The notes under the pieces are model-generated. The model was given only the letters and a program-made list of their open reading frames with translations, was not told where the DNA came from and made no database searches. DNA of 60,530 bases, filler included. It is 5 parts of 5 records of this genome, joined end to end, with 100 filler letters (N's around TTAATTAATTAA, not from the genome) between each part and the next. Parts side by side here need not be neighbours in the genome. Positions count along the whole stretch, not along the records: positions 15,514 to 32,805 come from SRR31156797_31048; 4 more parts are not named here. One strand, 5' to 3'. Positions 1 to 60,530 of the stretch are shown piece by piece. The position numbers and the translations under genes were made by a program. The number at the start of each line of letters is the position of its first letter. Positions within the stretch are counted from its first letter, which is position 1.

Positions 1-244
1 CGGCAGTGCGGCCAGCGGCCTTCTTTTGCTAAGGATTATGGATGCGGACTATAGCACCCCGGTGGCCATGGAACTGGCGATATTCAACGTGGCCATCGGT
101 TTTACCACCATCCCGATCATGCTGATCATGGTTCCCAATTTACCTCAATTTTCGAATTGGATCATTTTCGCGGCCTACGGCCTTAATGCCCTGGTCTGTT
201 TTGCAATCATTAAAATGATGGGCATGTGGAAAAAACCGGTATAA
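1..244 (+). CDS. C-terminal part of a sodium/glutamate symporter (GltS family), 5'-truncated by the window start
   Basis: Frame open from base 2: GSAASGLLLLRIMDADYSTPVA resembles the GltS-family G-x-x-x-x-GL-x-LLR-x-x-D motif, followed by hydrophobic helices. Confidence 0.6.
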   Translation, partial: GSAASGLLLLRIMDADYSTPVAMELAIFNVAIGFTTIPIMLIMVPNLPQFSNWIIFAAYGLNALVCFAIIKMMGMWKKPV

Positions 245-385
245 TAAAACAATGGATTCATAGTATTATATGATTTTCTGTACTGCCGCCGGCCAACGGA
301 CTATAGATAAAATCAGGTTGGGATGACAGGAATGATAGCGCTTCGGATTCCTGTCGTCTTGACGGACCTCATAATTTAAGGAGGA

Positions 386-1540
386 ATGATGAATCGCAGG
401 GAATTTTGCAAATTAATGGCTGTTGGATCCGCCGGCATGCTAGCCGCCAACCCCTTTTGGGCGCCTGCCGCCGATGCAAAAACAAAGGACGGCTGGCGGG
501 AATGGTTTTGCGGCCAGGCGCCGCCCAAACCGCCGGCTTTCAAGGTCAGTGACAGTCATTTTCATTTCTATGATTTTGTTCACCATACCGACGGCGCCGC
601 GGCCCTGATCGAAGCCATGAACGAAAACGGCGTGGATCACATCATGTTTTCCGGTATGCCGCTTGTTAAAAAATGGAACCGGTACGACCACCAGGCCCCG
701 GCTTATTATTTGGATAATAACGCCAGGACCTATTGGTACAGCGCCACTGATATGCTTGTAGCCAAAACACTGATGGAAAAAATACCGGAAAAAGACAGGT
801 CCCGATTCCATCCCTTTATCTGCGGATTCAACGGGACGGACATGTACGCCGTCGAACACGTTGAACGTATGTTGGATGAATATGACGGCTTGTGGCATGG
901 GATCGGGGAAGTCTTCGGGCACAGGGACGATCTGACCAACCTGACCTTTGGAGAAACAATCCAGGGCGACCACCCGGCGCTGATGAAGGTTTATGAACTG
1001 GCCGGCGCCCGGGATCTGCCGGTGGTCCTCCACAACAATGTATCGTCCAGGGGACGGGCGGCCGAACTACTGTATTGGCCGGAAATCGAAAATGCCGTAA
1101 CCAAAAATCCACAAACCAGGTTTGTATGGGCCCATGCCGGACTCAGTCGTTATTTCGAGGATATCGACCAGTTGGAATACACCGCACGCCTGGGCGCTCT
1201 GCTCGAAAAAAACGATAATCTGCACATCGATCTTTCCTGGATAGTGTTCGAAGACTACGTGGCGCCGGATCCTTATCAGGGGCCGTCGAAACACTGGCTG
1301 GACCTGATTTCCTCTTTCCCGACCAGGTTTTTAATCGGCTCGGACAGCATAGGACATTTTGACGAGCAAATGATGACCTGCTCCAACGGCAGCCGGCCGC
1401 CCCGACTCATGAAATACTCATACAGCATACGCAAGTATTACGTTCTTCTCGAAAAGCTGTCGCCCGAGGCGGCGAGCCTTGTGGCCAGGGATAATTTTCT
1501 GAACATTTTGCCGGCGGTTGTCAGAAAAACGCTTTGTTAA
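386..1540 (+). CDS. Tat-exported metal-dependent amidohydrolase (Amidohydro_2-like)
   Basis: Twin-Arg signal NRREFCK; DSHFH metal motif, WAHAG and IGSD motifs; SD AAGGAGG upstream. Confidence 0.85.
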   Translation: MMNRREFCKLMAVGSAGMLAANPFWAPAADAKTKDGWREWFCGQAPPKPPAFKVSDSHFHFYDFVHHTDGAAALIEAMNENGVDHIMFSGMPLVKKWNRYDHQAPAYYLDNNARTYWYSATDMLVAKTLMEKIPEKDRSRFHPFICGFNGTDMYAVEHVERMLDEYDGLWHGIGEVFGHRDDLTNLTFGETIQGDHPALMKVYELAGARDLPVVLHNNVSSRGRAAELLYWPEIENAVTKNPQTRFVWAHAGLSRYFEDIDQLEYTARLGALLEKNDNLHIDLSWIVFEDYVAPDPYQGPSKHWLDLISSFPTRFLIGSDSIGHFDEQMMTCSNGSRPPRLMKYSYSIRKYYVLLEKLSPEAASLVARDNFLNILPAVVRKTLC

Positions 1541-1552
1541 TATAGGCGCATT

Positions 1553-2992
1553 TTATTCTATTACTTGCTCCGGGGACCAGCCGCCGCCAAGAGCTTTATA
1601 CATAACAATCATGTTGAGTGTGCTCCGACCGCGGCTATCAGTCAGTTTTTCCTGAAAGGACATCAGTGACTGTTGCGTCTCCAATACATTCTGGAAATCG
1701 GACAGGCCGGTCTGGTATTCCTGAAGCGCCAAACCGGCCGCATTTCGCGCTGCTTCATAAGCTTTTTTCAGGGATTCCTGTTTGCCGGCTTCCTTGAATA
1801 TGGAAGTCATCGAGTTTTCAACCTCTTCCACGGCTGTATGCAGTACTGCCTCGTATTCAATCAGGGCTTGTTCCTGGGTCGCGGTTTGTATTTCTATGTT
1901 GGCCCGTACGGAACCGGCGTTAAAAATTTTCCAGGATATGCCCGCCCCCAGAACCGCGACCAAATTGGCCGGCGATATCAGGCTGCTTAAGACTGCTGCG
2001 TCCCAACCAAGGGAGCCATTCAGAGTCAACTTAGGGTATAATTCGGCCTCGGCTGCTCCTATGCGGGCTGTTTCCGCGGCCAGACGGCGTTCGGCGCTTC
2101 TTATGTCAGGTCGGCGTCGAAGCAGGTCGGCCGGAACCCCGACGGCTGCTTTCACGGCGCCGGATGGAATAGGCGCGGTCGCCGAAAGTTCTTCGTTCAA
2201 ATCCCCGGGCCAGCCCCCCAAAAGCACTGCCAGCCGGTTCTTCATTTCTTCAATTTTGGATTCCAATTCCGGTATTTGCGACCTGGTGGATTCCAAGTTG
2301 TAGGTCGACTGCTCCGCGTCCAATGCACCGGCCAGGCCGGTTTCATATTTTATTCTTGCCAGGTCGGCCGCCTCCGCCTGCAAGCGCAGGTTTTCCCAGG
2401 CAACCTCCAGTTGTTTCTGGTATATCCTCAACTGAACGTACGCCGTCGCCGTTTCCGCGGTCAAACTCACCAAAACGTCCCTCAAATCTTCCTGGGCCGC
2501 CTGGTAATCAGCCATGGCCGCTTCCATTTCCCTCCTGGTCCCGCCGAAAATGTCTATCTCCCAGGAAACATCCAGCCCGGTCCCATATGATTCCTGCTCG
2601 TCCCAGCTGCCTTGCTGGTTCTCGCGCCCGGTTACGGAACCGGACCCAGTTGCTGAAACGCTCGGATACAGGTCCGCTGCGACCGTGCGCCTTTTTAAAC
2701 GGACCTGTTTAACCTTGGCCGCGGCGGCTTTAACATCCAGGTTGTTTTCCACCGCCCTTTCAATGAGGTTTGTCAAGACAGGATCATTGAAAAGCGTCCA
2801 CCAGGCGGCCAAGGCTTTTTGATCGGCCGCCGACAATATGCCTGCCCCGGTTTTGCTCGACCACTCCTCGGGCATTTTTATCTCGGGTTCCGTATAGTCC
2901 GGTCCTACCGACGCACAGCCCGCCAGGATGACGACCGCGGACAAGACCGCACCCATTATTGAGAAAATGTATCGTTTGATTTTGTTTGTCAT
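1553..2992 (-). CDS. Outer-membrane efflux lipoprotein (NodT/OprM/TolC family)
   Basis: Lipobox LAGC; P-x-DLLRRRPDI and terminal YKALGGGW motifs. Confidence 0.92.
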   Translation of the reverse strand: MTNKIKRYIFSIMGAVLSAVVILAGCASVGPDYTEPEIKMPEEWSSKTGAGILSAADQKALAAWWTLFNDPVLTNLIERAVENNLDVKAAAAKVKQVRLKRRTVAADLYPSVSATGSGSVTGRENQQGSWDEQESYGTGLDVSWEIDIFGGTRREMEAAMADYQAAQEDLRDVLVSLTAETATAYVQLRIYQKQLEVAWENLRLQAEAADLARIKYETGLAGALDAEQSTYNLESTRSQIPELESKIEEMKNRLAVLLGGWPGDLNEELSATAPIPSGAVKAAVGVPADLLRRRPDIRSAERRLAAETARIGAAEAELYPKLTLNGSLGWDAAVLSSLISPANLVAVLGAGISWKIFNAGSVRANIEIQTATQEQALIEYEAVLHTAVEEVENSMTSIFKEAGKQESLKKAYEAARNAAGLALQEYQTGLSDFQNVLETQQSLMSFQEKLTDSRGRSTLNMIVMYKALGGGWSPEQVIE

Positions 2993-3008
2993 TTTCTTTA
3001 TTACCTTT

Positions 3009-4217
3009 TTATTCGTACCTTAGCGCTTCTATGGGGTCTAAACGTGCGGCCTTCCTGGCCGGGAAAAAGCCGAAGATTATGCCCACGGCGGCGGAGAAGA
3101 GAAACGCCAGAATGTTTATTTGAAGATTGAAAACCATCGGGGCGCCAAGCAATTTGACCAACGCCCATGAGCCTGCCGCGGCCAGGGTCAATCCAACAAT
3201 CCCGCCGAGCGACGAGAGAACCATGGCTTCCACCAGAAACTGCACCATCACGTCCTGATCCATGGCGCCGATAGCCAGGCGCGTTCCGATCTCCCTGGTG
3301 CGCTCGGTCACCGAAACAAGCATGATGTTCATGATTCCGATTCCGCCCACCAGCAGACTGACCGCGGCCACCGCCCCCAAAAGGGTTGTCAGGATTTTGG
3401 TTGTAGACTGCATGGTAGCCGCCATTTCAGTCATATCGTGAATCCCGAAGTTGTTTTCCTCATCCTTTCCTATATGCCTACGCTCGCGGAGCAACTCTTC
3501 TATATATGAGCTAACCGTTGATGTGCTTGCCCCCTTTCGGACTTTGACTTCGATCATCCTCACATCCTGGTCGCCCGATATCCTTCTTTGAAAAGTTCGG
3601 GTGGGCACGATAATAATATCGTCCTGATCGTCGCCCATACCCGTGGTTCCCTTGGCGGGCAAATCGCCTATTACCTGAAAGGATATATTTTTATACCTGA
3701 TTTTTTTTCCCAAAAAGTCCTGGTCGCCGAAAAGCTCCTTGCGCACGGTTTGACCTATAATGCAGACGGCCAGCCCCGAACGAAGATCCCGGGAGGTAAA
3801 GGCTCGACCTTCAGAAACGGCCCAGTCCTTGACCGTGAAATAATTATTGTCCGTACCACGAATAGTAGTAGACCAGTTGGCGTTGCCATGGACGGCAATC
3901 CCCCCGGATGTAGCTGTGGGAGCAACCGCGGCTAGGTCCGGGGTTTCCCTGCGTATTGCTTCAACATCCTTCATGGTGAAAGGCTTGGAGTCCGCGGCCC
4001 CGCCGCCCGGCCCCCGGTGTTGCCCGGGCCTGACCATTAGTATATTTGTGCCCAGCTTGGACATATCTTCGGCCACCTTGGCTGTCACGCCGCCTCCGAC
4101 CGTAACCAGCGTCACCACTGCGGCTACGCCGATTACCACTCCCAGAACGGTCAGGAAACTGCGAAGCAGGTTGCGGCGAATCTCCCTAATCGCCAGAAGA
4201 AAAGCATTCCATAACAT
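3009..4217 (-). CDS. MacB-family ABC transporter permease
   Basis: RSFLTVLGVVIG, GGIGIMNIMLVSVTERTREIG and PARKAARLDPIEALRYE motifs. Confidence 0.93.
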   Translation of the reverse strand: MLWNAFLLAIREIRRNLLRSFLTVLGVVIGVAAVVTLVTVGGGVTAKVAEDMSKLGTNILMVRPGQHRGPGGGAADSKPFTMKDVEAIRRETPDLAAVAPTATSGGIAVHGNANWSTTIRGTDNNYFTVKDWAVSEGRAFTSRDLRSGLAVCIIGQTVRKELFGDQDFLGKKIRYKNISFQVIGDLPAKGTTGMGDDQDDIIIVPTRTFQRRISGDQDVRMIEVKVRKGASTSTVSSYIEELLRERRHIGKDEENNFGIHDMTEMAATMQSTTKILTTLLGAVAAVSLLVGGIGIMNIMLVSVTERTREIGTRLAIGAMDQDVMVQFLVEAMVLSSLGGIVGLTLAAAGSWALVKLLGAPMVFNLQINILAFLFSAAVGIIFGFFPARKAARLDPIEALRYE

Positions 4218-4918
4218 CAGGCCGCCTCCCGTTCGTTTGCATCCGATTCGATCCGGCCGTCACGGAAACGGACTATTCTGTGAGCATACGCGGCCATGTC
4301 TTCCTCGTGAGTTACCATGATTACGGTCAGGTTCAGTTCCCGGTTTAATGAAACGATCAGTTCCATTATTTCACGGCTGCGCGCCGAATCCAGGTTGCCC
4401 GTGGGTTCGTCCGCCAGAAGTACGACAGGGCGGCTGACCAGGGCCCTGGCTATAGCCGCGCGTTGTTGCTGGCCGCCGCTAAGCTCGGCAGGAGAATGTC
4501 CGGCCCGGTCTGCCAGTCCGACCAGGTCCAGGGCGCGGATGGCCTCCCGCTTCCTTTCGGAACGATGCAGACCTTTATAGATTAAAGGAAGTTCCACGTT
4601 TTCCAGGGCGGATGTCCGGCTGAGGAGATTGAAACCCTGGAATACAAACCCTAGATAGTTTCTTCTTAAAAGAGCTCTTTGGTTTCGACTGAGGCTGCCA
4701 ACGGATACGCCCTTGAAGAGATATTCACCCCGAGTCGGCGTGTCCAGGCAGCCCAGGATGTTCATGCTAGTGGACTTGCCTGAACCGCTGGGCCCCATGA
4801 TGGCCACGAATTCTCCGGTTTTGATGCTTAGATCCACATCCATGAGGGCTCTAACCTGCACCGGTCCCCGCCCGTATATTTTGGAGACTGATCGGAATTC
4901 TAAGGTTGTGTCGCTCAT
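4217..4918 (-). CDS. ABC transporter ATP-binding protein (MacB/LolD-like)
   Basis: Walker A GPSGSGKS, signature LSGGQQQR, Walker B LLADEPTGNLD; start moved to ATG 4918, which overlaps the upstream stop (ATGA). Confidence 0.93.
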   Translation of the reverse strand: MSDTTLEFRSVSKIYGRGPVQVRALMDVDLSIKTGEFVAIMGPSGSGKSTSMNILGCLDTPTRGEYLFKGVSVGSLSRNQRALLRRNYLGFVFQGFNLLSRTSALENVELPLIYKGLHRSERKREAIRALDLVGLADRAGHSPAELSGGQQQRAAIARALVSRPVVLLADEPTGNLDSARSREIMELIVSLNRELNLTVIMVTHEEDMAAYAHRIVRFRDGRIESDANEREAA

Positions 4919-6225
4919 TGACCTGCCGCCTCCTGGCCGATTATCACGATACTGCCGGCGTCGATATTGCCTGATGCGACCTGCGTGTTTACACCATCGC
5001 TGCAACCTAGGAAGACAGGCACTGATATCGGCTGCCCGTCTTCCAGCACCCAGACTGTTTTTTTCCCATCGATGCGTTTTTCGCCGTTGGTATTATTCTT
5101 TCGGTTTTTATTTCTTCTGGGCGGACCGGGCATTATCTTGGACAGGAAACTTGCGTCCGAATTCTTGGCAGCGGCGGGGGATTCTTCAGGCGCGGCCGGG
5201 GTGAAACGCAGGGCCGCGTTGGGAACCAAAACCGCATCCCTGACTTCGACGGTCACTATATCCGCAGTGGCCGTCATGCCGGGGCGCAGCAGGAGGTCTG
5301 AATTGTCAACGGCCAGAATGCATTCATAAGTGACCACGCCGTCGTCATCCTGGGGCGCGTAACGCATTTGCGTGATCCTGGCCGGAAAACGCCGGTCCGG
5401 ATATGCGTCTACTGTAAAAATCCCTTTTTGACCTTCCTTGACCTGACCTACATCGGCCTCGTCAACCGCCACTGAAAGGGACATGCTCGTCAGGGTTTCT
5501 GCAAGGGTAAAAAGAACCGGCGCCTCAAGGGACGCGGCTACGGTATTGCCTGGTTCAATTTGTCGATCTAACACCATGCCGTCAATGGGAGACTTTATTA
5601 TGGCTTTAGTCAGTTCTGTTTCATAAGTCTTGAGAGAGGCCTCGGACTGGGCGATGGATGCTTTGGCGGATTCCACCTGGGCCAGGGCTTTGTTATATGA
5701 AGCCTTGGCCGTGTCAAGTTCCTGGCGTGAAGGCATTTTACCTCCGCTCACTTTATACGTGTGTTGAAGCCTGGCCAGATCGGTTTTGGCCTCGGTTGCG
5801 GCGGCCCGGACGTTTTTTAATTCCGCCCTGGCTACGGCCAGGCCTGCTTTGGCCTGGTCCCTTTGGGCTTCCAGCTTGGTTGTGTCCAGAACTGCCAGTA
5901 TCTGGTCTTTTTTCACTGTATCGTTGAAATCAACCTCAACGCTCTCAATTGTACCGGATATCTCCGTGCCCACGTCCACCTGATTGACCGGTTCCAGGGT
6001 TCCGGTAGCCGATACTATTACCTGCAGGTCGCCCCGAGTTGCTTCGGCGGTCCGGAATTTTATCTGAGCCGCCGTCCCGGACGATTGGCGGAAATATAAA
6101 AGACTCGCCGCCCCCACAACGAAAATGATAAAAATTATCAAAATGCGCTTAAACCATGATTTTTTCGGGCGCTCAAAATCAAGCATCTCCTGTAATTCGT
6201 TTGATTCGTTGTTATTATCGGGCAT
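4915..6225 (-). CDS. Efflux periplasmic adaptor subunit (MacA-like membrane fusion protein)
   Basis: N-terminal TM helix, ATGTLEP...V-x-VG-x-EISG, coiled coil, IKSPIDG, LRPGMTA. Confidence 0.92.
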   Translation of the reverse strand: MPDNNNESNELQEMLDFERPKKSWFKRILIIFIIFVVGAASLLYFRQSSGTAAQIKFRTAEATRGDLQVIVSATGTLEPVNQVDVGTEISGTIESVEVDFNDTVKKDQILAVLDTTKLEAQRDQAKAGLAVARAELKNVRAAATEAKTDLARLQHTYKVSGGKMPSRQELDTAKASYNKALAQVESAKASIAQSEASLKTYETELTKAIIKSPIDGMVLDRQIEPGNTVAASLEAPVLFTLAETLTSMSLSVAVDEADVGQVKEGQKGIFTVDAYPDRRFPARITQMRYAPQDDDGVVTYECILAVDNSDLLLRPGMTATADIVTVEVRDAVLVPNAALRFTPAAPEESPAAAKNSDASFLSKIMPGPPRRNKNRKNNTNGEKRIDGKKTVWVLEDGQPISVPVFLGCSDGVNTQVASGNIDAGSIVIIGQEAAGQ

Positions 6226-6300
6226 AACCTCTCCAGTGTTCGTTGTTTCTTCCCGGCGCCGGCTTTCATGTTTGATTTCTCAACGCCTTATGTTTTTTAT

Positions 6301-6361
6301 GTCGTGGACAAACCGGATACGGTTACAAAAAATTTGTAACTTCCGAGGAATTTTTTCCGAC
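6301..6361. promoter_or_regulatory. Two divergent ECF-sigma-type promoters (TGTAAC-N17-CGAC on each strand)
   Basis: Plus strand: TGTAAC 6335-6340, 17 nt, CGAC 6358-6361. Minus strand: TGTAAC 6327-6322, 17 nt, CGAC 6304-6301. Confidence 0.7.
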
Positions 6362-6399
6362 TACTTAATAAAGAGCCTGGTTCATGGAACGACTCTTAT

Positions 6400-7101
6400 A
6401 TGATTGAAGGCTTAACATCGCTCTTCAACAGGTATGGATGGAATAAAGACAGCGATTATTGCAAAATGAGGATTATGGCATTAACATGGGCTATGCCGAA
6501 GCAAGCCGCGCAAACAAGCGACGACTTAATCGTCGCCCGGGTCCTGGAAGGACGAACCGACGCCTTCGAAACCTTGGTTGCGAGGTATGAAAATTATGTT
6601 TTTGGCCTGGTGAAAAAACATGTCCCATCTCCGGATGTCGAAGACGCGGCCCAGGAAACTTTCATCAGGGCCTATCGGTCCCTGTCCACATACAAGGGTA
6701 AAGGAAAGGGATTTAAAGCGTGGCTGGCCTCAATTGCGATACGGACCTGCTATGATTACTGGCGGCGGGCCTACCGAACCAGGGAAGAACCGGTCAGCCG
6801 TTTGACTTCTGAACTGGAACATGAAAAATGGCTTGATTCGATCCTGGCCGAATCATCGGTCCGGATTCTGGAAGAAAAAGGCGCCGCCGAACAGGCACGT
6901 GAGTTGCTTGAGGAAGGGTTGGCACGCCTTTCGGCCGAGGATAGAATGGTCGTGGAGCTTGTTTACCTGGAAGGTTTGTCCGGCCGTGAGGCAGCGGAAT
7001 TATTGGGCTGGTCAACAACCAATGTCAAGGTCCGGTGCTTCCGCGCCAGAAAAAAACTGGAATCTTTCCTGCTCAAAATTAAGAAGAGCGAGGGGATATG
7101 A
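6400..7101 (+). CDS. ECF RNA polymerase sigma factor (true start probably ATG 6466 or 6493)
   Basis: Region 2 EDAAQETFIRAY...FKAWLASIA; region 4 EGLSGREAAELLGWSTTNVKVRCFRAR. Confidence 0.92.
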   Translation: MIEGLTSLFNRYGWNKDSDYCKMRIMALTWAMPKQAAQTSDDLIVARVLEGRTDAFETLVARYENYVFGLVKKHVPSPDVEDAAQETFIRAYRSLSTYKGKGKGFKAWLASIAIRTCYDYWRRAYRTREEPVSRLTSELEHEKWLDSILAESSVRILEEKGAAEQARELLEEGLARLSAEDRMVVELVYLEGLSGREAAELLGWSTTNVKVRCFRARKKLESFLLKIKKSEGI

Positions 7102-7442
7102 AAGATAAAAAGGTCAAACAAGAAAGGCTTCGACTGGTTTTGGCCGAGACCCACAGGCAAAAGCAGAAAGAAGCGCCCAAACCAAACATGGCTTGGCGGG
7201 CCGGCGTCATGAGAAGCATCTCAAGATTGGAAGATTCGGCTCCCCGAATTGATCAATGGGCCGTCATGGAAAGGTTGGTCTGGAGATTTGTTCCCGCCGC
7301 CGGAGCAATGGCTCTGTTTCTAGCTGTAATGGTTAGTCACGTCGGTCCGGATCCGGCCGCGGAAGTTGCTAACCTTATGTCCACAGATACCGTCGATTCA
7401 GTTCTTTACACATTTTATCAAAGTGAGTCAGCGAATGAATAG
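7098..7442 (+). CDS. Putative single-TM anti-sigma factor
   Basis: Overlaps the ECF stop (ATGA); one TM helix (FVPAAGAMALFLAVMV). Confidence 0.6.
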   Translation: MKDKKVKQERLRLVLAETHRQKQKEAPKPNMAWRAGVMRSISRLEDSAPRIDQWAVMERLVWRFVPAAGAMALFLAVMVSHVGPDPAAEVANLMSTDTVDSVLYTFYQSESANE

Positions 7443-7553
7443 AACCAAATTGACAGTCGGTATTATATTGATTTTTCTCCTGGGAGGACTGATCGGCGCC
7501 CTGGCCGTTCAGGTTTATTATAAATATGAATTGCATGGGCGCCCCCCCAGACA
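7435..7553 (+). CDS. N-terminus of a membrane-anchored periplasmic protein (Spy/CpxP/metal-sensor-like by context), truncated by the contig end
   Basis: MNRTKLTVGIILIFLLGGLIGALA; third gene of the ECF operon. Confidence 0.45.
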
Positions 7554-7653
7554 NNNNNNNNNNNNNNNNNNNNNNNNNNNNNNNNNNNNNNNNNNNNTTA
7601 ATTAATTAANNNNNNNNNNNNNNNNNNNNNNNNNNNNNNNNNNNNNNNNNNNN
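7554..7653. other. Artificial contig-joining spacer
   Basis: N44-TTAATTAATTAA-N44, stops in all six frames; identical at four sites. Confidence 0.97.
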
Positions 7654-9507
7654 CCAAACCATGCCGCAGGATACTTTGGGATCTCAGGCATTCTTTCATT
7701 GTTTATGCTTGCAAAAAACGAACATAAACGAAAAAAGATATTTTACGGCTCGCTGTTCTTTCTACATTCACTTGCTGTCACGGGCACGCTTTCTCGCGGG
7801 GGAATACTTGCCTATACCTTATCCGTATTGTTCTTTCTGGTAATATCCAGATATTCGTTCATAAAGAATAGAAAGAACCTGCCCATGCTCTTTATTCCTC
7901 TTCTTCTTATTCTTTCAACAGTTTTCTACACCGGTTTTACACTCCTTGAAAAAGAATTCGATGTTGAACGTGAAGGTTTTTTTAATAAAGTCGATAACTA
8001 TCAGAATGTAGTTGAATACTCTTCAGATTTCTTCCTAACCGGTTCCGGTGCTGGCAGTTTCTCAAAAGTTTACACATATTATCAGCAAAACCCGGAAACC
8101 AGGTTTGTTGAACTTGAAAATGAACCTGTTCAGTTTTTTCTCGAGTATGGACTTTTTTCTCTAATTATTTTTACTTTATTAATATTTATTGTGCTGAAAA
8201 AGAAAAAGACAGACAGAAGATATAAGGGATATTTCACTGTTTTCTTTTTTGTTATCCTTCATAATACCGTTGACTTTAATCTTCATGATCTTGCCATACT
8301 TCTTCCAGTTTCGATCCTATTAATTCTTTCATCCGGCTACGTGAAGTTATCAGGAAAAAAACTAAAAATATTTTTCTCGTTACTCCTTTTCACATCTCTT
8401 TTAGTTTTCGCGACCTCTATCAGCTCTACAGGTCATAAATTAGTTGGTTTTGAAAAAGAAACTGATTATCACAAAAAAGTCTATCTCTACCCTGCTCACT
8501 ATCTGGTACCCATGGAAAAAACTATTGAGCAGATCAACTCACCATCAATTGGGGAAACAATTAAAGCGGCCCAGACAGTTTCAGCAGTTATCAGTAAAGC
8601 TCCAAACTACTACTACTCATATTTTCTTGCTGGAAATATAATGCTCCAGATCGGTGCAAAGCAGGAAGCCGTTGAATTCTTTAGAATATCTCTGGAAAAA
8701 TCTGATAAGAATCTCTATAAAATATTTAAAAAGATAAATCGTATCTTGAAAAACAACGAGCTTAAAGAGAGCATCCCCGGAATAATCCCACTAGAACACG
8801 ACCATATATCAGATCTTGAAAGACTTCTTGTTAAAGAGTCACTTACCAACGTCTTTCTGGAAACTTTTATTTCAAACCGGCAGGACAAGTTTCCAATTGG
8901 CTCAGCAACCATATTTATCCGTAAGAAAGATTACAAAACGGCTAAAACTATGATCGTTGATATTGATAAGAAGGTTAGCGATCCAAAGATAAAAGGTGAA
9001 CTGCTGGTGCTTTCCGGCAGAGTAGAGTTTGCTGAAAAAAACTATGAGAATGCTTATAAAAAATACATTGAGGGAGCAAACCTAACCCAAAGTTTTTCCT
9101 ATTACCTACTTGCGGCATACTGTTCTTTAAAACTTGGTAAAAAAGAAATGGAAGATGCCGAAATTAATTTGAAAAAGCTATCTCTTTACTCAAATGGAAC
9201 TCTTGCTTACTACTATATTTGGAAACACAAAAAAGAGTTGCTTGCAAAAGATGTTTCCAGAGCTCTTAAATCTTTGGAAAAAGCCGCATCAATATCCTCT
9301 GACCCAAATATAAAAAGGAAGCTTGCTTATTTTTATTTTAGAAATGGCCTATATTCTCAAGCTCATTTAGAAATAAAAGAGATCGCTCGTAAACACCCTA
9401 AGTATAGATCAGCAGAAATGCGCAGGTTTCTAAAAAAGATGGAAGATCTGATATCAAAACATAAAACAGATATAATTAAAGACTCTCTTTTAAATAAAAA
9501 GTTATAG
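7654..9507 (+). CDS. O-antigen ligase (Wzy_C/WaaL-like) membrane protein with C-terminal TPR-like region, 5'-truncated
   Basis: Frame open from the contig start (PNHAAGY); TLSRGG, G-x-G-x-GSF and LHNTVDFNL motifs; helical repeat C-terminus. Confidence 0.7.
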   Translation, partial: PNHAAGYFGISGILSLFMLAKNEHKRKKIFYGSLFFLHSLAVTGTLSRGGILAYTLSVLFFLVISRYSFIKNRKNLPMLFIPLLLILSTVFYTGFTLLEKEFDVEREGFFNKVDNYQNVVEYSSDFFLTGSGAGSFSKVYTYYQQNPETRFVELENEPVQFFLEYGLFSLIIFTLLIFIVLKKKKTDRRYKGYFTVFFFVILHNTVDFNLHDLAILLPVSILLILSSGYVKLSGKKLKIFFSLLLFTSLLVFATSISSTGHKLVGFEKETDYHKKVYLYPAHYLVPMEKTIEQINSPSIGETIKAAQTVSAVISKAPNYYYSYFLAGNIMLQIGAKQEAVEFFRISLEKSDKNLYKIFKKINRILKNNELKESIPGIIPLEHDHISDLERLLVKESLTNVFLETFISNRQDKFPIGSATIFIRKKDYKTAKTMIVDIDKKVSDPKIKGELLVLSGRVEFAEKNYENAYKKYIEGANLTQSFSYYLLAAYCSLKLGKKEMEDAEINLKKLSLYSNGTLAYYYIWKHKKELLAKDVSRALKSLEKAASISSDPNIKRKLAYFYFRNGLYSQAHLEIKEIARKHPKYRSAEMRRFLKKMEDLISKHKTDIIKDSLLNKKL

Positions 9508-10293
9508 AAACTCTCTAACAGATCTAACAGATATACAGGCTTTTTTATCAATATCGATCTTAGCAAGGACACCTTCTATTACCAGATCTGTCTTCGAAGG
9601 CTGAAAGCTCTGCTGAATATTTGTAAGAAACCCTTTAAGACTTTCTTTTGCTCTAAACCCGATCACAGAGTTGAATGATCCGCATCTTCCAAGATCAGTA
9701 ATATATCCGGCTCTTTCATTAATTATTTTTGCATCAGATGTCTGAATATGGGTATGAGTCCCTGCAATAAGTTCAGCCTTATCTGAAAGAAAAATGCCCA
9801 TTGCCTCTTTTTCTGCAGTAGCTTCCGCGTGAAAATCAACAACAACGATATCTGCTCCATCTTCACGAAGTTTATTGATTTCCTTTTCAGCAGCGCTAAA
9901 AGGAGAGTCTACTGGAGCCATAAATACTTGGCCGAGGATATTTACTACACCGATCTTTTTTCCACTTTTCTCATGCGTAAACAGACAAGAGCCCTTTCCT
10001 GCAACACCATCCGGATAGTTTGCCGGTCTTATAATCTGGGGATAGTTATTGATGTATGAATAGATCTCTTTTTTATTCCAGATATGATTTCCGGAAGTAA
10101 TAACATTTACACCGCTAGCAAAAAGATCTTTTGCACAGGATTCTAAAAGTCCGGCTCCACCTGATGCGTTTTCTCCATTTGCAATAACAAGATCGACTTC
10201 ATTGTCTTTTATGAATTTGGGAAGAAGCTCTTTTACAACCCTTCTACCCGGACGACCGATAAGATCTCCGAGCATGAGAATTCTAATGTTCAA
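9502..10293 (-). CDS. ymdB: YmdB-family (TIGR00282) metallophosphoesterase
   Basis: GDLIGRPGR, NGENA, TSGNH, DFHAEAT and GTHTH motifs; directly downstream of rny. Confidence 0.92.
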   Translation of the reverse strand: MNIRILMLGDLIGRPGRRVVKELLPKFIKDNEVDLVIANGENASGGAGLLESCAKDLFASGVNVITSGNHIWNKKEIYSYINNYPQIIRPANYPDGVAGKGSCLFTHEKSGKKIGVVNILGQVFMAPVDSPFSAAEKEINKLREDGADIVVVDFHAEATAEKEAMGIFLSDKAELIAGTHTHIQTSDAKIINERAGYITDLGRCGSFNSVIGFRAKESLKGFLTNIQQSFQPSKTDLVIEGVLAKIDIDKKACISVRSVREFL

Positions 10294-10309
10294 GATATCA
10301 CCCTATAAA

Positions 10310-11857
10310 CTATTGAGCAGTACTGATAACTCTAGTCTCTCTAATAACAACGACTTTGATCTGTCCCGGATATGAAAGCTCTTCTTCAACTTTTCTAGCA
10401 ACATCATTTGCTAGAACATAAGCTTCCTCATCTCCAACCTTTGAAGTATCAACAAGAACTCTAAGTTCACGGCCAGCCTGAATAGCGAAAGCTTTATCAA
10501 CGCCATCAAAAGCGGTAGCTACATTTTCAAGCTCGGAAAGACGCTGAATGTATGCCTCTGTCATCTCTCTTCTAGCTCCAGGTCTTGCTCCACTAAGAGC
10601 ATCTGATGCAGAAATAATAACATCAAGAACTGTTTCAGGTTTAACTTCACCATGGTGAGCTGCAATCGCATTAACAATTCTCTTGCTCTCACCATACTTA
10701 AGTGCAAGTTTTGCACCGATGGATGCATGACTTCCCTCTATTTCATGGTCAACAGCTTTTCCAATATCATGAAGAAGACCTGCTCTTCTGCAATTTTTAA
10801 CACTTACGCCAAGATCTGAAGCCATAAGCCCTGCAAGAAAACCAGTCTCAATGCTGTGTTTCCATACATTCTGACCATAACTTGTTCTAAAACGGAGTCT
10901 TCCGACAAGAAGTACAAGCTCTGGATGCATCTTATGAATACCAAGGTCAAACATTGCCTGATCACCAACTTCTTTAATAGTCTTCCATACTTCTTTTGAA
11001 GCTGTGTTGAAAACCTCTTCAATTCTTCCTGGATGGATCCTTCCATCAGAAATAAGTTTCTGAAGTGTAAGAGAGGCGACCTGTCTTCTAACAGGATTAA
11101 AATCACTTATTACGACAGCTTCAGGAGTGTCATCAATAATGAGATCTACACCAGTTACTGCTTCAATTGCTCTAATATTACGGCCTTCTCTTCCAATTAT
11201 TCTTCCTTTCATTTCATCATTTGGAAGTGAAACAGTTGTGACTGTATTTTCAACAACATATTCACCTGCATATCTTTGAATTGCTGTAGAAATAATATCT
11301 TTTCCCTTCTTTTCAGCATCTTCAAGAAGGTTCTCTTCAATAACTTTTATCTTCTTTGCAGCAATATGCTTTGCTTCATCTTCAATTTTCTGGATCAATT
11401 GTTCCTTGGCATCTTCCTGTGTGAGTCCAGCGATCTTCTCAAGTTCAAGCTTAACTTTTGCACTATCTTCTTCAATTTTAACTTTCTGCTTTTCAAGATA
11501 TCCTTCAAAGTCCTTCTGTTTCTTTTCAACAGCCTTGAACTCTTTTTCTTTTGAGAGGTTAAGCTCATCTCTTGAAGCAAGCTGTTCTTCTCTTTTATTG
11601 AGTCTTTTTTCTCTTTCCTTAAACTCGTTCAAAAGACCGTTTTTCTGTCTTTCAGTCTCTTTTCTTCCATCGTTAACGATAGCTCGAGCCTCTTTTTCAG
11701 CTTCCTTTATAGCTTTTTCAGCATCTTTAATAGATTTGTCCAGCTCTTCTTTTGCCTTCTCATTCTTTTCCTTAAAGATAACTGTTCTAACAAGCGCCCA
11801 TATAATCGCTCCTATCGGAATACCGATCAGAAGCATAACAATTGCCATGATGTCCAT
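10310..11857 (-). CDS. rny: Ribonuclease Y
   Basis: N-terminal TM, coiled coil, KH domain (KGRIIGREGRNIR), HD domain (LLHDIGK). Confidence 0.97.
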   Translation of the reverse strand: MDIMAIVMLLIGIPIGAIIWALVRTVIFKEKNEKAKEELDKSIKDAEKAIKEAEKEARAIVNDGRKETERQKNGLLNEFKEREKRLNKREEQLASRDELNLSKEKEFKAVEKKQKDFEGYLEKQKVKIEEDSAKVKLELEKIAGLTQEDAKEQLIQKIEDEAKHIAAKKIKVIEENLLEDAEKKGKDIISTAIQRYAGEYVVENTVTTVSLPNDEMKGRIIGREGRNIRAIEAVTGVDLIIDDTPEAVVISDFNPVRRQVASLTLQKLISDGRIHPGRIEEVFNTASKEVWKTIKEVGDQAMFDLGIHKMHPELVLLVGRLRFRTSYGQNVWKHSIETGFLAGLMASDLGVSVKNCRRAGLLHDIGKAVDHEIEGSHASIGAKLALKYGESKRIVNAIAAHHGEVKPETVLDVIISASDALSGARPGARREMTEAYIQRLSELENVATAFDGVDKAFAIQAGRELRVLVDTSKVGDEEAYVLANDVARKVEEELSYPGQIKVVVIRETRVISTAQ

Positions 11858-11866
11858 ATCAACTCC

Positions 11867-12430
11867 TTATCTATTGTTGCAAAAAATTATATTTTCTTCA
11901 GTAATTACTGTATCAACTGGAATATCCTGCTCTTGTGAGAATCCGGGCTCAACGATCTGCATTTCATAGGAGATCCCCACAGCCACAGAATCTTTTTTAC
12001 GATGACTCAAAGTACAGTCATAATAACCGCCACCGTATCCAATCCTTTCGCCAGTCTTTGAAAAAGCAACTCCCGGAACTGCAAAAAGGTCTATTTCACT
12101 TATTTCAACCTTTTCAAGAGAGCTTTCAGGCTCCAATATTCCGTAGGCTCCGGACTTAAGATCATTTAAAGAACTGACTTTATAAAAATCCAACTTTCTT
12201 GTTTTCTTTACAACTTTTGGAAAAACAAAGGTCTTTTTCTCCTCTTGCAACAAGGCTAAAAGATCGACCTCGTTTCTAAAAGGACAGTAAAGAGCAACAA
12301 CACTAGAGTTTGCGTAAACATCTGAATTTACAAGCTTTTTAAGAATATTGCTGCTGAAAGCATGGACCTGAGATTCGGTCTGGAGTTTCCTCGCCGCCAG
12401 AATCTCTCTCCGGAGATCTTCTTTAGCCAA
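11867..12430 (-). CDS. ygfA: 5-formyltetrahydrofolate cyclo-ligase (probable TTG start at 12430)
   Basis: K-x-x-LR N-terminus, GILEP, VPGVAF-x-x-x-G-x-RIGYGGGYYD. Confidence 0.9.
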   Translation of the reverse strand: MAKEDLRREILAARKLQTESQVHAFSSNILKKLVNSDVYANSSVVALYCPFRNEVDLLALLQEEKKTFVFPKVVKKTRKLDFYKVSSLNDLKSGAYGILEPESSLEKVEISEIDLFAVPGVAFSKTGERIGYGGGYYDCTLSHRKKDSVAVGISYEMQIVEPGFSQEQDIPVDTVITEENIIFCNNR

Positions 12431-12641
12431 TCTATCTAAAAGCCCCTGCGGGCTTCCTCCTAGGAACAAAATTATTATATATATAAAACTGCTAAAAATG
12501 CAGTTGTTGTCCAAAAATACATATATTGTATCAGATTGTCAAATTTTAATCTTATTCAGAATAACAATTCCAATACTTTCCTTATATGAATTTGTGATTA
12601 TAATCTCGGTGGTGTTTATTGGATTTTAAAAAGGTATCGCA

Positions 12642-14246
12642 ATGCTGATGTATATTTTCGGAGTCATTCTTCTTGGAATAGTTGTGTTCATACATGAACT
12701 TGGACATTTTCTTTTTGCTAAGCTTTTCAACGTTGAGGTAACAGCTTTTTCAATAGGTTTTGGAAAACCGATCATTAAATGGAAAAAGGGAGACACTGAA
12801 TACCGTCTTTCTATGATCCCTCTTGGCGGATATGTTAAAATGACCGGTGAAACTCCAAACGATGAAAGAGAGTTGACAGAAGATGAGATCGCCGTTTCCT
12901 ATTCACATAAAAAATGGTGGCAGAAGGTCGTTATCGCCCTTGCTGGACCACTTTTTAATATTATACTTGCTGTTTTCGTGTTTTTCATTGTCTCATTTTA
13001 TGAGCATACAGCTCCTGCAGCTATTATCGAATACATTGCTCCTGATGGTGCAGCAGCTTTTGCAGGAATTAATGAAGGTGACAGGATCATATCAATAAAC
13101 AAAAACAAAGTTTATGTCTGGGAGGATATTTCCATCAACCTCAACAAAAACACACTGAGCTGTCCCGAAGTAGTTGTGGAAATAAAAAAGTTCGGATCTG
13201 ATGCAACCACACTCTATGCTGTAAAACCTAAGGTTGGATCATATCAGGATAATTTTAATGAAACGAAAAGAAGATGTGAGATAGGAATTGCCAGACTTCC
13301 CCGTAATACAGTGATAACACTATCATCAAAAGTTAATGGCCTGGAAACAGGTGACAGAGTTCTGGAAGTAAACGGAAAAGTTGTTGACAGGTTTTACAAA
13401 CTCATGCATCGTCTCAAAGTCGAACCGGTATCAGAACTAAAGATCTTTAGGGCTGGAGCTGAAAAGATTGTCAAATTTGAGTCTGTGAACGACCTTTACA
13501 CAAGAGTGATCTACGGCGGCATGATGCTCAGAGAGGTTGAAAAAGACTCTTTTTCAGAAACATCAGGATTTAAAACTGGAGATACAATCGTTTCCGTTAA
13601 CGGAAAAAACACAACGATTCCTTATCAGTTTTATTCGGCACTTTCAAGTCTTAAGGAAAATGATGAAGCAGCAGTTGATATTATCAGAAATTCCGAACTT
13701 CAGAAAATTGCTTTTAAAGTTGCCATTGAAGAAAAAGACAATGCATATACTGGCGCTAAAGAAAGAAAAGTAAAGTGGGGGGCGAAGTTTAACTTTGACT
13801 ACAACGTTCCGGAAATAATGGCAAAAAGAGCGAACCCTGCTCTATTTTCTATAAAATATGCTTTCGGGCAGACGTGGAACATGATCGACATGACCTTGAA
13901 GGGGTTCTGGTATCTAGTTTCCGGAAAAATGTCTGCAAAAAGTCTTGGCGGACCGATAATGATCTTTGATATTTCTAAAAGAGCCGCGGAAGCAGGTTTA
14001 AAACATTTTTTATTCATACTCGCTGTAATCAGTATTAACCTGGGAATAATCAATCTTTTCCCTGTCCCCATTCTTGACGGTGGACACATAGTAATGTATA
14101 CTTTTGAAGGTATTTCGGGGAAAAAGATCCCTATTTCGATCAAGGAGAAAATACTGACTGTGGGATTTATACTTCTCATGTTACTAATGGCTTTTGCCAT
14201 TTTTAATGACTTTTCCAGATACTTTTCAATTTTTACAGGTGGATGA
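12642..14246 (+). CDS. rseP: RIP metalloprotease RseP
   Basis: HELGH, FSIGFG, IPLGGYVKM, AGPLFN, PDZ domains, NLFPVPILDGG. Confidence 0.95.
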   Translation: MLMYIFGVILLGIVVFIHELGHFLFAKLFNVEVTAFSIGFGKPIIKWKKGDTEYRLSMIPLGGYVKMTGETPNDERELTEDEIAVSYSHKKWWQKVVIALAGPLFNIILAVFVFFIVSFYEHTAPAAIIEYIAPDGAAAFAGINEGDRIISINKNKVYVWEDISINLNKNTLSCPEVVVEIKKFGSDATTLYAVKPKVGSYQDNFNETKRRCEIGIARLPRNTVITLSSKVNGLETGDRVLEVNGKVVDRFYKLMHRLKVEPVSELKIFRAGAEKIVKFESVNDLYTRVIYGGMMLREVEKDSFSETSGFKTGDTIVSVNGKNTTIPYQFYSALSSLKENDEAAVDIIRNSELQKIAFKVAIEEKDNAYTGAKERKVKWGAKFNFDYNVPEIMAKRANPALFSIKYAFGQTWNMIDMTLKGFWYLVSGKMSAKSLGGPIMIFDISKRAAEAGLKHFLFILAVISINLGIINLFPVPILDGGHIVMYTFEGISGKKIPISIKEKILTVGFILLMLLMAFAIFNDFSRYFSIFTGG

Positions 14247-15164
14247 TTGGAAAATTTTTTAGTTTTTGATGTATCTTCACAAACAAATCTCTACTGTGGA
14301 GAAATAGATGGAGATAGGTTCTTCTTCTGTAAAGAATACCAAAAAGGAGAAATGAACCGGAAACTACCGGATGTGATAACTGACATTAAGAATAAACTTT
14401 CAGGTCGTAAAGATGTAACTGTCATTGTCGGCACAGGCCCGGGATCATTTACAGGGCTTAAGACCGGACTTTCAATGTTCATTGGCATGCTATATTCTAT
14501 CGGCATCATTAAAATAAGAACCATTTCCTCCCTCAAACTCTTTTTTATACTGTCTCAAAAGAAAAGTGATTATACACTTTCGATCTCACCATTTAATAGA
14601 GACGAACTCTTTTTCTCACTTTTTGATAGATCCGGAAAAACCACTATCAACGATGAACATGATAAAGGTCCCTATGATAAAATCTCTCAAGCAATTGAAA
14701 TTACCGCAGATAAAACAATAGATATCCTCAGTCTCCAGAATATATCTGAGGATGTTGAAAAAGTTTTAAGAAATATCTTTAAAAATGCTCAGTTTGATAA
14801 ACTGTCTTTTCCTGAGAATTTTGACCCGGAAGGAACAGAGGCCCTGGACATTTCAAAAGAGCCGCTTCTTTTAAACTACGTAGCGTATCCTGCAAATATT
14901 AAGGAAAGCCAAAATATTTATGTAAACAACATTGAGAGGAATGACATGAAGGTCGAGAATCTTTCTATTAATGACATCAATGACAAACTTAAAAAACTCA
15001 GAGAAGAGCACAAAAGATTTGATGAAATGTCAGATAGTCTTGCTCAGAAAAACTATCTTACTCCCTCAGATGAAATGGAACTCAATACGTTAAGAAAGAA
15101 AAAACTTCTTAAAAAGGATATGATCTCATACTACGAGAACATTTTGGACAAGCAGATCACTTAG
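14247..15164 (+). CDS. tsaB: tRNA t6A modification protein TsaB fused in frame to a C-terminal DUF465/YdcH-like coiled coil
   Basis: VGTGPGSFTGLK motif; tail LREEH...LTPSDEMELNTLRKKKLLKKDMI resembles DUF465; internal SD and ATG at 14946. Confidence 0.75.
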   Translation: MENFLVFDVSSQTNLYCGEIDGDRFFFCKEYQKGEMNRKLPDVITDIKNKLSGRKDVTVIVGTGPGSFTGLKTGLSMFIGMLYSIGIIKIRTISSLKLFFILSQKKSDYTLSISPFNRDELFFSLFDRSGKTTINDEHDKGPYDKISQAIEITADKTIDILSLQNISEDVEKVLRNIFKNAQFDKLSFPENFDPEGTEALDISKEPLLLNYVAYPANIKESQNIYVNNIERNDMKVENLSINDINDKLKKLREEHKRFDEMSDSLAQKNYLTPSDEMELNTLRKKKLLKKDMISYYENILDKQIT

Positions 15165-15261
15165 TGTCTTTCGACATCAAATTACTGTATTATTTGACTT
15201 AAACTATGGTCGATGATAACATTTTCGCGCTTAATGTTATAGACTTTTGGGGGAAAGAATA

Positions 15262-15413
15262 ATGAAGAAAGGGTTTCTTCTTCTGTTGTTAATTTCACTT
15301 AGTTGCATTCCAGTTTACAGTGCACCTAAAAAGAAATTCTCACCGGAAAAGACTGAAAAGGTAAAAAAAGAAGGGGAAAAAGCATCTGAAAAATCTTCTG
15401 AAAAAGATAAGAA
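15262..15413 (+). CDS. N-terminus of a secreted protein, truncated by the contig end
   Basis: MKKGFLLLLLISLSCIPVYSA signal peptide, then a Lys/Glu-rich stretch. Confidence 0.5.
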
Positions 15414-15513
15414 NNNNNNNNNNNNNNNNNNNNNNNNNNNNNNNNNNNNNNNNNNNNTTAATTAATTAANNNNNNNNNNNNNNNNNNNNNNNNNNNNNNN
15501 NNNNNNNNNNNNN
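15414..15513. other. Artificial contig-joining spacer
   Basis: N44-TTAATTAATTAA-N44. Confidence 0.97.
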
Positions 15514-15514
15514 A

Positions 15515-15958
15515 GGAGAGGCGGGCAAGGGTTTTGCTGTTGTGGCGAATGAGATTAAAGAGTTGGCAAAACAAACATCAGAAGCTGCGGGGCAGATTAA
15601 AGATCGTGTAAATATCTTTCAGTCAACCACTGGAGGTTCTGTGAAAAGCATAGGAAAAATTTCACAGGTCATCGGTAATATAAACGATATCGTTTCGACT
15701 ATAGCGACCGCGATTGAAGAACAGACTGCAACGACTGCTGAGATTTCAAGCAACATCGCACAGGTATCACAAGGATTAACAGAAGTAAACGAGAACGTTT
15801 CGCAGAGCGCCGTAGTTTCATCAACAATTTCAGAAGATCTCAGTTCGGTCAATCATGCTGTTGTTGAAATGGCTACCGGAAGCGGTGTGCTTAAGGAAAA
15901 TGCTGAAAAACTAAATGATCTAGCACAAAAACTTGGTAACCTGATTCAAAATTATTAA
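15515..15958 (+). CDS. Methyl-accepting chemotaxis protein, C-terminal part
   Basis: [18 protein letters not shown] signalling-tip motif and [10 protein letters not shown] methylation helix. Confidence 0.93.
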
Positions 15959-15963
15959 TTCGT

Positions 15964-16327
15964 GTATTAGCTACCCGACACATGTTAAGTTTATTCCACG
16001 TCAAAATTTGACGGTAGAAAACTTGACCACAAGATACGAGAACAGATACGCATACGTGCAGTAAAACGCATTGAAGCCGATGGAACTTCAGAAGTTATTA
16101 CCAAGGTACTCGGCTTCCATCGCTCCTGTATCTATGAATGGATTGCTAAATATCGCGAAGGTGGCGTTGAGGCCTTGAGGGCAAACCAATTCCCGGAGCG
16201 ACCCCAAACTCAACGGCAAACAACTTCAGTGGATTTGTAAAACGGTTGTAGGTAAAAACCCGCTGCAGCTCAAGTTGCCTTTTGCTCTTTGGGCGCGAGC
16301 GATGGTCAAGGAGTTGATCAAGCATAA
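15964..16327 (+). pseudogene. IS630-family transposase N-terminal remnant, frameshifted and interrupted by IS5
   Basis: Manual translation: DGRKLDHKIREQIRIRAVKR...GFHRSCIYEWIAKYREGG, then in another frame KLNGKQLQW...[16 protein letters not shown] at the expected start position. Confidence 0.75.
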
Positions 16328-17623
16328 GGGTTTCTTGAATAATTGTTGTAATAAAATGACTGTTGTTTTATTCGTAACTGGTTGAGTTGCCACTATTATG
16401 TTGTAGCTGGCAGGTGCCTAATCGCTACCCCGTCCTAGCCATAACGGAGCCCAACATGATTCAGCCTGGATTTTTTGACCTTGACCAACGTATGCGTAAA
16501 ATCGATAGCAATGGTGATCCGCTCACTAAGATGAATCAAGCCGTTGACTGGGAACTCTTTCGCCCAATCCTGGAAGAGGTCAGGCCTAAACCAGAACCTT
16601 CCAAAGCGGGGCGTAGAGGATATGAGGTTGTCCTACTATTCGAGGTTCTTGTTCTCCAGTCGCTCTATAATCTCTCTGATGATGCGATAGAGTACCAGAT
16701 CCTCGACCGTCACTCTTTTTGCCGTTTCCTTGGGCTCCATATTGGCAGCGATGTTCCCGACGCAACGACTATCTGGAACTTTCGAGAAGATCTCGGCGTG
16801 GCAGGCAAAATTGAAGAGCTGTTTGCCAGGTTTGAACAGTACCTTAAGGACAGTGGCTTTACAGCGCTGAAAGGGCGCAAATTGTTGATGCCAGCATAGT
16901 CAATGTGCCCAAGCAGCGTAACAGTCGGGAAGAAAATAGCCAGATAAAGGAAGGTAAGGTGCCCGACAATTGGAGCAAGAACAAGCGTAGCCGTAAAGAG
17001 GTTGATGCTCGGTGGACCAAGAAAAATGGGAAATCCTATTTCGGCTACAAGAATCATATCTCGGTGGATGCTAAGCACAAGCTTGTCCGTGGCTGGCAGG
17101 TGACCCATGCCGCCGTGTATGACAGCAATGTTTTTGAAGATATTCTTTCTGACAACACCAGCCGTGATGTCTGGGCTGACTCTGCATATTACTCAGAGAA
17201 GCGCCTGCAGCACCTTGCCGATGAAGGTTCTCGGGAGCGTATCCAACGGAAAGGTTCTCGTAATCGTAAGCTGTCGAAGCGGGAACAGCAGAGTAACCGG
17301 ACCAGATCAAGAATACGTTCCCGGGGTGAGCATGTGTTCGGGGTCCAGGCTCAGAAGGCTGGCACCCTGATACTACGGACCGTTGGGATTGCCAGGGCAA
17401 AGGTGAAGGTAGGGCTGGGAAACCCTGGCGTAAAATATGGATCGATTAGGGGCTCTACTGGCAATAATAGTCAACAGGGATACAGATAATTGCCCGAATT
17501 CTCGCTCCAGCCACTAAAAACACAGTAGATGTGGCGAGAATCCTGGACATTTAAAATGCTACCGGGCAAATTTTGTGACGTCATAAGCCAAAAAACAAGA
17601 GCTGCTGATTAATCAAGATTTCC
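16328..17623 (+). mobile_element. IS5-family insertion sequence (about 1.3 kb), defective
   Basis: Imperfect terminal IRs GGGTTTCTTGAATAAT (16328-16343) and reverse complement GGAAATCTTGATTAAT (17608-17623), 12/16 identical; no clear target duplication. Confidence 0.7.
16456..17489 (+). pseudogene. IS5 transposase, frameshifted
   Basis: LQSLYNLSD, VPDATTIWNFRE, DARWTKK-x-x-KSYFGYKNH, ADSAY and EHVFG motifs; frameshift near 16875 (KGQIVDAS split) and a second lesion near 17422. Confidence 0.88.
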
Positions 17624-17741
17624 TCAAGATTTTACAGGCAGGGTAGGATTCATCCCTCAGCGCTGGAGGATCTTGAATTGGAATATAATTTTGAAAATCG
17701 CTATAGATAACCCCTTCCCAAAAGTCCTTTGGCAGGTTTAT

Positions 17742-20700
17742 ATGCGTTTTTATTGCACTATTCTTTTGGTTCTCATATCAGTGGCAGTGCAATATCAGGA
17801 TACCATTGCGTCATCCCCTCCCAATCGGCAAAAGTCCCTCAGAATGGTGGTCCTGCACTCCTATGACAGTGAGCTGCCCTGGGTAAAATCCACCACAGAC
17901 GGTCTTCGGGAGACTGTAAAGGGGATCAAGGGAGTCAGGTTTTCCCTGTACATCGAACACCTTGACCTGGCCCGGGAAAATCAGCCTGAGTACCGACAAA
18001 AAATAAAGGAAGTGATCCACCTGAAGTACCGGGACAAACAACCGGATATCGTCCTTTGTATTGATACCCTGGCCACCCGGTTCTTTCACTACCATAAATC
18101 AGACCTCTTTCCCGATGTTCCTGCGATTTTTTCCATAACAAAACAGCCCTATCGGCAGGTAAAGAATCTCATGCCGGAGAACTCGGCTGTGGTATTGAAC
18201 CAGGTGGATTATGCAGGTACCTTGGATCTGGCGTTAAAGCTTTTTCCCAAGACCCGAAATATTGTTGTGATCAATGGCCGGACAAAGGGAGGACGCCTCT
18301 CAGAGGAAAAGGTAAAACAAATCAGCTCCCGGTATGAAAACTCTATCCGGTTCCGCTATCTGTCCGGGCTGGAATACGGGCAAATACTAAAAACCGTTGA
18401 AACCCTACCCGAACACTCAATTGTGTTTCAACTCATTTTCCTTGCAGATATCAACGGAAAAAAACATATTCCGGCCCAGGTGGTGGAGGAGGTCTCCCAA
18501 CGGGCCTGCGCCCCGGTTTTCAGCCTGTATGAGCCAATGATCGGACACGGCACCATCGGCGGCCGGATGGTCTCCCCCCTGGATATACAGGGGGATGTGG
18601 TCCGGTTGGCCATACAATTGCTGGAAAACCCCAAGGATACAGCGGGAACCATTCTCACAACCGCAACCAGGCCCATATTTGACTGGCGGCAACTGAAAAA
18701 ATGGAAGGTCAAAGAAAAAATTCTGCCCTGGGAAAGCGACATCAGGTTCAGACAATACTCTTTTTTTCAACTGCACCGTCAAAAGGTCATTGCCGGGGCA
18801 GTCCTTTTGCTGCTACAGGCTGTTTTGATCCTCTTCCTTATAATAAACCTGATCCGCCGGAAAAAGACAGAAGCCTCTTTGCTGGAGTCCCGGAAACAGC
18901 TGGAAGAAAGCCTGGAAGAGCTTTCCTTGAAAAATTTTGTTCTTGAAAATGCACCGGTCTCTGTTATCTGGCTGGATTCAACCGGCCATATCTTTTATGC
19001 CAATAAAATGGCAGCCCGCTCCAGGGGCTATACGCAACAGGAAATTCTTGGTTTAAATATCTGGGACATTGATCTTAAATTGACAAAAGAACGCTTTGCC
19101 GAGTTTTGGCATCAGATGGAAGACGGGATCCCATTGAATTCGGAATCCGTTCATATCAGAAAGGACGGATCAGTATTTCCCATTGAAGTGCATGCCCGGC
19201 AGAACACCTATAAAAACCAGCGGCTTAATTTCGGATTTGTCTATGATATTTCAAAACGAAAAATTGCTGAAGAAAATCTGAAAATCAGTGAAGACCGTCA
19301 CCGCTCCATTGTGAGAAGCGCCATGGACGGCTTTATGATAACCGACTTTAAAGGCCGTCTGACCCAAGTGAACCCGGCATACTGCCAGATGCTCGGATAT
19401 ACGGAAAAAGAGCTTTTGTCCATGTCCATTAAGGACGTGGAGGCCTTATTTACCGAGGATGAAATCCAAAGTCAGATCGCAGAAATTGTACAACAGGGGC
19501 AGATACGATTTGAAAGCCGGCATCGCCACAAGAGCGGCCGAATTTTGGATGTGGAGCTGAGCAGCCAGTATCAGGCAAGCCATGGGGAGAACCTCTTTTA
19601 TTTTATCCGGGATCTCACTGAGCAAAAACAGGTCCAGTCCGCACTTCAGCAGTCCCAGAAAATGGAGGCCGTCGGAACGCTGGCAGGAGGAATTGCCCAT
19701 GATTTCAACAACATCCTTGGTGCCATTATCGGCTATGCCGACCTGATCCGCCACCGATACAAGGACAACAACGATCTTATCCGTCATGTTGAGCAGATCC
19801 TCCATGCCGGCCGCCGGGCAAAGGGTCTGGTCATGCAGATTCTTTTGTTCAGCCGGAAAAGCGATCAACAAAGCATCCCCCTTGATATCCAGCCCATGGT
19901 CAAGGAAATCATCAGACTTTTGCAGGTGACCCTACCGCCTGGCATTGAAATCGAACCCTCTTTTACAACCCTGCCCGGAAAAATTCTGGCAGATCCGGAC
20001 CAGATCCATCAAATCATCATGAACCTTTGCACCAATGCCATTTATGCCATGGAAGACAAGGGCGTGCTCTCCATCGAGCTGGAGGAAGTGCTTCTGGATG
20101 ACACCATGGCCGCTGCATTGCCCGGACTTCAACCGGGCAGATTTATCAGGCTTAAGATCAGTGACACCGGATGCGGTATTCCCAGTGAGATAGTGGACCA
20201 GATTTTCGATCCCTTTTTTACCACCAAACCCCAGGGAAAAGGAACCGGCCTTGGGCTGTCCGTGGTTCACGGAATATTGAAAAGCCATGGCGGGGCTGTC
20301 AAAGTTTACAGTGAACCCGGACAAGGCACGACATTCAATATTTTTCTGCCGGTAAGCCAGGACGGAGATGCAATTGAGCCTGCCGCAGACAAGATTGTTC
20401 CCACAGGTTCTGAAACAATCCTGCTTGTGGACGATGAAACCGCCCTGGTGGATGTGGCAAAAACCGTGCTTGAACGACTGGGGTATACCATCCAGGGGTT
20501 TTCAGACAGCCAAAAGGCCTGGCAGCATTTTAAAAGGAATCCCGGCCAATTCGACCTGGTGCTTACAGATAAAAATATGCCGGGATTGACAGGAATTCAA
20601 CTGGCGGAAATGGTACAGGCCATATGCCCAGGCATTCCCATTATCATGTGCACGGGATTTTTCGATGCCCCAGCTGCTGAGCTGGCTGAAAAGGCGGGAA

Positions 20701-20786
20701 TTCTGGATATACTTAACAAGCCGGTTCTCACGGATGAGCTGGCCATTGCCATTAGAGGGGCACTTAGTAATCAAAGGGAGCAATAA
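17742..20786 (+). CDS. Hybrid sensor histidine kinase (periplasmic ligand-binding domain, 2 PAS, HisKA, HATPase, REC)
   Basis: [14 protein letters not shown]-box, [26 protein letters not shown], receiver LLVDDE...D-x-x-MP; start moved to ATG 17742 (signal-like N-terminus). Confidence 0.92.
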
Positions 20787-20813
20787 CGGCTGACACTCCC
20801 TCTTTTGTGGGGC

Positions 20814-21330
20814 TTATTTTTGATATCCGGCCCTGTGTAACGATTTTTTAACATTACCGATCATAGTATTGACCCATTTGAAAACACCAAACTCATCATA
20901 CCCGTTTTCCGTACGGAAAATAATAGGTTCATGCTCGCAGTCAGCATCCTCGACACCAGGGAAGCAATTGAGGCCGTCTGATACCACCAGTGCATAAAGA
21001 CTAAGGTGTTTCTTGGCCCACTTTGTCAGTTCGTCCTTTGTGAACCCGGCAACCTGACTCAAACGCATTTTAACAGGGTGCCCTTCTTCGGTTAAAGAAA
21101 TTGATGCCACAAATGGGCTTTTGCCTGTTGCCCCACGACCTCGAACTCCATCGTTTTTCTTGCCGCTCCAATACGCGTCGTCGATAACCACCAGCTCATT
21201 CAATGGTTGGGAATCATCCCTTTCCTTCATTGCCTGCTGGAGCTTATGTTTAATGCGCAGTGCTGTATTGGCAGATACTCCAAGGGTGCGGCCAAGATGT
21301 AATGCAGAGATACCGGTTTTGGTCTTGGTT
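20814..21330 (-). pseudogene. IS1595-family transposase internal fragment
   Basis: KTGISALHLGRTLGVS...KHKLQQAMKERD...IDDAYW...RGRG...K-x-PFVA, VSDGL, WVNTMIGN; both ends missing. Confidence 0.8.
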
Positions 21331-21427
21331 GATTATGACATAGCGGGTTTATCATATAGTGACTGACCTGCAAAATAAATGCGGCTGAAGTTCAGTGGTA
21401 ATCAAAAATTATTTAGTCGAATAAAGA

Positions 21428-22071
21428 AACCCTTGGCCTTCGGCCAAGGTCAGAGTTCATAGGCTTTGCCGTATGGACGACTCATTGCTAAATCTTTCTC
21501 TATGTTGTCCCCACAACGTAGAAGAAGGAGAAAACAATGAGTCGATTCCGAAAGTTATCATAAATTATATAGCACTGCCAGTACCACATAGTTTTCGTCC
21601 TAAATATCGATTCAAGATAGTAGTAAGTGATGTAGCCAATGAGGTAGAGAGGTGTATCAGGGCGTTTGCCGAGCAACAACAAGCAGAGATTGTAGAACTT
21701 AATATCCAGTTGGATCATGTTCATCTGCTGGTCAATGTACCTCCGAAGGTCTCGATATCGAATTTTGTAGGAACGTTAAAAGGCAGAACAGCGATTCGAA
21801 TATTGAACAAGTTCCGTAACCTGAAGAACAAGCCCTATTGCGGTAATCACTTTTGGCCCCGCGGTTACAGTGTTGATGCCGTTGGTTTTGATGCTGAAAT
21901 GATAAGGAAATATGTCAAGTATCAGGATGAACGGGATAGCGTACACGAACAACGTCGTTTATTTTAACAAAAAATGGAGGCAATTCCCTTTGCCTCTTCA
22001 AGGGGCAAAGCAGTTTGTCCCTTTTTAGGGGTTAACCAATACCGGCCTCTCTAGGGTCGGTTGTTTGTTCA
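21428..22071 (+). mobile_element. IS200/IS605-family element (tnpA only), defective
   Basis: Left hairpin CCTTGGCC-TTC-GGCCAAGG 21431-21449; right hairpin ACCGGCC...GGTCGGT 22041-22061. Confidence 0.75.
21537..21967 (+). pseudogene. tnpA: IS200 TnpA (Y1 HUH transposase) pseudogene
   Basis: SD GAAGGAG and ATG 21537 give MSRFRKLS*II*HCQYHIV (two stops, then a frameshift to PKYRF); DHVHLL HUH motif and KYVKYQ catalytic Tyr. Confidence 0.88.
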
Positions 22072-22106
22072 TTATATCAACTTGTTATAGTGACAGTACC
22101 ATTGAG
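22071..22106 (+). repeat. 36-bp imperfect direct repeat, copy 1 (contains IHF consensus)
   Basis: ATTATATCAACTTGTTATAGTGACAGTACCATTGAG; 29/36 identical to 29586-29621. Confidence 0.6.
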
Positions 22107-22371
22107 AGGGTGCGAAAGAAATTGGGTTCAAGCCCCCTTACACTTGAGGCCTTAGATATTCATAGAACTGAAGATTGCCCTAGTGTGCTTTACCCATGAA
22201 GATGAAATTTTACTGACATTAAATTCACGCACGATAAGCTTTTCAACCTACCATTCCTTGTACATGAGTTCTAAAACCTGCTTAGGACCTTAAACAAAAT
22301 GAGGGGACCAGCAACACTTGCTAATCCCCTTATCTATTAACTGGTAACTATGTTTTTTGCTGTCGCAAACG

Positions 22372-22761
22372 TTACTTCTTATAGTTTGGGTAGTCGAATG
22401 AGTGGCAACCTGCACAAAGTGGCTTTCTTTCCTGATGTTCCCCATGACATTCCATGCAGGGCACCTCTTTGCCGTAATGTAGATTATTGTGAGGGTTCTG
22501 CCATTTTTCATCTTCTGGTCTGGCCGTTGCTTCAACCAACTCATCACCATCATGACACTCAAGACAGGAAAAATCACCAGGAAAGGTTACAGGCTCAGCT
22601 TGCGCGTGGCAAGAGTCGCATGAGTTGTCGGCGTACAGGTCAGCGTGATAGCTTCTTCCCTTGGTGTTATCAAACTGCTGGAGAGTTTCACCGCCAATAA
22701 CTACCCCCGCTACAAGAAGGGCTAGTGTTGTTAAAAACAGTATTTTAATTTGAGATTTCAT
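22372..22761 (-). CDS. Periplasmic tetraheme cytochrome c
   Basis: Sec-type signal; four CxxCH motifs (CDSCH, CLECH, CMECH, CAGCH); NPHNNLHYG. Confidence 0.93.
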   Translation of the reverse strand: MKSQIKILFLTTLALLVAGVVIGGETLQQFDNTKGRSYHADLYADNSCDSCHAQAEPVTFPGDFSCLECHDGDELVEATARPEDEKWQNPHNNLHYGKEVPCMECHGEHQERKPLCAGCHSFDYPNYKK

Positions 22762-22784
22762 TTTTTCTCCCTTTTAAGCAAAAA

Positions 22785-24311
22785 TCATGTATTCATCATG
22801 GTTCTAACAGCCGTCATGCCCATAACCATACAGTCTGGGATTGAGCAGCTTCCAAGTCGGCTCACTCCGTGCATACCACCTGTAACCTCACCCCCGGCGT
22901 AAAGGCCAGCAACAGGCTTCCAATCAACTGAACTTAAAACACGTGCCTGGAGATCGATCTTAACACCACCCTGACAGTAGTGAACCTTGGGCCAGTTACG
23001 AACAACAACAAAAGGGGCCTCGATAAACTTACCTTTAGCTTTTTTCATCGGCTTGCCGAACTGCTCATCCACACCGGATTTTACATACCCGTTGTACTCT
23101 TCGATCTGGGCTTTAAGTGGCTTAAGAGGAACCTTGAAATGATTGGCAAGTTCTTCAATGGTGTCAAATTTCCAACCCACCTTGTACTTGAGCACTTTTT
23201 TCATGGTTGGATGCTCTTTCGCATGCTTGTAACTGGTGATGGTGATCGGTGGCAGTGGATCACCGTTATCATCACGGCATCCCAACTGTGCGTCAGAGCG
23301 GGTTTTACGGTCAGCAATTTCGTTCATGAAGCGCTGGCCGGTTTTGGTGTATATTGAAATGGAATGGGCGAAGTTATAGATGGAGTAGTTGGAAACATAA
23401 CCAAAACCATCTTCATCGGGAGATGCCCAAGGGCCAGTTTGGATATGGGCCATATGGACAGGAATTGCGCCAGCCTTGAACATTTCCAATAGTGCTTCAC
23501 CGGTCGCACTAGGTGGATTGGTGGACGGAACCTCAGCGGTCAAAGTTGGATCCTGAGCCTTTCGCAGCTCAACGTTTCGTGCAAATCCACCGGTGGCCAT
23601 CAGTACCCCGCGCTTGGCTTTAATATTTACTGGCGTACCTTCTACCCCCCTGCCAAAGTAGTGGCCCATCAACATTTTTACACCAACAACAGCTCCTTGA
23701 TCGTCAAAAATAAGACTGTCAAACTTGGCACGGGTAACCATCTTTACACCGAGCTTCTTACACTGTTTTACCAGCGGCTGAACAATACCAGCCCCACTTG
23801 CGACAGTGGTTTGATAGGTTCTTGGGACAGAGTGACCGCCCAATTGCTGAAGATATGGAAAGTATTCACTTCCAGCATCAAGTGTCATCTGCAGTGCTTC
23901 ACCGGCATGCTTTGCCACATGGAGCAGGAGATCTTTATCAGCTATCCCGCGACCAGCCTTGACTTGATCTGCTGTCATTATTTCCGGTGAATCCTTAACG
24001 CCTTCCTTTTTCTGCAACGGGGAGGCGGGTACTGCAAATAGTCCACCATTATAGGTTGAGTTTCCACCGTAATAGGGCATTTTGTCGTATACAACAACGT
24101 CTTTTGCCCCAAGTTTTTTTGCTTCGATTGCTGCTGCCAACCCTGTGAATCCAGAACCGATAATAACTATATCGTGTTCTTCTGCCCACTGAGTAGAATT
24201 GTCCGCAGCCATGACTTTTATCGCTGGTGCAGCAACAGTTGCTGCTCCTGCAACCCCCAACCCGACCAAAAACTTCCTTCGATCAGCTTGATATCCTGAC
24301 TCTTTTCCCAT
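22785..24311 (-). CDS. Tat-exported flavocytochrome c flavin subunit (Fcc3/methacrylate-acrylate reductase-like)
   Basis: SD GAGGTG and ATG 24311; DRRKFL twin-Arg; IIGSGFTGLAAA FAD motif; IQTGPW, ADRK, KVHYCQGG, GMHGVSRLGS. Confidence 0.9.
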   Translation of the reverse strand: MGKESGYQADRRKFLVGLGVAGAATVAAPAIKVMAADNSTQWAEEHDIVIIGSGFTGLAAAIEAKKLGAKDVVVYDKMPYYGGNSTYNGGLFAVPASPLQKKEGVKDSPEIMTADQVKAGRGIADKDLLLHVAKHAGEALQMTLDAGSEYFPYLQQLGGHSVPRTYQTTVASGAGIVQPLVKQCKKLGVKMVTRAKFDSLIFDDQGAVVGVKMLMGHYFGRGVEGTPVNIKAKRGVLMATGGFARNVELRKAQDPTLTAEVPSTNPPSATGEALLEMFKAGAIPVHMAHIQTGPWASPDEDGFGYVSNYSIYNFAHSISIYTKTGQRFMNEIADRKTRSDAQLGCRDDNGDPLPPITITSYKHAKEHPTMKKVLKYKVGWKFDTIEELANHFKVPLKPLKAQIEEYNGYVKSGVDEQFGKPMKKAKGKFIEAPFVVVRNWPKVHYCQGGVKIDLQARVLSSVDWKPVAGLYAGGEVTGGMHGVSRLGSCSIPDCMVMGMTAVRTMMNT

Positions 24312-24531
24312 GATTTCACCTCGTTTGTTGTGGATGCTTTTTGGCCCTTGCTGATGGTTACACATAGCAAAAACCCAAAACTCTATATGGGCTGGACTAT
24401 ATCCTGACGTGATAAGGGGGTGTAGGGGAGAGATCGGGGTTTTATCGGGTAAAAAAGCATACCCGACCAAGAGTGTTGAGGTAGAAAATTACCAGTGACG
24501 GGTGGTTTGTTACTTAAGCAGCCTTGTAATG

Positions 24532-25965
24532 TTAGCGAGCTGTTTCTGCAGCTTTTTTCCCTGCAATTCGACCAAAAACCAAGCACTCAACAATGGAATT
24601 GCTTCCAAGCCTGCTGGCTCCGTGGATACCGCCGGTCACTTCACCGGCTGCAAAAAGACCGGGGATGGATACTCCATCGGTAAGACGCAGGACCATAGCG
24701 TCTGTGTTAATTCTCACACCACCCATGCAGTAGTGAACTTTGGGAAGGAGGCGTATTGAATAAAATGGAGGCTTTTCGATCGGTTTCAAATCATCGGGTA
24801 TTGGCTTGCCGAATTCTGTGTCACTTCCATGGAGAAGATGCAGTTTATATATCTCAAGGGATTCCTTCAGAGGTTGCAGTGGGATCATATTAAATGACGC
24901 AAGCTCTTCTATGGAATCAAAGGCATGGACAACTTTTCGTTTCAAACATTTTTCCAGGGTGGTCGCATGCTGTACCCCCTCTGAATCAACGATGGCAATA
25001 GGTGTACGGTCACTCATAAGCATCGCATCAGTCCGAAGTCGCCTATCAGACATTTCGTTAACAAATCGCTTACCAGTGTTGGCATCCACCATAATACCGT
25101 AGGGAAACCCAGCCAGCAAAGTGAACATGGAACCAACGCCCCAGCCTTTTTCTTCAAATGAGGCCCATGGGCCAAGCTGTACCCAGCACAGTTGAAGTGG
25201 AGTTGCACCTACCTCAAGGGCAGCGATCAAGCCTTCAGCGGTTGCGCCGCCATGATTTGTGCTATCCACATTCTCCGTAAGCCTTGGATCCTGGATTCGT
25301 CTGAAAGCCAAGTCATTGGAAAAACCACCGGTTGCAAGCACCACCCCTTGCCGTGCCTTTATTTGTTTCAAAACTCCAGATTCAGGATTAGAAAAATGAT
25401 AGCCGGAACGGACCAAAACACCTTCGACGCCACCGTTTTCATCGGTGAGCAGCTGGGTTAACTGGGTTTTCATCCGCACTTCAATCCCAAGGGAGCGGCA
25501 TTTTGCGAGCATCGGCTGGATGAGACCTGAACCAGTTCCTTTTTTTGTAATATAAGTGCGGGCAACGGAATGCCCGCCAAGGTGATTAAGAGAGTCCTTG
25601 TATTCAACACCGAGGTAGTCCACAGTCCAATCTAGTGTTTCCACTGATTGCTCTGTTACCAGTTTGGCAAGTTCACGGTGGTTCAGTCCGGTTCCAGCTT
25701 TCAGCATGTCGCTCAGCATGAGTCCGGGGCTGTCAGTTATTCCTTTACGGGCTTGCAGCTTTGACCCTGCAGCAGCAAAAAGCCCGCCGCAGATTGCGGA
25801 ATTCCCTCCAGGTGTCCGCATCTTTTCCAACACAAGTACATCACTTCCGAAAAGCCGTGCTTCTATTGCTGCGGCTAGACCTGCAAACCCAGACCCGATA
25901 ACAATTACATCGCGCTCTTCATCCCACACTCTGTTTTCCACTACAGATGATCCTCCGTTACTCAA
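24532..25965 (-). CDS. Flavocytochrome c flavin-subunit paralogue without signal peptide (cytoplasmic)
   Basis: VIGSGFAGLAAA about 20 aa from the N-terminus; VQLGPW, SDRR, KVHYCMGG, GIHGASRLGS; upstream gene ends 3 nt before the ATG. Confidence 0.88.
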   Translation of the reverse strand: MSNGGSSVVENRVWDEERDVIVIGSGFAGLAAAIEARLFGSDVLVLEKMRTPGGNSAICGGLFAAAGSKLQARKGITDSPGLMLSDMLKAGTGLNHRELAKLVTEQSVETLDWTVDYLGVEYKDSLNHLGGHSVARTYITKKGTGSGLIQPMLAKCRSLGIEVRMKTQLTQLLTDENGGVEGVLVRSGYHFSNPESGVLKQIKARQGVVLATGGFSNDLAFRRIQDPRLTENVDSTNHGGATAEGLIAALEVGATPLQLCWVQLGPWASFEEKGWGVGSMFTLLAGFPYGIMVDANTGKRFVNEMSDRRLRTDAMLMSDRTPIAIVDSEGVQHATTLEKCLKRKVVHAFDSIEELASFNMIPLQPLKESLEIYKLHLLHGSDTEFGKPIPDDLKPIEKPPFYSIRLLPKVHYCMGGVRINTDAMVLRLTDGVSIPGLFAAGEVTGGIHGASRLGSNSIVECLVFGRIAGKKAAETAR

Positions 25966-25968
25966 TGG

Positions 25969-27633
25969 CTATAAAACCCGTTCCGTAAGAAATGAGTGTA
26001 AGTTAATATCCTTACCTCGTAGGCCAAGCTTTTTACGAATATTTTTTCGGTGGGTCTGGATTGTTTCAAATGATACATTCATTGCTTCACAAATCTCCTT
26101 ACCTGTCAAACCGGCTTTAATGAAACGACACACCTTGATTTCTGTTTTACTCAGCTTCAGAAGATCCCCATCAGGTACTGCAGTAAAATCAAGGGTCAGG
26201 GCTATCATTTGTTCCTGTAACACAGACAGATAACCAGCGCGGCTATCTTTGTCAGGTTCCTGAAGAATTCGAGCAATGGTTGGCAGAAGCGATGAGCGAA
26301 TGCGGGTGGAGAGGTTTTCTTCAAATTCCCGTTTTTCACTTTCTATTGATTTCAGCACATTTTTCAATGTTACATTCATCTCTTCAGCGTGCTGCTTTTG
26401 GGTAATGATATCAGTTTCAAGCTCCTTTTGTCTGGTAATATCCCAGATGGTGATCGGCCAAAATTGCTTATCATCAAGGTGCATGGAGGTCACAGTTACT
26501 CGTGATGGAAACTCCCTACCATCCACATAGAGGCTTGTACACTCAATGCTCTCAATTTCACCCTCTTCAAGAGTGTTACAGATAGACTCCATGGCCTTCA
26601 GCCCCTGCTCATCGGTTAAAGTATGGTAATCACTGCCCATGAGAACCTCAGGAGGGATTCCATACATCTCACTGGCCGTCCTGTTTGCCTGGATAATCTC
26701 AAGGTCTTTGTCCAGTAAGAGTATTCCTTTTCCTATGGAGTGAAAAATGGAATCAAGAAGCTTTTCTGACTTTGCTAGTGCCCTGGTGCGCTCAACAACC
26801 CGTTGCTCAAGCATCTGCCTATGATCTACAGTACACGTAATATCACTTAAAATAAGCAGCAACCCTTTGGCAAGGGGGTAACTTTTTGACAGAAGTCTGA
26901 TTTCAAGAGTAAACACCCTTTTTGCCCCATGTAAGAGAAAAGAAATTTCGTGAGGTTTGCCAGGCAGGTAGTTATCTAGAAGTTGCTCCATATCATTTGC
27001 GATCCGCAGCAAATTCCCACAAAAAGCCCCAGGTATTTTTTCGCCTGAAAAGAAAATTTTTGCTGCCGGGTTCACCTCGGTGACAACACCGTGCTCGTCT
27101 GTAATGAGAACAAGGTTGGAGGTTGATTCAAAGGTATTCTTATAAGCGGTATTGACTTGAGTATTTTTTAACCAGGTTGCCTGCTGTTGCTTGAGCATTT
27201 TTTGGTGATCATTGGCCGCTACTCTGGAGAGGAGCGTTGTTTCGATGCAGTCGGTTACTTTATGTAGGATTGTCACTTCCACAAACTTTTTATGGTTTGT
27301 AGTGACGCACCTTTCGATAAAGGTCTCAAGAGTGAGTCGTAGTGTTTTCACCCAGTGAACAACCTGGGATAAGCGGTAACCCTCGGTGTGTAGATCAGCT
27401 GAGAGGGCGTTAAAGAATTGAATCTCATTAGCCAGGATAGTCGGTGTAACTTTTCCATCGCGGCAAGGGCCTTTAATCTCTTTTAAACAAGAAATCAGAT
27501 GTAAGAAAGCATTGGTGACCACACCATGAGAGATGCTGGCAATAGGTACTGCGGTGTTTTGGTACTCAAACTGCCAAACCTGCATTATTTCTGAGAGTCT
27601 ACTCTCTAAATCTCTCTCAATTTCGGGGATCAC
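25969..27633 (-). CDS. PAS-domain LuxR-family transcriptional regulator
   Basis: Two PAS-like domains, S-helix LEQRVVERTRAL, C-terminal LuxR HTH LSKTEIKV...SFETIQTHRKNIRKKLG. Confidence 0.88.
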   Translation of the reverse strand: MIPEIERDLESRLSEIMQVWQFEYQNTAVPIASISHGVVTNAFLHLISCLKEIKGPCRDGKVTPTILANEIQFFNALSADLHTEGYRLSQVVHWVKTLRLTLETFIERCVTTNHKKFVEVTILHKVTDCIETTLLSRVAANDHQKMLKQQQATWLKNTQVNTAYKNTFESTSNLVLITDEHGVVTEVNPAAKIFFSGEKIPGAFCGNLLRIANDMEQLLDNYLPGKPHEISFLLHGAKRVFTLEIRLLSKSYPLAKGLLLILSDITCTVDHRQMLEQRVVERTRALAKSEKLLDSIFHSIGKGILLLDKDLEIIQANRTASEMYGIPPEVLMGSDYHTLTDEQGLKAMESICNTLEEGEIESIECTSLYVDGREFPSRVTVTSMHLDDKQFWPITIWDITRQKELETDIITQKQHAEEMNVTLKNVLKSIESEKREFEENLSTRIRSSLLPTIARILQEPDKDSRAGYLSVLQEQMIALTLDFTAVPDGDLLKLSKTEIKVCRFIKAGLTGKEICEAMNVSFETIQTHRKNIRKKLGLRGKDINLHSFLTERVL

Positions 27634-27791
27634 TTAGAATGTTTCCTTTTGGTTGTGAGGTTGAGTAGTCCCAATTAAGGGGGCGGGTGAGTTTCAGTAC
27701 TTTCAGTAATAATGGGTTGTGGGGGAATTATGATCTTGGCTGTTTACGACCAGAACCGGTAGCTGGACTTGATCAAAGGGTTAGATTTTAT

Positions 27792-27820
27792 AAAAAAGGG
27801 CCGGTATCTAAACCGGCCCT
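27792..27820 (-). terminator. Rho-independent terminator after acuI
   Basis: Minus strand: AGGGCCGGT-TTAGAT-ACCGGCCCT followed by a T run. Confidence 0.75.
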
Positions 27821-27847
27821 GATACTGTTGAGTGTTCTACTTGGGGC

Positions 27848-28852
27848 TTACTTGCTCACCTTCACAATTGCACGACCACGGTTTTTACCTTGGAGGATCA
27901 TGTCAATACGCTCGTCCAGTGCTTCCAGGTCTTCCAGTTCGGTGGTAATTTTATCCAGGTAATCAAGCTTCCAGTCAGAAGCAATTTTATTCCACACTGC
28001 CATACGGGTATCAACCGGGCAGTTCACTGAATCGATCCCAAGCAGAGAGACCCCGTTCAGGATAAAAGGATAAATGGAGGATTCCAGTTCTGCAGATCCT
28101 ACGTTACCGCAGCAGGTTACAGAACCACCGTACTTGGTTGTTTTAATAGCTGTTGAGAGAATGTTGCCAGCAACGGTGTCAATGGCACCAGCCCAACGGG
28201 GCTTAAGAATTGGTCGGCCACTCTTATCATCGGCTTCTTCAATGGAGATAACTTCTTTTACACCCAGCTCAAGCAGGTATTCCGTCTCATCTTTGAGCCC
28301 GTTCACCGCAATCACCTCGTAACCGGATTTAACCAGGATAGAAACCGCGATGCTTCCAACACCACCGGTGGCACCAGTTACCAGTACCGGCCCATCTTCA
28401 GGCTTAACTCCGTTGTTGATCATTTTGTAGCAAGAAAGAGCTGCGGTAAAACCAGCCGTTCCGTACACCATGGACTCACGAAGGGTGAGATTTTCAGGTA
28501 GCTTTACTATCCAGTGCGCTGGTACGCGGATATATTCCTGGTATCCACCAGAGTGGTTCATGCCCAGATCATAACCGGTGATGAGTACCTCTTCACCGGG
28601 GGTGAACTTCGGGTCATTACTCTCAACTACCTTACCTGCTGCATCAATGCCAGGGGTATGTGGGTAATAACGACTTACGCCCTTGTTACCGGTTGCTGAG
28701 AGCGCGTCCTTGTAGTTGAGGGAAGAGTATTGAACCTTTATGATCACATCGCCTTCTGGGAGGTCATTGATTTCTTTTTGGGTGATTTCACGGGTAAAAG
28801 TCTTGTCTTTGCCTTCGGTGACTATCATTGCTCTAAATGCCAGGTTTTCCAT
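27848..28852 (-). CDS. acuI: YhdH/YhfP-family MDR oxidoreductase (acryloyl-CoA reductase AcuI-like)
   Basis: YSSLNYKDAL, PGIDAAG, GTAGFTAA, VTGATGGVGS, PFIL-x-GVSLLGIDSV. Confidence 0.8.
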   Translation of the reverse strand: MENLAFRAMIVTEGKDKTFTREITQKEINDLPEGDVIIKVQYSSLNYKDALSATGNKGVSRYYPHTPGIDAAGKVVESNDPKFTPGEEVLITGYDLGMNHSGGYQEYIRVPAHWIVKLPENLTLRESMVYGTAGFTAALSCYKMINNGVKPEDGPVLVTGATGGVGSIAVSILVKSGYEVIAVNGLKDETEYLLELGVKEVISIEEADDKSGRPILKPRWAGAIDTVAGNILSTAIKTTKYGGSVTCCGNVGSAELESSIYPFILNGVSLLGIDSVNCPVDTRMAVWNKIASDWKLDYLDKITTELEDLEALDERIDMILQGKNRGRAIVKVSK

Positions 28853-28878
28853 AATCAGCTCCTCATTGTGTTTGTGTG

Positions 28879-28898
28879 ATATGACCAGTCGTCTTGAA
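28879..28898. promoter_or_regulatory. TetR operator upstream of acuI
   Basis: ATATGACCAGTCGTCTTGAA, 19/20 identical to 29531-29550. Confidence 0.8.
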
Positions 28899-28942
28899 CT
28901 AAGGTGAAGTTCGGTATTTTTAAAAACTGCTTAATTTTTGGG

Positions 28943-29521
28943 TTATTTAAGAATGAAATCCCGCAGGCTATGTTGAAAGCTCAAAAGCGGTTTTTCGTTT
29001 TTATTAGCCTTCATTATTACCAAAGCGCCAAGCCAGCTGTTCCGCAGCAAGTCGGCAATTTGGTAAATATCGCTTTGTGGTGCCAGGTCGCCCTTGTCTT
29101 TGGCTTCCTGCAAACAATCAATAACTGGCTGGTACTCTTGTTCAAAGGCGCTGGCCGCCTCTGCAGCAATTACTTCACTGAGATCAGCCATCTCAAGGGT
29201 AATATTACAGAGAAAGCAACCAAAAGAATAACGCCCCTTGCTGATGAAATGCTCAATTTTCATCCGGTACAGGTTTTCAATCCGCTCAAGGGGCGGCGTT
29301 TGGACATCGGTGAGTATTTCTTCCATAACTGCCAGCTCTTTGGTAGTGAAATACTGCATGGCAGCAACGGCAAAATCTTCTTTTGAGCTGAAATAATTGT
29401 AAAAGCTTCCTTTAGGTATTCCGGCAGCATCGGTGATTTCTTTCACACCGGTTGCGTTGTACCCTTTACGGTAGAGTGCCCTTAAACCTTCTTTGATGAT
29501 GAGCAGTTTTTTCTCTTTCAT
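28943..29521 (-). CDS. TetR-family repressor (NemR/AcuR-like)
   Basis: KGYNATGVKEITDAAGIPKGSFYNYFSSKE HTH; GCFLCN motif. Confidence 0.92.
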   Translation of the reverse strand: MKEKKLLIIKEGLRALYRKGYNATGVKEITDAAGIPKGSFYNYFSSKEDFAVAAMQYFTTKELAVMEEILTDVQTPPLERIENLYRMKIEHFISKGRYSFGCFLCNITLEMADLSEVIAAEAASAFEQEYQPVIDCLQEAKDKGDLAPQSDIYQIADLLRNSWLGALVIMKANKNEKPLLSFQHSLRDFILK

Positions 29522-29527
29522 GCTGTT

Positions 29528-29556
29528 ATCATATGACCGGTCGTCTTGAAATGCAA
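29528..29556 (-). promoter_or_regulatory. Sigma70 promoter of tetR with operator in the spacer; likely leaderless transcript
   Basis: Minus strand: TTGCAT, 17 nt, TATGAT, 6 nt, ATG; operator ATATGACCGGTCGTCTTGAA at 29531-29550. Confidence 0.72.
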
Positions 29557-29585
29557 GAAGGTTTTTACTTTTTTTTTATTCACTT

Positions 29586-29621
29586 ATTATATCAACATGT
29601 TATATGCATAGTGCCGTTGAG
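29586..29621 (+). repeat. 36-bp imperfect direct repeat, copy 2 (contains IHF consensus)
   Basis: ATTATATCAACATGTTATATGCATAGTGCCGTTGAG. Confidence 0.6.
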
Positions 29622-30562
29622 TTGATCTCGCCTCAATAAAGTGGAGTGCCAATCAGATCTCTTTCTGATACTGCATCCCAATTAGTCATAGATTACCTAG
29701 GTTGAAATTACCTGACGATCTATTAAGTCTGCAATCTAGCTTTAGCTTGAGATGATCGCTGTTTCTACGAATCAAAAGTCACCAGCAATTTTTCAAAAAA
29801 AATCAACTGATCAGCCAAAGTTAATGATATCCTGATTTCCCAGTGGGATAATGACGATACCAGGGTTTGGATTTCCTTATATGGTGAGATCGACCAACAA
29901 CCAAAAAATGTTCAAGAATGGAGCAACTGCTGACATTAGCCTAGCAAAGACAACCTTAAGCCGGACTTATGAATATCGGGATTGAGCGTAGCCTTGAATC
30001 CATACTTCCAGTGAGTGAACTATGAGCTTGACATTGCCAAGTCGAAGGTAATGAATTTTGTCACTTGCCACAACTTGAGGTGCTTCCTGTCTTTTTACGG
30101 AAACAGCACTGAGTTTGTGTAAAATGACCTGCACATTGTCACTAAAAACGGCTCCAGCCTATCATTTTGCGGTGTGATTTAATCTTGCCAGTAATTTCTG
30201 CAGAACATTAAACTTACCTCATAGAAGCTACTGTTTCCTAAAAAAAGCAAATGAGACACGTTGTAGCAACTGGCTGATTATCCAATCAGTATCACAGATA
30301 CAGACATATAAAAGTAATAAATAAAATTGTTGGAAATCAGCGGTATTGGAATCGTATAATATGATAAGGTTAATTTCAATAAACTGAAAGCCAACCATGA
30401 AAAAACTACACGAATTTGTTCTGTGACATAGAGCTGTTGGGCAATGATATCGTTTATTTTGATAAGGAGTTCGCTATCATTGCAACCTATATCGACCTAG
30501 TCGATGCATTACCTTGCTGGCAAGTAACTTGTGAATTAATTAGAAACTCTGGACCATCATCA

Positions 30563-32335
30563 ATGCAGATAAATAAATACAAAGAAATCTGTACGATCGT
30601 TTTCGTTTATTTCATGTTTGGTGCCGCTTGGATTTTTTTATCAGATTCGATGCTTAGCTGGTTTGTTATTGACCCTGAAACCATAACAAAAATATCTATT
30701 TTCAAAGGCTTGTTTTTCATTATTATCACCTCTGTTCTTCTTTTCCTTCTGATTACTCGTTTTAAAAACAAGATCGACTCGTCGATAATTGCATTAAGAA
30801 AAAGTGAGGAGCAGTATAGGCTTTTAGTAGAAAATCAAACAGACATGATCGTGAAGGTAGACCTTGAAGGCCAGTTGCTGTTTGTCAGTCCGGCATATTG
30901 CAGAACCTTTGGCAAGAAAGAGGAAGACTTACTCGGACATAAATTTATGCCTCTTGTGCATGAGGAGGATCGAGAGTCGACAACAGAGGCTATGAAGGAG
31001 TTATTCTTTCCTCCTCACGCAGTCTATCTTGAACAACGTGCAATGACAAAAGACGGGTGGAGGTGGCTCGCTTGGGCAGACACGGCTGTACTCGACGATG
31101 ACGGGAATGTAATTGGAATTATTGGCGTTGGACGTGATATCACAGCACAAAAGGAAATTGAAGAAGAGCGAAAAAAACTGCAAGCTCAACTGCTACAATC
31201 CCAAAAAATGGAAGCCATGGGAACTCTTGCAGGGGGTATCGCTCATGATTTCAATAATATTTTAACCTCCATCATTGGTTACGCAGATCTCCTCAAGCTA
31301 AAAATACAAAAGACCAGTGACCTAAACGACTACCTTGATCCAATTCTCCATGGCAGTGATCGGGCAAAAAAACTAGTTAAACAAATTTTGACATTTAGCA
31401 GAAAAGAACTGGATACTAATTTCATCTTAGATCCAGCCCCTGTTGTAACAGAAGCACTCAGACTTCTCCGCTCCACCTTACCCACAACGGTTGAAATCAA
31501 GGAACAGATTGACCCGGATTGTGGAGCCATTCTGGCTAACCCGACCGGTATTCAACAAACCTTGATCAATCTATGCACCAATGCAGTTCATGCAATGGAA
31601 GCAGAGAAAGGTCTAATCACTGTACAACTGCACAGAGTATTTTTAAAATCTTCCGACGTTAAGGATAAGCCCAATGTTCCAGAAGGAACCTTTGTCGAAT
31701 TATTGGTAGGTGATACAGGCTGTGGTGTCGACCCAAAGATACTCGATCGTATTTTTGAACCGTATTTTTCAACAAAAGAGGTCGGCAAAGGCAGTGGGCT
31801 TGGATTAGCAATAGTCCATGGCAACGTCAAAAATTTTGGGGGATTCATTCATGTTGAAAGTGACCAGAACAAAGGAACCACATTTCATGTTTATTTTCCA
31901 ATCTCTAGTCAAAAGCCTTTTACAATTGAACAGGAGCCGCTGAACCAGGAAAGTCTTCCTAAAGGTAGTGAACGAATTCTGGTTGTTGATGACGAAGAAT
32001 TAATTGCTACTATGTATAAAGAAATACTTGCGACCCTGGGCTATACGGTTACAGCCATGAGTAATAGTAAACAAGCATTTGAATCCTATAAATCTTCTCC
32101 GGATATGTTTGATCTTATTCTTACCGACCAGACTATGCCTGACATGACGGGGATGGAGTTGGCAAGCGAGATATTAAAGTTCCGACCTGAGATCCCTATA
32201 ATCCTGTGTACTGGCTATAGTGCAGTGATTTCAGAAAATGAGGCTCAGGATCTTGGCATCTGCAAGTTTCTGATGAAGCCGGTTGATAAAAAGATTCTTG
32301 CAATAACCATTCGCGAAGTTTTGGATAATAAGTAG
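30563..32335 (+). CDS. Hybrid sensor histidine kinase (2 TM, PAS, HisKA, HATPase, REC)
   Basis: [11 protein letters not shown] motif, [31 protein letters not shown]...DQTMP; start moved to ATG 30563. Confidence 0.92.
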
Positions 32336-32449
32336 GTTAATTGAGAAATGCATGGACTTATTTATGCTTCTTCTAAGCTACCGAATATCTCCTGTTAATT
32401 TTGACTGGATGATAGCACGACCAGGTCTGAACTAATTCACCTTATCTGT

Positions 32450-32805
32450 TTATACGTAACAAAGTGAAAACCGCATAAAGTGTTATAATGCGGTCATTAA
32501 CATCCTGTTTTTTCAACAAAGAAAAAGGAGGACATGATGACCGAAACAACAGGTATACGCCAAGACGTACTAACTCCTGATTACCATCCAACCGCCCCAT
32601 CTCGCTCCAGCTTTCCGGAACCCGCATCCGGGACCGTCCCTTATAAACGCAAGATATTGGACCGCAGGACTACACGCATAACCGCAAGTGGCTGCCAGGC
32701 AACCAATTAGTCACAGCATACTTGCACGGCAAATATATCAAGAACCTTTCGCATCGTACCATTGACCATGCAGGCGGCGTCATTCTGGCTTTCATGCATT
32801 TCCTC
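32450..32805 (+). mobile_element. Probable left end of a RIT-like tyrosine-recombinase element with frameshifted first integrase, cut by the contig end
   Basis: TTATACG-N15-CGCATAA end-like motif; SD AAGGAGG and ATG 32534; after a frameshift near 32692 reads LPGNQLVTAYLHGKYIKNLSHRTI...FMHFL, like an integrase SAM-like N-domain. Confidence 0.45.
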
Positions 32806-32905
32806 NNNNNNNNNNNNNNNNNNNNNNNNNNNNNNNNNNNNNNNNNNNNTTAATTAATTAANNNNNNNNNNNNNNNNNNNNNNNNNNNNNNNNNNNNNNN
32901 NNNNN
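32806..32905. other. Artificial contig-joining spacer
   Basis: N44-TTAATTAATTAA-N44. Confidence 0.97.
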
Positions 32906-32986
32906 GGCCACCCCTTTGACGAAGTCCCGGCCGTATTTCCGGTCGGTTTCGAAATCGAGGAGGATATGGGGGTACTTTTTTTTCAT
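32906..32986 (-). CDS. N-terminus of a XylR-like sugar-binding regulator, cut by the contig end
   Basis: SD GGAGG; MKKKYPHILLDFETDRKYGRDFVKGVA resembles XylR N-termini. Confidence 0.5.
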
Positions 32987-33058
32987 CTGCGCGCCTCCGC
33001 AGCCTAACGTTCCATTACGGTAAGACGGTCACGATAAGCGGCCATTCTTTTGTAGATT

Positions 33059-33316
33059 TTATCCCAGCGGAGTATCCCCTTCGGGAAGCAGCTGCGCAGC
33101 GCCGACGCAATCCTTTCCGATCTCAAAGAAATCCTCAACGACTTTTCCCGAGTATCGAGAGTGGCGTCCTGTCAGGGGCATGGAGAGGGAGAGAGATCTT
33201 CTCAAAGGAGAATCAAGCCAACTCTCGGCGTACTGAAAGGAGTGTTCCCTCCCGATGCTCCAGGTACCCATCATTTCCCCGTTCAGCCGGACCTGTAGGG
33301 ATTGAGCCTGTCCCAT
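33059..33316 (-). pseudogene. hipA: HipA toxin remnant (N-terminal domain with internal deletion, kinase domain lost)
   Basis: LNG-x-x-x-G-x-W, FQY-x-x-SWL, LSLSMP, then FFE joined directly to IGKDCVGAAQLLP; stops after 85 aa. Confidence 0.82.
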
Positions 33317-33318
33317 GC

Positions 33319-33558
33319 CTACCACTCCGCCTCTATAACAAGGTCTTTACTCTGAACCTGTATCTGGATATCCAGAGCGGACAGGTACTTATAAAGCGAT
33401 TCTATGCTGCATCGTTCAGGATTGTTTTCAAGAAGAGAAACGGTTTTGGGAAGAAGGCCGCGTTTCTCCGCAGCCTCTTTCTGTGTCAGATTCAACTCTT
33501 TTCGTCGACCTCTCAGAATTTTCCCCAGCTGATCGGCAGTTGGCGCGTGACTATCCAT
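33319..33558 (-). CDS. hipB: HipB-like XRE antitoxin
   Basis: QLGKILRGRRKELNLTQKEAA...TVSLLENNP HTH directly upstream of the hipA remnant. Confidence 0.85.
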   Translation of the reverse strand: MDSHAPTADQLGKILRGRRKELNLTQKEAAEKRGLLPKTVSLLENNPERCSIESLYKYLSALDIQIQVQSKDLVIEAEW

Positions 33559-33562
33559 TGCT

Positions 33563-33633
33563 CATCCCCTGTAGGGTATCTTTTTGCATTATACCCTACA
33601 GGGATAATTTGTGAATACACCCTACAGGGTATA
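33563..33633. promoter_or_regulatory. Three HipB-type palindromic operators
   Basis: CATCCCCTGTAGGGTATC (33563-33580), TATACCCTACAGGGATAA (33590-33607), TACACCCTACAGGGTATA (33616-33633); shared core CCCT(AC/GT)AGGG. Confidence 0.8.
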
Positions 33634-35661
33634 TTATGCTATAACAAGCACCCTGTACCCGGAGATCCGATCCACGGTGAAACGGATCCTGTCCCCTTCG
33701 CGCCGGAAATCCAGGACCTCGCCGGTCTCGCCGTCTTTCACAGAGCTCGCCCCCGGCGCGAAGAGATCGATCTCTGTGTCGAACAGCGGGATCTCATCCT
33801 CAACGATATCGATCGCGGGCGTCCTCCTCTGGGGGATGTAGTGGATAAGGGTCAGCACCGTCTCTCCGGTGGGAGCCTTTCGCATCGTCGTTTCCGCCGT
33901 ACTGGGAAGGTTGGTCTTCAGGAGTTTCTCACTGACGAAGCGCTCCAGCACATGGGACAGCATGGTCCTCCCAGCCGCCGGAGCGAAGTCCTGATAGCAG
34001 TGGAACAGGGGGCTGGCGAAGTAGGCGCATCGGCCGTGGATCAGAAGTTCAGGCGCATCATCTTCTGCGGGCGGCATGGGAGGCGTCTGGAGATGGGAAC
34101 AGAAATGGTTCCACTCCCGGTTGAAATAGGGCCTGGTGATCGTTGCGGCGATTTCAGTATCCTCACCCGCTTCCACAAGCGAACCGCCCAGGTACATCAC
34201 ATGATCCGTATCCGGCAGCGTTTCCGCCAGGGCGGCGGCGGGCCTGGCGTAATACGGCTTGTCCGGATGCTCCCCCTTGTGGGCCAGGGGCATGATCTCG
34301 CCCAGAGCCCAGCGTCCCTCGCTGTCCAGTCCGCTCTGATGGGAGAGGACGACCGAGCCCCCCCGCTTCACGTAATCGACCAGCTTCCCCTTGAGCGCAT
34401 CATCCACTGCGACCTCATCGGGCAGGATAAGGCATTTGTAGCCGCTGAAATCAGAGTCCCCATCCAGAACGCCGTACTGATACTGCATCTGGCTGAGCAT
34501 CTTCATGGCCCCCGTTTCCCCATCCAGTTCGGTTCCCACGTTGCTCAGTGATTTGTCCCTGTTGGAAAGAAGGATGCCCACCTCCTCCACAGGGGTCGAG
34601 GGCACCAGCCAGTGCTCCACCTTCTTCACGCGGTTGAAGCTCCTTCCGATGAGCTCGTAGGTGGGGCCGTCCGGCTTCCCCCTGGGCGGGAGCTGGTCCC
34701 CCACGGCGGCGGCGACCCCCAGGCTCATCATGCGGATGACCTCAAAATCCAGGGCGGCCTGGTTCTTCAGTCCGCCGAAGTCGCCCCACATCTTCTGAAA
34801 CTTCCCCGTATGCCCCATAAGGGGGTGGTCGAACTGATTGAAATACCGTCCGTACAGAGGAAAGTGATCGTACCCCCAGGGGCCGGAAGGAAGGGATTCC
34901 AGGATGTTCGCTCCCATAAGCGGTACCTCGGGCCTGGAGCCCTTCCCGACGCAGCCGGTCAGCCTGAGGCGGCTGTTGAAGAAGGTGGGGATCTCCGGAA
35001 ACTCCCGGGAGAGCCCCTCATTGATAAAGGCCATGAACTCCCTGGCGCTCTCATAGGAGTAGCGGCCCCGGTCCGACGGAGAGGAGGGGTCCATCCCCCG
35101 TTCCGCCATCCCCTGCCGGCACCAGGAGCAGCAGCAGGGCTCTTCATTGAACAGGATATCCAGAAAAAGATAGTCCATATCCGGATGCCGCCGGCAGACC
35201 TCCAGGGACTGGGCCAGGACATAGTCCCGGTAGGGGGAGTTCCAGCAGAGGAACTGCCACCCCGGCTCGAAGGGACCGCGCCCGGTATTCGTAAGGGGGT
35301 CCATCTTCATCCTGCTTCCGTCGGAGCGGATGCAAAGCCATTCGGGGCGGGTATCGGCGGTCAGTTCATCCCAGCAGATGGTCGTGTATACGGACGGCAG
35401 GATCCCTACCTTCTGAAGGGCCCGGTACTGCTCCCCCAGCAGATCGGGTCTCTCCAGCTTGGGATGGGGCGTCCCCACTTCGCTGGGATAGTAACAGTAT
35501 CCGTGATGGCCCCGGGAAAACAGGCAGACCCCGGTGATGCCGGCGTCCTTCATGGTTGCGGCGAACAGGTCGGGATCGAAGTCGGCGCCGATGCCGGGGA
35601 TCAGGCCGTTGGTATGGAAGTCCAGGTGGATCTCCCGGTTGGGAAGCTGTGGTTTTCTCAT
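33634..35661 (-). CDS. Glycoside hydrolase, GH151 alpha-L-fucosidase-like (GHL6 plus trimerisation domain)
   Basis: REIHLDFHT, GHHGYCYYP, FLDI, ESLPSG-x-WGY, TGKF-x-x-x-WGDFGG, VGDQL motifs. Confidence 0.75.
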   Translation of the reverse strand: MRKPQLPNREIHLDFHTNGLIPGIGADFDPDLFAATMKDAGITGVCLFSRGHHGYCYYPSEVGTPHPKLERPDLLGEQYRALQKVGILPSVYTTICWDELTADTRPEWLCIRSDGSRMKMDPLTNTGRGPFEPGWQFLCWNSPYRDYVLAQSLEVCRRHPDMDYLFLDILFNEEPCCCSWCRQGMAERGMDPSSPSDRGRYSYESAREFMAFINEGLSREFPEIPTFFNSRLRLTGCVGKGSRPEVPLMGANILESLPSGPWGYDHFPLYGRYFNQFDHPLMGHTGKFQKMWGDFGGLKNQAALDFEVIRMMSLGVAAAVGDQLPPRGKPDGPTYELIGRSFNRVKKVEHWLVPSTPVEEVGILLSNRDKSLSNVGTELDGETGAMKMLSQMQYQYGVLDGDSDFSGYKCLILPDEVAVDDALKGKLVDYVKRGGSVVLSHQSGLDSEGRWALGEIMPLAHKGEHPDKPYYARPAAALAETLPDTDHVMYLGGSLVEAGEDTEIAATITRPYFNREWNHFCSHLQTPPMPPAEDDAPELLIHGRCAYFASPLFHCYQDFAPAAGRTMLSHVLERFVSEKLLKTNLPSTAETTMRKAPTGETVLTLIHYIPQRRTPAIDIVEDEIPLFDTEIDLFAPGASSVKDGETGEVLDFRREGDRIRFTVDRISGYRVLVIA

Positions 35662-35740
35662 GTTTCTTGCTCCTTTAGTAGAGGTTGTTTGGTTGTATCA
35701 GAGTACGAAAAAGTTCCGGAGACTGAGCTCCGGAGATAAA

Positions 35741-36580
35741 TCAGCCTTTGACGGCTCCTGCGGTCATACCCTTCTGCACCCGGTCGCTGAAGGCCAGATA
35801 GATGCAGATCATGGGCAGCACCGCCAGGATAATGGAGGCGAAGATCGGTCCCATCCGGGCCGTCCTGTCACCTACGAAGAAGAGCATGGCCAGGGATATC
35901 GTGAATTTCTCGGGCTTGCTCAGAAAGATTACCGCGAAGATCAGCTCGTTGTACACGAACAGAGAGGAGATGATGGCGGCCGTCGCTATACCGGGCTTGG
36001 CCAGGGGCAGGATGATCTGAAAGAGGATGCGCACGGGCCCGCAGCCGTCTATGGTAGCCGCCTCGTCCAGCTCGCGGCTGATCCCTCTCATAAAGCCAGT
36101 GATGATAAACACGGTCATGGGCAGCTGAAAGGCCGTATAGATCAGCATCAGCGTTCCGAAGCTGTTCGATCCCAGCCAGGGGGTGGACGACACGGTTTTC
36201 GCCAGGGGGATGAGGGTGGAATGTATGGGAAGCATGATCCCGAGGATGAACAGCACATACACGTAGTTCAAAACCCTGTAGCGGAAGCGGGCCAGCACAT
36301 AGGAGGCCATGGAGCCGACTACGATAAGAATCACCGTGGTCAGGGCGGTCACCATCAGGGAGTTGAATATGGCCCTGTCCATCCGCGCTCCCAGGATGGC
36401 GTCCACATAGTTTTGATAGCGGAACACAGCAGGGGGGGCGAACATGCTACCGAAGATCTCATCGTTGTTCTTCAAAGAAGAGAAGAAGGTCGTCACAAAG
36501 GGATAGAGGGTGATCAGCGACCAGAGTATGGAAAACACGGTGGCCGGAATCATGCTTGCTTTCATCTTCAGGCGCATCAC
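35741..36580 (-). CDS. Carbohydrate ABC transporter permease (MalG-like)
   Basis: EAA loop ELDEAATIDG; six TM helices. Confidence 0.93.
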   Translation of the reverse strand: MMRLKMKASMIPATVFSILWSLITLYPFVTTFFSSLKNNDEIFGSMFAPPAVFRYQNYVDAILGARMDRAIFNSLMVTALTTVILIVVGSMASYVLARFRYRVLNYVYVLFILGIMLPIHSTLIPLAKTVSSTPWLGSNSFGTLMLIYTAFQLPMTVFIITGFMRGISRELDEAATIDGCGPVRILFQIILPLAKPGIATAAIISSLFVYNELIFAVIFLSKPEKFTISLAMLFFVGDRTARMGPIFASIILAVLPMICIYLAFSDRVQKGMTAGAVKG

Positions 36581-37455
36581 ATCTCCTCCTGTACAAGGAT
36601 TTTGTTAAGGATCAGGCTGAGGATGAGCCCCGCCACAAGAATGAAAACGCCTATGGCGTTTCCCGGACCGAAATTCCTGTATTTGAAGGCCTCGTTATAG
36701 AGCAGGGTCGCCGGGGTTTCCGTCGCCCGGGCGGGCCCTCCGCCTGTCATGACGAAGACGAGGTCGAAGTGACGCAGGCATCCTGTGACGCACATGATAG
36801 AGAAGATCTTGATAGACTCCTTCATAAGGGGGAGGGTGATAAAGCGGATCCTCTGCAAGGCGCCGGCCCCGTCTATCTTCGCGGATTCGAACAGGGAATC
36901 AGGTATGGCGACCAGCCCCGCCGCGAATATGAGCATATTGAAGCCCGCGTACACCCATTCGTTCACAAGGACCACTGACTGTATGGCCGTCGAGGGATCT
37001 CCGAGCCAGTTACGGATCAGAGGGGAGAGCCCCGCGTTCTCCAGGAGGGAGTTGAGAAGCCCCCCGTTGGGCTGCAGGATATAGACCCACATAAGCCCCA
37101 CCGCGGTCATGGGCAGTACGACGGGGATGAAGAAGGAGGTCTTGTAGAACCGGGTTCCCCTGACATTCCGGGTAATGATCAGAGCCAGGGCAAAGGACAG
37201 AGGCATGAGGACGATGAACCCGCCGGCCATGAACCAGAGCACGTTGACCAGGGAGTGCCAGAAGGCCGGATTCGAGAAGATCCTGTGGTAGTTTTTCAAT
37301 CCCACAAAGGTCATGGGCATCCTGGCGATCCCCTTCCATTTGAAGAAGGACATATAGACGGATTGAAAAACGGGAAGCAGCAGGAAGGTTATGTATATGA
37401 TCAGGGCCGGCGCCAGAAACAGGACCGCCCAATGGTAATCTTTTTTTACAGACAT
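36577..37455 (-). CDS. Carbohydrate ABC transporter permease (MalF-like)
   Basis: FVGLKNY, LFESAKIDGA, MTGGGP motifs. Confidence 0.93.
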   Translation of the reverse strand: MSVKKDYHWAVLFLAPALIIYITFLLLPVFQSVYMSFFKWKGIARMPMTFVGLKNYHRIFSNPAFWHSLVNVLWFMAGGFIVLMPLSFALALIITRNVRGTRFYKTSFFIPVVLPMTAVGLMWVYILQPNGGLLNSLLENAGLSPLIRNWLGDPSTAIQSVVLVNEWVYAGFNMLIFAAGLVAIPDSLFESAKIDGAGALQRIRFITLPLMKESIKIFSIMCVTGCLRHFDLVFVMTGGGPARATETPATLLYNEAFKYRNFGPGNAIGVFILVAGLILSLILNKILVQEEM

Positions 37456-37476
37456 AAGAATAAACCCTTTTAAAGA

Positions 37477-37506
37477 CCCCTCCGGCGCGGCTGCGCGCCG
37501 GAGGGG
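37477..37506 (-). terminator. GC-rich 13-bp hairpin after the binding-protein gene (terminator or mRNA stabiliser)
   Basis: CCCCTCCGGCGCG-GCTG-CGCGCCGGAGGGG, followed by TCTTT on the minus strand. Confidence 0.6.
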
Positions 37507-37529
37507 CGGAAGATGGAGGCCTTCCTTGA

Positions 37530-38813
37530 CTATTCGTTGGCCTTGATCTCGGCCATAATCTTAGACGCCGTCTCCTCGGGGCTCATCCCGATGAACAGTC
37601 CCTGGAGGGCGGTGCGGCAGGTATCCAGCATGGAGGAAAGGCTGTCATAGGTCTGGATGTCGTCCCGGAACTCAGTCGCGTTTTCGATTGCGGCGGCATG
37701 GGAGATGGTAACCGAATCCACAACGGAGGGATCGGATTCAAATATGGCCGGGTAAATTCCACCCTTATTGCGGATCTGAAGGGTCTTGAAGAACTCGGGG
37801 CTGCTGATGGCCTTGATGAATTCTACGGAGGCTTCGTTGTGAGCTTCGTCCGTATCGACCACCGACCAGCCTCCGGCCGCTCCGCCCTGGAAGGAACCCT
37901 TGAACTCGGGATTGACGGCGGGAAAGGGAAAGGCCTTGATCTTGGAAGCGATGGGAGACTTGGAGGCGTTGCCGCAGTACCAGCTGCCGTCCATATGCAT
38001 GGCGGTCTGTTCGTTGTGGAACATGGCCTGTTCCATATTGTAATCCACCGTAACCGCGTCGGGTCCGAAATAGCCCTTTTCAAAATAATCCTTTATCCTC
38101 GCGTAATGAGCGATCATCCCGGGATCGTCATAGCTCATCCTGCGGGAGGCCAGATCCCTGACGCCCTGGGAGCCGTAGCTCTTCATAACGAGGTTGTTGA
38201 GGAAGTGGCCCGCCCTCCAGATATCCTTTTCCCCCAGGGCCAGGGGAACATACCCCGCCGCCAGCAGCTTGTCGCATACGGCTTCGAACTCATCCAGGGT
38301 GGCGGGGGCCTCCGCCCCGACCTTGTTGAAGATCTCCTGGTTATAGAAGATGGTTACGCCGTAGAACTCGCCGGGGATACCGTAGGTTCCGGGGAAATCG
38401 GCATACTGCCATTTGTCGAATACGGGAAGGAAGGGGTCCTTCCATGCGGGATCGGCGTCCAGGTAGGGCTGCAGGTCCAGAAGCAGGCCGCTCTCCACAT
38501 AGTCCACGATCCGGGAGCCCCCGTATTCATAGAACACGTTGGGATACTCGCCGATGGCGAACTGGGTCCTCAGCTTGTCCAGGTAAGAGGTCTCGTCATT
38601 GATATGCTCCCCCTCGATCACGATTCCGTTGTCCGCTGCATTGAACTCCTCTATCAGTTCCCTGAAATAGACGGAGGTGGGCATCTCGTCGGACCAGCGG
38701 GAGAGGACTCTGATGCTGACGTCTCCGTCCTCGTCGACCCCGTCCTGCCCTCCTGCGGCGAACAGCAGGGAGGGAAGCAGCAGGACTGCCATAAGAAATG
38801 TTAATTTTTTCAT
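37530..38813 (-). CDS. Sugar ABC transporter substrate-binding protein
   Basis: SD AAAGGAGA and ATG 38813; Spirochaetales-style signal MKK...LLFAAGGQD; IFYN-x-EIF, MHMDGSW. Confidence 0.9.
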   Translation of the reverse strand: MKKLTFLMAVLLLPSLLFAAGGQDGVDEDGDVSIRVLSRWSDEMPTSVYFRELIEEFNAADNGIVIEGEHINDETSYLDKLRTQFAIGEYPNVFYEYGGSRIVDYVESGLLLDLQPYLDADPAWKDPFLPVFDKWQYADFPGTYGIPGEFYGVTIFYNQEIFNKVGAEAPATLDEFEAVCDKLLAAGYVPLALGEKDIWRAGHFLNNLVMKSYGSQGVRDLASRRMSYDDPGMIAHYARIKDYFEKGYFGPDAVTVDYNMEQAMFHNEQTAMHMDGSWYCGNASKSPIASKIKAFPFPAVNPEFKGSFQGGAAGGWSVVDTDEAHNEASVEFIKAISSPEFFKTLQIRNKGGIYPAIFESDPSVVDSVTISHAAAIENATEFRDDIQTYDSLSSMLDTCRTALQGLFIGMSPEETASKIMAEIKANE

Positions 38814-38981
38814 TGTAAGATCTCCTTTTACGTTTTGCTCCGGCGGATTCCAGCTCACGGAACGGCTGTTTATCCCGGACCGGATAATTCATGATAAGTC
38901 CGGGAATTCCGAACTGACCATGGACAAATCTTTGAGGTTTTCTGAAAATTCTTTGATTTATCGTTCTCTTCAGCCGAAGCC

Positions 38982-39689
38982 TCAGGCCTTTCCCACCCGG
39001 GAGGGAGGATAGCCCAGGTACTTTTTAAAGCAGCGGCTCATATAGTAGGGATCGTTATACCCTACCCTATCGGCCAGCTCCTGAAGGGTCAGCTGCTCTT
39101 CCATAAGGATGGCTTCGGCGGCCTTGAGGCGGCAGAGGTTGATCTCGTCCACCAGCTTCCGGCCCGTTTCCTTTCGGAATTTATTGCTCAGATAGCTTGA
39201 ATTGATCCCCACATGCCCGGCAATCATTTCGATATTCAGATTCCTGTCTTCATAGTTCTCCCTGATGAAAGCCAGGATCTGACAGACGGTCCTGGAGAGC
39301 AGGGCCTCGTCGGGACCCGCTTCGGCCCGTATGGCCCTGAGAATCTCCAGCAGCTCATCCTTCTGTACAGGCTTGAGAAGGTAGGAGCTGACCGAGGTCC
39401 TGATCGCCTCTCTGGCGTATTCGAAATCGTTATACCCCGAGAGGATCACCAGGCGGATCGTCTTGTTTTCCCGCCTGATCCCGGCGGCCATCTCCAGCCC
39501 GCTGAGCACGGGCATATTGATGTCGATCACGGCGAGATCGGGCTTCTCTTCCCGGATCAGCTCAAGGCCGCTCCGACCGTCTTCGGCCTCTCCGCAGATC
39601 GTAAACCCCTCTGCCTCCCAGTCAATGATATGCTTCAGCCTCTCCCTGACCAGATACTCATCGTCTATAAGCACAGCCTTAAGCTTCAT
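38982..39689 (-). CDS. YesN-like response regulator (REC plus AraC HTH)
   Basis: LIDDE, DINMP, YLLKP; C-terminal VGYNDPYYMSRCFKKYLG. Confidence 0.92.
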   Translation of the reverse strand: MKLKAVLIDDEYLVRERLKHIIDWEAEGFTICGEAEDGRSGLELIREEKPDLAVIDINMPVLSGLEMAAGIRRENKTIRLVILSGYNDFEYAREAIRTSVSSYLLKPVQKDELLEILRAIRAEAGPDEALLSRTVCQILAFIRENYEDRNLNIEMIAGHVGINSSYLSNKFRKETGRKLVDEINLCRLKAAEAILMEEQLTLQELADRVGYNDPYYMSRCFKKYLGYPPSRVGKA

Positions 39690-41454
39690 TCCGACTCCTC
39701 CCTTCCCCGGCCATGGGCGGTAGCGTTATGCGGACAAGGGCGCCTCCCTCGGGACGATTTTCTATGCTGATGCCGCTCTCCTTTCCAAAGTAGAGCTTGA
39801 GTCTTTCATTGGTACTCGAGGTTCCGAAACCGGAGAAGGGCCCGGCCGCGTCATCACGAATTCCCCGTCCGTTGTCCCGGAGCTCCAAAACCATCCCCTC
39901 GTCCCGTCTCCCCTGCCCCTTCAAGCGTATCTTCCAGGGAGGCGCCACGCTTTTCAGACCATGGTAGACGGCGTTCTCGATCAGAGGCTGGAGGGTCATC
40001 TTGACGATGGGAAACGCCAGCAGCCCCTCCTCTATTTCCTGACGGTAATCGATCCTGCCGTTGTACCTGACATTCAGGATATTGATGTAATGCTCAGTCA
40101 GTTTCAGCTCTTCCCCCAGGGTGATGACGCTGGAGCCTTGAGAGAGGATTCCCCTGTAGAAGCGGGAGATTTCACTGATCAGGTTGTGGGCGTCCTCCTT
40201 TCTCTCCAGATCGATCAGCCCGCTGATGTTCTCCAGGGCATTGTAAAGGAAATGGGGATTGATCTGGGCCTGAAGAAGGGAGAGCTCGTATTTGCGGAGC
40301 ATCTCCTGCTCCGTGACCAGACGGTTCATCATGGAGTGCTGTTTATCCAGCATCTCGTTGTACTCCCGGGCGAGCGCCCCTATCTCATCATTCGTCAGGA
40401 TCTCAGCCCGCACGCTCAGGTCGCTGCCCGAATCGGCAATGGAATTCTGGAGGCTCAGTATGGGATTGGTAAGGGAACGGGAGAGGATGAGCGCGAAAAA
40501 CATAGACAGGAGGGCTACCAGAAATCCCACGATGATGATCTGCCCCGCGATCATCCTGATATCATGGCGGATGCTCCTGAGAGGGATTTCTCCGATGATA
40601 TACCAGTCCAGGGCCGCGTAATAGTTGTTCACCATAAGGATCCTTTCACCGTCTTCCCGCCGGAGGACCGATCCCCTGTTCCGGTTCGCCCTGGCCTGAG
40701 AGAAAAGGGTACTGCCCCTGAGATCCGTAAAGAGCAGGGATTTATCCTCAGCGGAGACGACCTGCCCCTTTCCGTTGACAATGAGCAGCTGCCCGTGCCC
40801 CAGGATATTCTTATAAAGGGAGGAGATATACTCCTCATCGATCACAGACTCGATCAGGGCGGCCAGTCTCCCGTTGTGGGCCATATACAGCCTTCTCACA
40901 AGCCTCAGGCCGTCGATCTGCTCATCATAGATCTTGTATATCCCCGGGGATACGTCCAGCCAGAGGATGTGCCGCGTCCCATTGAAGCGCCCGAGAAGGG
41001 CCTGTCTCTCTTCGGAGTCGGGGGTGGAGAACTCCTGATACCCTCTGGAATAGTAGGAGCGTTCGTCCAGGAGGGAATAGACCGACATGCCGCTCAGAAC
41101 GCTTGAGTTTTCCACGAGGCGGGCCAGGGTCAGATTGATAGCCGTTCTCGAGCTGTGAAGCTCGGCCGAGTTCATACGCCCGGGATCGGACGAGACGTTC
41201 TCCTGGATGATGTTATGGGCGATGGCCAGCTTTGTGAGGGAGTTGGCATGCTCTAAAGAGCTGTCCAGCTTTTCCGAGAACTGCTGCAGGATGCCCAGGT
41301 TATCGGCCACGGTTTTGTCCAGGAAAATCTTGTTGCTGATAAAATTGGCGTAAGCCGATATGAGGAGCACCCCCGCGAGGGTTGTCAGGAAAAATGAGAT
41401 CGTAATCTTAGACCTGATGGAAACAGACTTCCAGAACTTCAGCAAACCGGTCAT
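39679..41454 (-). CDS. YesM/LytS-type sensor histidine kinase
   Basis: 2 TM, HAMP (DEIGAL), LQAQINPHFLYNAL, LQPLIENA, DNGRGI. Confidence 0.93.
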   Translation of the reverse strand: MTGLLKFWKSVSIRSKITISFFLTTLAGVLLISAYANFISNKIFLDKTVADNLGILQQFSEKLDSSLEHANSLTKLAIAHNIIQENVSSDPGRMNSAELHSSRTAINLTLARLVENSSVLSGMSVYSLLDERSYYSRGYQEFSTPDSEERQALLGRFNGTRHILWLDVSPGIYKIYDEQIDGLRLVRRLYMAHNGRLAALIESVIDEEYISSLYKNILGHGQLLIVNGKGQVVSAEDKSLLFTDLRGSTLFSQARANRNRGSVLRREDGERILMVNNYYAALDWYIIGEIPLRSIRHDIRMIAGQIIIVGFLVALLSMFFALILSRSLTNPILSLQNSIADSGSDLSVRAEILTNDEIGALAREYNEMLDKQHSMMNRLVTEQEMLRKYELSLLQAQINPHFLYNALENISGLIDLERKEDAHNLISEISRFYRGILSQGSSVITLGEELKLTEHYINILNVRYNGRIDYRQEIEEGLLAFPIVKMTLQPLIENAVYHGLKSVAPPWKIRLKGQGRRDEGMVLELRDNGRGIRDDAAGPFSGFGTSSTNERLKLYFGKESGISIENRPEGGALVRITLPPMAGEGRSRNEA

Positions 41455-41489
41455 ACCGTCATGGTAACAGCTCCCGAATAGGATGGCAA

Positions 41490-42254
41490 TCAGAGCTTTT
41501 CGCGGCTCTTTCTGAAAGCGGCGGGGGAGACGCCGACCCGCCTCTGAAAGCTCTTATGGAAATGAGCTCTGTCGCAGAATCCGCAGAGCTCGGCGATCTC
41601 ATCGATCTTTCTGTCCGTCTGTCTCAGCAGGTTGGCCCCTCTGCTGATCCTCATCCTCCTGACGAAAACCTGAGGGCTCAGACCTGTCTCGCCTACAAAG
41701 ACGCGATGCAGCGTATCCTCGGAATATCCGCTCCTCCCTGCCAGGATCCTGTTGGAACAATCCCTGTGCAGGTTCGTTTCCAGCCACCCGAAGAGCCCAG
41801 CCAGGGGATCGGGTCGGCTCAACTCAAAGAGTTCGCGGGGAAGCTGTAGAAGAGATGAGCTGACCAGGTTCAGGAGGACAAGGCTGGTACGAGCCCCCCC
41901 GCTTCCGGCTCCCACCGCTTCCCGGATCTCTCTGTAATCGGATTCACCGGGATCGACCTGCCAGATACCGTGGGGCAGGGAGCCGTATTCGGCGGGCAGG
42001 CGGAAGTGAATATACAGATGCTCGACCACAGCGGCGCAGCGGGGCACGTAAGGGGTCATGGGAGAGATCAGGACGATCCTCGCCGGGGAAAGCTTGAAAC
42101 GGGAATCTCCGTATTCCAGGGCCGCTCCCCTGCGATCGTTCCAGTATAGCTTCCACACAGGCCGTATATGTTCCTCCTTCTCCCAGAAAGGATCGATCTT
42201 AACCAGATCACAGTATTCGATATGGGGAGGATCAAAGGGAGTGAATAGGTCCAT
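41490..42254 (-). CDS. AraC-family transcriptional regulator (true start probably ATG 42254)
   Basis: Cupin-like N-domain; C-terminal IAELCGFCDRAHFHKSFQRRVGVSPAAFR. Confidence 0.85.
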   Translation of the reverse strand: MDLFTPFDPPHIEYCDLVKIDPFWEKEEHIRPVWKLYWNDRRGAALEYGDSRFKLSPARIVLISPMTPYVPRCAAVVEHLYIHFRLPAEYGSLPHGIWQVDPGESDYREIREAVGAGSGGARTSLVLLNLVSSSLLQLPRELFELSRPDPLAGLFGWLETNLHRDCSNRILAGRSGYSEDTLHRVFVGETGLSPQVFVRRMRISRGANLLRQTDRKIDEIAELCGFCDRAHFHKSFQRRVGVSPAAFRKSREKL

Positions 42255-42341
42255 GCGGTAAATATACACATTTAAATCTGAAATATCCATATATTTGAGA
42301 CATAGATCGGTGTATACACATAAAAAACAAAGGAGATTTAC

Positions 42342-43764
42342 ATGGATAAACAAGATAAGATCAGGACATGGAGAGATCTGCATTTCGGAATGTTCATCCA
42401 CTACGGACTCTACTCCCTCCCGGGGGGCGTCTGGAAAGGAGAGCCCGTCAGTTCCGGTTACAGCGAGCAGATTTTGTCCCATGGGAATGTGGATCCCCGG
42501 GAGTATGAGGCCCTGACAGCCGAGTTCCGTGCCGAATCTTTCGATGCCGACGCCATAGCCCGGCTCGCTGCTGAGGGAGGGATGGGTTACATCGTGTTGA
42601 CCACGAAGCATCATGACGGGTTCTGCCTGTTCGATACAAAGACCACCGACTACAACAGCGCCAAAGCCGCTGCGGGCAGAGACCTGGTAAAGGAGATGTC
42701 TGAGGCCTGCGCCCGCAGGGGGCTGAAGTTCGGGCTCTACTATTCCTGGATAGACTGGCACTGTCCCGGCGCCCTGCCCTTCTCGGATCACAACTCGGAT
42801 ACGATCCCCGATGCCCATCAGGAGATGAACAGGATCCAGCTGCGGGAGCTCCTGACCAACTACGGGCCGATCTGCGAGATGTGGTTCGATATGGGAAGCC
42901 CCAGCCCGCATCAGAGCCGGGAGCTGGCCGATCTGGTAAGAGAGCTCCAGCCGGAGGCCATGATCAACGGCCGCATATGGAACGGTCAGGATGATTTTAT
43001 CGTACTGGCTGATAATGAGATCCCGGGCTTCTCCATGGACAGGCCCTGGCAGACCCCCGCGTCCATCTATCACGAAACCTGGGGCTACCGCAGCTGGCAG
43101 AAGCGGGAGGATCTTGAGGGAAAGATCAGGGAGCAGATACGGAACCTGGCCACCATATCCGCCCTGGGAGGGAACCATCTTCTCAATATCGGCCCCATGG
43201 GCGACGGTTCTGTGCTTCCTTTCGAAGCGCAGGTGATCCGGGGGATCGGCGCCTGGCTGGAACAGCACAGGGAGGCGATCTTCGGGGCCGATCCCGGCTT
43301 CTGGGAGACCGAGGACTGGGGCTTTTCCACGAAAAAGGATAAGCGCCTCTATCTGCAGCTCCACAATATTCCCGAAGACCGCCATATAACACTGAAGGGG
43401 CTTCGCAGCAGGGCGCTCGGGGCTGAGCTCATGGGCGGAGGGAAGGTCCCGATGGCAGAACGCAAGGATGGCCTCGTCCTCGGCCCGGTCCCCGAAGCAG
43501 CTGACTCTCCTCTCCCTGTCATCAGGCTGGAGTTCGGGGAAGAGCCCCGTCTCGATGCGGGAATAGTAATATCGGAAGGAAAGGATTACAGCCCAGATGG
43601 GGAGAGCGCCAGGCTCTATCAGGGCCGTGAATACTACAGCTACAAACCTGTCGTCGCCAGCCGGAGCTGGACCCTGCGGCCCGATGCAGACGGCAGGCTT
43701 ACGATCGATCTGCCCTGCCGCAAGGGAGAGACGGTGAAGATCGTCATCTCATCGGAGAAGGAGG
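42342..43764 (+). CDS. GH29 alpha-L-fucosidase, 3'-truncated by the contig end
   Basis: FGMFIHYG, TTKHHDGF, YYSWIDW, WFD nucleophile, LLNIGP. Confidence 0.93.
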
Positions 43765-43864
43765 NNNNNNNNNNNNNNNNNNNNNNNNNNNNNNNNNNNN
43801 NNNNNNNNTTAATTAATTAANNNNNNNNNNNNNNNNNNNNNNNNNNNNNNNNNNNNNNNNNNNN
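43765..43864. other. Artificial contig-joining spacer
   Basis: N44-TTAATTAATTAA-N44. Confidence 0.97.
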
Positions 43865-45849
43865 ACCTCGGTCTTGCCGTAGCCGACATCCCCGCAGACA
43901 AGTCTGTCCATGGGCTGCTCGCTGGTAAGATCTGCAAGGGTGTCATCTATAGCCTTTGCCTGACCGGAGGTCTCTTCAAAGGGAAAGGATTCTTCGAGTT
44001 CACGGTAGAGTTCGCCAGGGGGACTGAATTGATGCCCTCTGCGAATAGCCCTTTGTGCATATATTTCAAGCAGTTCCTGAGCGACCTTCCAAACAGCATC
44101 GGTTACCTTTTTCTTGGTTGCCTGCCAGCGCTGACTGCCCAGGCTGTCAAGTTTGGGTTGCTGGTCTGTCAGTCCTTGGTATTTGCTTACCCAGTGCAGT
44201 TTGTCAACGGGTACATAGAGCTTGTCATTGTTGCGGTAGTCAATGAGCAGGAAATCGCCTCTGTTGCCCGATATCTGCATATTAACCAACCCCCTGAAAA
44301 CACCCACACCATGCTCTCGATGGACCACTGGGTCACCATCGTTAAGTTGATCCAGGGGGAGCGGCTGGCTGTCGGCTTGCGCTTGCTTATGTTTACGCCT
44401 GCCTTTTTGGAGCCTTTTGTCACCAAAAAGTTCGGTAGCCGACAAAATATGATGTTTTTCATCAGCAAGGTCAAAACCTTTGGAAAGAGGGTGATCCACC
44501 AGCAGTATTTCATCTGTGGGTTGGATCGTGCTCAGGTTAACCGGGGCGGTGATCAGGCGGGACCGCAGCTGGTAGTTCTCAAACAGTTCGGAAAAATGTC
44601 TTGCTTGACGCTCTGATTTGCATGCAAGCAGAGTGGTGGCACCTTTTTCTTGCCAGGGGATGATTCGATCTGTCAGCGGGGCAAGGAGGCCGCGTTTCTT
44701 GCGTTGTAGCTCAATTTCCTGGCGCAGCAGGCTGTGATCCCCTGCATTAACGTTCAAAGGGGGGGCGGGGTTGTCTGGATCTGGAAGATGTACAAACCGT
44801 GCCTTGAGCAGAGCAAGACAGTGTTTCTCTGTGTCCTCTTGAGATAAGAATAGTTCATCCGGTGGAAGGGCTGCTACCTCACCGGCAACAGCCTCATTGT
44901 AATTGGCAGCAATCCGTTCGCGTACTATATCCAAAGACTGCTGCACCCCAAAAGGATCATATAAAAATAGTGAGCATTGCTTGGGAAGGTAGTCAAAAAA
45001 GCAATGGAGTTTCTCGCTGCCTCCATAGAGAAGGGGCAGCATGAATTCGATACCAGGAAAGCGGTATTCCTGGCTGAAGTAGTCTTTAATCTGAATGTGG
45101 GCATCAGAACGCCATTGGTACTGATCTGCGCTCCTTATTAGTGCTTCCTGCCACAGCTCCTTTCCTTGTTTTTGAGGAAAGAGCATGTCTGAGGCTGGAA
45201 GCAGGATGGCTTCCTCCAGCTGGTCAACTGATCTTTGGCTAACGGGATCAAAAATACGTATTGTTTCCAGGGTATCCCCGAAAAAGTCCAACCGAAGAGG
45301 GCTTGGGTCATTATCAGGGTCATGGGCAGGGGGGAAAATGTCAAGAATACCGCCCCGGATAGCCAGGTCACCCTGTTGCTGAACGAGTTCACAGGTTTGG
45401 TATCCGGCCCGGATCAGCATTTGTATAAGAGCATCACGGTCGATCTCTTCACCTTGGATGAGCAACTCGCAGTGATCGTTAAAAGCACTTTTAGGGAGTA
45501 TCTTTCTCAGAATTGCTTCTGCTGAAGTGAGGACAATGCAAGGTTCTGCGAGTTCCTGGAGCAGATAGAGGGTGGAAAGCCTGGCGCCAACTGTAGCCGG
45601 GTCGGGAGACAACGGTGTATAGGGGGGGATTTCGAAACTGGGATAGACCAGGACCTTTGCACTGGTAAAAAGTGCTATGTCCTGGGCAAATGTCTCGAGT
45701 TGCTCGTCAGAGGGAACTATACAGCAGAGCGAAGTCCCAAGCGCTTCCAGGGTGCGGCTTAAAAATAATGCAGTGGAAGCGCTGTTCAGGCCTGCTATGT
45801 CAGGTGGTTGTGAACTGCCCTCGCACAGCCGTTTAAGGAGCGACTGCAT
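43865..45849 (-). CDS. mfd: Transcription-repair coupling factor, 3'-truncated
   Basis: RGGILDIF, RLDFFGD, VVHREHGVG (RID), PMDRLVCGDVGYGKTE. Confidence 0.96.
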
Positions 45850-45885
45850 GAATGTACTCTTTTAAATTTTGGGGGCAGAAATCGA

Positions 45886-48558
45886 TTAAAACGTGCCGCC
45901 CATGCTGAAGTCCCAGTTGGAACTGTCTTCGCCTTCCTGCTGGTCTAGGTTATATCCCCATGCAAGCCTGAGTGGGCCAAGGGGGGAGAGCCAGAGCAGA
46001 CCGACACCTGCTGTTTTTTTGATTTCGCTGAAATCCCAGTTGTCCTCGACCCCATATACATTACCGAAGTCAGTGAAAACTTCGCCCTGCATACCCATAT
46101 CTTTGAGCAGAGGGAAAATAACGGATACTGTACCATACCACATCTTATCACCACCGATTTTTTCACCGGTCTCTTCATCAAGGGGGCTGATGGAGTAGGA
46201 CTCAAAACCTCGTATGGAGTTCATACCACCCAGGTAAAAATGTTCATACACTGGGAGTTTGTCATCTTCATTGGCAAAGGCCTGACCGGCAGCACCTTTA
46301 ACGTGGAAGACTGTATCCCATACCATGGGGAACCACCATGAAGAAGCTCCTTCTACTTTCGTAAACTGGGCATCGCCACCAAGCGGACCGCCTGCATATT
46401 TAATACTTGCAGAATTTCGTGACCCACTGCTGGGGGAGAAGGTGCGGTTTCTGGTGTCACGTATCAGAGACCAGCGGACCGAGCTGACCAGGTTAATATC
46501 GGCCGATCGTTTGATAACCTCAGAGGCGTTGTCATCGATGTCACTAAGTTCGGTGTCTTCAATGCTATACCCATAGTAGGTATACCACTTTCCTATGAAT
46601 GGATGACCGATGCGGAAACCCGCCCCTGTGGAATCTTTGGTGTAATCGTCATACTCTCTTTTCCAATTATAGAGATCTACTCCGCCGGAGACCTTGGAAT
46701 CAAATAGTCTTGGATTGGTGAAGTCGAGTTTATACCTGGCTGTCTTACTACTGACATTTCCTGTCAGCGCTAAGCGGTTTCCCGTTCCCAGGAAGTTGTC
46801 TTCGGTTATCTCGCCCATAACCATTACATTCTCAGAGGACGAGTAACCGGCACCAATACTGAACTGACCAGTGGCTTTTTCCTTAATATCGACGACCACG
46901 TCCATTTGATCTTCATTCAGTGTCGGTTTAGGAGTAACAGTGACTTCTTCAAAAAAACCCAGTCGCTGTAACTTCTGGGTTGAGGTACGAATTGCTTTGG
47001 AGTCAAACAGGCCACCCTCTTTGACTTGGAGATCCCGGCGAATGACGTTGTCTCTGGTGCGGGTATTTCCCTGGATCTCCACTCGGTTGAAATACACCAG
47101 TGAGCCCTTTTCGATTTGGAGCATAATGTCGACACGTTTGCCCACTTCGGTCTTATTAATTCTTGGGGTGACCTCGGCAAAAGCGTACCCGTTTTCTGCA
47201 TAGAGATCTGTGATACGGGTGGTATCTTCGCGGAGGATCTGGCGGTTGAGAAAAGGTTCCTGGCGGATTTGCAGCTTGTTAATCAGCTGCTCTTTGTCTT
47301 TAATAAGTTCTCCTGCTACGTCAACAAGACCAACCCTGTATCGGGGACCCTCTTCGACGGGAAAGGTAATGTACAAGCCATCATCTTTTTGCTCTACAAG
47401 AGGAGTACCGACCTTGGCTTCGATAAAACCATGATTTTGGTAATAAGCACCAAGTCGGGCCGCATCCTGTTTGAGAATATCCATTTTCAGTACCCCTGCA
47501 TCTGTCAGCCATGAGAGCCACCAGCTATAGGTGCCCGTTTGGATGATGTCTTGCAGTTCGTCGTCTTCAAAGGCCGTGTTTCCTTGAAAGGTTATCTCCT
47601 CGACCGTAATTTTATCACCTTCCTGGATAACTAGCCGAACCTCTGCGTTGTCTGTTGAAGGATAACTAATATTGGCTTCAACTTCGGTGTTGTAATAGCC
47701 TTTGGATTTGTAGAGTTCTTTAACCCTTGTGACAGCATCGTTCACTTTAGTTGGGTTGAGAATAGTGTTGGTCGCTATGTTGGCGGCATCACGGACATTT
47801 TCCTCTTTGATGTTGTCAGCACCCGTAATGACAACGCTGCCGATGAGTGGTTTTTCCTGCACTCTGAAAAGAATCTTTTTACCGTTGTCAGTATCAGTTG
47901 CCTCAATCTCTACATTGTCAAAATAGCCCATTGAAAAGACAGTTTTTAGATCTTTTCTCAGCTTTGTTGGATCATAAATGTCGCCAGGTTTTGTTGAAAT
48001 CTTGCGGAGGATTGCCCCGGCATCAATGCGTTCATTGCCAGCAGGGGCGATGGAGGAGATGGTGAAACTGCGGTTTGCAAAACCCACGGCTTCTGTAACG
48101 ACTTCACTGATAATACGGTACAAATCCTCAAGGGAATCGGTCTCACGGAAAAATGAGTAAGGTGAACCTGGCTGGAGTGCATCAAATACAGAAAAGTCAA
48201 GGCTATACCTGTCACCTAGCTGGGTAAGGCTGCCTATGGCAATATAGTCATATCCCGTTTTTTCAGAGAGTTGATTGATGATCTTTGCAGGCGGAGGCCA
48301 TACACCTTTATAGTTTACAAGGGAAGTTGCCTTACTTCTGGAAATGGAGGTGTAATTTTTTTCAGCTAAGCTTTTTTCTAAGGCCTGGTCAGCAGGAACA
48401 AATAAGAAGTCCGGATTTGGCGCATTAATTTTTAAAGGGATAAATGCGGTATTCTGTTCTATTGCCATGGCCGAAGGCACACAGTAGAAAAAGACAATCG
48501 CCAGGAGTGTGGAAAAGCTGTACAGAAAAGTAGCTGTGATTCGAGTAAACGACTGCAT
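45886..48558 (-). CDS. bamA: Outer-membrane protein assembly factor BamA with N-terminal extension
   Basis: Five POTRA-like repeats, GN-x-RTRD-x-VIRR, IRGF, W-x-SPLGPL, terminal Phe. Confidence 0.95.
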   Translation of the reverse strand: MQSFTRITATFLYSFSTLLAIVFFYCVPSAMAIEQNTAFIPLKINAPNPDFLFVPADQALEKSLAEKNYTSISRSKATSLVNYKGVWPPPAKIINQLSEKTGYDYIAIGSLTQLGDRYSLDFSVFDALQPGSPYSFFRETDSLEDLYRIISEVVTEAVGFANRSFTISSIAPAGNERIDAGAILRKISTKPGDIYDPTKLRKDLKTVFSMGYFDNVEIEATDTDNGKKILFRVQEKPLIGSVVITGADNIKEENVRDAANIATNTILNPTKVNDAVTRVKELYKSKGYYNTEVEANISYPSTDNAEVRLVIQEGDKITVEEITFQGNTAFEDDELQDIIQTGTYSWWLSWLTDAGVLKMDILKQDAARLGAYYQNHGFIEAKVGTPLVEQKDDGLYITFPVEEGPRYRVGLVDVAGELIKDKEQLINKLQIRQEPFLNRQILREDTTRITDLYAENGYAFAEVTPRINKTEVGKRVDIMLQIEKGSLVYFNRVEIQGNTRTRDNVIRRDLQVKEGGLFDSKAIRTSTQKLQRLGFFEEVTVTPKPTLNEDQMDVVVDIKEKATGQFSIGAGYSSSENVMVMGEITEDNFLGTGNRLALTGNVSSKTARYKLDFTNPRLFDSKVSGGVDLYNWKREYDDYTKDSTGAGFRIGHPFIGKWYTYYGYSIEDTELSDIDDNASEVIKRSADINLVSSVRWSLIRDTRNRTFSPSSGSRNSASIKYAGGPLGGDAQFTKVEGASSWWFPMVWDTVFHVKGAAGQAFANEDDKLPVYEHFYLGGMNSIRGFESYSISPLDEETGEKIGGDKMWYGTVSVIFPLLKDMGMQGEVFTDFGNVYGVEDNWDFSEIKKTAGVGLLWLSPLGPLRLAWGYNLDQQEGEDSSNWDFSMGGTF

Positions 48559-48761
48559 TGAACGATTCCTGTGAAAGAAAGCTTTGTCTGGGAAGCTCTA
48601 CTAGTTGGTTGTATGCGGCAGGATGTTACTTACGCACTGTTGGAAATCTGCCGCCGAGAATGTCGCGGGCATTATGACATGTTCCATAATTTTTGCAAAG
48701 AATTATAATCTTACTATGCTGTTGCCTTCTTCTGTCACTTTGCGAGAGCAGGAACGGAAAT

Positions 48762-49523
48762 TTATTGTTCGATAGATGTTGCAAGTGCCTCTTCGGATTT
48801 ATATCTGTCGTCAAGCAACTCTTGAACAGCACTATGGAGTGACAAGGCAAGGGCCTGCTTGTCCTTGGATTTGTAGTGATCCGTCGGCATAGGGGTGCCG
48901 ATGCGGATGATAATTTTGCCGCTGTCAGCTAAAAACTTTTTCTTGGGGAGTATCGAGTATGACCCGTTGAAACCAATGGGGACGACTTGTACGCCAGACT
49001 TTATGGCAAGGAGAATAGCGCCTGTCTTAAATTCTTGTAGTTTGCCGCTGGGACTGCGAGTCCCTTCCGGGAAGATTAATACCGAATTACCTGCAGCAAT
49101 CTGCTCAGCAGCCTTGTCGAGACTTCTCATTGCCTGCCGTCCTTTGGAGCGGTCAATGGAGATGTAGCCCACCTTTTTCATGGTTTGCCCGAAAACTGGA
49201 ATGTTGAACAACTCTTTTTTTGCAATCCACCTGAAATCATAGGGGTAGTAGCCCTGAAAACTGAAGATATCGAACTGGCTGGAGTGATTGCCGACAAATA
49301 TATAGGTTTGGTCTGCTTTAATGTTTTCCAGCCCTTCCACCTGTACCTTTGCCCCAACAAACAGGCAAAGTAATCTCCCCCATAGGCGAGGAAAGATAAG
49401 GGCCTTATCTTTGTCCTTGCGTAACAAGGTTACGTCCAGCCAGGCAAAGGTGGAGATGAGAAGAGTCAGGGGAGGTGCCAGGAGCAGAGTAACTGCTGCA
49501 CGAACATATTGAAAGGGCGACAT
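48762..49523 (-). CDS. plsC: 1-acyl-sn-glycerol-3-phosphate acyltransferase
   Basis: NHSSQFD and FPEGTRS motifs; start moved to ATG 49523. Confidence 0.9.
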   Translation of the reverse strand: MSPFQYVRAAVTLLLAPPLTLLISTFAWLDVTLLRKDKDKALIFPRLWGRLLCLFVGAKVQVEGLENIKADQTYIFVGNHSSQFDIFSFQGYYPYDFRWIAKKELFNIPVFGQTMKKVGYISIDRSKGRQAMRSLDKAAEQIAAGNSVLIFPEGTRSPSGKLQEFKTGAILLAIKSGVQVVPIGFNGSYSILPKKKFLADSGKIIIRIGTPMPTDHYKSKDKQALALSLHSAVQELLDDRYKSEEALATSIEQ

Positions 49524-49796
49524 CTTGATTATGATAGTAATAGTGGGTTTAACCAATTGGAACTGTAATCTAAAATACTGATTCATTTGACTGGAAAATG
49601 TCGCAGCAGGAAAACAGTCGTATTCAACCTTTTTGTAAACTCGAAATATACATGGACAGATAAAATCTGCAAGGTTATGTCATTATCTTCCTTGGTTGCA
49701 GTTACAGAAATCGTCTTCAGAGAGCTGACAGGGCTGCTGTTAACTGGTACTTCAACCCAGATTTATACGCAAAACAAACGATGAGGAGCCTGTATT

Positions 49797-50516
49797 GTGC
49801 ATTCATATATTGAGGCCCTGCACGACCTCCTATTTCCTCCACAGTGCCTTTGCTGTGAACAACGGCTTGATGTATCCAGGCCTCCGCTTCTTTGTTCTTC
49901 ATGTAGTGACGGAATCCGTTCTATTTCCTCTCCCCTCTGTTCCGCCTGTGGCATCCCTTTTACTACCGGTGTCGATCACTATTGTGGTGTCTGCCTCAGG
50001 AATAAATATTTTTTTGATTATGCTCGCTCAGCCGTGTTTTACCAGCCTCCTGTAAGTAATCTGCTGCTGGCGCTTAAGTTTTCCAATACCACCTCAACTC
50101 TGACTACCTTGAAAAAACTGGCCGTAGAATCAGGTGCCTTATCTCTTTTTACTGTTCCTGATATTATCATACCTGTGCCATTGCATGTAACGCGATTGCG
50201 AGAACGGGGATTTAATCAGGCGCTGATGCTTGCCCGTCATTGTTTTCCTCAATGGAGAAGAGCGATACGTTCAACAGTATTAGTACGGAACAGGGCCACT
50301 ACTCCTCAGTCCTCACTGAGTGGTCAACAGCGGAGAAAAAATCTCAAGGGCTGTTTTCAAGTGGTCAGAGCTGGCTTGCTGACAGGTAAAAGGATATTAC
50401 TTGTGGATGATGTTTTTACAACCGGCAGTACTATAAACGAGTGCTCTCGAGTTTTGCGTCGAGAAAAGCCCAAGCAAATAGAAGTTTTCACTCTCGCAAG
50501 GAGCCTCCAGTTATAG
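49797..50516 (+). CDS. comF: ComF-family phosphoribosyltransferase-like protein
   Basis: Cys-rich zinc-ribbon N-terminus, PVPLH-x-x-R-x-x-ERGFNQA, LLVDDVFTTGST. Confidence 0.92.
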   Translation: MHSYIEALHDLLFPPQCLCCEQRLDVSRPPLLCSSCSDGIRSISSPLCSACGIPFTTGVDHYCGVCLRNKYFFDYARSAVFYQPPVSNLLLALKFSNTTSTLTTLKKLAVESGALSLFTVPDIIIPVPLHVTRLRERGFNQALMLARHCFPQWRRAIRSTVLVRNRATTPQSSLSGQQRRKNLKGCFQVVRAGLLTGKRILLVDDVFTTGSTINECSRVLRREKPKQIEVFTLARSLQL

Positions 50517-51108
50517 CGATCTTTTAAAGAGATGGGCGGTGTAGTGTCGCTGCTAACCTCTATCTTCCTTGCCTGTAGTTATTTCCCAACTTGTTGACAT
50601 AATATAAAAAGATGAAAAACAACAGCGTCGTGGTCGGTGTGTGTTGTGGAGAAAAGTGTCATAAAAAAGTGACATTTTTTTTTAGGGAAAACAGACGGGG
50701 AAACTACGCAATAGAGGGCAATTAAACCATGGTGGTGTTTCGTAAGCTGAAAATGGAGCATATTTCAGTTAAGGGGAGTTGTGTTGAGTATTTTGGAGTT
50801 ATGCAATTGTTAGTAACTTGTTAATAACTTGTTCGATGTCCATTTAAGTTCCTGTTTATCTGTGTGTTAATGAAAATGCTTGGGAAAGAAACGGTAGGTT
50901 GGGGAGATGCGTCCTGAGCTGGCTGTATACACTGAATCTTTCATTATCCATGAATTTGTTAATATACTCTTGATTTGTGCCTTAAAATCAGTCCATATCG
51001 ATTTTGACCGGAAATGGGATTTTAGGTACATCAATGATCACAGCACAACGCAGATGTCCATGTAGTAAATCCCTATATATTAATATTAACAATATCAAGC
51101 AGTAAGGA

Positions 51109-52437
51109 ATGTATCCTATGATATGGAATGCGATCAAATCATCATTACTCTCTTCTTTGCCGGAAAGCGAATTCGGTTTGTGGATCAAGCCGCTGGAATG
51201 CCTGGAGCAAAACGAACAGAGTCTTGAGTTGGTAGGGCCGGATCGCTATTTTTGTGCATGGGTTGAAGATCGTTACCTTGATCTTATGAAAGGTGCTGCC
51301 GGTAAAATGGGCATGACTCCAGAAATAAAGGTGCGGGCTGCTGAGGCACCAGTGGTTAAGCGTAAAAGTAACAGCAAGGAGCAGCTGCGTCTTCCGGGCG
51401 TGGAAGTAAATCAGTCTCGCTACCGCTCCCTGCATCCAGCATTTACCTTTGATCAATTTATGGTTGGGGAGTCAAACGTTTTGGCGCAGTCTGCCTGTTC
51501 GGCGCTGGCCACCGGAGACAGGACTTATGGAAATTGCCTGTTCATGAACAGCACCACTGGGCTTGGTAAAAGTCATTTAACGCAGGCTGTGGTTCATGAG
51601 GTGCTAAACACTGCTCCTGCAACTCGAATGCAGTATCTTACTGCTCAGCAGTTTACAGCCGATATGGTGAAGAACCTGCGTTCCAATTCCATGGAACAGT
51701 TTTCCAAGAAGTATATCAATAGCTGCGATCTACTATTGGTTGAAGATGTACATACCCTTGTTGGAAAAAATAAGACCCAGGAAGAGCTGAATACTATTCT
51801 TGATTATCTGATTAAATCCGGCCGCCGGGTTATCTTAACATCTGCTGTTGCTCCCGGAAAACTTAAAGGGCTGGACGAAGATTTTCGCAGTCGGATGACT
51901 TCCGGTCTTGTAACCGATATTGTATGTCCAGACTATGAAACCAGAACTCGCATTATCCGCCATAAGCTGGAGGGCAGCAAGGTAAAGCTGGATGAGGAAC
52001 TTGTTGATTACCTCGCCAGAAGTCTGAAAGGGGACATTCGGCGGATGGAAAGCACCATTCTCGGGATCAAGGCCAAGGCGAGTCTTCGCCGTCAACCTCC
52101 CAGTATGGATATGCTTAAGGAGATTATGTCCGGATTCGTTTGCGCAGCTGAAGATATGTCTGCTACCGGTATTCGGGACCTGGTAAGCGAGCAGTTCAAA
52201 GTCAGTACCGATGATTTACGCTCCCGATCCAGAAAGAGAGCCATCACCTACCCACGGCAGATTGCAATGTATCTGACCCGTAAATTTACCAAAGACTCGC
52301 TGGCCGACATTGGTGGGATGTACAATCGTGATCATTCAACGGTTCTTTATGCCGTTAAGGTTATCACTCGTGATATGGCTCAGAAAAATGCCACTAAGGA
52401 GCAGGTAGATATGCTTTGTTCTAAATTGGAACACTGA
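51109..52437 (+). CDS. dnaA: DnaA-family protein, probably a second paralogue
   Basis: W-x-x-I...WIKPL domain I, FTFDQF, TGLGKSHL, TQEEL, PRQIAMYL, RDHSTV. Confidence 0.88.
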   Translation: MYPMIWNAIKSSLLSSLPESEFGLWIKPLECLEQNEQSLELVGPDRYFCAWVEDRYLDLMKGAAGKMGMTPEIKVRAAEAPVVKRKSNSKEQLRLPGVEVNQSRYRSLHPAFTFDQFMVGESNVLAQSACSALATGDRTYGNCLFMNSTTGLGKSHLTQAVVHEVLNTAPATRMQYLTAQQFTADMVKNLRSNSMEQFSKKYINSCDLLLVEDVHTLVGKNKTQEELNTILDYLIKSGRRVILTSAVAPGKLKGLDEDFRSRMTSGLVTDIVCPDYETRTRIIRHKLEGSKVKLDEELVDYLARSLKGDIRRMESTILGIKAKASLRRQPPSMDMLKEIMSGFVCAAEDMSATGIRDLVSEQFKVSTDDLRSRSRKRAITYPRQIAMYLTRKFTKDSLADIGGMYNRDHSTVLYAVKVITRDMAQKNATKEQVDMLCSKLEH

Positions 52438-52461
52438 GCACCTTTGCTCAGACTCTTTTGC

Positions 52462-52501
52462 AAAAGGAGTAGGTGGCGAGTGCCCCCTGCTCCTTTTTTT
52501 T
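52462..52501. terminator. Probable bidirectional terminator between dnaA and hemY
   Basis: AAAAGGAGTAGG...CCTGCTCCTTTTTTT between convergent genes. Confidence 0.65.
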
Positions 52502-52511
52502 AAAGTAGAAT

Positions 52512-53912
52512 CTAAAAATATATTCCCTTCACGTCTGCAGCTTCACGCTGTGCCTGTCTGGTCATAATCCGTTGGGCCATTTTCCGGCCTTCTTTGGTCA
52601 TGTCATTTATACCAATACCTTTCCAACCGAATCCGCAGATATGAAGATGAGGTTCACACTGCATCACTTTTTCCCGCCAGCTTAGCAGGTCGGTATAGCC
52701 GCTTTCCAGCTGTGGAATCCCATGAGATGATCGTAAAACCTTGCTGAAACAGGGGCCAGTCGGCAGATCCATAATTTGGCGAAGGTCTTGGTAGGCTTGG
52801 TTGATGAGGTCGTTATCGGACAGTTGAAGCCGTTTTTCATGTCGGCGTCCGCCCACCAACACTTCTACTATTTGATGGCCTTGGGGCGCACGACCTGGGA
52901 ACATATGAGAGGAAAATAGGGCACCCAAGGAGAACCGTTCTTCTTTTTCCGGAGCAAGGTAGCCAAAGCCAAAGGGCACCTGTGCTTCTTCTGTAAAGCC
53001 GAGCAGTACAGAGGCAATGCGGGCTTCTGGCAGGCTCGATAACGGCGGCTGCAAAGGTTGTGATCGTCTGAGTAGGGGAAGGCCTGCATTCACAGGAAGT
53101 GCAACAACTAGATCTGTACAGTTGTAGGCGGCAGCATCTGTGGTCACCTGCCAGTGAGCACCGATTTTGGTCAAAGAGGTTGCTTCGCTGCTGTACTGTA
53201 TTGTTGCTTTGTTACCAATTTCCTCTGCCAGGCGCTGCGGGAGTCTGGCCATTCCCGCCTTGAAACTGGTCATTGCAGGGAGGCCTTTACTTTTTTGGTC
53301 ATTTTTTCGCCTGGCAATCATCCTCTTTAGGACGCCGCCAATAACGGAACCATGCTGTTTCTCAAGCTCTCTGACACCAGGCATCACTGCATCGATTTTT
53401 AATTTATTAATGTCACCGGCATAGGTGCCGGTAAAAACAGCATCTGCAAAGGGGAGCAGAGCTTTGCCAAATCTGTATTCAACCCATTGGGCAACAGAGG
53501 GGCTGCCTGGCATTGGTGTTTTCCAAAGATCACCCAGTACCCTTAATTTCGATGGCAGAGAGATCAATGGCTGTTTGAGAATGCGGAGCGGTGTCTGGGG
53601 GATGCATTGGAGCTGACCCTCCAGGCATACGTAGCGGACAAATTCGGAAAGCGGTGTTGTTTCCAGTTCATCTTCCAGGGATGTGAAGCGGATGAGTTCT
53701 CTGCTAGCCTCACAGTTATCGAGAAAGCCGTGGGGACCCCATTCGGCCAGGTATCCGTCCTGGTGGTAACTACTGATGGCACCACCGCTTTGGTTAGCTT
53801 TTTCCAGCATTAGGATGCGTATATCCGGTTGCTGGTCCAGGAGGAAGGCCGCGGAGGAAAGTCCCGATATTCCGGTGCCGATGATGCAGACGTCGTAGAA
53901 TTGATTGTCCAT
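52512..53912 (-). CDS. hemY: HemY-type protoporphyrinogen/coproporphyrinogen oxidase
   Basis: IIGTGISGL, GYLAEWGP, GTYAGD, GFGYL, GIGIND. Confidence 0.88.
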   Translation of the reverse strand: MDNQFYDVCIIGTGISGLSSAAFLLDQQPDIRILMLEKANQSGGAISSYHQDGYLAEWGPHGFLDNCEASRELIRFTSLEDELETTPLSEFVRYVCLEGQLQCIPQTPLRILKQPLISLPSKLRVLGDLWKTPMPGSPSVAQWVEYRFGKALLPFADAVFTGTYAGDINKLKIDAVMPGVRELEKQHGSVIGGVLKRMIARRKNDQKSKGLPAMTSFKAGMARLPQRLAEEIGNKATIQYSSEATSLTKIGAHWQVTTDAAAYNCTDLVVALPVNAGLPLLRRSQPLQPPLSSLPEARIASVLLGFTEEAQVPFGFGYLAPEKEERFSLGALFSSHMFPGRAPQGHQIVEVLVGGRRHEKRLQLSDNDLINQAYQDLRQIMDLPTGPCFSKVLRSSHGIPQLESGYTDLLSWREKVMQCEPHLHICGFGWKGIGINDMTKEGRKMAQRIMTRQAQREAADVKGIYF

Positions 53913-54218
53913 GATCTGATAACAAAAATAAAATTTGAAAGAGGTGGTATGATTTGCTGAGTCTTGACAGTCAGCTAATCGTGCTTACCATGTTCGCCTG
54001 ATAAATGAAAGGTCCATCTTTTTGGGCATTCTGCTGGAAAAGCGTGTGATTTGGTGGGGATAGCTCATTGGATGTCGCACGCAGTTAATATCTTGGAAGA
54101 GATGTATTATAGAGTCGCCGTTGGGCCGCAACTGCCCTTTGGTTATGTGTCGGCACCAATGGCAATGACCTTGTTTTAATAAATAACATTAAAAAGTAGA
54201 AAGAAGAGGAATTGTATC

Positions 54219-56105
54219 ATGACTGAAGCACAGGTCGAAACCAAACAGTTTCAAGCAGAGACCAGGAAGGTTCTGGATATTGTTATTAACTCTCTGTACA
54301 CGGAACGAGATATTTTTGTGAGAGAATTGGTTTCCAATTCGGCTGATGCTCTGGAAAAATTTCGACACCACAGTTTGGTTGAACAAGTTGAATTTGATGC
54401 CCACGTACCGCTTGAGATCAATATCGAGTGTGATGAAGAAAAGAAGACTTTGACCATTACCGATACCGGTATCGGCATGACTAAAGAGGAACTGGAAACT
54501 AACTTGGGGACTATTGCCCATTCCGGTTCCAGTCATTTTTTTGAAGAACTCGCTGAGGCTGTTAAAAAAGATGTTAGCCTTATCGGTCAGTTTGGTGTTG
54601 GCTTTTATTCGGTCTTCATGGCTGCAAAACAGGTGAAAGTACAGACCCGTTCCTGGGACGGCAGCGATGGGCACGAATGGACCTCCGACGGTGGTGGTAC
54701 CTATACAATTAGCCAGTGCGAAGGACTTCACCGGGGTACCAAGATTATCATCGACCTTAAGGAAGATGCCGAAACCTATGCAACCAAATTTACAGTAGAG
54801 CACATTATTAAACAGTACTCCACTTTCGTTCCTTTTCCAGTAAAGGTGGAGGGGGCGACTGTGAATACGGTCCAGGCCATCTGGTCCCGTTCTAAAAGCG
54901 AGATTAGCGAAGAAGAGTATACCGAATTCTATAAGTTTATCGGTAATGCCTCAGACGAACCGATGTACAGGCTTCATTTTTCAGCGGATGCACCGTTAGC
55001 GATCAATGCGTTAGTATATGTACCTAAAGACAATTTTGAAGTTGCGGGCATGGGCCGGATGCAGCCAGGTGTTAATCTCTATTGCCAGAAGGTCTTAATT
55101 GACCAGCATAGTGAAAATATTTTGCCGGAATGGCTTCGATTCCTCAAGGGCGTGGTAGACTCGGAAGATCTGCCGCTCAACATCTCACGCCAGTCATTGC
55201 AGGACAATGCCTTGGTGTATAAGCTGCGCAAGGTGCTGACCAAGCGTTTTATCAAGTTTCTTAATGAGCAGGCCAAAAAGGATGCAGAGGGGTATCAGCA
55301 GTTTTGGAAGACCTTTGGTATTTTCATCAAGGAAGGCGTGACGTCTGATTTTGAGTTTCGCGATGACCTGGGCAAGCTGCTGCGCTTTGAATCCTCTGAG
55401 AGTGAAGCAGGCGCAATGATTTCGCTGGATGATTATATTGCCAGGATGAAGGAAGGGCAGGATAAAATTTACTTTATCAATGGTCCGAGCAGGGGTGCTG
55501 TGGAAAGCGGTCCCTACGTAGAGATGTTCAAGAAACGTGGAATTGAAATTTTTTACACACTTGAGCCAATTGATGACTTTGTTCTTAATCACCTGGGTGA
55601 ATATGACGGTAAAAAACTGGTTTCAGCCGATACCGCTGATATCCGTTTGCCTGAAACAACTGAAGACACTAGCTCCACAGAAGAAAAAGAACAGGGGGAG
55701 TCCTTGCCTGCAGATCAGGTAGAAGCCCTGTGTAAGTGGATAAAAGAGCGTCTTGGTGACCGTGTGCAGGATGTTAAATCATCAACTCGTCTGGTGGATA
55801 GCCCCGCAATGATCGTAAATGTGGATGGGTTTATGACCTCTTCTATGGAGAGGATTATGCAAGCTTCCGGTCAAGAGGGTGGTTTGGGGGCGATGAACTC
55901 CAAGAAAGATATGGAGATTAATGGTTCCAGCACCTTGATCAAAAAATTGGCTTCCCTTAAGGACGCAGATCCTGATTTTGCAGGGGTTATCGTCGATCAA
56001 GTGTACGATAATGCGCTCATCCAAGCAGGTTTAGTTATTGATCCTATGGAAATGGTCAGCCGGAATTATCGTATTCTGGAGCGGGCGGCAGGAGAAGAGT
56101 CGTAA
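54219..56105 (+). CDS. htpG: Molecular chaperone HtpG (Hsp90)
   Basis: RELVSNSADA, DTGIGM, IGQFGVGFYS, DSEDLPLNISR. Confidence 0.97.
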   Translation: MTEAQVETKQFQAETRKVLDIVINSLYTERDIFVRELVSNSADALEKFRHHSLVEQVEFDAHVPLEINIECDEEKKTLTITDTGIGMTKEELETNLGTIAHSGSSHFFEELAEAVKKDVSLIGQFGVGFYSVFMAAKQVKVQTRSWDGSDGHEWTSDGGGTYTISQCEGLHRGTKIIIDLKEDAETYATKFTVEHIIKQYSTFVPFPVKVEGATVNTVQAIWSRSKSEISEEEYTEFYKFIGNASDEPMYRLHFSADAPLAINALVYVPKDNFEVAGMGRMQPGVNLYCQKVLIDQHSENILPEWLRFLKGVVDSEDLPLNISRQSLQDNALVYKLRKVLTKRFIKFLNEQAKKDAEGYQQFWKTFGIFIKEGVTSDFEFRDDLGKLLRFESSESEAGAMISLDDYIARMKEGQDKIYFINGPSRGAVESGPYVEMFKKRGIEIFYTLEPIDDFVLNHLGEYDGKKLVSADTADIRLPETTEDTSSTEEKEQGESLPADQVEALCKWIKERLGDRVQDVKSSTRLVDSPAMIVNVDGFMTSSMERIMQASGQEGGLGAMNSKKDMEINGSSTLIKKLASLKDADPDFAGVIVDQVYDNALIQAGLVIDPMEMVSRNYRILERAAGEES

Positions 56106-56201
56106 CAGCATGAACAGAAACTGATTATACGCGGTGCCATGACCGTATCAGCCAGGTTATGATTACGGCACCAAGTGGGGTAACCCTACTCTTGGCTTGA
56201 A

Positions 56202-56247
56202 AAAAGGTTGTGTTCACGATATATGAACACAACCTTTTCTTTTTTTT
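56202..56247 (+). terminator. Rho-independent terminator after htpG
   Basis: 15-bp stem AAAAGGTTGTGTTCA / TGAACACAACCTTTT followed by a T run. Confidence 0.82.
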
Positions 56248-56335
56248 ATTATCAATGTGTTGAAATGGCAAAGGTCGTTCTTTTTAAAGGTCTTGAATGT
56301 TTACTCTGATTTAAGGAGCAAACAAGGAGGTGGTT

Positions 56336-56710
56336 GTGCGATATTTTCTCATGATTGTGGCAGTATTGCTGTTGTTGTCCGGCTGCCAGTCCAAAGAGGT
56401 GCGGCATCTTGCATCAGATGCGTCACTGATCAAGCCCGGCGTCACAACACTAAACGATGTACAGGTGTATCTTGGCGAGCCAAACGGACATCGCCAGATC
56501 TCGCCGGTTGAGGTTGAGTATATATACTATGAAGACCTACCAGGTTTTATGGGGCATACACCGGTGATCAGCTCTTGGATGGATGCAGAAGGATATGAAA
56601 TGATAGTTATAACTTTGAAAAATGAAGTGGTAACCCGCTGCGAATTTCGAACCTTCAGTGAGGCTGATCAGGGTTGGATTGATGATTTCACTTGGGAAGA
56701 AGTCAAGTGA
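56336..56710 (+). CDS. Small lipoprotein (SmpA/BamE-like)
   Basis: SD AAGGAGG and GTG 56336; lipobox LSGC; IKPG-x-TT-x-x-DV-x-x-x-LGEP. Confidence 0.7.
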   Translation: MRYFLMIVAVLLLLSGCQSKEVRHLASDASLIKPGVTTLNDVQVYLGEPNGHRQISPVEVEYIYYEDLPGFMGHTPVISSWMDAEGYEMIVITLKNEVVTRCEFRTFSEADQGWIDDFTWEEVK

Positions 56711-57375
56711 ATTCTCCCTCTACATTTGATATTTATCGTCAACGCATGGTGGAAGAGCAGTTGGTTCCTCGGGGCATTCAGGATCAACGAGTGCTTGATG
56801 CGATGGGGTCGGTTCCACGGCATCTGTTTGTTGAAGATGCCATGCAGGCAAGCGCATACAGTGATTTTCCTCTTCCCATAGGCAGTGGGCAAACTATTTC
56901 CCAGCCGTATATTGTGGCATTAATGACTGAGACCCTGCAGTTAAAGGGTGGGGAACGGGTATTAGAGATTGGCACCGGTTCCGGCTATCAGGCGGCTGTG
57001 CTGTCCAGGCTTTGTGAACGGGTGTACACGGTGGAGCGCATTGACAGTTTATTGGGAAGAGCCCGAAAAGTCTTTGATAAACTGCGTTACCATAATATCG
57101 TTTCCCGGATTGATGACGGTACAGTGGGGTGGGCCGATCAGGCGCCTTTTGATGCGATTGTCGTTACTGCCGGTGGTCCGGTAGTACCGCAGCCTCTCCT
57201 GGACCAGCTTACAGATAGCGGCCGGTTGGTGATTCCGGTAGGCGATCATCACGTGCAGGAACTCCAACTAGTGACTAAAGAGGAAGGGGAAATCATGGTA
57301 CAGCTGATTGAGCATGTACGTTTTGTGGATTTAATCGGTGCCCATGGGTGGCAAGGTTCCAATGGGCGATCGTAA
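56707..57375 (+). CDS. pcm: Protein-L-isoaspartate O-methyltransferase
   Basis: VPRHLFV, GQTISQPY, VLEIGTGSGYQAA, APFDAI. Confidence 0.95.
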   Translation: MNSPSTFDIYRQRMVEEQLVPRGIQDQRVLDAMGSVPRHLFVEDAMQASAYSDFPLPIGSGQTISQPYIVALMTETLQLKGGERVLEIGTGSGYQAAVLSRLCERVYTVERIDSLLGRARKVFDKLRYHNIVSRIDDGTVGWADQAPFDAIVVTAGGPVVPQPLLDQLTDSGRLVIPVGDHHVQELQLVTKEEGEIMVQLIEHVRFVDLIGAHGWQGSNGRS

Positions 57376-57964
57376 ATTGTCTTTACTCCAGCGGCTTTAT
57401 AATCGGTGCATGCAGTGGATCCAGACACCTGCCGGTGTGTGGGCTCTTTTTCTTATTGCAGTGGCCGAGTCATCCTTTTTTCCGATTCCCCCTGATATCT
57501 TTTTGATAGCACTTTGTGTCGGCGCACCGCAGAAATCCTTTAAATTTGCCGCAATTTGTGCCGTCGGGTCTGTCATCGGTGGCGCTATTGGCTACGGGCT
57601 GGGCATGGGATTTATGGATACCCTTGGTCAACCGATTCTTGATATGTACGGCCTCCAGGATAAATATGCCACTGTCCAGGGGCTTTACCAGCAATACGAT
57701 GCATGGGCTGTTGGGGCGGCTGGGTTTACTCCTTTACCTTACAAATTGTTTACCATCACTGCCGGTGCCTTTAAAATTAACTTCCTGACCTTTATGTTTA
57801 TGTCGATTCTGGCAAGGTCAGCCCGGTTTTTTCTTGTTGCCGGTCTTATTTACAAGTTTGGGGCTCCAGTACAGCATTTTATTAATCGGTATTTTAATAT
57901 TCTCACCATCGTTTTTCTTGTATTATTAATTGGTGGATTTATCCTGATTAAGGTGCTGCTGTAG
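57362..57964 (+). CDS. YqaA/DedA-family membrane protein
   Basis: ESSFFPIPPD, GFTPLPYKLF, RSARFF. Confidence 0.9.
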   Translation: MGDRKLSLLQRLYNRCMQWIQTPAGVWALFLIAVAESSFFPIPPDIFLIALCVGAPQKSFKFAAICAVGSVIGGAIGYGLGMGFMDTLGQPILDMYGLQDKYATVQGLYQQYDAWAVGAAGFTPLPYKLFTITAGAFKINFLTFMFMSILARSARFFLVAGLIYKFGAPVQHFINRYFNILTIVFLVLLIGGFILIKVLL

Positions 57965-58053
57965 ACTCAGCTGGTTTCTGATGTTCCCTCAAGAGTGGCT
58001 TGCGTAGGCTGCGTGTTGCCAATCCATTCTGCATTTCCTTTTTAGGGCAAAGT

Positions 58054-59874
58054 ATGAGCTTTTTAAATAGCGATAAACTGTTAGATCTTCTTGTAGAAGA
58101 CGGGCTGCTGAGTACAGAACAGCGACGGTTTGTCACTTTAGAAAAGGGAAAGCAACGCCAGAAATTACTCCGTCTGGCCGGAGGGCGGCGCCAAGAAGAC
58201 TCGCAGAAGTTGGAAAAGGGGTATCCTGACCTGGTTGCCGTTGTCGCATCGCTGAATCTTGAAATCCTCGGATCTGAGGGCGAGCTGCTCAGCGAAGAAA
58301 TGATAATGCGTGCGGTTGGACGTAAGCTTAAAATTCCCTTTAAAAAGCTTGATCCGCTGGAACTGGATATGGAGGTTGTGACCAAAACTATCCCCAGATC
58401 CTTTGCTCTCAATCATCTTATTTTGCCCTTTGGCCTACGCAACGGTATCCTTGAAGTTGTCACTTATAACCCAGACAAACGTGGACCTCTTGCCGATATA
58501 GAGCGGGCTAACCAAGTTAAAATAAGGGCATTTCTTTCTACCCGTACCGATATTAAAAAGATACTGGCCGAATTTTTTGGGTTTCAGCGTTCTATAACTG
58601 CTGCAGAAAGTCAATTTAGTGGAACCGGAACAAGTACCACGGTTGATATCGGCAATTTAGAACAGTATGTGCGTCTTAGTTCCAGCAAGGAACTGACCTC
58701 TACCGACCAGCATATTAAAGCGGCTGTTAATCATCTCTTTAACTATGCATTGGAGCAGCGGGCAAGCGATATTCATATAGAACCCAAAAGAGATGCGTGC
58801 ATGATTCGTTTTAGAATAGACGGGTTGCTGCATACCATCTATAAATTGCCCAAAGCCGTGCATTCTGCCATTACTTCGCGGGTCAAATCCCTGGCGAGGA
58901 TGGATATTGCGGAAAAGAGACGACCCCAGGACGGCCGCATCAAGATTGGGCGCAGGGAAGAAGAAGGTGAGGCCGAGGTACGAGTATCAACGGTTCCGGT
59001 TGCCTTTGGCGAAAAGACAGTTATGCGGATCCTGGATTCAGACGTTATTTTTCAAGATTTGGATGGGTTGGGATTTTCGCGGCGTGACCGGGTAGTGTAC
59101 AATAACTTTATGTCCTCCCCACATGGGATCGTTTTGGTCACCGGGCCTACCGGAAGTGGTAAGTCCACCACGCTTTATTCCACCCTTAAGCAGATTGCGA
59201 GCCCGGACAGAAATATTATCACCGTTGAAGACCCGGTGGAGATGGTCCACGAGGAGTTCAACCAGATAGCAGTGCAGGAGCAGATTGATGTAACCTTTTC
59301 CAATATTTTGCGTAATATTCTTCGTCAGGATCCAGATATTATCATGATTGGTGAAATTCGTGATTTGGATACGGCCACGTATGCGGTACAGGCCGCTTTA
59401 ACAGGTCACCTGGTATTTTCCACTCTGCACACCAATGACGCTGTATCCACGATTATCCGGTTGGAAGATTTGGGGCTGGAACCTTTTTTGATCGGATCTA
59501 CCATGCTTGGCGCACTGGCGCAGAGATTGGTGCGGAAGATTTGTCCCAACTGTACGGAATCGTATGAGGTTGAGGCGCCTGAACTGCAAAAAATGGGTTT
59601 TCCTGTGGGTGACAAAAGGGTTTTTGAACTGCAGCGGGGGATAGGTTGTCGTCATTGTCGTGGGACCGGTTATTATGGGCGCATTGGCATTTTTGAAATA
59701 TTTCCCATGTCAGAACAATTAAAGGGACTAGTTTCTTCCAGATCGACAGCTGACGAATTACGCCAGATCGCCATACGCGAGGGTATGTCTACCCTTCGAG
59801 AGGATGCCTGGCGCAAGGTGCAAAGCGGGTTGACAACCATCGAAGAAGCGTTACGGGTAACCAGAGATGTGTAG
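58054..59874 (+). CDS. GspE/PilB-family secretion or pilus assembly ATPase
   Basis: RASDIHIEP, GPTGSGKSTT, EDPVE, LRQDPD, STLHTND, CxxC...CxxC. Confidence 0.93.
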   Translation: MSFLNSDKLLDLLVEDGLLSTEQRRFVTLEKGKQRQKLLRLAGGRRQEDSQKLEKGYPDLVAVVASLNLEILGSEGELLSEEMIMRAVGRKLKIPFKKLDPLELDMEVVTKTIPRSFALNHLILPFGLRNGILEVVTYNPDKRGPLADIERANQVKIRAFLSTRTDIKKILAEFFGFQRSITAAESQFSGTGTSTTVDIGNLEQYVRLSSSKELTSTDQHIKAAVNHLFNYALEQRASDIHIEPKRDACMIRFRIDGLLHTIYKLPKAVHSAITSRVKSLARMDIAEKRRPQDGRIKIGRREEEGEAEVRVSTVPVAFGEKTVMRILDSDVIFQDLDGLGFSRRDRVVYNNFMSSPHGIVLVTGPTGSGKSTTLYSTLKQIASPDRNIITVEDPVEMVHEEFNQIAVQEQIDVTFSNILRNILRQDPDIIMIGEIRDLDTATYAVQAALTGHLVFSTLHTNDAVSTIIRLEDLGLEPFLIGSTMLGALAQRLVRKICPNCTESYEVEAPELQKMGFPVGDKRVFELQRGIGCRHCRGTGYYGRIGIFEIFPMSEQLKGLVSSRSTADELRQIAIREGMSTLREDAWRKVQSGLTTIEEALRVTRDV

Positions 59875-59921
59875 AGTAGGAGTGGATTTTTTGCTAAATT
59901 ATAGTTGGACAGAAGAGAGGC

Positions 59922-60377
59922 ATGGGAATTAACGTAGTCTGTAAAAACAAAAAAGCGTATCACGATTATCATATCGATCAAACCTTTGAAGCGGGTATTG
60001 TGCTTAAAGGGCCGGAAGTGAAATCGTTACGAGCTGGAAAGGGAAACCTTCGTGATGGGTATGCCCAGATGCGAAATGGTGAGCTGTTTCTGTATAATGT
60101 GCATATCTCTGCTTACTCTTTTGCCACCGATATGGTACAGGACCCCCTGCGGGTTAGAAAATTGCTGCTCCATAAAAGGGAGCTGCGCAAATTAATTGGT
60201 AAATTGCACGAGAAGGGGATTGCGCTTATCCCGCTTAAGATATACTTTATAGGGAATGGGAAGGCCAAAGTTGAAATGGGCCTTGCCCGTGGTAAAAAAC
60301 TCTTTGATAAGAGAGCATCATTAAAAGAAAAGCAGTCAAAGCGTGATATAGATCGCGATATGCGGCGCGGCGACTGA
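59922..60377 (+). CDS. smpB: SsrA-binding protein SmpB
   Basis: [38 protein letters not shown]. Confidence 0.97.
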
Positions 60378-60418
60378 AATATTGTTAAAATCAAATCTAT
60401 TAACAATTTTTAATATAT

Positions 60419-60530
60419 GGGGACGAAACGGATTCGACGGGGATATTGAAGCTTATTGTTGCATGTCGAGTTGCTGTCAGCTCGTAAAATTGACGGATTT
60501 TAAATATAATCGCAGACGATTATAACTACG
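60419..60530 (+). ncRNA. ssrA: tmRNA, 5' part (runs off the window)
   Basis: 5' GGGGACGAAACGGATTCGAC directly after smpB; resume codon GCA at 60512 gives tag (A)ADDYNY... Confidence 0.93.

Follow-up and report, generated by a model that had tools for sequence, protein, structure and literature searches.

A predicted ArdAB-type acrylate reductase locus with a PAS-LuxR regulator, a signal-less flavoprotein, and an AcuR-AcuI-like gene pair

We analyzed a 60,530-nucleotide stretch of DNA (the window) and found a locus that, judged by sequence, encodes an enzyme closely related to ArdAB, the Shewanella woodyi acrylate reductase, accompanied by a PAS-LuxR regulator, a signal-less sister enzyme, and a putative acryloyl-CoA detoxification pair. 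With a probability of roughly 70%, we explain its six genes as three units: ArdAB for acrylate respiration, the regulator together with the signal-less flavoprotein (here, cytoFlav), and an independent acuR-acuI pair. The system itself is published; the locus is a further example of it and carries some additional features that we did not find described. The initial annotation had considered the combination unfamiliar from sulfate-reducer-like organisms; however, ardAB with acuI (and dddY) is already published from S. woodyi as well as from other marine bacteria, many dddY clusters include acuI, and the sulfate reducer Halodesulfovibrio aestuarii has such a cluster (Bertsova et al., bioRxiv 10.1101/2024.02.11.579808).

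The window is not the single contig assumed earlier but five sequence pieces linked at four artificial joins, each made of TTAATTAATTAA with 44 N on either side, and the locus is carried on a 17.3-kb piece at positions 15514 to 32805. That piece also carries three transposase genes or fragments. All six co-oriented genes were present as first annotated, as minus-strand ORFs encoding a cytochrome, a Tat flavoprotein, a signal-less flavoprotein, a PAS-LuxR protein, a YhdH/AcuI-family reductase, and a TetR protein, and all six labels agree with Pfam and NCBIfam matches. The host looks more like a member of the Desulfocapsaceae than a gammaproteobacterium. The genes look like three transcription units rather than one, marked off by terminator-like hairpins on the minus strand. 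The hairpin 3' of ardB (22302 to 22330), a consensus match only, has a 13-pair stem and a T-rich tail 42 bp past the stop codon, and the hairpin 3' of the acuI-like gene (27797 to 27820) has a 9-pair stem with 7 GC pairs, then TTTTTT, 28 bp past the stop codon.

The ardA-like gene (22785 to 24311, minus strand; ORF to 24470) encodes a 508-aa FAD flavoprotein with a Tat signal (TIGR01813, 477 bits). Its start is most likely ATG 24311 (MGKESGYQADRRKFL...) and not TTG 24470, because the upstream extension includes a conserved intergenic operator and relatives begin at the ATG. The protein matches S. woodyi ArdA (P0070, named "Acrylate reductase flavoprotein subunit" in UniRef) at 336 of 496 residues (68%) with no gaps, and the Motif I residues and the loop after GPW, GFGYVSNYSIYNF, are identical in the two proteins. 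Phylogenetically, it groups with S. woodyi ArdA in a clade of 12 rows (SH-aLRT 98), a placement also supported by FastTree on 155 rows. Long branches set this clade off from HPT/TEAVR-type enzymes, one of them four-haem, which puts the periplasmic flavoprotein far from fumarate-reductase-like enzymes, in line with the initial proposal. Taken together, the 68% identity, identical loop, and shared clade identify it as an ArdA orthologue. Alignments by phmmer to Shewanella flavocytochrome c3 structures bore out two earlier motif assignments: both flavoproteins keep the equivalents of R402, H504, and R544, and both have Q-x-GPW in place of Q-x-HPT ("iqaHPt" pairs with "iqtGPw" and "vqlGPw"). The fumarate C1-binding His is lost in the window ArdA. 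Among the sequences compared, GPW alone is not diagnostic: a superclade of 42 rows has it in most members, and the loop that follows it there varies between clades.

Downstream, the ardB-like gene (22372 to 22761, minus strand) encodes a 129-aa tetrahaem cytochrome c with a Sec-like N-terminus (PF14537, 1.7e-12) and four CxxCH motifs at residues 48, 66, 102, and 116. It is 42 to 74% identical to the cytochromes encoded next after ArdA in related loci; all 63 such ORFs have four CxxCH motifs, and of the 46 loci with the exact loop, 44 have an ArdB-like gene after ardA. Reading the periplasmic pair as an acrylate reductase is thus well supported at the sequence level. In S. woodyi, ArdAB (Swoo_0275/0276) is acrylate-specific, reducing methacrylate 22-fold more slowly, needs both subunits, is induced by acrylate under anoxia, and is encoded in a cluster of acuI, a regulator, ardA, ardB, and dddY (bioRxiv 10.1101/2024.02.11.579808). 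The window resembles this system in its Tat flavoprotein, separate Sec tetrahaem cytochrome, and nearby acuI-family gene. It differs in adding a signal-less paralogue and an AcuR-like TetR, in the absence of dddY from the piece, and in having a PAS-LuxR regulator, whereas in the Shewanella loci examined acuI and ardA flank a LysR-type gene.

Two further systems share parts of this architecture. The dddY-linked flavocytochrome of H. aestuarii (formerly Desulfovibrio acrylicus) is a probable acrylate reductase (bioRxiv 10.1101/2024.02.11.579808) and, as in the window, a sulfate-reducing lineage encodes a GPW Tat flavoprotein, then a tetrahaem cytochrome. However, its flavoprotein is 48% identical to the window ArdA and 52% to cytoFlav, belongs to a separate clade, and has the loop GFGVASMFNIQSGF; its locus (L057) includes a multihaem/cytochrome b fusion, DddY, a sigma-54 regulator, and an OYE enzyme, with no AcuI within 10 kb. 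The methacrylate reductase Mrd/Mcc of Geobacter sulfurreducens AM-1, as described in the available portion of PMC4427408, likewise consists of a Tat-type FAD flavoprotein in the periplasm and a c-type cytochrome encoded by its own gene, and horizontal gene transfer and a flanking transposase gene are reported for it there. By that description, and unlike the window proteins, Mcc has 231 aa and 4 to 7 haem motifs and Mrd has a 55-aa signal peptide.

The second flavoprotein gene (24532 to 25965, minus strand) encodes cytoFlav, a 477-aa signal-less ArdA paralogue with FAD_binding_2 only (TIGR01813, 445 bits) that is 44% identical to the window ArdA. The upstream gene stops 3 bp before cytoFlav, which leaves no space for a signal peptide. 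The initial annotation treated both flavoproteins as enoate reductases; this fits the ArdA-like one, but cytoFlav falls in a separate clade of 465- to 480-aa proteins without Tat motifs, and its loop, GWGVGSMFTLLAGF, is unlike that of ArdA. Its AlphaFold model (pLDDT 83) gave TM values of 0.83 to 0.87 against the flavin domains of urocanate reductase and Fcc3; the loop is its least confident part (residues 274 to 286, pLDDT <50). An alignment of 29 cytoFlav-family sequences has invariant columns at the FAD motifs and at the equivalents of R402, H504, and R544. We found neither an electron-input domain nor a conserved partner gene for cytoFlav, and in 38 of the 46 exact-loop loci ArdA orthologues occur without a paralogue. 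Like the NADH:acrylate reductase ARD of Vibrio harveyi, which acts on acrylate and has a proposed detoxification role (bioRxiv 10.1101/2022.01.20.477176, in the portion available), cytoFlav is a cytoplasmic FAD_binding_2 protein that has lost the C1-binding His and, of the proton relay, retains only the Arg. ARD as described there has three domains (OYE-like, FMN_bind, and FAD_binding_2) and His replaced by Met, whereas cytoFlav is a bare FAD_binding_2 protein with Gly at that position.

The regulator gene (25969 to 27633, minus strand) encodes a 554-aa PAS-PAS-LuxR/GerE protein without a receiver domain (PAS, residues 293 to 388; GerE, 494 to 540). It is kept directly upstream of cytoFlav in six related loci (L001 to L005 and L061; 39 to 46% alignment identity), which have the full unit of PAS-LuxR, cytoFlav, ardA, and ardB; the unit is partial in L040, L066, and L067. 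In seven genomes including the window, the regulator and cytoFlav are 3 to 38 bp apart, in constant order, upstream of the operator. The cytoFlav-ardA spacer (220 to 310 bp) contains an operator-like block (24422 to 24466, minus strand), comprising the palindrome TCGGGTA-N8-TACCCGA (24445 to 24466), then ACCCCGAT and CCCCTAC, which forms invariant columns in an alignment of eight such spacers. The palindrome has a single exact site in the window, and its core, CGGGTA-N8-TACCCG, occurs in 10 of 68 related loci, all with the Thermodesulfobacteriota-type unit. DddY adjoins the four-gene unit in two Geopsychrobacteraceae genomes (L002 and L004; 71 to 73% identity). We found no published description of this unit in Desulfocapsaceae and Desulfuromonadia genomes, of the conserved palindrome in front of ardA, or of the adjoining DddY. 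The cultured species Desulfosediminicola flagellatus and D. ganghwensis have genomes that encode the ArdAB pair.

The tetR-acuI pair is a separate upstream unit with its own terminator-like hairpin. The reductase (27848 to 28852, minus strand; 334 aa), a probable acryloyl-CoA reductase using NADPH, exceeds the cut-off of the acrylyl-CoA reductase family TIGR02823 (440 bits versus 297) but not that of the AcuI equivalog NF051456 (334 versus 440); its PDB matches include R. pomeroyi AcuI (273 bits) and E. coli YhdH (268 bits). The TetR protein (28943 to 29521, minus strand; 192 aa) has AcuR NF051457 as its best NCBIfam match (1.5e-33; 116 bits, below the cut-off of 247), CurR as its second-best TetR match, and 3bru as its best PDB match. 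A promoter-like element read from the sequence, TTGCAT-17-TATGAT (29528 to 29556, minus strand), ends 6 nt before the tetR ATG; it has no Shine-Dalgarno sequence, falls below the threshold of the promoter scan, and may recall the leaderless acuR mRNA of Rhodobacter sphaeroides. In the accessible part of the R. sphaeroides acuR-acuI(-dddL) report (PMC3017554), a TetR gene likewise lies directly upstream of a YhdH-family reductase gene, with a promoter near the ATG and perhaps a leaderless mRNA. Unlike that operon, the window locus lacks dddL, both proteins score below equivalog cut-offs, and the AcuR operator given there (TAATAGAC-n6-GTCTATTA) is absent. No DddY was detected in the window (tblastn E >1), which agrees for the 17.3-kb piece with the earlier remark that no DMSP lyase was visible. 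Because the locus lies on one piece of a joined window, this absence means little, and acrylate would come from the surroundings or from a gene elsewhere in the genome.

Whether the pair belongs functionally with ardAB bears on the proposal that one locus serves both acrylate respiration and acryloyl-CoA detoxification; ArdA orthology and the TIGR02823 match favor that proposal, but the pair's separate transcription unit does not. Among the 68 related loci, 13 have AcuI linked to ardA, all of them gammaproteobacterial; of the 29 Gammaproteobacteria that carry the exact loop, 12 show this link. A TetR homologue is linked in none of the 68, and AcuI in none of the 17 Thermodesulfobacteriota-type loci, of which 11 include 5 kb or more of upstream sequence; the adjacency may therefore be accidental. 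It is possible, if doubtful, that ardAB, its regulator, and the paralogue form the real unit and that acuR-acuI landed alongside on a transposon-rich contig, serving general electrophile detoxification. The intervening hairpin, the three transposase genes or fragments, the sub-cut-off scores, and the CurR match fit such an origin, whereas the gammaproteobacterial linkage, its publication for S. woodyi, and the acrylate-specific AcuR and AcuI models as top family matches argue against it.

For cytoFlav, the close, fixed pairing with the regulator and the lack of an electron-donor domain or partner gene in the unit would suit a substrate- or redox-sensing partner that reports cytoplasmic acrylate to the ardAB promoter, with no detoxifying activity. 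We consider this role unlikely, given the invariant catalytic and FAD-binding residues expected of an active enzyme. It seems highly improbable that cytoFlav reaches the periplasm in a complex with ArdA (Tat hitchhiking) and makes up a two-flavoprotein reductase with it: the genes are adjacent, and the two proteins branch in the same order in the Desulfocapsaceae and Desulfuromonadia sets, but cytoFlav is coupled to the regulator, the operator-holding spacer parts it from ardA, ArdA functions with ArdB alone in S. woodyi, and most orthologues have no such neighbor. There is also little chance that the periplasmic pair acts on methacrylate, crotonate, fumarate, or urocanate rather than acrylate. 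Variation of the loop within the GPW superclade and the similar makeup of Mrd, in the available description, leave room for another enoate; the similarity and identical loop shared with acrylate-specific ArdA, the lost His, the distance from fumarate-type sequences, the larger Mcc (231 aa, versus 129 aa with four motifs here), and the DddY neighbors weigh against it.

Under the preferred three-unit explanation, ArdA and ArdB would form a periplasmic flavocytochrome that reduces acrylate, yielding propionate, with electrons drawn from the cytochrome pool of the periplasm or membrane. PAS-LuxR probably controls ardAB via the palindrome approximately 145 bp upstream of ardA, and cytoFlav most likely reduces cytoplasmic acrylate or a similar small 2-enoate. 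Independently, the TetR repressor would probably be released by acrylate, and the AcuI-like NADPH reductase would remove toxic acryloyl-CoA, as predicted from family membership. For this organism, as in S. woodyi, acrylate may serve as a respiratory electron acceptor.

We identified six open reading frames (ORFs) on the minus strand at 22372-29521, and Pfam and NCBIfam matches backed every label that the initial annotation had given to its six co-oriented genes. In the direction of transcription, they encode a TetR protein (28943-29521), an MDR reductase (27848-28852), a PAS and GerE/LuxR regulator without a receiver domain (PAS-LuxR, 25969-27633), a flavoprotein without a signal peptide (the signal-less paralogue, 24532-25965), a Tat flavoprotein (22785-24311), and a c3-type tetrahaem cytochrome of 129 aa with four CxxCH motifs (22372-22761). 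Both flavoproteins match FAD_binding_2 and score above the TIGR01813 cutoff of 285 bits (477 bits for the Tat flavoprotein and 445 bits for the signal-less paralogue). The locus had been placed on a single contig; the window is instead made of five pieces, with four artificial joins (7554-7653, 15414-15513, 32806-32905, and 43765-43864) that each consist of 44 N, TTAATTAATTAA, and 44 N. The locus piece spans 15514-32805 (17,292 bp) and ends at a join, so genes past 32805 are not physical neighbours of the locus.

The Tat flavoprotein matches PF00890 as well as TIGR01813 and carries a twin-arginine signal in its N-terminus, MGKESGYQADRRKFLVGLG. Its start is most likely the ATG at 24311, given a GAGGTG ribosome-binding site, a length equal to that of its relatives, and the presence of a conserved intergenic element inside the longer, TTG-started ORF. 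The matches listed from a collection of 5.8 billion proteins included a Shewanella woodyi protein with the UniRef name 'Acrylate reductase flavoprotein subunit', and a BLASTP comparison with S. woodyi ArdA (Swoo_0275) gave 336 identical residues out of 496 (68%) with 0 gaps. The active-site segments HIQ[T/S]GPWASPDE.GFGYVSNYSIYNF, NEIADRKTR, WPKVHYCQGGV, and HGVSRLGSCSIP are identical or nearly so in the two proteins, and the loop GFGYVSNYSIYNF is the same in both. The nearest listed relatives, at 72 to 95% identity, are metagenome proteins and proteins of Desulfosediminicola, Desulforhopalus, and Desulfuromonas. In an IQ-TREE phylogeny of 48 sequences, the window and S. woodyi proteins fell into one 12-row clade (SH-aLRT 98), all rows of which bear the loop GFGYVSNYSI[YF]N[FL]. 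Fumarate-type proteins with HPT...TEAVR (four haem motifs in one of them) formed an outgroup, set apart by two branches that are each 0.81 substitutions per site long. A FastTree analysis of 155 rows gave the same picture, with a support of 98 for the ArdA clade. Grouping with fumarate or urocanate reductases, which had been named as evidence against the proposed enoate reductase, was thus not seen; the flavoprotein lies in the ArdA clade, far from the HPT/TEAVR outgroup. The cytochrome gene starts 23 bp after ardA, and its product has a Sec-like signal in addition to the four CxxCH motifs. On sequence grounds, this periplasmic pair joins the published ArdAB family as a new member.

The active-site motifs noted by eye held up in phmmer alignments with Shewanella flavocytochrome c3 structures (including 1d4c, in chain numbering). 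His365 of Fcc3-type fumarate reductase aligns with Gly in both window flavoproteins (QTGPW and QLGPW), and equivalents of R402, H504, and R544 are retained in both. In the Vibrio harveyi ARD preprint (10.1101/2022.01.20.477176), R402, H504, and R544 constitute Motif I, which binds the C4 carboxylate; H365 and T377 constitute Motif II, which binds the C1 carboxylate; and E378, R381, and R402 form the proton path, Motif III. For the Thr377 equivalent, phmmer, MAFFT, and a published Clustal alignment give conflicting positions because the loop is longer in the GPW superclade. This superclade comprises 42 rows, most of which have GPW, Tat-bearing and signal-less proteins alike; GPW alone is therefore not diagnostic, and it is the loop after GPW that varies clade by clade. 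Unlike Fcc3, with its fused tetrahaem domain, both window flavoproteins are free of haem motifs, and unlike the urocanate reductase UrdA, they have no N-terminal FMN_bind domain. In the UrdA structure 6t85, Tyr takes the place of His365: its segment 'iqsYpi' is matched to 'iqtGpw' and 'vqlGpw' of the window proteins.

The published enzyme closest to this pair is well characterized. S. woodyi ArdAB is a periplasmic flavocytochrome that requires both subunits, is induced by acrylate under anoxia, and has a Km of 16 uM for acrylate; methacrylate is reduced 22-fold more slowly, and crotonate, fumarate, urocanate, and cinnamates are not reduced (10.1101/2024.02.11.579808). Acrylate-specific reduction and induction by acrylate under anoxia are candidate roles for the pair described here. 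The S. woodyi cluster has the order acuI, a hypothetical gene, a regulator, ardA, ardB, dddY; acuI is present in many dddY clusters, and the acrylate-respiring sulfate reducer Halodesulfovibrio aestuarii (formerly Desulfovibrio acrylicus) has a dddY cluster with an ArdA-like gene (10.1101/2024.02.11.579808). The combination of respiration with detoxification, which the initial annotation did not know from sulfate-reducer-like organisms, was therefore already published for one locus, as was a link to a sulfate reducer (10.1101/2024.02.11.579808). Overall, the locus is a variant of this published cluster: its regulator is a different one, it has an additional cytoplasmic paralogue as well as an AcuR-like repressor, and its piece carries no lyase. 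DddY is absent from the window (tblastn E above 1), and the initial annotation likewise saw no DMSP lyase on its contig; as evidence this absence is weak, since the piece of 17,292 bp covers very little sequence. A dddY link is typical of the ArdAB family but does not strictly define it.

The Mrd/Mcc methacrylate system offers another comparison. The Mcc partner of Mrd has 231 aa and four to seven haem motifs (PMC4427408), whereas the window cytochrome has 129 aa and four. No protein named as Mrd-type occurred among the 120 matches listed in a search seeded with a Tat-bearing relative (P0239). The Tat motifs RRSVIK, RRAMLK, RRAILK, RRGLLQ, RRNIIK, and RRDLIK, from Table 1 of that paper, are absent from 354 proteins compared; RRDFLK, RRHFLK, and RRSFLK were matched there, with no tie to the proteins that the table names. 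RRNIIK is likewise missing from S. frigidimarina ArdA.

We scanned species-representative genomes with the window's ArdA as the query and recovered 68 loci, each taken with flanks of up to 10 kb, then set their ORFs against the window proteins, plus DddY from a locus designated L019 and from the H. aestuarii locus (L057), in BLASTP comparisons. The DddY proteins of L019 and L052 exceed the NCBIfam cutoff; that of L057 is a full-length match (2e-159) whose 530 bits fall below the cutoff of 800. The exact ArdA loop is present in 46 of the 68 loci (29 from Gammaproteobacteria, 9 from Desulfuromonadia, 6 from Desulfobulbia, and 2 labelled only 'delta'). An ArdB-like ORF follows ArdA in 44 of these 46, and all 63 ArdB-like ORFs found across the 68 loci have four CxxCH motifs. 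DddY lies near ardA in 23 of the 46 exact-loop loci (21 gammaproteobacterial, plus L002 and L004), AcuI in 12 (13 of all 68 loci), all gammaproteobacterial, the signal-less paralogue in 8, and PAS-LuxR in 7, the last two exclusively in Thermodesulfobacteriota. None of the 17 Thermodesulfobacteriota-type loci has AcuI or TetR; in 11 of them, the sequence upstream of ardA extends for 5 kb or more. The suggested linkage of acuI-tetR to the reductase pair thus stands in part: acuI is so linked only in genomes outside this lineage, and a TetR homologue occurs near ardA in 0 of 46 exact-loop loci and 0 of 68 overall.

The same succession of genes, PAS-LuxR, signal-less flavoprotein, ArdA, and ArdB, is seen again in a Desulfocapsaceae MAG (L001), Desulfosediminicola flagellatus (L061), Geopsychrobacteraceae MAGs (L002 to L004), and Desulfuromusa (L005). 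Parts of this four-gene unit are present on three short contigs (L040, L066, and L067), and L044 retains just the C-terminal 95 residues of the paralogue (5388-5672), upstream of a palindrome and ardA. The ardA match in L066 (2747-4269) falls into two adjoining segments, 2747-3853 and 3856-4269, and the ORF spans 72% of the query, indicating a frame interrupted near 3853-3856. The flanks of the unit vary between genomes. Downstream of ardB, L002 (12457-15064) and L004 (8989-10278) encode DddY with 71 to 73% identity to the Shewanella enzyme, behind a DDE transposase in L002, and this position just downstream ties the unit to DMSP-derived acrylate. DddY is absent from the L003 locus. Further downstream, L003 (13418-14857) and L004 (11000-12439) encode a 479-aa methyl-accepting chemotaxis protein, and in L001 a hybrid PAS histidine kinase/receiver gene (4617-6245) lies immediately upstream of the PAS-LuxR gene. 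Ferrimonas loci (L028 to L033 and L065) contain a second ArdAB-like pair with an ArdA 52 to 54% identical to that of the window, the loop GFGYGAGF[SA]LYNF (L028 and L033), and no DddY or AcuI within 10 kb; its substrate may be different.

The H. aestuarii locus is arranged differently (L057, 6492-15221): an OYE-family reductase, a sigma-54 regulator, a Tat flavoprotein, a tetrahaem cytochrome, a 555-aa multihaem/cytochrome b fusion that is likely a quinol-oxidising module, and DddY, with no AcuI within 10 kb. The H. aestuarii flavoprotein is 52% identical to the window's signal-less paralogue versus 48% to its ArdA. In the literature that we covered on acrylate reductase, DddY, DMSP, and sulfate reducers, which took in few subscription journals and not Figure S1 of the ArdAB preprint, neither the four-gene unit nor the palindrome is described; that supplementary figure, on dddY neighbourhoods, may already show some of these arrangements. 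Searches on acrylate in Desulfobacterota with DMSP, or on sulfate reducers with terminal electron acceptors, found nothing relevant.

When eight spacers between the paralogue gene and ardA were aligned, a single block was invariant: TCGGGTA-N8-TACCCGA, followed by ACCCCGAT and CCCCTAC. This operator-like block lies at 24422-24466 in the window, and no second exact copy of its palindrome (24445-24466) exists in the 60.5 kb of the window. Ten of the 68 loci share the core CGGGTA-N8-TACCCG (L001 9833-9852, L002 9795-9814, L005 9859-9878, L061 9823-9842, and six more); it always lies upstream of ardA in units of the window type, and its centre is about 130 to 185 bp ahead of the ardA start. Upstream of it there is always the PAS-LuxR and signal-less pair, a remnant of that pair, or a contig end, and among the 68 loci the core is absent from those of Shewanella, Ferrimonas, and Desulfovibrionaceae. 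We infer that the palindrome is a putative binding site of the PAS-LuxR protein; its heptamer may resemble NarL-type TACYYMT sites. Terminator-like hairpins lie behind the acuI-like gene (27797-27820; a 9-pair stem with 7 GC pairs, then TTTTTT) and behind ardB (22302-22330), and the PAS-LuxR and paralogue genes are 3 bp apart; the locus can accordingly be read as three predicted transcription units, acuR-acuI, PAS-LuxR plus paralogue, and ardAB. The only inverted repeats in other spacers are hairpins at 22299-22333 and 30089-30128.

The signal-less paralogue is 44% identical to the window's ArdA. The end of the regulator gene, 3 bp ahead of its start, leaves no space for a signal peptide, and its relatives are 465 to 480 aa long without Tat motifs. 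Those listed are from Desulfosediminicola (69 to 74% identity), Malonomonas, Desulfuromusa, Desulfofustis, and Smithellaceae and Syntrophaceae (58 to 62%). The signal-less proteins form their own clade (support 86 to 88 in IQ-TREE and 97 in FastTree), with a loop, G[WF]GVGS[MLI]F[TS][LMI]LAGF, that is nearer to the H. aestuarii loop GFGVASMFNIQSGF than to the ArdA loop. An AlphaFold model of the paralogue (pLDDT 83, pTM 0.80; lowest confidence in loop 274-286) matches the flavin domains of urocanate reductase and Fcc3 with TM scores of 0.83 to 0.87. With FAD-binding motifs and R402/H504/R544 equivalents invariant in 29 aligned members of the signal-less group, the paralogue looks like an active enzyme.

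We favour a reading in which the paralogue would reduce, in the cytoplasm, acrylate or a comparable small enoate that has leaked in. Pfam gave solely FAD_binding_2-type matches (residues 19-458) and no electron-input domain, and the flanks examined held no conserved partner gene; the V. harveyi ARD has three domains instead (OYE-like, FMN_bind, and FAD_binding_2; 10.1101/2022.01.20.477176). The main alternative is that the paralogue is a sensor acting beside the PAS-LuxR regulator, whose gene is its constant neighbour in the four-gene unit. A complex prediction for the paralogue with PAS-LuxR residues 1-410 scored 0.00 against a mark of 0.34, with no verdict and without use of the supplied alignments; it bears on neither reading.

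The family assignment of the acuR-acuI pair is sound by the profile and structure matches. The MDR reductase passes the TIGR02823 'acrylyl-CoA reductase family' model (440 bits against a cutoff of 297) and misses the AcuI equivalog NF051456 (334 against 440). Its PDB matches include Ruegeria pomeroyi AcuI (273 bits) and Escherichia coli YhdH (268 bits), and among PDB chains it is somewhat nearer to 1xa0 and Bacillus subtilis YhfP. The TetR protein finds its best model in the acrylate regulator AcuR (NF051457), again below the cutoff (116 bits against 247). Its best structure match is 3bru, entered in the database only as 'TetR family', which we take to be the Rhodobacter sphaeroides AcuR structure. 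Allowing up to 3 mismatches, we found 0 matches to the R. sphaeroides AcuR operator, TAATAGAC-n6-GTCTATTA. The tetR gene lies immediately upstream of the acuI-like gene, with a gap of 90 bp, and is preceded by TTGCAT-17-TATGAT (29528-29556), which ends 6 nt before its ATG; no Shine-Dalgarno sequence is present, which suggests a leaderless mRNA. A short palindrome, GACCGGTC, lies between TTGCAT and TATGAT. This start resembles that of the R. sphaeroides acuR-acuI-dddL transcript, described as leaderless (PMC3017554). A specific function of the pair with acrylate is predicted.

Among the matches listed, the nearest relatives of both flavoproteins are from Desulfocapsaceae (Thermodesulfobacteriota, Desulfobulbales), so the 'Desulfobacterota-like' label fits the locus piece; the other four pieces, as separate contigs of uneven composition, lend it no support. 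Relatives at 95% and 88% identity (P0001 and P0121) share one metagenome contig of 12,101 bp. G+C ranges from about 0.36 to 0.57 across the five pieces; the source of the window is thus a draft bin, which may be mixed. The locus piece also encodes a cut MCP gene, transposase genes and fragments, and two hybrid PAS histidine kinases. The transposase genes (a DDE transposase in two ORFs, an IS1595-type fragment, and an IS200/Y1 transposase immediately downstream of ardB; 16387-17489, 20814-21230, and 21473-21967) suggest a mobile or rearranged setting, and the hybrid kinase/receiver genes lie on either side of the locus (17673-20786 and 30416-32335). An Rfam scan of 15000-35000 gave no match. 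Elsewhere in the window, piece 4 has near its start, beside the join, a putative hipB-like HTH gene and an N-terminal fragment of HipA-like appearance (33059-33558), and piece 5 carries dnaA (51109-52437), where GC skew is positive. An mfd-like gene (43865-45849) is truncated at the join at 43865; a high-GC island inserted into mfd was ruled out, the break being the artificial join.

Taken furthest, these observations would describe a previously undescribed two-compartment acrylate system in marine Desulfocapsaceae and Desulfuromonadia that joins PAS-LuxR, a cytoplasmic ArdA paralogue, and periplasmic ArdAB; we put the probability of this at roughly 20%. The PAS-LuxR regulator and the stand-alone cytoplasmic paralogue would be co-produced, the paralogue would sense cytoplasmic acrylate or reduce it via a new type of electron donor, and the regulator would then turn on periplasmic ArdAB through the CGGGTA-N8-TACCCG operator.

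DMSP cleavage in marine sediments frees acrylate in quantity. To our knowledge, no respiratory acrylate reductase was known before 2024, and we know of only one sulfate reducer shown to respire acrylate, for which the enzyme is still unproven. Desulfocapsaceae and Desulfuromonadia are now seen to encode near orthologues of the proven ArdAB, with the cultured species Desulfosediminicola flagellatus and Malonomonas rubra among them, and acrylate respiration is therefore directly testable in these groups. The regulator, the putative operator, and the signal-less paralogue provide handles on the sensing of a toxic electron acceptor and on protection of the cytoplasm. If the two-compartment system is real, acrylate respiration would be widespread among sediment Desulfobacterota and independent of a DMSP lyase of their own.
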